Both the position numbers and the translations under genes were made by a program. DNA of 63,669 nt, filler included, from Platydemus manokwari (taxonomy: Eukaryota): NCBI GenBank assembly GCA_037951405.1. It is 6 parts of 6 records of this genome, joined end to end, with 100 filler letters (N's around TTAATTAATTAA, not from the genome) between each part and the next. Parts side by side here need not be neighbours in the genome. Positions count along the whole stretch, not along the records: positions 41,069 to 51,088 come from JBBMOY011178878.1; 5 more parts are not named here. One strand, written 5' to 3'. Shown here piece by piece: positions 1 to 63,669 of this stretch. Under the pieces are notes generated by a model, which saw nothing but the letters and a program-made list of their open reading frames with translations, had not been told where the DNA came from and made no database searches. The stretch's first letter is position 1. Each line of letters starts with the position of its first letter.

Positions 1-1516
1 TTAGATATTGATTGTCATCATGTGTTTGTAAAATATAAATCGATTTTCCTCAAAATAATATATGATCGAATAAAATATTATAAAAACAAAAAAAATTTCA
101 CTAGGTCTGTTTTTAATGATTAATTCCCTAGATTAATACTCTACAATTTTTAAACTTCTCTCAACATTAGTTATTAACAGATCGTCTGGTGCTTTTCTAA
201 AAGTTTCATTAATTTCTTTATTCTTCATCTTATTGATAATTCCATTTGAAATAAAACTGGAAATTTTGCATTGCAATAAAATCGTGACTTTCAATTTCTA
301 TTACTAAAATGGATATCCCATTTTGTCGAGTGACGATATTGGCGACTTCGCAAAACATGAATTGCTTTTACCTCTTTTGTAAAAATGTTTTGTATTCCTT
401 TAATAAATATGATAAATGTTTTTAAAATTAATTATAATTATTTATAAATAATATTGGTGGTCATGACTTCTGATAAAATCAAAATAGTGTTCGTTCAGTA
501 CTCCAACTATAATTACTGCTGTAGGACAAGGAATTCTTGTTGAAACAATCAAAGATTATATAAGCTTTAACCTTTTGAGATTTTCAGAAGATTTTCCGGT
601 AACTTTGTCCTCATACGAGTTACCGAAGCCCTCTAGAACCAGTGCAAGCTAACAAAAACAACAACTACCTAGTTAAATTAATACATCATGAAATTCTATC
701 GATACTATTAATTATAAAAAATGAAAGAATTTATAATACATGTATGCAAAAGTAGTCAAAGTGGACAACTGGTAAAGATATCTTTAATGGATTACGAAAG
801 GGTATTATAATACCAGATAAGATCCTGTACGTGAAACCAAATCCACCAATTCTTAAAACCACGCTGAATACACAATCAAGAAACAAATCAAAAAATATAT
901 TTAATAAATAATGACAAGAGACATGTCTTCTGAGAAATATTGAACACCTCTTATATTAATTATGATAAATTCTTTCATCAATCAGTTTCTGTAAATAATC
1001 GTTGTGAAAGCAGCAAAAAACGAGACAATTTAAAAAATTAAATTTATGATAATTACACACAGACAAAAATATTTGTATCTTAAATTTTAACTTTTTATAA
1101 ACTTAGTATCAAATTTTTCATACTAATTTTCAATGAAATTGATGTAGATTTCCTTTGAAAATATTTCTACTCATATAAATTTAAAACCTAATGTTTATCA
1201 TATGGTTGTTTTAAAAATCTAATTTTATTTAAATATATAAAAGAAATCTAGTGACGATGTCAAAATAATTTTAATTCGTTGTTATAAAAACATTTTATAA
1301 AATTCCAAACAAATTAATTGACAAATTTTATTATACTTTTCTTAATAAAAACTTCTTTTAATGTGGTAATTTTAATAATATAAAATAAATACACTTTGAA
1401 TTTATAGGTATATATTTTTGTTTAAAATGATTTAACAAAATTATTAAATAAACAGCGGATGGTATAATTGGTGAATAAATTTTGTTATAGCATATCTTAA
1501 AGAGGATATTTTAGAA

Positions 1517-2553
1517 ATGAATTCTGTAAATTTGAAATCAATTTTCAAACTCTTAACTGATTACAAGTTTGAATCACAAGAGATTTCCGAAAGCTATAAA
1601 TGTAAAAAATGTCAAAATATTCTTAACAATGCGAAACAAATAGAGTGCGGATGCAGTTTTTGTAGCAAATGTGTAGACGAATTGGTTGAAAGTGGAGCTG
1701 AATATTGTCTAGGAATGACTGAAATGTGCAAGGAAGCACGTTTGTCAAATGCTTTGATTGATTTCAGAATGAATCGTGATATATCTGGTATTGTTGTCAA
1801 GTGTCCAATGATGTGCTCTCATGAAGATAAACTGATAAACATGGGTGATCATATGAAGGTTTGCCCAAAGGAAAGCACAAAATGTGTTTTTAGCAATTTG
1901 GGGTGTGAGGCAGGATATTTGATGAGGGAAAATATCGATCATCACATGCAATTGAAATCGATAAGCCATATGGTATTGTTGATGAACACGATAGAAAATG
2001 TGAGAAATGAGAATAGAGAAATGAAGAAAGCCCTTGATGATTTGAGAAGTGAGAATGAAAAAAGAAAAAATGAAAATGAAGCTTTAAAGCTGGAAATGAT
2101 AGCCATGCAGGTAAAAATGGTCTTAGCGTGGTTTCGAATTTGATTTCGATTTAGAGGGGAGGCAGAATCGTTTGCGTGATTGATAAGTTGAATGAGAGAA
2201 TAAATAAAAACAGTGTCTTCAGGAGTAGATATTTCTATGGCAACGTTGAATCATATAAAATGTCATTGCGGATAGCACTAGATTTGGAAAGCATTAAAAT
2301 CAGTTTGTGGATTTGTCAGGATGTGAGAGATCAATATCTCAAATGGCCCCTCAAAGCTAAGATCGAAATTAAAATTCGAAACGGGACTGCACTGAAAACC
2401 AAAACTAATACAATGCAGATGGATAGGCCAAACGATAATTCATTTCGTAGTAGTCGTATTTGCGATTTTGATTATTCCGAGTTGAGAGACGAAAATCTTC
2501 TAGTTGATGACTGTTTTTCTGTTGAATGCATTGTTGATGAATTGATTCATTGA
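1517..2553 (+). CDS. TRAF-like protein (RING - TRAF Zn fingers - coiled coil - MATH), copy 1; exons 1517-2110 and 2155-2553, about 330 aa
   Basis: RING CKKC...ECGCSFCSKC, TRAF-type Zn fingers (CPMMC...DHMKVC, CVFSNLGC...HHM) and a coiled coil. A 44-nt GT..AG intron (2111-2154) joins in frame to a MATH-like exon (GRIVCVID, SRYFY, YKMSL, LKWPL, VDDCFSVECIV). Confidence 0.88.
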
Positions 2554-4017
2554 GTGCAACTTGATTGATTGATTGATTTATAATTAATTATAATTTCGAA
2601 ATAATATTGGTTTTAAAAGATAAATTGTTCAACCAAAGGCAACTCAGGTTCAGAGTGTTTTTGGAGATAGATTCAGCGGACATATTGATTTTGATCAAAA
2701 TATTTCGAGTAAAAGTATACTTATTAATTGATTTGATCTTTAGCGGTTCAGACAATTAGAATTATCATGAAAATAATTATTTTAAACATAAAAGTAGTGG
2801 AATCTGGAACAGAGTCAGAAAATATTGTAGAAAATCAAATAAAAAGAAAATTGAGGAGATCACCAAATATAAAGCTAGTATTTGAGACAAAAAGTTGATA
2901 AAGAAATAAAACGGCCGATATAGATACAGTATTGACACGAAACTTTGTTTCGAAGTTCAAAGTTTTAAAGAAACATGAATCAGGGATTAAAAAATTGTTA
3001 CAAATATTTTCTATAAAAAACTTATAAATTATTTGATGCAATCGAATTGAGCTTCAAGTAAATTTAGCTATTGGATTGAGCTTACAACAAGAATATAAAT
3101 ATCGATCAAAAACAACAATAGAATAATTCTGTAGTTCTAAGCTCTGCCAAAATGATTATTGGTAGTCTTCTTATTATACTCATTTAAAAATCAGATCCAG
3201 CACAGCAGTAGAATCAATACAAATCAAAATTATTGGGTGTGCACATAGTGTCAAATAAGCATTATGGAGGAATAAACAATAGCCAAAACAATTGATATAG
3301 TCAGTCAAAGTGAATATATTTGATTCTTTATCAACATATAACCGTATTTCGTTATATTAATGCATAATTATACCAGTAATGACATGTGTATGACGATAAA
3401 ATATTTATTAAATGTGGGTTTTATTGCAATTTTTTATTTGAAAATAAGGGTTTTTCATTTAATATTTTTGGTCGATAATTATTATTGAACTTATTTAATT
3501 TATCAATACATATTGACTTTAATATTTATCTCCAATTTATCATAAAATGAAAACTTACCATTTTATTTAATGATAAAAGAGTTGCTTATTCAAATCAATT
3601 AATTTATCTTATATGTCTTTTATCGGCTGCAACAGAACAAAACCACTTAAAACCCAAAATTATATTATAGAGCAAAAATATTGATAAATAAATTGCCACC
3701 TGTAATCGCTTTGTCCCCTGGCTTGTTCCTGTATTATTAATTTGTGATAGACTTTGCCGGGTGCCTTTTTGGTATCATATTTGGTTATCTTTGGCATTGA
3801 GGTTGAGGAGGGAGGGAGGGAGGTTGTAATTCTGAGGTTAAATGATATGCTTCTCTGTCTGAAAATATAATTAAATTAATACTAGTTGTGTTATTTCCAA
3901 CAGTATTGAATGTCTGGTTGAAAAATAGGTCACTAATAATGTTCGTACAACCGTTAATAGTGCCTGTAATGATATAATACGGATAGATGACAGATAAATA
4001 AGGATATTAATTATGAA

Positions 4018-4988
4018 TTATACAGTAGAAGCATGGTATACAGGCTCCATATACTCATGGCTTTTCTTCTGCTGACAATACATTACTTCGCCCAGTAAGG
4101 GCACGAGCAAAGCGAAATGCATTAGGCAAGTGCATATAAGTATAATCATACGTTGAGCGACTTGCTCGTTGTGTGTGATTGTTTGATTCGTGAATTGTGT
4201 GCTTGCAAAAATGATTGTTTGTTGTGTAATGCTTGAGTTGGTTACTGTGTCGCTGGGAGGGTCCTCTTCTATCCTTTTCTCAGTGGATTTCTGTCGAAGT
4301 TGTGCCCATAGGGCTGGATTTAATTCGTATGCAATTCTCCGAGTCTGCTGCCGTGTGAGAGGCTTATGAGTTGTTTTTCCACCATTTCCGTATCAGGATG
4401 AGTTCGGCTCGACTCGTTTTGTAAACTTTTTATAGCGATAATTGAAGTTCTCATACTTGTAGAATACAAGGATTTTTATCTTATAACTTTTGCATAGATC
4501 TCGATGTAACTTGTACAACATTTGTTTTTTGTTGCTTAACAGGAATTGTTCTCTCTATTCACGGCCTATGATGGAGCCGACAATAACATTGTTTGGGCTC
4601 TTTGCCTTTATTATAGCGATGGACTGAAGTGTGACAGTGATATTTACGGATTTTTAGAGGTAGGGAATGTAATTCTCTTTCTCCGTATATACTTTCTTAT
4701 GACCATATGCCTTTTGTTGATATATTGATAAAGTCTAAGTGTAACCACATCCTTTGGGAAGAGGTCATCAAACATATGTTCCATCTCGAACATTGCAAAC
4801 TGATATGTCCCATTGACTGTGTTAAGGGTAGTTATTTTCCTTTTTTCGTTCTTTTCTACGTTTATTTCGTTCTTTTACTCGAATCCAGAAGGAGTTCTAC
4901 ACGATAGACCAATGTTCATCCACTAATTTGGCCTAGGCTCAGCTTAGCCTAGGAGTGCTAACATGATCTGGACGGTTATAGCTAGCAT
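4018..4988 (-). pseudogene. Decayed Env-like type I membrane protein (ORF3 of the Gypsy element)
   Basis: Signal-peptide-like MLAITVQIMLALLG directly after the integrase end. The C-terminal frame has an S/T-rich stalk with NSS/NQT sequons, a hydrophobic MIILICTCLMHFALLVPLLGEVM (4081-4149) and a short tail ending at a stop at 4018-4020. Confidence 0.55.
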
Positions 4989-6045
4989 CTATGATCGTTG
5001 AGGGTATCGATGACTATCTGTGTTGAAGTTGAAATCTCTCTTCGTGTTTGACGATCTTCCTGTTCCTGTTTCTGTTTGGGTCAGGGTTTATATTATCCTG
5101 TTCATTGTATTTTTTGTACCTATTAATATGAACCCACATGAGTTTTGTATTGCTTCATCCGATGGTTCGAATATCCAGATTTGTGTCCATCATTTTATCA
5201 ACCATGCATGGTCCTTGTTAGCTTAGTTGATATCTCTTTGGGGTAAGTCGTGCTTTCTGGCATGACATTATCTCCTATTTTTAAACTGTTTTGATTTGTT
5301 TTCTGATCATAAGCATCCTTCCTTTGCTCTTGAGCAAATCGTAAGTTCCTTTCGGTCTTTAGCCAAGCTTCTGATAGTCTTTCTTTTATCACGGTGATGT
5401 AATCTTCGTCATCCATGTGTTGGGTTACTCTTGGCATTATTTCGTCATCAATTGTCAAGTTGCTCAATCTCAGATACATGAGGTAAAAAGGACAGTAGCC
5501 TGTACTGGCTTGCTCCGCATTTCGATAGGCATAGAGATAGGATCATATGTGTACATCTCCATCATTTTGTGCTGCATTAGTATATGATGTTAGCATACTA
5601 ATGAGCGTGCCATTAATTCTTTCGACCAACCCGTTACTCTATGGGTGGTATGCTGTCGAGGTGAGTTTAGTGATATTGAACTGCTGGTTCACAGCCTCTA
5701 GTGTTTCGTTGAAAAACTCCGTTCTCATATTGGTTAGGAGACATTTAAGTGCGGCATGCCTATATACGATTTCCTCTACGAAGATTTTAGCCACCGTGCT
5801 GGCCTTCTTGTCCGGTGTCGCTTGGCTTCTGGCCATATAGTCATATAATTAATAAAGACTAGAATATATTTGTTCCCGTGTTTTCTCATCATAAATGGTC
5901 CAACTTTATCCATTGCAACTCTTTCCATTGGTGCGCTTGGAATGGGTAACAGCTTTAATGGCGCCTTGTATTTAGTTCCTGTTTTGTATCTGGTCTGACA
6001 GATTTTTCAAGTCTGACACCATTGTTTAATATCGATTCGCATTGT
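4018..6045 (-). mobile_element. Decayed Ty3/Gypsy LTR retrotransposon fragment: integrase plus downstream ORF3
   Basis: Minus strand reads PIPSAPMERVAMDKVGP, GNKYILV, TVAKIFVEEIVYRH, TSTAYHP, AQEQRKDAYD..LKIGDNV, WVHINRYKKY and the terminal HRYPQRS, with stops and frameshifts. An extra coding region follows (4018-4988). Confidence 0.9.
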
Positions 6046-6419
6046 AATTAACATAAAATAATTAAATTTAAATCAGATATAAATTAATCACAATAATCAA
6101 ATAAAATAAACTAACCTCATAATACTAATCAAATGAGATTTATTTTTGGTATTTACATGAAGTGATTTGAATTTTAAATTTAATAATTTATTAAAGTATG
6201 GAAATTTATTTTAAAAAACAGATATTGTTTTTGAAAAGTTTTAAACTTACAGAAATTAAAACATTTCATTAAAATTTTCTTAATAATGACTTCTTTAAAT
6301 GCGATAATCTTAATATTACTAAATTAATATATTTTGAATTTACTTATGTATTAAATAAATGTGCGTTATTTTTGATAAATGCTATTATTATTCAATATTA
6401 TAAAAGGATTATTTTAGAA

Positions 6420-7479
6420 ATGAATTCCATAAATTTGAAATCAATTTTTAAACTCTTAACAGATTACAAGTTTGATTCACAAGATAAGATTTCCGAATGT
6501 TATAAATGTAAGAAATGTCAAAATATTCTCAACAATGCGAAACAAGTGGAGTGTGGATGCAATCTTTGTAGCAAATGTGTGGACGAATTGATTGAAAGTG
6601 GAACTGATTTTTGTCCCGGAATGACGGAGTTATGCTCGGAGGCACATTTATCTAATGCTTCTTTTGATTATAAAATGAATCGCGATATATCTGGTATTAT
6701 TGTCAAGTGTCCAATGATGTGTTCCCATGAAGATAAATTGATGAACATGGCTGATCATATGAAGGTGTGTCCCAAGGAAAGCACGAAATGTGTTTTCAGC
6801 AGTTTGGGATGTGTGGCAGGATATTTGGCGAGAGAAAATGTTGATGATCACATGGAATTAGAATCGATGAGACACATGGTGTTGTTGATGGACACGATAG
6901 AAAATGTGAGAAACGAGAATAGAGAAATGAAGAGAGCGATGGAAGATCTGAGAATTGAGATCGAAAGTAGAAAGAATGAAAATGAAAATTTGCGAAATGC
7001 AAATGAAGAAATGTTGGAAAAAATGAAAGAAATGCGAGTTAAATTTGTCTTTGTGTTAGTTTCGATTTGATATTGATTTAGATGGGTGGCAGAATAGTTT
7101 GTGTAATTGACAAGTTGGATGAGAGAATCAATAAAAATCAAGCCTTCAAAAGCCAATATTTCTATGGCAACATGGAGTCCTATAAAATGTCTTTGTGGAT
7201 AAAGATGAATCCGGAAACTTTTGAATTCTTTTTCCACATTTGGCTGACAGCAGAAATCAATATCTCACATGGCCCTGCAAAGCTAAGGTCGAAATAAATA
7301 TTCGAAAAGAGGCAGCAAGGAAATCTAAAACAGAAATAGTGCAGATCGATAGTCCGCTAGGGAACGCAGTTCGTCAAGTTCGTATTTGCGAGTTCGGTCA
7401 TGCCGAGCTGAGAGCTGAAAATCTTCTAACTGATAATTGTCTTACGATTGAATGCATTGTTGATGAATTGATTGATTAA
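6420..7479 (+). pseudogene. TRAF-like protein copy 2; exons 6420-7037 and 7082-7479, with a 1-nt frameshift near 7241 (pseudogene or sequence error)
   Basis: Close paralog of 1517-2553 with the same 44-nt intron position. The MATH exon is split between ORFs 7082-7297 and 7240-7479. Copy 1 att tgt cag gat aligns to copy 2 att tg- gct gac. Confidence 0.85.
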
Positions 7480-8729
7480 TGTTTTGTATTGGATTTATCG
7501 ATTTATAATTGAAAATAATGATAAATACAAACAAAATATCGATCCTCCACACTCTATATAGGGTGTACAAAGTGTATGCATCAAACATAATTCAGATTTT
7601 CACAAAAATTGCAGCCCTCATATCGTTAGGATTATATAAGCTGTTGATTTCAATTTTAATGAGTGATGAGGTAATTGTAAAAAGGTTCAAAACATAATTA
7701 ATATCTAACGCCAAAGTTATTGATTTGATAATTGTAAATTATATGTTCACTCACAGAAATTGAGGCAAGCTAACTCCAAATACAAATTTGTTGATAGAAA
7801 ATATTGATTATCAGAATATTAATATTACAGAATTTAACTGACAATTGTGCGGCACCTTGTATCTAAAGTGACCGTATCGCTGAAAATGATCGAACACTAT
7901 CCTTACAAACAGGAGGTGTTGTGATTTACTTGTACAGAAAGTAATTTTAAAACATGGTCTCAACACCGCTTATGCGGTATTGGGGAAAAGTTAATTGGGC
8001 AATAACAAATTTACTTAAGTTAATTGATTTAAAGTAATAGGAACGAATAAACTGAATAATTTGTCAAACATTAGTAAAATATCTTTCTATAAAAGATGAA
8101 ATGTGTTTATAAAGTGTTGTACAAAATTTCGTGCCAATTAATATGCTAAATTTGTGCGGTAGTTTTTTTATCAAGACGACAGTGATCCACAATAGAAATA
8201 AAATATAGTTACAATTAAATAAAAACCAATGACCGCGAAACCAACAATTTTAATTGACAAAATAAATATATAAAACGTGAATGACCATTTTCATTTTCAT
8301 ATATCGTAACATTATTAAATCAATTATGATGATCTTTATAATGTAGCTACTTACATCGATTAGTATTAAGATAAGAGGAAAGTAACGAAAGCAAGTTTTC
8401 ATTGTCATCAATTTCAAGTACATTAAATTCAATTTCTAAAATTTTCTATTCCATTTTAATTTATTTATTTTTAAAATATTATAATTTTTTCATAATTCTT
8501 TCAAAACATTTTTTCGATTCATAAATTTTCCAATTTTAATGTGATAGACATTTTTTTAATCGATTATTTTCATAAATTAATTAATTAAGGTCAAAATTCA
8601 GATAATTGCAGTCTAATAAGTTCTTGCATTTTCTATAATTCTTTGCTACGATAAATTCAAAAGGCTTTCCTCCTAAAATATATCTATTTATTTTATTTTA
8701 TTATTATTATTATAAATTTCATGAACCAC

Positions 8730-9660
8730 AAAATATCCATGTCCTTCTTTTCCACATATCAAACATTTATTTCGCAGTGGACATTCAAACTTCCGGTGTC
8801 CAAGTTCACCACAGCAAAAACAAGCTCCTGGTTTCAATTAATCACCACGTGGTGAAGGTTTTCCTCTACAATCATTGTAAAATTTAGAAGCAGTGGCCTT
8901 CATTGATTTTGTTGGTCTATCATTGTTTGGTGATTTAATGCGATTAACTGGTGCTCGATAATATTCCTTGACACTAAAATCTTTTTCCTGCACGATTGGA
9001 CTTGACTTTTTGAACGAAGTCTCCTTCTGAAAATCAAACTTGGGTCACTTTGAAATACCGATTGAGCATATGTCTTCTTGATAGCGTTTATGGGCTTCAT
9101 CGGAGTTAACTTCTCAAAATTGACAGCTAGTTCTTTTCTTCTGTCGTCGGGCATTGCAGGGTCGAGAGTAAATGACTCTTTCAATTTCTTGCTATTTAGA
9201 TCTTGCAGAATAAATAGTCTTGAAATTTCTCAAGAGTATTTTTCTGGTCAAACACCTCCGAAGCTAGGTTCTTTACCCGAAGTTCAAAAATCCGATATTT
9301 TTCGTCTTCTTTTTGTTGCATTGCTGCCAAATCTTGAACCTTCTTGTACACTGTTTTGTCATGTGAAAATGTTTTCAGAAACCATTTTTCAATTTCTTCA
9401 TTTCTTGAAACTGCTGAATTCTTGCCACAGCTGTTTGGCGTCATCTCTTAACAGCATGTCAAATGAAAATGATATTTCCATTTGATTGGTTGTTTGGAAC
9501 CATTTCTCAGCATCTTGGATTGATGAATCGAAGAATGATGGTTTCGGAATTAATAACACCTGAGTTTTTTTGTGCCAGATTCGCAAAATTTTTTCTACCT
9601 CTCTTCTTGTTTAGGTCTAGTCAGAGCGTTAATTTCGGCGTGGTCGCCAGTAAAAACACA
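8730..9660 (-). mobile_element. Gypsy-type gag remnant with primer-binding site
   Basis: Frameshifted Gag-like ORFs (DAEKWF, QQKEDEKYRIFELRVKNLA) end in CFCCGELGHRKFEC plus a partial second knuckle CLICGKEGH. A PBS TGGCGACCACG lies at 9639-9649 on the minus strand. Confidence 0.8.
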
Positions 9661-9894
9661 AGTTGCTTCCATCAATATTTTATTTATTTAAAAATCACAA
9701 ACAAATCTCATTTTTTATCTAATATTTTATATTGACTATTATGTTCTTCATTAGATAATACTTGAATTTATATTTGTATTTATATGTCATTATATTTTTG
9801 TATTTTCATGGGAAAATTATGATATCCACGCTTCGTAATTATTTAATATTCTCATGCTTAAGATTTATGTTATAATTTATACCTATTTTTTATA

Positions 9895-9994
9895 NNNNNN
9901 NNNNNNNNNNNNNNNNNNNNNNNNNNNNNNNNNNNNNNTTAATTAATTAANNNNNNNNNNNNNNNNNNNNNNNNNNNNNNNNNNNNNNNNNNNN
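9895..9994. other. Artificial 100-nt scaffold gap with TTAATTAATTAA six-frame-stop linker
   Basis: N44-TTAATTAATTAA-N44; the same structure recurs four more times. Confidence 0.97.
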
Positions 9995-10273
9995 ACATCT
10001 TCATTTGGTAAAAAAGCAATTGGACAAAATGATGTAGAAAATCGGAAAGAACTTTTGGTTCACCCTAATATATTGTACATCTAATTTTTTACTGAATCAG
10101 ATTGAAACTGTATGAAACTCTGTTGTAATAAAAACGAAAGGTCTTGAATTCAACAAATATTTTATTGACTTTCAATGTTTTTAATTGTTGATATAATAAA
10201 TAAACATTTTTCAGAAAATCTAAATTTAAAACTATATTCAAGGCAAATTGATTATCGTAAATTTAAGTTTTAA

Positions 10274-10813
10274 ATGAAAGATAAAATGACATTTCCGAGT
10301 ATTGATGAAAGCCTTTCAAAAGTTAATATTTTGAAATCTACAAATAAAAATAAATTGAATAACGAAGCTGATAAGTTGCCTCAAATAGAACAAATGAAAT
10401 TACCAATAATTCTTCCCGATAAGAAATCAGGATTCGCGACTAATGATTCTTGTCCACCTTTATTTATTAATAAATTTAGTTATTCTAGTCAAATTAGTGG
10501 TAACTTTTTTGGTAATGAGGATTTCAGTATAACTGATGAAAATAAAGAGCCGATTTTGAAAATTAATCCGAATCAACCCCCAAAAGATACGAAGAATTTG
10601 GAAAAATGTGAAATTGAAAAACATTTAAATTCGAAAATGTATCTCAATGAAAGTAATCTAGATTCGTCATGTGAAAATGACAATAAATCGCAAAAAACAT
10701 TTATAAATTATAATGTCAATAGTTCCTTATCTTTTAAAACAGATTTACTAGAAATCGGTTTGAAAAGTATTGAAGAAAAATGCTTAAAGTGGTTAACTAA
10801 TTACAATAACTAG
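10274..10813 (+). CDS. Hypothetical protein, 179 aa, no recognised domain
   Basis: Uninterrupted ATG-initiated 540-nt ORF in very AT-rich DNA, with AATAAA about 50 nt downstream. Confidence 0.45.
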   Translation: MKDKMTFPSIDESLSKVNILKSTNKNKLNNEADKLPQIEQMKLPIILPDKKSGFATNDSCPPLFINKFSYSSQISGNFFGNEDFSITDENKEPILKINPNQPPKDTKNLEKCEIEKHLNSKMYLNESNLDSSCENDNKSQKTFINYNVNSSLSFKTDLLEIGLKSIEEKCLKWLTNYNN

Positions 10814-13016
10814 TCTTCATTACTACTGGAATTTAAAAAATATTCTAGAGTATAAATATAAAATAAATAATATTTGTATTTAATTAAATTTTATTGTAAA
10901 AGATTAGCTTAGTTCATACGTTGTAATTGAAAAACTATATTATGGATGTGAGGACTCGATTTAATTTTTAATTCAATGCAAATTTTTAATCTTAAAAAAA
11001 TACTAAAAATGAAATCAGTTATCAATTAAAATGTAAATTGTTTGTAATGTTAACATTTTCTTTTAATTTTCGATATTTTAGAAACTTCTTCGATATTGTA
11101 GAATTCATATTCTCCGATGGACGAAGAAATTTTAAATAAATTTGAATCCTCTTTTACTAAAGGTGTTTTATTTATTAATGATTTTGGTCTGAAAATTCTT
11201 TGTGTTAATACCGATGACTTGGGTGATGTATTAATTTATTTTAGAATAAATTTGGAATGTGAAATTGGTTTCTAAACATTGAAAAGAAATAAGTCAAATA
11301 ACAAAATCGAAAACTTCATTTTTCAAACCTGATAACTTTTATTCTAACTTTATTAATGCCTTATTAAAATTTTAATGATAACTTTATGTAAATTATTTTA
11401 TTAATTACTATATTTCTCAAGAGAATATAACATTTCAAAAATAAAATGTAGATAACAAAACATTAATTGTCGAATACTAACCAAATAAATTTAAACATTA
11501 TTTCATAAAATTAATGTTAATTAAACGGAGTTTAAATGATCATTTTTACGCAATATTTATTAATGAAAATTAATGTTAGATCAAGTATTACTAAATATAA
11601 GACTATGAGAAACACATTTGGTTAAATTTTCTTCAACTCAATTATGTAAAGAATTTAAAAAGCTTTTTTCAGACTGTTGAGTACTGCTTAATTACACAAC
11701 ACTCTAAAAGTAAATATTTATTAGCGAAATTATGTTAATAAAAGTGATTAAAAAGTTAAAACAAATTGTAAAAACAACTACTAAATCATCTGAACTTTTC
11801 TTCCTTCTATTTAAGAACTTGAACTCAGATTAGTTTGTTTATGTATTAGTTACTAATTTTTTTTAACATTCCAAATTTTTCAGAAATATTGTTAAAGAAA
11901 TCCCATATAAACCACTTATTCAAAGACGAAGTTATAAACTCCAAAAGTGATTATCGTAAAATGAACAATTTCTGAAGATACAATGAAAAGCAATACTTTA
12001 AACTGCTTTCTAATCTAAGAAAAATAACTTTAGTGCGTTTGAAATTATTCATAACAAAACAAACTGATTATGAATTGTCCTGACTTTTAGATTAAAAACA
12101 GATTAGCCTTAGTTTTCAAGCCTTAAATTTCTGAATGTTTCACATTTAAAAAATAATGCTTAAAAATAAACTTTAGAGTTCACAATGAATCAAAAATTTA
12201 ACAAGACAATAAAATTTGTAGTACTGTAACACAATAATACTGTAATCAATAGTCTAAATAGCATACATGCGTGGACAAAATAAAATGTGCTGTTTTGGAA
12301 ATTCTAAGAGTTTAGATGAATAATTTTATTATCACATTGTAAAATCAAACTAAATATTATACGAAAAATACCTTCAAATTTTATTATACGTACTTAAATA
12401 TTGCGAATAATTTAACGACAGTTTACCTCTGTCCAATGAGGTTCATTTTTTACAGATCTTGAAAATTTGAAAAACAAGTTTTATTTATATTGAAATAAAT
12501 TTTAAAATTAAATGACAAATGACCAAATTTACTACAAACCCATACATTTAATTAATACAACTTGAAAAACTATTAAATATGTAATTGACATATTATTTAT
12601 ATACATAACTATGACCATTACAAAGTTACAGTAAAAATTTAAATCATTAGATTAGCACTTCGAATCAAATGTAAACTTTAGTATACAAATACCAACAAAT
12701 TTGATAATTGAAAATACTAAGCACCATATATTAATCTAAAAATAAATACAATTTATTTCCTTAGAAGTAGCTTCAAAAAAGCCAAATAAATTATATATTT
12801 TAAGATCAACAATTATCTTTTGGGAAAATAAAAGCACACATTCATTTGATATTTCGCCAAATAAAATTATAACAATTGATTTTTTAATAATCTAAAAACT
12901 GAACAATCACTAACTATTAACAAAGTAAACAGGGTTTCATATTGAAGCAACAATTCATATATAAAGGGAAATTCATAACCACGAAACACAAAATTACACC
13001 TAATCACACTCGATAA

Positions 13017-13696
13017 TTATATTCTGAAAGTGCACTTAGCCCTTGAACTTGATTTATTTTGTGCATCAGTATGAGCTGTATATTCAATAGTACAAGTCAA
13101 ACCTAGAGCATCTTTAATTTTTTGTCCAATGCGTTTAATAGCCTCTGATGAAGAGCAATCTGTTGTCCAAACACTGACTCTATCACCTTTCCCTCTAATA
13201 TTCACAACAGCACCACAAATTTCGTCGGAGTCATCTTCGAATATTTCACCCACTAATAACATAAGAATTTCCAACCAGCATGGATCAAGGTGAGATGTTC
13301 GCTGAGTTCTATCAAATGATAAGAGCCACATTCCACCATTTTTATTCCTTTCATCCTCCCACATTGGCTGAATGACATCTTTAAATACATAATAATCACA
13401 CCCAGATGGTAATTTGGATGGTGGAGCAATGTGATTCATAAGTCCCCAAAAGCCTTCGACAGTGTCAAAGTCAATAACTTTTTTCATGTTGTCAATCCAG
13501 TCTTTACTTCTATCGTTTTTGAAAAAATAAAATGTCCACCTAGATTAAATTAAGATAAATTTCAAATTTATCATTTTTACTTATTTTGTAGGTAGTGTAA
13601 TTCTGAGTCTTGATTTAAAGTCTTTATGTTATCGTCATTACTATCATCTTCAACTTTTAAATTTGCCAAATTTCCCAGTGATGTTTCTTCAACCAT
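13017..13696 (-). CDS. eIF4E: Eukaryotic translation initiation factor 4E (class I); exons 13696-13581 and 13539-13017, 212 aa
   Basis: HYLQNK|WTFYFFKNDRSKDW, FDTVEGFW, PMWED, GG.W, DEICGAVVNIRGKGDRVSVW. A 41-nt GT..AG intron (13540-13580) joins in frame to the ATG at 13696. Confidence 0.96.
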
Positions 13697-16600
13697 ATTC
13701 TAAAAAATTTAAAACATTAATTTGGGCAACTTAGCTGTTCGAAAAGAAACGTTAACATAAAGTTTAAAATATTGACACATGCAATTATTTTAAATTGTAA
13801 ATATACGATAAGAATAAAACAACACGCACTTTGTGCAATTCAATTTAAATAAATATAATTTAAACTAAATTTTGTTAAATTTGTTAGTTAATCTAAATTA
13901 TTTTATTTTAAAAAAACTGATTTTTTTTATTAATTACTTAATGAAAATAAAAATATTTAGATGCCTCATAAAAGCTTTTTTATTAATTTTTTACTTATTT
14001 ACACAGTTACAAACCATTAATTAAAAATAGACGACTTCTACTTCTGAGTGTTTTACAATAATTTTTTATAAATTTTAATTTGTTGTGCGTATTGCAAAGG
14101 TTTTTGTAGTTTATTTAATTATATTCGTCAAATACATTTTGAATTCTTTTAATTAAAGTTTTTACAAAGAATTTTAGTTGAATGAAATAAATTACGAAAT
14201 ATATTATACATTTGAAATTTCCTAAAATTTGGTTATTTGAAAAATGAGTCAAAATTGATCAAACTGTAATTTATTAAAAATTACCAAGGCACCCACATTA
14301 GAAGCAAATTGGGAGATATATTTTAAACTATTTTCATTTATGTTATAAAAACAAGTAATATTAGATTACCTCACGTGTAATTGATTTACCAAATTAATTT
14401 ATAATTTAATTTTGTTTTTAATTTACAAAATCAAAAATTCATATAGAAGCGTTATGGGCAAACAAACTTAATTTAGATTCAACATAAATTAATTTTTACT
14501 TGAAATATAATAAAAAAATTTTCCAATGAATAATTCCAATTAATAAATAAAAACCACTGTTCTTAGTGTGATCATACTTTATATAGTGATTTTGTAGCAT
14601 GCATGTTGTTAATCATCTTCTTATCAGATCACATTGAATTGTTTTCTTAATAATTTAACTGACCACTTTTTCCTTTAATCTCCACAGTTACTATTTTTAT
14701 TCCTGCTTGTTTTTTCCTAGAATGTAAGTCGCCTTACATGATTTCTAATTCCTCTTTTCCAATTATAAATTCGATATTTTCCTTAAAATTCTCATTTTTC
14801 TCTCTTTCGTATTTTAATATGCTTTATTAGTTTTATATGCCATTAATTCTTGCCTTTATTTCAGTTACTTTTCGGTCTCTAGACAACTTTGCTTATTTAT
14901 TTAACCACAATTTTGCCTTCACCATCTACAACTTAGACCCGTTCCCAGAGCTCTAAAGAGACTCAGGTAGTAATTTAACCTCAGTATCATATTGATTCAT
15001 CTCGAAATTACATAACTTGTCCAAAAACAAGTGGAACTGTATGCATAATGAATTTCTTCCTAATATTATATTTAACTCAACTGGACTTCAATTAATTTCT
15101 ATATATTTCATAAATCAAGTCGATTGTTATTATAATTAATCTGTTTTTATGAACTTCATTAATTAACGATAACTTGAAAATGAATTATTTGTTTATTAAA
15201 ATAAATATTGTTGAGTAGAGACAAAATCTCTTAAAAATAAATACGATTTTTAACCTTGGAACTCTTGTTTTAGCTCGTTAAGCATTTCCAACTCTATACA
15301 ACCATACAGACATAGCAACCAACCCATCGCAGCTGACTTCAGTGGAAAATCATAATTCGAAAAATGAATACAACCGCACTGTAAAACACATAGGGATTGA
15401 CCAATCCCGAATTCACCAAATTAATATATTCAATTAGAACTTCAAAAATAAAAGATCAAATCAAAACATGACACAAAAAATTACGAATAAATCTCAAGCT
15501 TAAATGCTTATGCAAATGTTGGGTATTAATCAACAATTAGTTCAGAAAGTTATATTACCAAAAGTGTTACATTCTTAATCACAACAACTACAATGAAACC
15601 TCTCTATAATCAACAATAGTTTATCACACAAGATGGGATCAGGAACCAAAAGTCAAAAACAAAACAGAAAGTAGCTAAAAAGACTGGTTACTGAAAATCA
15701 CACAAAGTTACGACTAATACACAAGTTACCAACAAAAAAAACTGTCAATTACTCATGGAACCCAACACAAATACAAGAAAAACATAAAATTTCAAAAAAT
15801 AGCGATTTCCATACAATACTACGCGATAAAAATATAATTATTCAAAGGAGTTCAACATCTTGGAAAGTTAATGGTTAATGAAACCCCATTGCCATATTGG
15901 GGCAAGATATTTGAGACGAAGTTCTATTATATGAGTACATGATTTTACAAAATGATAAGTTCATTTAGTTCCGTATGAACTCTATGGGTATGATATCTTC
16001 GAATTTCGGCAATGATTGCGTAGCTTCGAATATCTAATTGATTACGAACACATGGTTCAGATAATGAGTAAGAGCACTGTGTTGTTCATCTCTATTATAT
16101 TAAAATTTTCTCACGTGTTTGTCATGGGTTATTTAATATTTCTTAATCCATCATTTAATTTATTTTAGGATTTTATACAGGTATTCTATACGATATGGTT
16201 TTTATTGATTTCAATTTTTCTCGTATGACAAATATAAGGATAATTTATTTTACAACAATTTCAATTGCTAACCAAGTAGTTTCACATATAATGAAAATGA
16301 TTAACATTAAAATACTTTCATTTATAAAAAATCAAATAATATTTATTATTGTACATTGTATTTATTACATTCAATACCAACGTACCATTTCCATTAGATA
16401 TTATATTAGTTTTGTAAATATGTATGTTACAAAATGATTTTTGGGTTAAAATATAAGTGCTTGAAAATTATATAAAAAATTCATTAATTTTTGAATATAT
16501 TAGTTTTTATAGAGTTTCTCAAAATTACAACAGTCTATTATCCAACACACTGTTAACAACATCAAATGCCTAGAATATCACCGCACTGATTGCACTCATA

Positions 16601-19600
16601 CCCGATGTGGAAGTTGTGATAAATTAATTTTAGTCATTTTTAATAATAATAAGAAGCAAAGTATAATTATTAATAATTAAAAGTCTAATATTATTATATT
16701 ATTCCTAATAAAAATTGCATTTAATTTTCGAAATCCAAGGAAACTCAAATAATCCAAACACGGGCTTGTTTGAAACTGATTTAAATATTTGTTCTCAGAG
16801 AATATAATTGAATTCACGCTTTTGTGTAATACCAAGGTCAATGCTAAAAAATTCCTTCCTGTTGATAGTAAATTGACAATACCTACGCTTAGAAAAATAG
16901 ATTCCACTAACATTGTAACCTGATATTTTGTACAATTTCCTCCGTTTGTTGAGCCAGCAATCTGGTTTATAATAATCTACTTCATTGCTTACAGTTACTT
17001 GTTACAGATTGCTGTAGTTTGTATAAAAATGGTAAGATAATAATTTAAAGTTTTTTCAATCTACTATCAACGATTTGAATAAACGAAGGTTATAAATAGG
17101 AAGTTTTTAAATCTTTAACTTAACTGACTTCCAGCAGAAAATAGATTGCTATCAGTTAATCGACAATATAAGAGAATAAAAATAATATTTAAATTACATA
17201 TCCCCAAAAAATAAGGCAATACAATAATAACAACCAGTGACAAGCAGTGAACACAATAAGATATATATTCAAGATTAATTAAAATTCACGATTTTATTAT
17301 TCTAAAGATGTATAATAAATAATTCACTATTTTGGAAAGCGATAGGATAGATACTCATGGTTAACAATATAGAACGTGCGACTTAGGTGACCCGAGGCAT
17401 CTGTCAATAAAAATGATGGAATTAGTAAAATTGTTTCTCTTTAAATTTTAGAAGATTGCAGAGTTAAAAAGTTTTCCTGAATAATAAAATAAAATGCCTT
17501 ATTTAATGAATGTCATACAAATTGTTTTCAATAAATAAATTATTTACAAAGTAAATGTTTATGCAATTGTCGTGCTACTTGAATGAAGTTTATTTGACAA
17601 ACGTAACTCTTATTAGTAGCTTAAGTATTGGCTTATAATTTACAAGGATGTGTATGCTTTTTCCTTTTGTTACTATGTTTAATATGATGGGTAAAACTTT
17701 TAGTTATATTTCGATTTTTGGTAATAGTATATTTAGTTATAGTATATTTAGCAATATTAGTATTAGTATCTAAACTTGTTGCTATGTTTAAACTGATATG
17801 TTCAAACAAATAATAAATTTATACAATAAAACAACATTTCAATTTATCATATTGAAGTTTTTAATTATGTATATCTTTCAAATTTAAATTTTATTTATAT
17901 ATTTCTAAATATGTTTTAAGTTCTATGGCTTACTTTTTTGATTTTCCAATTTTAAAAGAACCTAATTTTGTTTGTTTTTCATTTAAATTTCATTTTAATT
18001 AATTATAATTTATATTTTAGCTGCATTTCCTGTTAATCTTCGACATGTATAATTCTACCATTTATTATAATAGAAATTCGGTAAATCTTTCATGAAATTT
18101 ATAGTTAAATTCTATCGTGCTATACAGACATGATTAAAATTAAATTTTTTCAAATTAATCAGCATTAACTGAATGGAAATATAATTTTAATGCCAGCTAT
18201 TCCCACTTTATGTTTTATATGAAAATAACGGAAACTCTATTTGCCATTATTTATTTAAATAAACATTAAATCCAAACTATTAACAAATAAATAAGTTGAC
18301 CCTAATATTAATGAATTATACAGATTTTAATTAACCTTACAAACTTTTCTTAATATCGAAAATCTCTATTTCGTGTGAGTATATAACCATTTCTTAATAT
18401 ATTTTTTTAAATCAATCTTCACAATATTATTTAATTTATTCAAAAAATATATTACTCAAACTTCTGAAATTATATATTCAAAAATTAAACATAAAAATCA
18501 TATTTTATGTTATAAGTTTATAAAAATTTTATATAAAATGATTCAAAGATCTAAAAAAACAACAAACAGACACAAATAGTTAAATCGTCACTACAAACAT
18601 AGGTAAAATAAAGGAGTCCAAATAAAAATGTTCATGTTACCACGGACAGTTAAACAGCCAAATTGTAAACTTTGAAGAAAGTATACGAAAAACCATAGTA
18701 TATACGCTGACCATCCGAAAGGTACAAACAACGACAAAAATTGCTTACAATGCAAGACTAGTGTTGCTTTAAAGATTCGACTCTTTTTATGGACCTGTAA
18801 TGTGTGTTTAAATGTTGTCTTGAAGCTTTGCTTTCATCCGTTATGTGAAATATTTAATAAAAACTATCAAAAGGTATTCGGAGACTATGAAATGATCAAA
18901 AATGAGCCTATATGCGTGTGCATGATGAGTGCACCTCCCAGGTGCCTTAAAATTATCTTTCATGAGTGTGAATGAATTCTTAGAGGTTGTTCTCATTGTT
19001 CCCCATAGGTATTTTATTGCTTTTGTCACAATCTATACACATTCATATAAGATTTATTTCTTATCAAAGCATGGGTAATTTTTTAAATGACCACGAGTTA
19101 TATTTATATTCAACACCTTCATATTCTGATTCTCGATAGTTTAATGATACCTTTCTGAACCATTAAATATTTGTCGTGAAATGTCTTCAAGTAGTAATAT
19201 AATACTTATCATCTTTATTATTTTATAAGCCTTACTACAAAAATAATATTTAACTATATTTATGTCTATAATATTTCTGAGATATATTAGTACGTTCCGT
19301 TTCGGGCGTGTAATGATTATCTTATTTTGTTATCAGTCTCTGATATATTGCCAGAAGTTGCCTTGATTAGTCTTAATCAAGCCCAAGTTACAAACTATTA
19401 AAACCTTTTATTTGTTCTTTTTTCACTCCACATACAATATTAAATGAGAATAATATTTGTGGCAACAATGATCTTGATGATTTTAAAACTATCAGTCTCA
19501 ATTACTATTATTCCTCAATAACACTTTACTTCTATCAATGAACAGTTTGACGTTAAAATATTTATTAATATGACAACTATAACAATAACACCAATTATAA

Positions 19601-20134
19601 AAATGACATTTATTTTGGTGATCCTATCGAATTTCTGAATAAGAATACGGTTAATAAACTCCTTCTTATGGAGCAAAACCTTTATCTTTCAAGGGTGTTT
19701 AGTATAAACTTGATATTAGAAGATAAACGACAGACTATAATATTGATTAATTGTTTAAATAAAAATCGGACTCACATTACAAATTATTGGCATATAACAA
19801 TGGCTTCTTCGATGGCAATACGCTTTCTTTCTTCAACGAATTCTACTAATAAATCATTTTTTATGAATTTCCTAGACATATCTTCACTTTTAAGATTAGT
19901 AAAATTATTTGTAGATAGACACCATCTTTATAATGGAATCATACTTCTCTTACTTTGACCACTATGCAAAATATATCTGTTTGGGTTTCTCCGTAAATTA
20001 TAATGAATTTGGAACTCTTTCGTCCCAGGGGTGAGTCCTCTTTAAAATATCAAATTTCATTTCATTTCATTGAAAATTTTAAAAATTCTAATTCAACATT
20101 AGTTTTACTTAATTTTTTAATGTAATGTCTAGAC

Positions 20135-20260
20135 CAGGGGTCTCCAAACTTTTTCAGCAAAGAGTCGCATTGCAGATTTTTTAAAATTTGGAGGGCCAAA
20201 ACTATGATAGGTTTACAAAAAACTCAAACTAGCCAAAATATTTTTTATTAATTTTCCTGT
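20135..20260 (+). mobile_element. hAT (Charlie-like) transposon/MITE end
   Basis: Begins CAGGGGTCTCCAAACTTTTT, a typical hAT-Charlie terminal inverted repeat. It is abutted by a mariner end at 20261. Confidence 0.6.
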
Positions 20261-20409
20261 TATTGGGTCTATAACTTAAAAACCGGAATTTTTTTAGAAC
20301 AATTGAGTGTTTATTAAAGAAAATCTTGTACGATTCTGTTATCCAAAGTAATGTCCATCGGAAGTTACAACATTTCCCCATCTTTCGGGCAATTTGTGGA
20401 TGCCATCCC
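20261..20409 (-). mobile_element. Mariner transposon 3' end (cut by the gap)
   Basis: Minus strand DGIHKLPERWGNVVTSDGHYFG* is a mariner transposase C-terminus, followed by a TIR-like end at 20261-20290. Confidence 0.85.
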
Positions 20410-20509
20410 NNNNNNNNNNNNNNNNNNNNNNNNNNNNNNNNNNNNNNNNNNNNTTAATTAATTAANNNNNNNNNNNNNNNNNNNNNNNNNNNNNNNNNNN
20501 NNNNNNNNN
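20410..20509. other. Artificial scaffold gap with linker
   Basis: N run with TTAATTAATTAA. Confidence 0.97.
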
Positions 20510-20569
20510 TTTTTTATCTATAGGTTTATCTGATTTTAGTGCAGTGGTAATGGTTTATTTAGAAATGTC

Positions 20570-21240
20570 AATCAACAAATGTTTATAAGAACCAAAAAGA
20601 CTCTTGAGTACCAGGTGGGGGATTAGTGCCAACACTGGTCTCATTCCTATATTGACTTCCTCGGCTGATTAGTGCCGGGTCAATCCCTATACAATTCAAC
20701 GAATTACCACTATTAATAAGAGTTTTGTCCTCCGCTCGAATACTCTTCTCAACCTGTTTACTTTTGCTATGGCAAGCATACGCATGTCTCCCCCTAGGGG
20801 GACTTACTTCCGATCCAGCTCCATTCTGACCATTCCTAGCGGTAAAATATCAATAAAACTTGGATATGCTCGTGTTTTGGTAATCTTAACATATGAACTA
20901 TTTGTGTTATAGTTATAGGAAAGTGGATTATGATTATTATGTAATTTATTATTTTGTGGAAATGAATGAGCATTAGGTTCACTAGTAAGTGTTCTCGGAT
21001 TTTCATTCCTAGTTAAACCAGTGCGATTGCTGTTGTGGAGGGAATTAGATCTAGAAAAATGATCACTATGGTTGTAATAATAAGATAGTTTTCGTCTGTT
21101 GGATGTAAACGATATAAATCTAGTTGTAGCTGATTGTCTGCTAAGGTTATTGATTTTGTGGTTGATAGAGTGGAACAGTTTTATTCGAATTATTGGGTAG
21201 ATTGTAAGCTGAATTTCCATTTCGATCTCTAAAAACATTG
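20570..21240 (-). mobile_element. Possible Gypsy gag/protease remnant
   Basis: N/S/H-rich Gag-tail-like ORF ends in FIDILPLGMVRMELD. A small indel would give an aspartic-protease-like LDxGS motif. Confidence 0.35.
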
Positions 21241-21478
21241 TTTATAGAAAGGTAAGTATAATTATTAAATTGATTACGTAACTGATTAGGTTTAATTTGT
21301 TTTCAATTAATTTTAAAAAATTATTAAGTACTATTAGAGCTGCTATTCTTTATTCTTACATATAACCACTCATTTTTGACATATTATATACCTTACAAAA
21401 TAATTCTTAGACATTTACTGGATGAAATAAACATTTACATATGTAGTCACTAGTTTTCCATTGACAATTTTCGTATTA

Positions 21479-22279
21479 TGTGGAGTTTTCGTAACTCGAA
21501 GGTTGAGCGGTTTTCTAACAATCTGACTCCAAGGTTTGCGGATACTAGCACTTACTACTAGCCCTTATGACAACTTATGTAATAATAACACAAGACTTAA
21601 AAATATTTGATATAATAGGTGTACAAGCTGAATAACGATTATCAATATACAATCAGGGTGCAAGCTGAATAATGATTAATAAGCAGAGGTTCTAAAAGAA
21701 CAGATTCGCTACTTATCCCTAAAGATGATGGTTATTTCCGGTGCCGCCTAATAGCCCGGACAGACTTGGAGCCGTAAAGGTTTCGATAAAGTAAGGTGGC
21801 AAGCCCGTGAAGGGATTGCAGGCATAACAAAGAAATAAAACATAATTAAAGACATAAAATTACTCATGATAGTTTGAAGAGTCGCTACCAAGTTATTCGT
21901 TCAGATTAATTGTTAGCTCTGTAAGGCGATTTGACTGAGGGAGTGCTTGGTATTTATATCATTTTTGACAAGGCACGGCTTTGTTCACATGTTTGTTTTG
22001 CAATTAGACGTATTTGTTTAAATTTCCTCTCATGTTTTTGTATCGATAACATGTTTTTTTTGCTTTGTTTGTCTTTACTTGGTTTCAATGAATTGTCGTA
22101 ATTCAAGTTCCTTTATATTTACAAGCTTTGTTTGCTTTTACTTAATCTAAGTAAATCCACTCAATTCAAATTTCTTTATATTTACAATAAGAATTTTAAT
22201 TTTTTGAAATTTAATTTTTCTATATTATTTTATATTTATATTTTCTAAATACTTATAATTGTAGTTGCAATCCCTAACA
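21479..22279 (-). repeat. 3' LTR of the adjacent Gypsy element (distal end is 21911 or about 21479)
   Basis: Starts TGTTAGGG on the minus strand right after purine-rich ACAGGGACG. Inverted termini tgttag (21911) and ctaaca (22274-22279), a TATAAATA box near 21951-21958 and short internal duplications. Confidence 0.55.
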
Positions 22280-25200
22280 CGTCCCTGTAAATGTTAAGTG
22301 GTCAGGTTTTACATGCGAAATTTGAGCAGCATACTAAGGATTAATACATAAGCATAAGACAGAAAATATGATGCCTAATGGCGAATATCTTTAGTCAAAT
22401 TAGTCATATACACAATGTCACTTAGTTCGAATTGTTTGGTTTGGTTGGCTGTGCCGGCTGGCACCATTCACATGACTTCTCTTGGGAAGTATTTGGATCG
22501 ATGAATAGATTTGGATTACACCAGATACAACTATCACGTTGATCGGTGGTTGGTTTCGCTGCCGCTGTAGGTTTAGCTTTCTCTGGATATTATATCGCAA
22601 TTTCCAGATCTCTGTTGGCGAACTCCAAGCTTACTGTTCCTGGAAATAGCTGAGTTAGAAACCATAGTTTGTTGTCATCTTCGAAGGATCTTAAGATATC
22701 CTGTGATAGATACGGTAAGCCTGAGGGATCGAGTTGATTAATAGAGTCAATTAATAGAGTCTTGGCGAGATTTGATGTTGAGTTGCTTTTCTCTAACGAT
22801 GTATTCCGAGTTTGCACACTTGGTTGTTTTGGCTCCCGTTCGTCTTCTGTTGCGTCCAAGTCAACGTAATCCCTATCATGACGTGGTCTTTATACTTGTG
22901 GTTTTCGTTGCGCAATGTGTATTGTTTCATTTGATGATGCTTGTTTTAATGGAATTCCTTTTGATGTTTTCTTTAGCGTTATTGTTTTTGATTCATCTAT
23001 TTTTAGGACTCTTGGGTGATTGAGCGGAATGGCTTTTACTGTTTTACTGAGAGTTACTGTTTTCGACTTATCTACAGTCACGATTCAAGAATTTCCTTCA
23101 GTTTCTGCTTGCCTGACCTGTGAAACGGGTTTTACTCTTTCAGATTGGTCAGGGGTTGCTTTCATTTTTAGTTTAACAAACGGATGGTTGATTCGTGTTT
23201 CGCCGGTTTCTTGACTGGTTGATGCCTTTGGTCTTTTAACTGCTGATTCTTCAGTCTTCTTTTTCAATTTCTGTGGTATTAGACTCAGCAAGAATTGTAA
23301 CGCACTCTTGTTAATTTCTCCATTGTTTATTAATTCGTCCTCTGGTATAGGATAGTGGTCAGCCCACTTATATTCCAATTCGATGTAGACACTTCGTATC
23401 TCCTCCAGTATATTGACTGTTCGGTTCGACTAGGCTGGTAGTTAGGTGCTATCTGTCTTAGGATTTTGTGCCATGCAAAGTGAGCTGCATGCATAATTCC
23501 GTATTCCGCAAGGCTTTTGGCTCGATATAGATCTCGTATACCCAGTAGACGATTAGAGGGTATACGGAAAGGTTCCAATAGCTCGGCCACTTTATAGTCC
23601 ACTAATAGATGCTGATCCACTATGACATTGACTTGGCGGATACATTTTATTTCGTCGATTTGCCCAATAATGTCTGCCTCTCGCCACACATCTGCTTCGT
23701 CTTCCTCCAACACCGGATATATTTCCTTGCAGCGATTTTAGTGTTGAGTAACTCGTGCCCTTCATAATCCCAGATGGTGACGGCTAAGGCGACAGTTTTT
23801 GTGTACGTGTCGTTAATTCGAGGAGCTGCTGATGCGATTCTGGCAGCAATGAACAATGTTTATGACTTGAGAGTGATAACTGAATCAACTGTTGAGTAAT
23901 GGTGTTGTAGTGAGAAAAGGGAATTCGAGGAATATTGATGATATCGTTGAATCCCATTTCTAACACCAATGTGTTTGGTACGCGGTGGTTAACGATTAGC
24001 CCGATTTGAGCCTGATGTCGCTTTGTTGAATTTCCAGGGTAAAAGCCTTTTCTAGCTTGATGGTCTCGAAGACACCTGCGATTCGAATTTCGACTGGTTG
24101 GACGGTAGTAGTGAGATGAACTACCTCCTTGTTGTGTGCTTGGCTTGCCTTTGGGAAATAGGTTACTAAGTCCTTGATTTCAGATTGGTCTCTGAAGACG
24201 ATAGAGATGTGGCGAGGTCGTCGCCCTTCGAATTTGAGATCGTTCAGTCGTAACATCCTATAATTAGATTTATAATGTGTGACTCGGTAGTCGTGAATTG
24301 GGCGAGTTGTATTATGGTCTCGCTCTTATTTGTTGCATGATAAGTATTGTTTATCTGAGTCCATTGCGTAGTGATGACCTCCATGATCTGGCCCTGTCGC
24401 AGTTGGTTAAAGATACATCGTGCAGTGTAGTGTTGTGTCCGACCAATCCCGTCTTGACCGATAATCGTCGTGCTGTAATGGTATCTTTGCTCCTGGTGGG
24501 CGGTAAATCCTAGCCAGAAGACTCCCAAATAACGTAGAGGCCCTTAAATGTACTAGCCAATTTGCTGGATACGCCCTTCTTGCATGTTTTTGATTCAAGC
24601 ATCACCTTATCTCCGACTTTGAAATCGTGTTCAGCAGTATGCTTATCGTATTGTTCCTTCATTTGCTGGAAGTTCTTGATGAAATTTGAGATTAAGGTTA
24701 GCTCTCTGCCAGGCATGGCTTAGGCGTTCCTTGAGTGTGACTGCGTAATCTTCGTGATCTATATATTGAGTGACCCTTGGTTCTATCCTTACGTTCACTG
24801 GTAGGTTTCTTTCTCAACCATACATCACGAAGAACGATGAGTAGTCTGTACAGGATGCGAGATAAACATCTCAATCCGTTTGTGTGTTATTGGTATAAGA
24901 TGCGAGCATATGGGTTAACGTCCCGTTGAATCGTTCGACCAATCCATCCGTCTGAGGATGGTATGGTGGCGTATTCAATTTAGTAATGTTGAATATACGA
25001 TTGACTTCTGTCAAGATGTTAAGGAATTCGGTTCCTCGGTGAGTAAGAAGTCGCTTAGGTGCTCCGTATCGGTAAACAATATCTTCGACAAAGCATTTAG
25101 CAACAGTATTTGCAGCTTTGTCAGGCAATGCATACGCTTCTGGCCAGCGTGTTTGGTAATCACAGAAAACAAGGATTTATTTATTGCCATGTTTTGCCAT

Positions 25201-25900
25201 TAGGTATGGTTTGATCACAAAGATGGGCCTTACAGCTGAGTAACCCTAGAAGTGTTAATTCGCTTCCATCGATTACAATGATGGATGCTCCGTTAGTATT
25301 CCCATTACTCACTGGTACGTTCAATATGAGAGGGTGAATGACAGTAGTGTAAGCACCCGTATCGACTAATGCAAAGACATGATGTCGATTAATTCTGATC
25401 GGTGTCAGCTTGACGGTGCAAGTTGACTCGTTGGTCATGTTACAGTATTCATTGTATCCCAGCTGGTTTTGTCTATTCATTCTGGCCAATAGGTCTGCAG
25501 TAACTTGTTCAGTTTGAGCTAAAACTTGTAGTTCCTGCTTTGGATACTGTCCATGAGTAGGATATTGTCTGTATGAAGAAGGCTGCATCTGTAAGTGTTC
25601 TCCGGATGTATCTGGTACATTTTCTGGCCTCTTGATGGGCATGGTCCCCATCCGAATTTTCTCATCATTTTCCCTCATTATTCGAATATTATGTTGCATT
25701 CGTAACGTTGGTTGTTTTGGCGGCTTTTCTATTACAGGCGGCTCAGTCCTCCATGGTCTATAGTCGTTATCGTCGTCGACAGAGGGCTAGTCTTTGATGA
25801 TTGAATCATTGACACTTCTAACCATTTTCATGTAGGATAGCCACTTCAATATCATTTATTACTTTGTCGAGTACAGCTGTTGTAATAGCATTTCGAATAT
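22280..25900 (-). mobile_element. Decayed Ty3/Gypsy element: gag tail - protease - (RT/RNase H deleted) - integrase - long accessory coding region
   Basis: Protease ALVDTGAYTTVI. Integrase DYQTRWPEAYALPD, YRYGAPKRLLTHRGTEF, TPPYHPQTDGLVERFNGTL, FKVGDKVML..KLASTFKGLY. About 2 kb of additional same-strand coding sequence lies before the LTR. Confidence 0.92.
23400..23900 (-). pseudogene. DEDDh-fold (ISG20/REX4-like) exonuclease-like cargo domain, frameshifted
   Basis: VALAVTIWDYEGHELLNTKI...EADIIGQ...IRQVNVIVDQHLLVDYKVAELLEPF...LLGIRDL follows the REX4/ISG20 pattern (ARVSIVN..G..VYD.YV.P...V..EV..LL...ILVGH....DL..L......IRDT). Match judged by eye. Confidence 0.55.
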
Positions 25901-40968: not shown

Positions 40969-41068
40969 NNNNNNNNNNNNNNNNNNNNNNNNNNNNNNNN
41001 NNNNNNNNNNNNTTAATTAATTAANNNNNNNNNNNNNNNNNNNNNNNNNNNNNNNNNNNNNNNNNNNN
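40969..41068. other. Artificial scaffold gap with linker
   Basis: N run with TTAATTAATTAA. Confidence 0.97.
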
Positions 41069-41637
41069 ATATTAAAAAAGGAATTTAAATCAATTGTTTG
41101 ACGATCTTACATAATATATAATTGGTTCTTTTTATAACATATTTATGTGTAGTTTATTTGTAACCTCAGATTTCAATTTGGTGAAAAACTAGAATTAGCT
41201 AGAATTTTATTACCACTTTCTATCAAAGCCTCTTTAAATTAGAAATCAAAATATTTATAAAATAATTCTATGCATTACAAAAATATTACATATAAATATT
41301 TTCATTATTAATTATAAACGCTCCATTTGAAATAAAAATAAATTCATTTGTTTATTTGAATCAATTTTATTTCTTTGCTTATTTAGTCAAATTATTTGTT
41401 TAATAATTTGATCATCTATATTTAAGTAAGAAGAAAGATTTTTTATCTAAAGTTATAAACATCTAAGATAAGAACATATATCATATTTATAGATAACTTA
41501 ATATATTGTAATTTATATTAAATCACGTCCTCATTTTTTAATATATAGGTAAAAAGTAAAGTTGGTAGAATCGTTGCTTCTTATTAGCTTCCAAAAATAA
41601 AACTGAGATAAGTTAGGCTAAGACAATTGTTTTAGAA

Positions 41638-43324
41638 ATGAGTATCAAAAGGGAAAATGAAATAATTATTGATGATGGTCCTGAATCTGGACAATGTTCT
41701 GATGATGAGACTGAAAAATTTACACTTCAAAGGAAATCAAAAAAGCATAAAAAGCGTTCAAAAGGCAATAAATCAAGAAAAAGGAAATATTCTGATAGCA
41801 CATCGAGTAGTACTAAAACTGAAATTGAATTCTTCAATCCCTATAGTGTCAATACGGACAAATTTAATTATAAATCAGAGTGTTATGACAATTTTGCCAT
41901 TCTAGAACTACGAAATGAGAATTCTAGGAATTTTTCAAATCAGCTCCAAGATGATATAATAGATGAATCTTTCAACAGATTAGATCAGCAAGATATGAAT
42001 CGAGTAGACGATCGTCCACCAAAATTTAAAGATATTCCTATTTCTGCTTATGAATCACCATCTAATCAAAATGTAACAAAGAAAATTAATGATTCTGACT
42101 TAAAAAATAGTCGCAAAGCATTGTATCTGATTGATAAAACTGGAATCGAGTCAACTCATGCTGATTTACGTTATTATCTGGTAGACTTTGGATTTTCCAA
42201 CAGTCTTGCATCTGATGTCTGCGCAGTTATATACAATACTGGCAGTCCTGAGCGTGAAAAAATTTCTACTAATGAAGATGAAGAGATAGAAGACAATGAA
42301 GATGAAATGTTTAACGACTTACCAATCATTGACGCTTCAGCTAATTCACATGATGCTATTTATACTAATAGTTATTCTCCAGAACCAGCCAATAAAATAA
42401 TAGAACCATATGATACTGAACAAGGATTACCTATATCTTATGCGTCAAATTTTTCAAGTGAATCGTGCCCTTTGTTAAAACCCCTTAATGAGGTTATTGA
42501 TTTGCAAACTATACCAGATGTTGGACCACGAGATCCTCGATTGAATCATAACAAACAAATTCTCAAGCTAAATGCTGTATCAAAATTTTCCGTTCCCGAA
42601 ACTAATAATGAAAAACTGAATGCTAAACCCCATGATAATAATTCCCAAATAAATAAAGAGTGGGAAATTACCGTTGCCAATATGGTTAAAACTCATCTCA
42701 GGTTATATTTGGTTCACAATGACATCAACAAGGAGGAATATAAATCCATTTTGAAAAGAGCTGTTAACAAAGTACATTTTAAAAATTTAAGTGAATTATC
42801 ACCGACATCAGTAATATTCGTTTTTTATAAGAATTCAGGCATAAATAATTATTACATTGTTTATTATCGAATTAACTTTCAACTTATTGTTCACTTTTTT
42901 TTCGTTGAGTTCTTTTATGAATCTGGTTTTAAAATGAATTATTTTTATCCAGTACATTTTATTTTTAAAAATTTTAACGTTAAGTTCAATTTAATTAGAT
43001 TAACAGTTCTATATTTGATGACAGAAAATGTTAATTCTTTTAATACTATTTTTCAGATTAATAAATTATTATTGACATTGTTTTCAAATTTAAGACAAAT
43101 CATTAAAATATTAATCTGTTTAAACAAATTTCATTCATTCAAATTTATCTTTACTGCTGTCGGTTATAATTTCAATTGTGAAATTTTGAATTTGTGATTT
43201 GATTTTTGCGTGTTTTTAGATAATCAGCTCTGGTGAAAAGAAATTAGAAACCGATAAAATTTCCAAATTCCTTCATTCATATGTCATAATGATGCAGAAA
43301 AGCAGATATGTAGATAGTATTTAA
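41638..43324 (+). CDS. Nuclear protein with a SCAF11/PHRF1-type C-terminal (Pol II CTD-interacting, SRI-like) domain; exons 41638-42771 and 43220-43324
   Basis: Basic NLS cluster and a PRDPRL motif. The spliced C-terminus VANMVKTHLRLYLVHNDINKEEYKSILKRAVNK|IISSGEKKLETDKISKFLHSYV resembles the SCAF11/PHRF1 pattern I.KEEYK.I.RKAV.KV. The ORF-track tail after 42771 is intron read-through. Confidence 0.7.
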
Positions 43325-45850
43325 GTCTTGTAAATAATTTCCATTGATGAATTTTGTGCAAATAGATTTTGTATTCAATCTTTTAACGTAACTAGTTTTA
43401 GGTTATTTTGAAATTATTTGAGTAATTACAAATTTATTTCATATCAAGTTTCGCGATTTTATTTAATTTTATAATTTTTTTTAGTATGTAACTGAGAATA
43501 CTTGTTAATATTAAATATAATAAGTGTGGAATACAACCAGCCCAACATGTAACAATCCATACGTGTATCTGTTATTTTATACAATTCTGGATATGCTTAT
43601 AATCATATTTTATAAATGAGACATTATAATAGATAATTATTCATTATTAAGTGGATATAATTGTTAGTGAATATTCATATAACAAATAAATATTATTGAT
43701 TCACTTGATAAAAGATTGTTATTCTTGATTTGGTATTCAGGTTATTCATGACTGAAATTTGTTGTAAAGTTATTTCCCGTCTATCATTAAATAATTAATA
43801 ATTACAATTGAGTTACGCAATCTATCAAATATCTTCCAAGTAGCTTGATTATATTTTGGAAATAACTTGCATAAAATCGGTAATAAATATTGATTTGTAT
43901 TGCTGTTATTATTTGAAAAATTATTTTTGGCTTATTGAGTCAGCATTTTGTTTAGAAATGAAATGTGTTTTCATTGGTTTAGAATTCAATAATAACTCGT
44001 GAAACTAATTATTCAATAAACACACTTACAAAATCGATTCGATAAATGAACATTATTCGTTCTGAATTGTTTTGCTGATGTCTTTGTCTTATCTGGACTC
44101 CTTATTTTTATCATCTGAGGTTTTCCATTTTTTTTTTGTAGTCAACTCATATTTTCCCCTAATATAGGATCGCACATGTTTATGTTTGTAACATGATTTA
44201 TATTTGTAATCTACATTGTTTCATTAAACATTTCATCAACTTTTATGATCACATTTATGAGTCTGTTTCGAATATTTTTCTGTTGACCTTCTTTGTGTTT
44301 GTCAATCGATATTGAGTGTTTTAAACATGTTTCCATTGATCGAATTATTAACAATCGAATAATATTAAAAAACCAAGTATTGAATTCGATTTTTAAATTT
44401 TATCCCAAAGATAAATTAATAAAAAATGATGAAGAATTATTTGAATGAACTCTTCATAAATTTTCAAAAGAGAATGATTGTCATTTAAAACAAAATCTTA
44501 TCTGATCTGGATTTTGTGATAAACGATTGTTATGGGATAACAATGATTCAGTTAAGGATTATTTTTTCAGGCTTATCTGATATGGATTTCCAAGTCTTCA
44601 CTTATGTCACAGAGCTGGATCAACAAAAAATTCATAATGTGGGCGAAAAATAAATTTAAATTACTTGTAGGCGAATTTATAAAGTAATTATAATATCCAA
44701 CAGGAAAAATAATAAACAAAAATAATTATTCATAATCCGTAACAGAAAACAGTACATAAGTTATAGGAATATCAGAAAATTCGCTCACACAAAAGACTTA
44801 TAAGAGACAATTTTGAAAATGAACAAGAGCTTATCTTTACGAGTACAATTTTCAATCACGACAATAATGTGCTCAACTAAAAGGCATCTAGATTTTGAAA
44901 AGAACAATAAATTATCTTTGAGAGTACGATTTTAAATCACGATAATTGTAAAAGTATTAAAAGGGAAGTTTGTCTATTTTTTTAAATCTGTAATTAAAAT
45001 ATTTAATTTTAACACAAAGTAAGTTCGTTATCTGGACCTTTCATAATTGACCCTCGTTTTAACTTGTTTCTGAATAAATTTGTAATTTTGAGTTGTTTGT
45101 AAAACTAATTAAGTGTTATTAAATAAAGGGGGATACAAATTATTTTCTATAATGAACAAAAAGCGATTTGAATTATTAATTTAAAATTTTTGTAGTAATA
45201 ATAATATTAACACGTTTGTTGGGATGCCCACCTAATACTTTCTAACACTAAACAAAAAGCAAAAAACCCATTAAAAATGCACGCTAAACCGTATTTAAAA
45301 AAATCATATAAAACCCCCTAAATCTTATCGACAGCTCTAGAAATCCCTGAAAACCCCATTTAGAGTTGATACATAGAAACCCCATATATAAATAATTTCC
45401 CTGTAAAATATGCGCCGTAAGACGTTCCTGAGTGTGGACTAAGCTGCTGCAAAGTAATTCATTCAAGCCTACTGCAAGCCAATCCTCAGAAATGAGCAAT
45501 CTGCAATTCCTCAACAAAAATTAACAATTTATCGACAATTAATTATAAAGCTGATTTTCGCTTTTGATGTGCCATTATGACAGTGTCTTATTATTATAAC
45601 TTTATATGTCATTCAATATTATTGGGTTTTATTTTTGTATCGTTACAGCTTTATATGTTATTCAATATTATTTAATAGAATTTTATTTTTGTTGTAAAAT
45701 TCGGTGAACGATCAAAATATGGAGAATAGTAAAACAAATAAATAATAAAACTAATTAAGAATAAAAGGAAAGAAAAGAAGAGAATAAATAATAATTAATA
45801 AGGATAGGATTATAATAAATAATAATAATAAATAATAAAAAACCAAAAAA

Positions 45851-48265
45851 TTGAGAACTGATATCATTAATCTACATCAACCCATAGACCCCTTTGTTAT
45901 AGCAGCATGGGGAATCCCTATCGATGATGATGAGTACTTAATAGATGTAGAATGCTTACCCGGTTTTACAACCGCAGTCCAAATAATCACAGTACCAACT
46001 GAAACTACCTGGAATAGAGCAACTATTCCAGCACGAAATGAAATAAATGAAATCGATATAGATAAAGCGCCTATTATACAAATACCTACCGAAATTGAGA
46101 AGGTGATTGACTTAGATACACCCGATGTGGTAATTAATGAATTTCAAGAATTACTAAATGAACTACCTACTAACATAGATTTACCTGGGGAAATCCAGCC
46201 GCAAGATGAAATGGTAGACGACATTCCGGGGACTTCACATCGAATATTAAAACAAAAAAGAGGGAGACCGATCGGGTCCAATATAAGAAAAATACCGCCT
46301 CCCATCGAAATCTTAGATCCAACAATAGGGTCACAAGGGAAAAGTAAATTACTTAAACAAATAGCTAATGAAGCCAGCCCTTCACATAAAACAAAAATAA
46401 AAGAAATATTAATAAAATTAGCAAAAGTGGTAGAACCGCAGAATTTAAAATTGCCTTCAGTATCTACTACCGGATATCAAAACTTAATAAAAGATGTTAA
46501 AAAATACATGTCTCGCTTACAGCAACTACTAAAAATGAAAGGGAAACTGATCCAGAGACTATTATTCATTGCAAATGGATGAATCCTTCATTCGAGTTTT
46601 CCACTTGTGCATAGAAAAATAAATCATTAAAAATCAAAGAAAGAATGGTTAAACAATTAATAATCAAAGTTTTTAAATCTAAATTATATTTTGAAAAAAA
46701 TTTATAAATATCAGTGAATATGGAAGGTTTAAAAAACAAAATGCAAAAACTTTATCAGATTATATCAAAACAACTTTAGATAATGCTAGTATTGTTGATA
46801 AAAAATTTAGTAAAGCTGAAGTTTTTAAGAAGATTATGAAAAGTACATTTGTGCAAGCACAAATTCAAAATAATTTCAATTATGCATTACTTATTTCAAA
46901 GAAAACAATATTAACAAGATCGCAGTGGTCTTTAGCAAGTTCTGTTTCGCAACCAACAACAAGCGTTAAAAATTGGAGTGGATTTCATTTATTTGATCGC
47001 AGAGGAGCAATTATGGAAAGATTGCGCTTTAATTTTGTAAATAAATTGCCGAATATTATATCGAAACAATTTGCAACGGCTCATACTCGACTGGCAGTGT
47101 TATCACAATTACCTTTCGCTTTAAAATTTTTGGGGTTTTGGGGAAGATCATTGAGTCGAGCAACATGGCGAGCAGTTGGTCCTACTGTTATGCTTATCGG
47201 TATAACAAGTGGTGTTCAGTATGCTGCACATTTACATAATAAACACCGTGATTACCTTATTAAAGAATATTATGAGAGTAATTTGCAAGATACTCACTAC
47301 GAAAATATAAAACGAATGCTAAATTATCACGAAAACTATGATATTTTAGATAACAAACACAAAATTGAGTTGGTGAATTTTTGGAATAGTATAAAATGGT
47401 TAAATCATGAAGACATATTCAATCTGGCAAAGTACGATCCTAGTACGGTGATTATCATAATGAACGATTAAAGTGGGAAGCAGGTTTACCAGGAGCCAAA
47501 ATGCCACAACCGGAATATAACATTGCTTGGAGGGGTTTTCCAAAAGTGCAACCCAAATATATGCCACGTGGTACTCATTGGAAGGATGGACGTATTCAAC
47601 CTGGTAAGGCTTCTAAAGAAAAACCATACTACATTGATTGGCACAAGACATTTATCAGGCAGGATATGTGGGATCCACGTATCCGTAGGCCTAGAGATAC
47701 TATTCAAGACTTGGGCATCGCCAGTTGGAATAAACATGACAGGAGACTAATCAAATTGGGAGTGAAGCAAGCAATTAAGCGACGATTATTAAACCGCAAG
47801 GAAGACAAGTTGAGTACAGAAGATAAATTTAAATTGGTTAAGATCGGATCTTGGTGAACGAACAGATGAAACTCGAGCATGGAAAGCTTTCATTCCTGAG
47901 AACAATAAGAATTTCATGCAATCAATGAAATGGTGAATAAAAGTGTGTTTAATAGATTGGAATAGCAATTAAATCCCTGGCATCCACAAAAAGGATGGAA
48001 TACGACTTTGGACGACTATGGCACACGGCTAGCAATGCGAGCCGTTGTTACTCCATATTTGGATGACATTGAGGTAACAGAAGCTCTAGATAGATATTTT
48101 GAAACTCAATTGGATGCGTATCAACAAATCTTAAGCCAACCAGTTATGCCTAGTATAAATAAACCTAATGTTTATCGAAATGGGTATTCATCCACTATGT
48201 CTTTTACGCTTATGGCTGGGGCTCCACCTCATCATCTCAGGGATTTGTGCCCAGTAGTATCATGA
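45851..48265 (+). pseudogene. Long fragmented coding region of the viral element, function unknown (first fragment has an AT-hook KRGRP)
   Basis: Successive same-strand intronless ORFs 45851-46582, 46836-47471, 47501-47857 and 48008-48265, separated by stops/frameshifts and running into the capsid-like frame. Confidence 0.5.
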
Positions 48266-49503
48266 CTCCACAAGTTATTGAATTTGAAACTATGGGTTGC
48301 AATGCTTTTCAAATTACCGAAAATGGGTTTTGGTATAATTTCCCATTTGAATATCCCTATCCATTTCAAGAGGGTCGCTATGAACAATATGCTCAAATTG
48401 AAAATTACAAATTTTATCAACCAATAGCAATGTATTTTGTTATGAAAGATTTTGAAATTACTGCGGAAACCGGACCAAGATGAAAGGTCACTGCATAATG
48501 GATATGATAAAGATGGTAATTTATCATTGATGACTTCATTTAAGCTAGAAAAAAACGATGGATGGATTTATCCATATGAAACATGTGGACATGTTTCACA
48601 CCTTAATCCATGCCTAGGAGAATAATATGTCTACGAATGGCAAGCTACAAGTAATCGACGATATCCACGTTTGACAACTGAATGGCATAAGCAGAAATAT
48701 CCAATTCCAGCTAATAATAAGTGCCATTCGATGTTATATCGCTTTGATGATTTGAATATTAAAATATTTTTACCTTTTCGAACCCGCCTTGCAGTTTCAC
48801 AAGGCCGTCATTCATATGATAAATTTGGCAATTTTCATCATCGCCCATCGAAAATGATAATGCAATTGCCATTTGCTGAAGACAATACAAATAAGCAAGT
48901 AAAAACTAATTTGGTATATATTGATGATTTAGGTGTATGTCATAATACGCAACCTTTAACAAACGAAAATTTAAAATTAGCTAAAACTGTCATGTATTAC
49001 AATGATCTTTGGAATTTCCTGAAGCTTCTGAACATGATCCAATGCCAATGTTATTCTTTAAGTGTCAAACAATTGTCGGACCAAATTATGCAAAAGTCCG
49101 GTTAACAGTTACTTTCAATTCGACATTAAAATATACTTATCGAGTATGGGGTAAAACACCGCAATCATCTATATCTCAACATATTCCAACGCGGCAATTT
49201 TCTATTAATGACGTGTATGGTCAACGCTTTAGGAAAAGCTATAGGGTACCATATATTTTTCCAGTTTATTATTTTGTCAATTAATGGGATGAAGAGAAAC
49301 GCCAGATTACAAAAGAAGAATTATTTCCCATGATGCACCATAATGTAAAATCCTTAGCCGTAGCCAGATATAATGTAGTATTTCATCAAGAAGTGGAATA
49401 TTTTAGGTGTATAGAAGGTAAAAATTCTATTAGTAGAATTACCACTACTACTGCTGCGCCAACTACAACGCCAGGGGCCACTACCACTGCAGCTCCAACA
49501 TGA
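48247..49503 (+). pseudogene. Parvovirus/densovirus-like capsid (VP) gene, disrupted
   Basis: GFWYNFPFEY...EQYAQIENYKFYQPIAMYFVMKDFEI resembles the parvoviral VP betaC-alphaA-betaD region. ETCGHVSHLNPCLGE*YVYEW and PMPMLFFKCQTI...LKYTYRVW resemble later VP core strands. Match judged by eye. Confidence 0.65.
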
Positions 49504-49560
49504 TATGATTGGACAATAATATTATATATTAAACTGTTTTTTTATAATGTTATTAAATGA

Positions 49561-50190
49561 ATGAATATATTTTTTCGCGTCTTGTTAGATTTTTTGATTT
49601 GTTTATTAGCAGCGCTGATTTTAGCATCTACTATTGATCAAATGTTGGACCATTTGCATACATCTACTAACTTGGATAATCTCAAAAAGTGCGCGATTTT
49701 GTACATGGTATTGGCGAGAAAGGCTGCAAAGACGAACACAATCATCTTTACAGGCATACCAAATTCTGGGAAAACTTTGACGTCATCAATATTAACTGCT
49801 GGAATGAATATTGGCAATTTCAATAATTAAAACTTCAAGTCAGAATTCGCTTTGGATGATCTCATTGATAAAGAAGTTAGCATTGATGAAGAAATTATAT
49901 TTGATCAAGATAATTGTGAATATTACAAGCTATTGTTAGAAGGCAATCGCAATTTAAAAATATCTCGAAAGCACAAAAGCAAGGTCGCACTAATACCAAT
50001 TCCCATTATTTTGACTAGCAATAATCCACTAGCAATATTAGCTCGTTCGGTACATGTGGAACGCAAAGTGGAAATTTATTTACATTATCAAAATGGTCCG
50101 ACTTTTGATCCATATGCCCATCCTGAAATTCTCAAGCAAGTTAGAGACCATTACTTTAATGCATTTGAAGGATTAAATTTAAAGTTCTAA
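49561..50190 (+). pseudogene. Parvovirus NS1-like superfamily 3 helicase domain with one in-frame stop (49828-49830)
   Basis: KTNTIIFTGIPNSGKT (Walker A), VSIDEE (Walker B), KLLLEG..LKISRKHK (B') and PIILTSN (motif C). The two ORFs are in the same frame, and AATAAA follows at 50209-50214. Confidence 0.9.
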
Positions 50191-50452
50191 GTAAAATGTC
50201 TATTGCTTAATAAATGTATACCAACGTATTCTTATTGTTGATTGATTTTAAATTTTAAAACTTTTCTATACTACGTTGTAATGGCAATGGAAATATTTTA
50301 TATATCCAGGCAATACACTATTATAGTAATAATGTATACTTGTTTTATTTTATTTTCTACATTGAGGCAACGCAATGGAGCATATATAAGTTTTTACTAA
50401 ATATTATCGTTGCTTGTTGTTCATTAAAAGTGTAAAAACCCCGGTAGGGGGG

Positions 50453-50527
50453 GGGCACATGCATTTAAACAAACTATAGCCATGGCTTAACCATGGTTCT
50501 TACATGTAATTAAGTTTGTTTTTGCCC
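50453..50527. repeat. Branched hairpin: inverted repeat enclosing three phased 10-bp palindromes
   Basis: aaacaaact (50467-50475) pairs with agtttgttt (50513-50521), with outer gggca/tgccc. Inner agccatggct, aaccatggtt and ttacatgtaa start at 50478, 50489 and 50500. Confidence 0.75.
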
Positions 50528-51088
50528 AATTTTAACTGGAAGATTATCTAATTCCAAGTTATAATTAAAGTTAGCGCAATTTCCAGTAAGATAATTCTAC
50601 AATTTATATCACCTGTTATTTTTTAATATTAATGTGTTGGGATAGCATGGAACCTCTTGTGCTCTATTCAGATAGTGAAGAGAGCGAGGACGAAAAAATT
50701 CCATATGCTATCAAAACATATAGTGAGTGGAAACAGCAACAACAGCTGTCCCAAAAACAGCCGCAGCCAAACAAACCATTAACGAGCACTGATAAGTTCA
50801 AAAGACCAAAAACACCTCCAAAACAGAGACCCGAAAGACCCGGAACACCAACAGTTAAACCCGCGTCAATAATAATGAAATCAGGGGAAACTTGAGCTAC
50901 CCGAAGCTGAAAAGTGGATTTAGACGCTTGATGTCAGTAAAGATTCCCATCTGCGAATTCAAGGAGTCAAATCCCAATCCAATCAATCCAATATTTTGAC
51001 TTGATGTGATCCTAATTTTGAACTGATATTTTATAATTGATGAACATTTTTATCTTGAACATTTTTGTTAATATTTGATCTAACATTA

Positions 51089-51188
51089 NNNNNNNNNNNN
51101 NNNNNNNNNNNNNNNNNNNNNNNNNNNNNNNNTTAATTAATTAANNNNNNNNNNNNNNNNNNNNNNNNNNNNNNNNNNNNNNNNNNNN
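51089..51188. other. Artificial scaffold gap with linker
   Basis: N run with TTAATTAATTAA. Confidence 0.97.
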
Positions 51189-51363
51189 TACACACACACA
51201 CACAAATATATATATATATATATATATACATCATCGGGTATTTATAAAAGATTTATCTTATATCATTGTATTTACCTTTATAATTATCATTTTTATTTAT
51301 TATAATTAATATTTATATTATTTATTCATTCAAAAATATAATTATAATGCAAAATATCCTTAC

Positions 51364-51613
51364 AAGTATTATCATTTTGTTTAAGAGCTGATTGGAGAAC
51401 GATTTCAGAATCCGAAGCGACATTTGCACCTTCTGAATCATGGCCAGCCGAATCCACAACATCATCCGCTGCTCCATTAACCGTATCATCATCCTCACCA
51501 GGACTAAATGCACAATCTTCATCACTCGGTGTCTTATCGATTTTATCCATCATTTCTGGATCATGAATACCAACCAATAGACTATAGCTCATCATATTGT
51601 TGGATTGGAGAAA
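51364..51613 (-). CDS. Internal exon of a phosphatidylinositol-phosphate kinase (PIP4K2-like)
   Basis: FLQSNNMMSYSLLVGIHD followed by an acidic insert matches PIP4K2 EFLAQLKLMDYSLLVGIHD. Bounded by a catag acceptor and a gtaagg donor. Confidence 0.8.
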
Positions 51614-52115
51614 CTATGAAATTAATATTTATAATAATAATAATTAATTATTATTAAAGGTTAACAAATATTTAATGATTCAAATCAGTATTGAGCATGG
51701 CTATATGATAAAATTACTAGATAACAGAAAGTGAAGATTAAAGATAATATTATTGTTATTATTCACGTTGTTTTCAAATATGGACAGAGCTATAATAATA
51801 CAGAAAATAATCTATATTCATTTGCATTGATAATAATAAATAATCGATAAATCAATTAATATTCCATTAAAAGATGTTTTCGAAACATTAAAACAAACAC
51901 AATTAATGTTAGCTATTAGCGTAATTCGTCCATATATTAAAATGATAATTGTTTCAATTGTTTGTCTGATATAAAAAGCTTTAAATCGAACAGAATCATT
52001 CACGAGATTGTCTTGAAACTTTTTCAATTATCACAAAGCATAAATTTTTCTCATCATAAAATTATAGAATGAAAATAAAAAGATCGATTTATAATGGTAT
52101 ATATATCAGTTAAAC

Positions 52116-52451
52116 CAGTGTTCTTCAAAAGGAAAGCGCGACCCACTAGTGCATCGCGAAAAATATTTTGTATGTAGCGAGAAATTTCATTTTCAGCACT
52201 GACTTATATTAAGACAAAATATCGATCGAATTAGTACTGAGATCAGCCATCACAGAAATAGAGCCAAGATTTGATGTTTCATACCAGAATATGCAAAATC
52301 GTTGTTATTATTAAATATATAATTTTTTAATGTTAAAAGAAAATTTTTATTAAAAAAGTTTACTTTATTATTTTTATTTTGGTCCATAGAGGTCGGGAAA
52401 AAATTTGGACTTGTAAAGTGGGTCGCAACACAAATAGTGTAAAGACCACTG
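52116..52451. mobile_element. hAT-type MITE
   Basis: Imperfect termini CAGTGTTCTTCA...TAAAGACCACTG with internal GCGACCCAC/GTGGGTCGC inverted subterminal motifs. Confidence 0.65.
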
Positions 52452-53014
52452 TAATAGAATATATATTTTATCGAAATTTGATTTAGGATAAATATAAATG
52501 GTTAAAATGTCGAGACCAATTTATTTTGCCACTAATAATAATAATAACGAATTGTTAAATAGCTCTTAACGGATAGATTAACATGAATGAAAACTATTGG
52601 TACAACAGTTCAATTGAGACCACCATTTCCATTGGGATCAAATTAATAGTTTTTCATAAATTTTTAAATTGTTTTTCTATATTTTTGCCAATTAGATTTG
52701 AAACATGCTTAATATATTTTTGTTGAATGTAATCTAATCGATAATATTTGTTTGAATATTATTTTAAATATCGGTTATATTTCGATAAATTTTCACTTTT
52801 TCATTTGAATCTGTCCTACTTAAGCTTTTAATTGTGTATCCTGATGATTGTATTTATTAGTTAACACACTAAAACATTTTATTATCAGCAAAATCTTGGT
52901 TGGATAAGGTTTTAAAAACAATATTTTTAAAATAATTTTCGTAACAGATTATTATAATCGATTTCTACAGACTAGATATGTTTACGAAACATTATCATTA
53001 AATTATCGAATCTA

Positions 53015-53462
53015 TAGAGGCCGGCAAGAAAAATTTCGTTTATCTGCGTCGATGAAATCTTATCAAAATCTAAAAAAATACAATTTAAAACATTTATTTG
53101 TGAAAATCGCATGTGCAATTAAAGTTTTAGCTGTTCTCCGGCAAACTCTTCGATAATCTGCTCTACTCTTCAAAGGCTGACGACTTTCTCTGCTCCCCAA
53201 CTTTCGACAAGAAAGCGATGGATTTCGGTAACCGAAAATTTGTTTCGTGTTAAAGTTGCAACGAATAAATCTATGTCGCGTTGCTTTGCCTTAATCTTTT
53301 AGTCTAAATCATTTAATCAACTCTAATCGATTTATTTAATTTTAAATCTTGAAATTTCCCGTCTTGTTAATGACCTATCTTAGAAAATTTACCTAAGAAA
53401 TTTTAACTTTGATCTTCAAATATTTTCTTACTGATAAAAACGAAATTTTTTTGGCGGGCCTA
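53015..53462 (-). mobile_element. Internally deleted mariner element
   Basis: Imperfect TIRs of about 28 bp (gaggccggcaagaaaaatttcgtt / aacgaaatttttttggcgggcc) with TA flanks. The internal TEIHRFLVESWGAEKVVSL*RVEQIIEEFAGE resembles a mariner N-terminal HTH. Confidence 0.72.
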
Positions 53463-55722
53463 TACATTGTGAGAAATTGAACTTTGTGATTAAAAACTAA
53501 AATATTGTTATAACAAGAACCAATCACTCTGAAGATGAGTAAGATCAGCGTGAATTATTCATTTATTCGAGAATATTTTCGATACAACAAACTGGTCTAT
53601 CAGAGCACTACTTATTCGGATTTTCAATGGTTATACCGATAAACTATGTCATAGAATACATAACGATTGGCATAAATATAAATATTTAATTATATATTAT
53701 TAACCTTTATCAATTTTATAATTCAATAAATCATTGAATTCAAATTTAAATTGATTAAATCTATAATTTCATTGTTAAAATTTAGACCAAATAACCTTTT
53801 ATTTTATTATCAATGTTTTGTGTTTATGTTTTTGAAATTTGTTATCAAATTGGTTTTGAAATTATTTGGTACAAAATTATCAATGAATTTATGATTGGAA
53901 TTAATAATGAAATAATTTCATTTTATTCCAATATTTGGACAGATGATTCAATGATGTCTTCAAATATAAAATAAATCTTATTACTTAAGACAATATGTCA
54001 TTATTTAAACCCATCAAATGTATATTGTTGAATGGTTTTATATCATTAAATAAATTGATATATTAATATATTATCCTATAAGCTGAGAATCAAATAATCA
54101 CGCCATGATAATTTTATATTTCAATTTCGTCTTTTTCGAATAATCATGTTTTATGAATTTGTTGACTTAATATCTGTGATGATTTTAAAAGTCAATTAAT
54201 GATCATTAAAAATGGAAAATATATTGATATGACAATATGAGTAGTTGTATTCGATATGATTTTGTAGATTCAATTTATTAGTTTTCATTTTCAATATCGT
54301 ATTTTGTGAAATAGGAGAAATTAACATGGTGACCATGCATTTGTAATCGATTATGAGATTAATCTCTGATAAATATAAAAGAGAATTTAGAGATAATAGA
54401 GAAAATAAAAAATGTAAATAAGAGAGAAGATAGATAATAAATTCAGATTAATATATAAACAATATAGAGAGAGTTCAATACAGAGAAGATAAATAATATA
54501 TGAAGAATTTCAGATAGAGAATACAGAAAATAAATAGAGAATCCGATAACAAGAAGTGTGAAGAAAATGAAATATTTTAATCAAAGGGGATGTGGTGATT
54601 TTAAGATAAAATAATATTTAAATAATCATTTTTATGTTAAAATATTTATGTTAAAAAATATAATTAATCAATTTCATTTTTTAAAATATTTCGATTAAAT
54701 ATACTTTTGTGTTTTTATTTTCTTAAATTAATTTTCAAAATGTATTTTATCTATATGTATCTATCTATATATTTATATATTAACCAAAAGATTTTGTTTT
54801 GCTGAAGTATTTACACAGTACAAATAAAATCCCAAGCTTTTCTGTTTAGAACTTCTAATAATATTTTATAAAAATATGAAACTTTACCAATAATTATATT
54901 AAGCTGATGTTTATCAAATTAGTTTTCACAAAAAACATAAAATAGATTATTTTTTTTACTCTGTATTATCGGTACTGATTATTATTATTATTCCCAATCG
55001 ATTAGGATTTTCTCTTCTATAATAAATGAGTTGTGAAAATAGATGCTGAAATTCATTATTCAGATCACATTGATTAAGTTCCGAGCACAATTTTCGTGTT
55101 ATATATAATTGAGATACACCATTTTTCACATGAAATCCTTTCACAAGTCCTTCTAACGTGTTCGTGTAATGTTTATTTTATTCGCGAATAATTTTGTGTG
55201 GTGTGGTCACAGGTCTTTCGCAAAATTGAAGCTTTCCATCATTGCAATAATTTGTATTATTTCTCTTCATAATAATTGATTTCAATACCGCTCCAGTGAA
55301 TTAATTTCGTGAATAATTTAGGTTTATGACTATGATAAAGGTGTTATAGTTTCATCATATTCTTTCAATTCAATTATGTATATATTTGTGAGAATATTTA
55401 ATCATAAAAATGATAAAAGCTTTTTAATGAAACTAAAAATTCATTCAAAGGTTTTTAAAGTTTATTTTGAATAAGTTATCTTTACTTTTTTCTCTGCAAA
55501 TCAATAGCAGTAACAATGAATATCTTATTAATAAGATAGTAATTATTATAATTATTATTGCAATTATTATTGCTGCACCAATGTATTAATCCATTGTTGT
55601 ATTGTTGGTATTGTGTAACAATAACTGTGAGATAATTTGCTCAAGCAAAAATTTGGATATTTTTGAAATGATCTACTCAATATTTAACATTTCAAGAATC
55701 GATTAATTATAAGCAAATTTAG

Positions 55723-58700
55723 ATTCGGTGTGTCTTTAAATCCAGATTTTTCTGCTTGTCCGAAATTAGCCAAATGCCAATTGAGATCTACTTGCTCGAA
55801 TCAATTATGTGGGGGCCAGTGTTCACTCTTTTGGAAAGTTACAGCACATCATGACTGTAAATATGAACCACAACAGTCATCAGATCATCCTACAGATTTC
55901 ATTTCCCCTCCCATAGGTACTTTACACCATTCAAAATCCTTCGACAACCTTGATAAATTAGGTATTCAAAACAGTGATCCAAATTTGTCCAATGAGCCAA
56001 AGCGGAATGGTAATTCAAGAAATCTGCTTACTCGCTGCTTTCCATGGCGACGCACCAAACGTCATGAAGAATCCAAATTTCGTAAATTGCGACCAGAACG
56101 AAATAAAAATGACAATGACAGATCTCCATCAAAAGTGCCAATGGCGACTCATACTGATATTGATGATATTGCGTCAATGGGATCTATAAGTGAGGAAATT
56201 ATCTTTGTAATTAAAATTTCAAAGAATTGTTCTGTCGTATTTCTCAGTCAATTAATCTAGTTAATCCTGCTTAAAATTTTGGAACGTTGTTTTGATATCT
56301 ATTATTATTATTAATTATTAAGCTAATTATAATTATCAATAATAATGAGTTACAATTTTAAGAACGTGTATATTTAAATCGATGAATAATTATATATTAT
56401 TATTATACATTATATATTTTTCCCATCTCTTACAATGAATTTTACAATAATTTTTTAATGAAAATCTCCATCACAAAAAATAGCATCATATGTTGTGCTC
56501 CAGGTAGTTCAAATAACTGTTCGTTAGTTTAGAATTTCATAGCCCAGCAGTAGTATTGGTAAAATAGTTGATTTCAGTTATAAAATCCACCCTGATACCA
56601 AATTTGATTTTATGTACGCATTTAATGTCTTTTTTTAAATTATTATCCTTTATTTTTAATAACGTGCTATTAATCTCCAATCTTCTGTCAATAATCGACA
56701 TATTAAACAAGCTCAACTAATAATTGTCAAGCGAGAAAAGATAAAGTTTGATGGAATTAATTTGAGCAATTTTTCTCCAACAATTATATTTATGTATCTC
56801 CAACTGACAATTTCAATGTAATGATTACGTAACGATTTTTATTTAGAAACCACCTCAAGTCGAACTAAATTCAATTATTCGACTGAACCATTCCAAACCG
56901 AAGGTTGATTTGATTGGATATAAATATACTTGATTCCATTAACATTTATATCAATTATTTTTATCGGAATTTTAGGTGAAATCAAAATGTGTCCAAAATG
57001 CCACACATATGTTTTGAAGATGAATGATGGTAGCTGCAATCATATGGTGTGCGCCTTGTGTGGTTGTGAATTCTGCTGGCTATGCATGCGACAAATAACA
57101 GATATGCATTATTTGAGGTTTGTATTTGACAATTTTTTTCCATTGATTTTTTATTTGTTTCCTTTTTATTAATAATTTAATTAATATTTTTATATCGAAT
57201 TAATTAATCCTGCAATCACCAGAAGGGTCAATTAACTCTCCTTACTTCAATAACAATAACACGATTCTAAATATTTTCCATATATAATTATATATGCCGT
57301 GCGATTCATATGTCTCCGTCTCTAAAACTAAAATAAAAAAAGAATATTTGAAAGATTTTATTTTGTTCTCTTTGAGATATCTGCAAACAGAAATTTGTGA
57401 AGTCATACACACTCGTGCAGTTTCTGGTTGATTTGTGCAATCATTCTCTTTACAAAATTTACCACCTTTTACTTCATAATTTCATCAAACAGTCTTCCTG
57501 ATCGAAACCTATTGGATAAGTTTCCAGTTTTTTCAAACTTCTCTTTCCAGTATTACGCTGGTGTCCTAGTGGGGTGGTACACGATTGAAATGTAGAAATT
57601 CTTGGTAAGCTTTGGCACTACTCTGATACACTATTGCATGACTAACAATAAACACTATCTGCAAGTGAAAATTTAACATCACCAGCTGCTTCCACCATAT
57701 TGTAATGATGTACATGATTAATAATAAATAAGAAATAAAGTACATTAATCATTGGATAATAATTAATATCAATAACTATAAATATGTGAGTACAAATTAT
57801 ATTGTGTCTTCTTGTTTTATTTTAGTTTTAAAGACGGAGACTTATGAATCGTACGATATACAATTTTATCCGTTTCGCAGTTTTATTAGGTGGGGTTTTT
57901 GGGTATTTTGAGTGTTTAAAATGAAAATTTTAAGCTGGTTCCAACTGATCGATTTTATATCATTTATCAATAAGTATTTTTTTTTATCATATTAAATGTA
58001 AATAATCCACTTTTTTCTGTCAATTTTTGAAGAATATTTGGCTGTAGATGAACTTTGAAATTATTAAAAACGAAAACAAAACTTATTTAAGAATTGTTAT
58101 GAACCATATCAATGGTCAGGAATGAACTGTTTAATAATAATGATAAATAATAATGAATTCTAGTGGTAAAATAGCAGCATGTTGAGAGATTTGTCATGAA
58201 AAATAGGATCATTTTAGTTTTAGACTCTTCTTAAGTGATCTGATATAAAATCATGAAAATTCAGTCAAAATATTATTTGGTTCCCAAATGTATTCGATTA
58301 GTTGATAAAAATTGAACTTGTGTTATCTGGTTTTGAATTTGATGATATCGATCTGACTGAATTAAAGCGCAATCCTTTGTCAATCCAATGAATAAATCTA
58401 AAAATCTAGTCGAATTTACAATAATAACATTTTAAATATTCTGAAATATTCCGTAACAGAAATAAAAATTGCAGACAATTATTTATATTTATCTCTACGA
58501 CATATATGATATTTTTTTCTGCTCACATGATATTTAAGATGTCGTTTTTGGATTTAATTTCTATTGTCGTTATTTATTATTATTTCATGAATTTCAATTT
58601 GATGTTGTCATGGCAACGGATATATCGATATATCCTTAAATAACAATGGTAATTTAGAAAATGATTTATCTTTAATTCTCAGTAAAATCGAAACATAATT

Positions 58701-59491
58701 ATCTTGTTATTATTATACATAAATAAAATTAATTATTGATCTTTCATCCATAACTTTGCACATAAAATTATATATTATTATTGATATTAGCTTCAAAATT
58801 GAAATATGCACATCAATCAGAGTCTCATTTATATTTATGGGATATTATCTTTTTTTCCATCTTTTCTAAAAACATATGGAACATCTTCTGTGTTATATTC
58901 TCATTTTATCTCTGTTTTTATTATCATATTATGGAAAAATATATTTACTATTACCATTACAATGTCATAAAAATAATAATTATCAATATTGTTATCTTTA
59001 TGATTTATATTATTATAATCGTTATTATTATATATATTTCATAAAATCTTGTTTTAAAATAATAGAAATTGCAAAATTTTGGAATCAATCTTCACAAATT
59101 ATATGCTTAAATTTTCGACCAAAACTATGAATGGAATTAATCTATTGATTGGTTTTGAAAATTTCTCAGTCAGCTTTTATCTCTCCTGAGATTTCAAATT
59201 ATTCAATTCTCGAATATCGCTAATAGTATTGATAAATAAAAATTTTAATTGCCAGTTTTTTGCAATTGGAATCTGGTAGATTTCGTTTGGCAGCTGATAG
59301 AAAAATATCACTTAAAATTGTTCAAGAATTTACGGTGTTCGATAACAATGTTTAATTTAGTTCGGATACAAAATAATTCGACGATTTTATTGGACCATTT
59401 ACAATTCAATTAACCTTCGATTTGCACACAAATACTATTAAAAATAGATTACAACTTGAAAATGATAGTTTGAAAAATTCAATTCGTTCAT

Positions 59492-59546
<55 letters not shown>

Positions 59547-62500
59547 TTTCATTTCATAATAAATATTCCATTCCAATTTCTATGATTTCTATCGACTTGA
59601 TAACGATATTGATTAAATGGAATCAAATGGCCTCGTGTTTATAAACATTTGATGATTTAGATAACATGAAAATCTCTGCAAACATCAATTTAATAGATAT
59701 ATCGTGATTAATTGAGATTGCCCTTAAATATATCATTAATTTTGAGCTAAATCGTTATTATAGATATATATTTATCAAGCATATAAATATTGGAGTAATA
59801 TTATTTGACTATAAAATCATGCCAATTTGTTTACATCAAGAGATTAATAACTGACTTCTTTATTCGAGGGGTTTAGATGATGTTTTTTTTTCTCTAATTC
59901 GTTTACGTCAATTCTCAAAGAGTATTGGATGAATTAATAATTGTAGTTTCTTTAGTTTTCAATCGATAAAACACAAAATAAAAAACAAATCCAATGGCTA
60001 TCTATGATTGTCATAACAAATGACATACATCGAGTATAATGTTTTTGAGTTCAATGATTTTTCAAGATGCTAAAAATAGAGTTAATCTTTCATGTTATGA
60101 ACGATATGTTATGAAATATAAAATACGAATTAATTTTACTGGAATAGCTTCGATTTTGATTTTAATTAGAAACGAGCAGAATTCTTAATGAAGTACATAC
60201 AATTTTGAAGAGAAGGATAAGAAAATCTGTTGACAAAGCGAATAAACACAAATGCAAATAAATAATTTTAGAATTATATTGATTATTATATGGATAAACT
60301 GGAGAAATCAATATCTGAAGAATGTGGGAGAATACATTTGAAGAATACCAGTGTGATTCTAAATTATGAAAATGTATGAGATTAATTAATATTGGAATTA
60401 GAATTTTTTTAGTAGATGTATCGGTGTTTTTAGTGAGCATTTGTTTGGATATAAAATATCATTTATGATATAGATTCTATTATTTAGATGAGAAACTGAT
60501 AGACAAGTTCAGGCTTGATTTGTGACTAATTTTTATTCTCAAATATTTTCTTCATTTCTGTGCCCTGTTGATGTCTTATTAAGTTTGGTGTAAAATAAGA
60601 CTTCTAAGTAGCATATATGAATATCGAATTTGATAAATAACAGCATGTTTTAAAGCTTCAATTATGAACTATAAATCAATAAAAATGTCCTCTTATAGTC
60701 CCTCTGGTTGTACTTTTTGGGGCCGAAGACAATGGAATGTCGAAAAACGAGCTCTTTGGCAAATGGGGACACTTATTGGTGCACCACTTGCTATTGGGTT
60801 CCTCGCCGCCTTAGCTATTCCAGCTATGCTTATTGGGATTCCTCTCTATGTCGGTCGCAAGGTAATTTTTTATATGGTGAATTTATTCATAGAAATTATT
60901 AGTTCTAATTTCTTCGAAGCGTTTTGTTTATGTTATCCATGATCGATTTTTCAGATCGATTTTGATCTCAGAATATTATTCAATAAAAATGATTTTTCCG
61001 ATTATAATATAACTTTTAAATTAATTTCTACGTCATACGTTGTGGCTTCATGTTTAGTAAAATCACCGGAATTGTTCAATTAATCCATTACTAATGTGTC
61101 TAATCAGTCCATAAAATTGGAAAAGCCCAATAACAATTTGTTCTGTAAATTGAAGTGCCAACTTCCACTAATTCAAGTGAAACGTAAGCCATGTAGCTAC
61201 GTGGATTTAAGAGGTTTTATGTGTAAATAGAAATTACTCAAATATTGTCAAATCAATCTTTTTCCTAACAACTTAAAACACCGTTTCACTCAAAAAAATA
61301 TCTCTTCCATTCTTTCCTATAATTGAAGCGAAGAAAAAATCAAAAATCCGAATGAAGATATTACAATATTGAATTTTATAATGCTAAACTCATTCCGTGT
61401 TGGCACCTTTTAATCATATATTTTTTATTGCGAATGCTTAGCCTCACAATAACCATTTCTTCTGCTTAATTTAGACTGACAATCATCACAAGAATAGAAA
61501 ATTATTTTCGTTTTATTTACACGTTCACTGTGAAGAACCTATTTAAGAAATGACAAAAAAAACTTTTAACATCATACATCAAGCAGTCATAAAATCTTCT
61601 TTAAAATAAAGTTTGTTGGTAAAGGCGATAATTTCCAAATTATTATTATTATTATTCATTCGAGTTTTGTACAAACCGATAAATATTTTTTTCAATATTT
61701 TATTTATAATATTATAAAACTGATGAAATTGTTCAATAAAAATACATTTGATTGATAAAAGTGCAATGAGATGCATTGCCAAATTTGGATAATATCTGTG
61801 AAGAAATATTTTCATTGCCAATAATGACTGCTAATCAAAAGAGTCTGTCAAAATGAACCAATGGAAAGTGTTTGTAAAGCAAAACATACCTGTTTAGGTA
61901 GAGAAGTTTTTATCACAATAATTTTCATAAAATACTTTATCGTTATTTCTTTTTTCAAGTGGTTTCATTATTTCTGGACTTCTAAATTTGAATTGAAAAA
62001 TAAACAAACGACCGATAGATGATTTTAATTTTATCATTTGTTTATATTTGCATTAAGTTCTGTCAATTTTTAGTGAATTATCGATATTGTAAGGGCTTAT
62101 GTAATCATCTTTGATGTTTGGTTAAATTTTTTATAATTTCTTGCACTGAGTCACTCTATATGTGATACGAATTGATTTAGTGAAATGATACAAAAATTTA
62201 TTTATTCTTCGATAATCAATTTCAGACCTGTAAAGTCGAATCTAACATTAAATATAAAAGTATAATAAAATTGTATTGGATTTATAAGTATTTACGGAAA
62301 CAGAGTAAATTAATCAATATTTCGACTTCTTTCATTAGTTATCTGAACTGAATTGATAATTTTAAATGAATCCGAACATTATCATGAATTGATTTTCTGT
62401 CATTTATCGTGTAATTGATGAGATCAAAATAATTTTTTAAATTATTTTAATAAATTGTTCAAATAAGTTCTGATTTTAGACCTGAAAGACAATTAAATTA

Positions 62501-63305
62501 AAAAAAAACTAATTAAAGATTTGATTTTGGTAGGAAAAGGTAAGCAAAATTTTTAAAAAAAATTAGAGATTTAAGAGCAACAATTTAGGCTTATAGTAAT
62601 GAAAATTGTGACAAACAAGAATATTACAAGCTTCGATATTACAAAAGCTAGTTGATCTTACCAATATTATTATATTTTTGAAAAGTATATTTTTTTAATT
62701 TTATAAGTCTTATTTTGATCGAGTTTTTTGCAAGCAATTTTAATACCGATAGAAGAGTTAATTTTATACGACGACTTTATAAAGTGTATCTTATACTCAT
62801 CGTTTCAGATTCATGGTGCTTTGAAAACGAAAAATAAACTCCGAAAAAGAGCTATTGCTGTTGCTGGGGGTATTGGTGCCTTCATAGTTTCGCCAGTAAT
62901 TGCTGGTAATTATTTAACAAATTATTTAACAGCTTCTAAATTCATTTCCAAATTAAAGCCGTTGCAGTTGGTCTTGGTGTTCCTTTGATTTTGGCATACG
63001 TGTATGTAGTTATGCCAATTGCTTTATGCAGAGCATCGGCATGCAGTTGTGATGAAAATAATCCTCCTCAAGAAGAAGTTGACTTCTCCGATGTCGACAA
63101 TAATCATGAACAGCAACTTTACGATCCAGATTTAGGATCTCCCATCAAAGGAGATATCGAAGAACATGTTAGTTATAAGATTAATCGTTTGGAGATTATT
63201 AATTATCATATTTAGCCAACACATTCTCGAGCAGAAGTGTCTAAACCCCCCGACTCACCAACAATTTCGATGAACAATTTTTACCAACCTATCCTCCCGA
63301 AGTAA
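55723..63305 (+). CDS. RNF19: RBR E3 ubiquitin ligase RNF19 (Dorfin)-like, 3' part; predicted exons 55723-56189, 56847-56903, 56976-57117, 60699-60861, 62809-62905, 62959-63167, 63216-63305
   Basis: RING2 [39 protein letters not shown]|[31 protein letters not shown]|[25 protein letters not shown]. Joins are in frame with GT..AG sites. RING1 exons were not found. Confidence 0.92.
57295..57858 (-). mobile_element. Internally deleted Tc1/mariner-superfamily element in an RNF19 intron
   Basis: TIRs of about 50 bp (cgtgcgattcatatgtctccgtctctaaaactaaaataaaa / ttttattttagttttaaagacggagacttatgaatcgtacg) with TA flanks. Internal [20 protein letters not shown] is an HTH remnant. Confidence 0.85.
59493..59543. 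repeat. (AAT)n microsatellite
   Basis: Directly visible. Confidence 0.95.
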
Positions 63306-63669
63306 TTTTCCAATTGAAAGTTCACAAAATTAGATATTTTATTTAACGTAATTAAATATTTCAATCAATAATTTATGAAGTACACTAAAATAAAAATAAT
63401 TTTTCACTGAAAATAACAAGCTTTTCAAAATGTCATTGAATAGTATATAATTTTAACCTCATGTATTATTGTCTACATGATAATCTCTCTGTTTCTGTTC
63501 ATTAGTTCAGGCGACGGTTTAAAGTTCGGTCTATACTCGAATGATATATGATCACTACAATGTCATTTATCAAAACAAAGTTTGTCATTATCATTATCAA
63601 CATCAATATCATTATTATTATCAGTATTATTATTATCATCGGTATCATTATTATTAATAACTATTATTG

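What the first reader, a model, noticed from the sequence alone, without database searches (positions are those of the whole stretch)
45250..50990. Endogenous parvovirus/densovirus-like element with an atypical same-strand order: long unknown region, capsid, SF3 helicase, hairpin, new ORF
Seen: within one contig, about 3.6 kb of contiguous decayed coding sequence ends in a VP-like frame, followed on the same strand by an SF3 helicase with no visible HUH endonuclease, an AATAAA, a branched hairpin and a fresh ORF (50632-50895). Known: parvoviruses are either monosense (NS then VP) or ambisense (convergent), and NS1 is HUH plus SF3. Bidnaviral NS1 lacks HUH, and a parvovirus-related extrachromosomal element (PEVE) is known from the planarian Girardia tigrina. 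Inference: this is either an integrated permuted or concatemeric copy, or the fossil of an undescribed flatworm ssDNA virus or selfish-element lineage with its own genome plan.
Basis: partly seen in the sequence, partly recalled or inferred. Interest (0 to 1): 0.82.

Follow-up and report, generated by a model that had tools for sequence, protein, structure and literature searches.

The report
Integrated relic of planarian PEVE-type virus
A decayed virus insertion in an animal genome has a capsid-like gene followed by a stand-alone helicase, the same order as in the little-studied planarian virus PEVE, and it indicates that two separately annotated PEVE genes are likely halves of one capsid gene that would be joined by splicing only when a genome segment flips.

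Summary
The core observation holds: on one strand, decayed frames lead into a capsid-like gene (48262-49503) and a stand-alone SF3 helicase without HUH (49561-50190). The hairpin is not significant, and the 'fresh ORF' lies in a high-copy repeat. This is neither a permuted parvovirus nor a wholly new plan. The helicase falls in a supported clade of short helicases with that of PEVE, the unclassified Girardia virus-like element. PEVE's small segment has the same capsid-then-helicase order, and PEVE encodes its HUH Rep separately. New point: the window's capsid gene is collinear with PEVE 'ORF1L' (large segment) plus PEVE 'putative capsid' (small segment), and a natural 428-aa protein matches both halves. 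PEVE's halves end in in-phase splice-like sites flanking its 243-nt inverted repeat, so a full capsid would be made only from the flipped isomer (inferred). No Rep or inverted repeat was found in the window. The jelly-roll fold rests on sequence features only, because both structure predictions failed. The flatworm host is inferred. The PEVE paper could not be read. The scan's earlier notes held nothing similar. Verdict: new variant of the PEVE/PIVE kind.

The parts
45217..46746 (+). Multi-copy block, starting with the 9-mer TGTTGGGAT; holds ORF A. Either the left arm of the element's family or a neighbouring host repeat
   Evidence: Summed depth 167-967 against about 14 in the core (right border known only to bin resolution). 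The 9-mer occurs only here and at 50635 (0.52 expected)
45839..46582 (+). ORF A, 247 codons stop to stop, Ile/Pro/Glu-rich, function unknown
   Evidence: no Pfam family; no significant match to five PEVE large-segment ORFs
46695..48265 (+). Decayed frames B (46695-47471), C (47444-47857) and D (to 48265). Same position as PEVE ORF2L (614 aa); possibly a minor structural protein (inferred)
   Evidence: no Pfam family at cut-off; no significant similarity to ORF2L (best z 1.8). B and ORF2L each have one central hydrophobic segment, similar by eye only
48262..49503 (+). Capsid gene of PEVE type with no intervening repeat, about 410 codons; broken by two frameshifts (near 48480 and 49010) and two in-frame stops (48623, 49282)
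   Evidence: Read with X at breaks: z 8.3 against the two PEVE halves (0 of 500 shuffles); z 7.1 against P0161 and 9.9 against P0160 (0 of 1000 each). PEVE-type profiles rank 48271-48474, 48569-48781 and 49021-49161 first in six frames of the window
49561..50190 (+). Stand-alone SF3 helicase, 209 codons, Walker A at about 49753, one in-frame stop at 49828; acceptor-like AG sites at 49588-49624
   Evidence: Pfam Parvo_NS1 1.8e-14; PDB; 96/87 clade with the PEVE helicase; AG sites
50209..50214 (+). AATAAA, likely the poly(A) signal of the helicase
   Evidence: Sequence
50470..50540 (.).
   Evidence: z -0.95; z -0.82 for 50400-50640
50635..51088 (+). Start of a high-copy repeat beginning TGTTGGGAT and running to the contig end; contains the 'fresh ORF' 50632-50895
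   Evidence: Depth 3300-6100; two other contigs begin to match at 50635; other copies differ at many positions, including the ORF's stop codon; no meaningful Pfam family

Best explanation
The single-copy core (about 46750-50270) is a decayed, chromosomally integrated piece of a PEVE-type virus, with unknown frames, a capsid-like gene, a stand-alone SF3 helicase and a poly(A) signal on one strand, most likely from a single-stranded DNA virus of a flatworm. In this lineage the nicking Rep and the parvovirus-like helicase are separate genes (shown for PEVE), so the missing HUH domain is a family trait rather than damage. The Rep side of the genome is absent here, lost or lying beyond the repeats (inferred). 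The virus likely replicated as a circle by Rep-initiated rolling circle, with the separate helicase serving elongation or packaging into a small jelly-roll capsid (inferred). This copy is dead, with five breaks in capsid and helicase, and is flanked by multi-copy repeats. It keeps the capsid gene in one piece. PEVE carries the same gene in two halves either side of its 243-nt inverted repeat, which would be removed as a 267-nt intron once the small segment has flipped (inferred).
For: Helicase: the six best of 369 hits (E<=1e-3) are short proteins of 134-244 aa, and the sixth is the PEVE helicase. Eight of 43 rows form a starred clade (96/87) of the window, PEVE and six unnamed helicases; the seven database rows start with Met and have Walker A at residue 61-95. 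Order: the PEVE small segment encodes 'putative capsid protein' (242-739) then 'helicase' (1026-1709) on one strand. Capsid: the window frame, read with X, has 410 positions and aligns collinearly with ORF1L + X + capsid of PEVE (411 positions): score 87, z 8.3, 0 of 500 shuffles, across the junction; the swapped-order control scores 60. Natural protein P0161 (428 aa) matches ORF1L over residues 53-274 (48%, E 2e-73) and the PEVE capsid over 285-425 (33%, E 1e-22). P0160, 75% identical to ORF1L, stops three residues after the same point. The donor and acceptor are both phase 0 and lie 5 and 19 nt outside the repeat. Capsid class: the Atlas feature hits of ORF1L score 0.95-0.90 and all ten listed rows are ssDNA-virus capsid clusters (smacovirus, densovirus, parvovirus, IHHNV, gyrovirus). 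Weak PDB hits go to 60-chain VP2/VP3/major capsid entries (E 0.015-0.23). A PEVE-type profile scores 14.4 bits on a bocavirus-like VP against a maximum of 2.1 in 500 shuffles. Integration: host-like flank and eukaryotic genes nearby; core depth equals flank depth.
Against: No Rep, ORF3L, ORF2L or inverted-repeat homologue is detectable in the window. Capsid identity to PEVE-type proteins is low (54 of 191, 74 of 254 and 42 of 163 aligned residues), the C-terminal half alone is weak (z 3.4, 4 of 500 shuffles), and the swapped control still reaches z 4.1. Both AlphaFold models failed (pLDDT 35 and 29.5), so the fold is not shown. The Atlas warns that only 5 of its 10 best family-bearing hits share a family with the top one, a designed repeat protein outranks the capsids in both PDB profile searches, and the C-half profile does not beat shuffles on the bocavirus-like VP (23 of 500). 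No second locus with gene order was retrieved: 8 viral, 2 metagenome and 1 genome scans gave only PEVE and one bocavirus-like contig. Short helicases are not unique to the clade (39 of 150 hits start with Met and have Walker A within 110 residues), and three clade members look C-terminally cut. The deposited PEVE repeats pair best in the orientation that does not join the halves (100% and 98.8% against 99.2% and 97.9%). No RNA evidence for splicing was obtained.
Confidence: 0.8

Rival explanations
1. The viral core is PEVE-type, but ORF A and the 'fresh ORF' belong to host transposon families (LTR-type or Ginger-type, 5'-TGT ends) that flank or captured it. This is compatible with the best explanation and only changes the element's borders.
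For: Both flanking blocks are multi-copy and both begin with TGTTGGGAT, its only two occurrences on either strand (0.52 expected). TGTTGGG also begins an integrase-bearing element at 26040 on the minus strand (rve E 1e-4, below the Pfam cut-off).
Against: No matching right end or target-site duplication at the blocks' ends; no similarity between the two blocks or to the 21-26 kb element by blastn or tblastx. Frames A and B are only 112 nt apart on one strand. One contig joins 46585 to 50209 on opposite strands (side 35 nt), hinting that ORF A and the post-helicase DNA belong to one family.
Confidence: 0.45
2. In PEVE the two capsid halves are not spliced. They are translated separately from two segments, each with its own ATG, and assemble as a split capsid protein, or they are joined in trans.
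For: The records are deposited as two segments; the C-half has its own ATG at L001 242 and is annotated as a 165-aa protein; the deposited repeat copies favour the non-joining orientation.
Against: In-phase GT and AG sites sit exactly where the unsplit P0161 passes from one half to the other (10 residues in P0161 against 12 in the joined form). ORF1L and P0160 agree up to the donor point and diverge right after it.
Confidence: 0.2
3. The helicase is only the last exon of a spliced NS1 whose HUH exon lay upstream or across a circular junction; the element would then be a parvovirus-like virus with a rearranged map.
For: Acceptor-like AG sites at 49588-49624; the first 25 or so codons of the window ORF match relatives poorly; only 57 nt separate the capsid stop from the helicase ATG, against 286 in PEVE.
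Against: No HUH motif in 45200-51088. PEVE annotates the helicase as a complete 227-aa protein and has a separate Rep. The seven database relatives in the clade start with Met at similar distances from Walker A.
Confidence: 0.1
4. A permuted or concatemeric insertion of an ordinary NS-then-VP parvovirus or densovirus that lost its HUH part, or a misassembly.
For: The best Pfam family is Parvo_NS1; densovirus insertions with NS1 then VP occur in tapeworms (PMC6880638, passages).
Against: No terminal hairpin between capsid and helicase; full-length NS1-like hits rank below the short helicases (first at E 5e-12) and fall outside the clade; capsid and helicase both point to PEVE; one 3790-nt contig spans the junction with 0 differences (possibly the same sample).
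Confidence: 0.05

Closest known systems
[quoted passage not shown]
   Same: Stand-alone SF3 helicase in one clade; homologous capsid; capsid then helicase on one strand; a long unknown ORF region upstream of the capsid on the same strand.
   Different: The window copy is integrated and decayed, its capsid gene has no intervening repeat, and there is no inverted repeat or CRESS-type Rep in view. [quoted passage not shown] Helicase identity is only 32%.
PIVE (Repbase; integrated virus-like element of Schmidtea mediterranea)
   Same: Integrated, PEVE-related, NS1-like helicase in a planarian genome (PMC3198968, passages).
   Different: The window element may be a member or a sister.
Parvoviridae (Densovirinae, Hamaparvovirinae; flatworm densovirus EVEs such as EmuDNV)
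   Same: SF3 helicase of the Parvo_NS1 family; capsid N-terminal strands weakly alike.
   Different: No HUH-SF3 fusion, reversed gene order, no terminal hairpin; EmuDNV has NS1 then VP (PMC6880638, passages).
Bidnaviridae (Mouviricetes)
   Same: SF3 helicase kept as a separate gene (PMC13595969, section 7).
   Different: Bidnaviruses replaced HUH with a protein-primed PolB. No PolB family was hit in the window frames, and PEVE keeps a separate CRESS-type Rep.
Smacoviridae and other Cressdnaviricota
   Same: The top Atlas look-alikes of the PEVE capsid N-half are smacovirus capsid clusters; PEVE Rep has weak Viral_Rep and Gemini_AL1_M hits.
   Different: A second, parvovirus- or papillomavirus-like SF3 helicase and a 7-kb two-repeat genome are not features of these viruses (recalled).

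Membership tests
PEVE-type elements | Stand-alone short SF3 helicase related to the PEVE helicase | tested here: met
   E 4.8e-15 to the PEVE helicase; starred clade 96/87
PEVE-type elements | Capsid protein homologous to PEVE ORF1L plus putative capsid | tested here: met
   z 8.3, 0 of 500; z 7.1 and 9.9, 0 of 1000
PEVE-type elements | Capsid then helicase on one strand | tested here: met
   Window against L001
PEVE-type elements | Separate CRESS-type Rep on the opposite strand | tested here: not met
   No hit of a two-sequence Rep profile in six frames of the window and no HUH motif in 45200-51088; the copy may be partial
PEVE-type elements | Two unique regions bounded by inverted repeats of about 245 nt | tested here: not met
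   No long inverted repeat in 44400-51088; present in L001 and L002
PEVE-type elements | ORF2L-like long ORF upstream of the capsid | tested here: inconclusive
   Same position, but best z 1.8 and no profile hit there
PEVE-type elements | Extrachromosomal form | not testable with these tools
   The core is at host-like depth in the one run; contigs cannot show episomes of diverged relatives
Parvoviridae | NS1 with HUH endonuclease fused to SF3 helicase | tested here: not met
   Walker A at residue 65 of the ORF; no HUH motif
Parvoviridae | SF3 helicase of Parvo_NS1 type | tested here: met
   53.9 bits against a cut-off of 20
Parvoviridae | Single jelly-roll capsid protein | tested here: inconclusive
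   Atlas and weak profile hits for PEVE-type homologues; folds failed
Parvoviridae | NS-then-VP or ambisense order, with terminal hairpins | tested here: not met
   VP then helicase on one strand; hairpin z -0.82 and -0.95
Bidnaviridae | Protein-primed PolB | tested here: not met
   No PolB family in the nine element frames scanned
PIVE (Repbase) | Sequence identity, terminal inverted repeats and ORF set of PIVE | not testable with these tools
   Only a description in PMC3198968 was available

The most novel reading that the evidence does not exclude
PEVE, this relic and at least six unnamed relatives are an unclassified family of animal ssDNA viruses that keep a CRESS-type nicking Rep and a parvovirus-like SF3 helicase as separate genes beside a jelly-roll capsid, a fourth kind of change to the HUH-SF3 replication module. 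In the PEVE branch the capsid gene is cut in two by the genome's inverted repeat, which doubles as an intron, so flipping the small segment acts as a DNA-inversion switch between a capsid-off and a capsid-on genome. The window element and P0161 preserve the unsplit state.
Probability: 0.4. Interest if true: 0.85.

Novelty: new variant of a known kind. Interest (0 to 1): 0.62.

Why it matters
PEVE has sat as an oddity since 2002. Only 3 papers in the searchable library hold its GenBank name, and GenBank calls only a 165-aa fragment its capsid. This locus and the relatives it led to give PEVE a probable full-size capsid (about 410-430 aa) and a family of short helicases, and they show that such viruses entered an animal genome. 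They also make two claims directly testable in laboratory planarians: that the inverted repeat is spliced out, and that segment inversion gates capsid production. A recent taxonomy paper lists three departures from the fused HUH-SF3 module (PMC13595969, section 7); a separate Rep plus a separate SF3 helicase is not among them. The locus itself is a dead, single-copy relic, which limits the score.

Tried and rejected
No whole genome is held. Terminal hairpin: rejected. Terminal direct or inverted repeats between the element's ends: none. Rfam: 0 hits in 44000-51088. Structure: the single-sequence model of PEVE ORF1L had pLDDT 35 and the five-sequence model of P0161 had 29.5; its Foldseek search gave 0 hits at E<=0.001 and is meaningless. 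The Atlas's own model of ORF1L is also poor (pLDDT 0.29; best TM 0.39, to a parvovirus VP cluster). The Atlas on the 73-aa first capsid piece gave nothing at 0.9 or above. PDB searches with single capsid pieces or PEVE halves gave no capsid. Pfam has no capsid family for any PEVE-type capsid. A search for longer homologues of two window capsid pieces gave 0 of 210 candidates. Locus scans: viral 8 of 8 gave nothing, PEVE only or one bocavirus-like contig; metagenome 2 of 2 were empty; the one genome scan was empty. MAFFT misplaced fragments in alignments A3-A5, A8 and A12, which were not used for searches or folds. No RNA holder was listed, which is no evidence on expression. The window's upstream frames matched none of five PEVE ORFs (35 pairs; best z 2.6, 6 of 200 shuffles, for a short tail piece). 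No complex prediction was sent, since no binding is claimed. The AU test of the clade was not run. The scan's earlier findings held nothing relevant. The PEVE genome paper is not held.
Full report
Observation. The region lies at the right end of a 10-kb contig (41069-51088) between scaffold spacers. Plus-strand open frames tile 45839-49503, followed after 57 nt by a 209-codon frame (49561-50190) with one internal stop. That frame is an SF3 helicase (Pfam Parvo_NS1 E 1.8e-14, PPV_E1_C 3.4e-7; PDB NS1, E1 and Rep hits) with Walker A at residue 65. No HUH motif occurs in six frames of 45200-51088, although the same pattern finds one in PEVE Rep. AATAAA follows at 50209. The proposed hairpin is no more stable than shuffles (z -0.82 and -0.95).

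Copy structure. One public run holds the stretch; it may be the source sample. In it, 46481-50270 is one 3790-nt contig with 0 differences at depth 13.9, like the host flank. By contrast 45077-46746 (summed depth 167-967) and 50421-51088 (3300-6100) are multi-copy; summed depth is not a copy number. Two other contigs begin to match at 50635, so the 'fresh ORF' starts on the border of a repeat, and other copies differ at its stop codon. Both blocks begin with TGTTGGGAT, found only at 45217 and 50635 (0.52 expected). One contig joins 46585 to 50209 on opposite strands (35 nt on the short side); this is only a hint that another copy has the core inverted.

Helicase relatives. Among 1.84 billion representatives, 369 proteins hit at E<=1e-3 and 150 were listed. 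The top six are short (134-244 aa). [quoted passage not shown] A quick tree of 138 rows (137 of the 150 hits plus the window; rows without a Walker A match or too short were dropped) grouped six of them at SH-aLRT 86. A careful tree of 43 rows (the top 40 minus one, three more, and the window) gave a starred clade (96/87) of eight: the window, P0001, P0002, P0005, P0003, PEVE, P0004 and P0018. Short N-termini also occur outside the clade (39 of 150), and P0001, P0005 and P0018 look cut at the C-terminus.

PEVE's map. I fetched both PEVE records (L001, 1911 nt; L002, 5699 nt). L002 has the same repeat at both ends, ORF2L (614 aa) and ORF1L (264 aa) on the minus strand, and ORF3L and Rep on the plus strand. 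The shared repeats fit one 7124-nt circle in which the small segment can flip (inference). The deposited repeat copies pair best with Rep next to the capsid fragment. In the other orientation the strand reads ORF2L, ORF1L, repeat, capsid fragment, helicase, which matches the window's unknown frames, capsid, helicase.

The capsid gene. Read with X at its four breaks, the window frame 48262-49500 has 410 positions; ORF1L up to a GT site plus the capsid ORF from an AG site has 411. They align collinearly across the junction (score 87, z 8.3, 0 of 500 shuffles; swapped order 60, z 4.1; N-half alone z 5.6; C-half alone z 3.4). A search with ORF1L found 5 of 221 candidates. P0161 (428 aa) matches ORF1L over 53-274 (E 2e-73) and the PEVE capsid over 285-425 (E 1e-22), so the two PEVE ORFs correspond to halves of one natural protein. 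P0160 (75% identical to ORF1L) stops three residues after the same GT point. That GT is one of 2 phase-0 GT sites among 5 in the 100 nt examined, and the AG is one of 3 phase-0 sites among 4; the two nearest the repeat give a 267-nt intron and 12 linking residues against 10 in P0161. The window frame matches P0161 (z 7.1) and P0160 (z 9.9), 0 of 1000 each. Profiles of the natural PEVE-type proteins rank its three pieces first, in order, in six frames of the whole window (iE 1.4e-4, 0.015, 0.073).

Is it a jelly roll? Likely, but not shown. All ten listed Atlas feature rows for ORF1L (0.95-0.90) are ssDNA-virus capsid clusters, led by smacovirus capsids. PEVE-type profiles hit 60-chain VP2/VP3/major capsid entries weakly (E 0.015-0.23), below a designed repeat protein; that these entries are parvoviral is my recall. 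The N-half profile scores 14.4 bits on the VP of a bocavirus-like contig against a maximum of 2.1 in 500 shuffles; the C-half does not beat shuffles. Both folds failed.

What is missing. No Rep, ORF3L, ORF2L or inverted repeat is detectable in the window. Frames B-D occupy ORF2L's position without significant similarity. No further locus with gene order was retrieved, so conservation of order rests on two genomes. The host is a eukaryote with eIF4E and TRAF genes; a planarian is inferred from PEVE only.

Mechanism. Shown: an integrated, broken capsid-like gene and an HUH-less helicase, both closest to PEVE. Inferred: a circular ssDNA virus with a separate nicking Rep, inserted once and decayed, with Rep lost or out of view; and, in PEVE, an inverted repeat acting as an intron so that only one isomer yields full capsid. 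Rivals: the flanks are host transposons (0.45, compatible with the main reading), split translation in PEVE (0.2), spliced NS1 (0.1), permuted parvovirus or misassembly (0.05).

Literature. Passages read: PMC3198968 (PEVE not found integrated; PIVE in Schmidtea is related), PMC9241645, PMC6186406, PMC6880638 and PMC5618006. PMC13055364: part 1 of 6 and passages. PMC13595969: passages and section 7. Eight searches listed no paper whose title or abstract start describes a split or spliced PEVE capsid; I read only the passages named. The 2002 PEVE paper is not held. I recall that it describes two unique regions bounded by inverted repeats and variant forms, and it may anticipate part of the isomer model. 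I did not open supplements; Figure S7 and data S3 of PMC3198968 may bear on PIVE's map.

Verdict. A real feature, partly as described; a new variant of the PEVE/PIVE kind, not a Parvoviridae member by three tested features. Interest 0.62, mostly for what it reveals about PEVE's capsid gene.

Noticed in passing
window 21000-26040 (minus strand): Decayed element starting with TGTTGGG, with a protease-like DTGA motif (by eye) and an integrase (rve E 1e-4, below cut-off), but no reverse-transcriptase hit in three minus frames; possibly Ginger-like or a deleted LTR element.
   Followed up: partly
window 5400-6000 (minus strand): A second integrase-like fragment resembling the 21-26 kb element by eye; no Pfam hit at 1e-3.
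   Followed up: no
window 15517-15767: 251-bp unit bounded by TGTTGGG and CCCAACA; its start resembles the sequence at 35615 (minus) by eye; solo LTR or MITE candidate.
   Followed up: no
window 1475-2553, 6273-7070, 13017-13544, 41617-43197, 51326-51613: Host genes: two TRAF-like paralogues, eIF4E in one open frame, a weak SCAF11-like C-terminal hit and a PIP5K-like exon.
   Followed up: partly
window 46585 and 50209: One contig joins these points on opposite strands, bracketing the single-copy core; it could be an inverted copy like PEVE's flipping segment, or chance.
   Followed up: no
window 50621-50720: Most stable fold of 182 windows (z -5.8, uncorrected), at the start of the high-copy repeat.
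   Followed up: partly
L002 931-1128 (minus) and P0159: The N-terminus shared by P0160, P0161 and P0162 lies in a different frame from annotated ORF1L in the PEVE type 1 record, and type 2 differs again over residues 36-80; the deposited records may carry errors or lesions.
   Followed up: partly
L002 5296-5418 and L001 818-957: 72.5% similar non-coding stretches upstream of the repeat and upstream of the helicase; possible duplicated promoter.
   Followed up: no
P0033: 905-aa unnamed protein with two matches to the SF3 helicase query.
   Followed up: no
window 40969-41068, 51089-51188 and three other gaps: Contigs are joined by a fixed N-run spacer with a 12-nt all-frame stop, so order across gaps is not evidence of adjacency.
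   Followed up: yes
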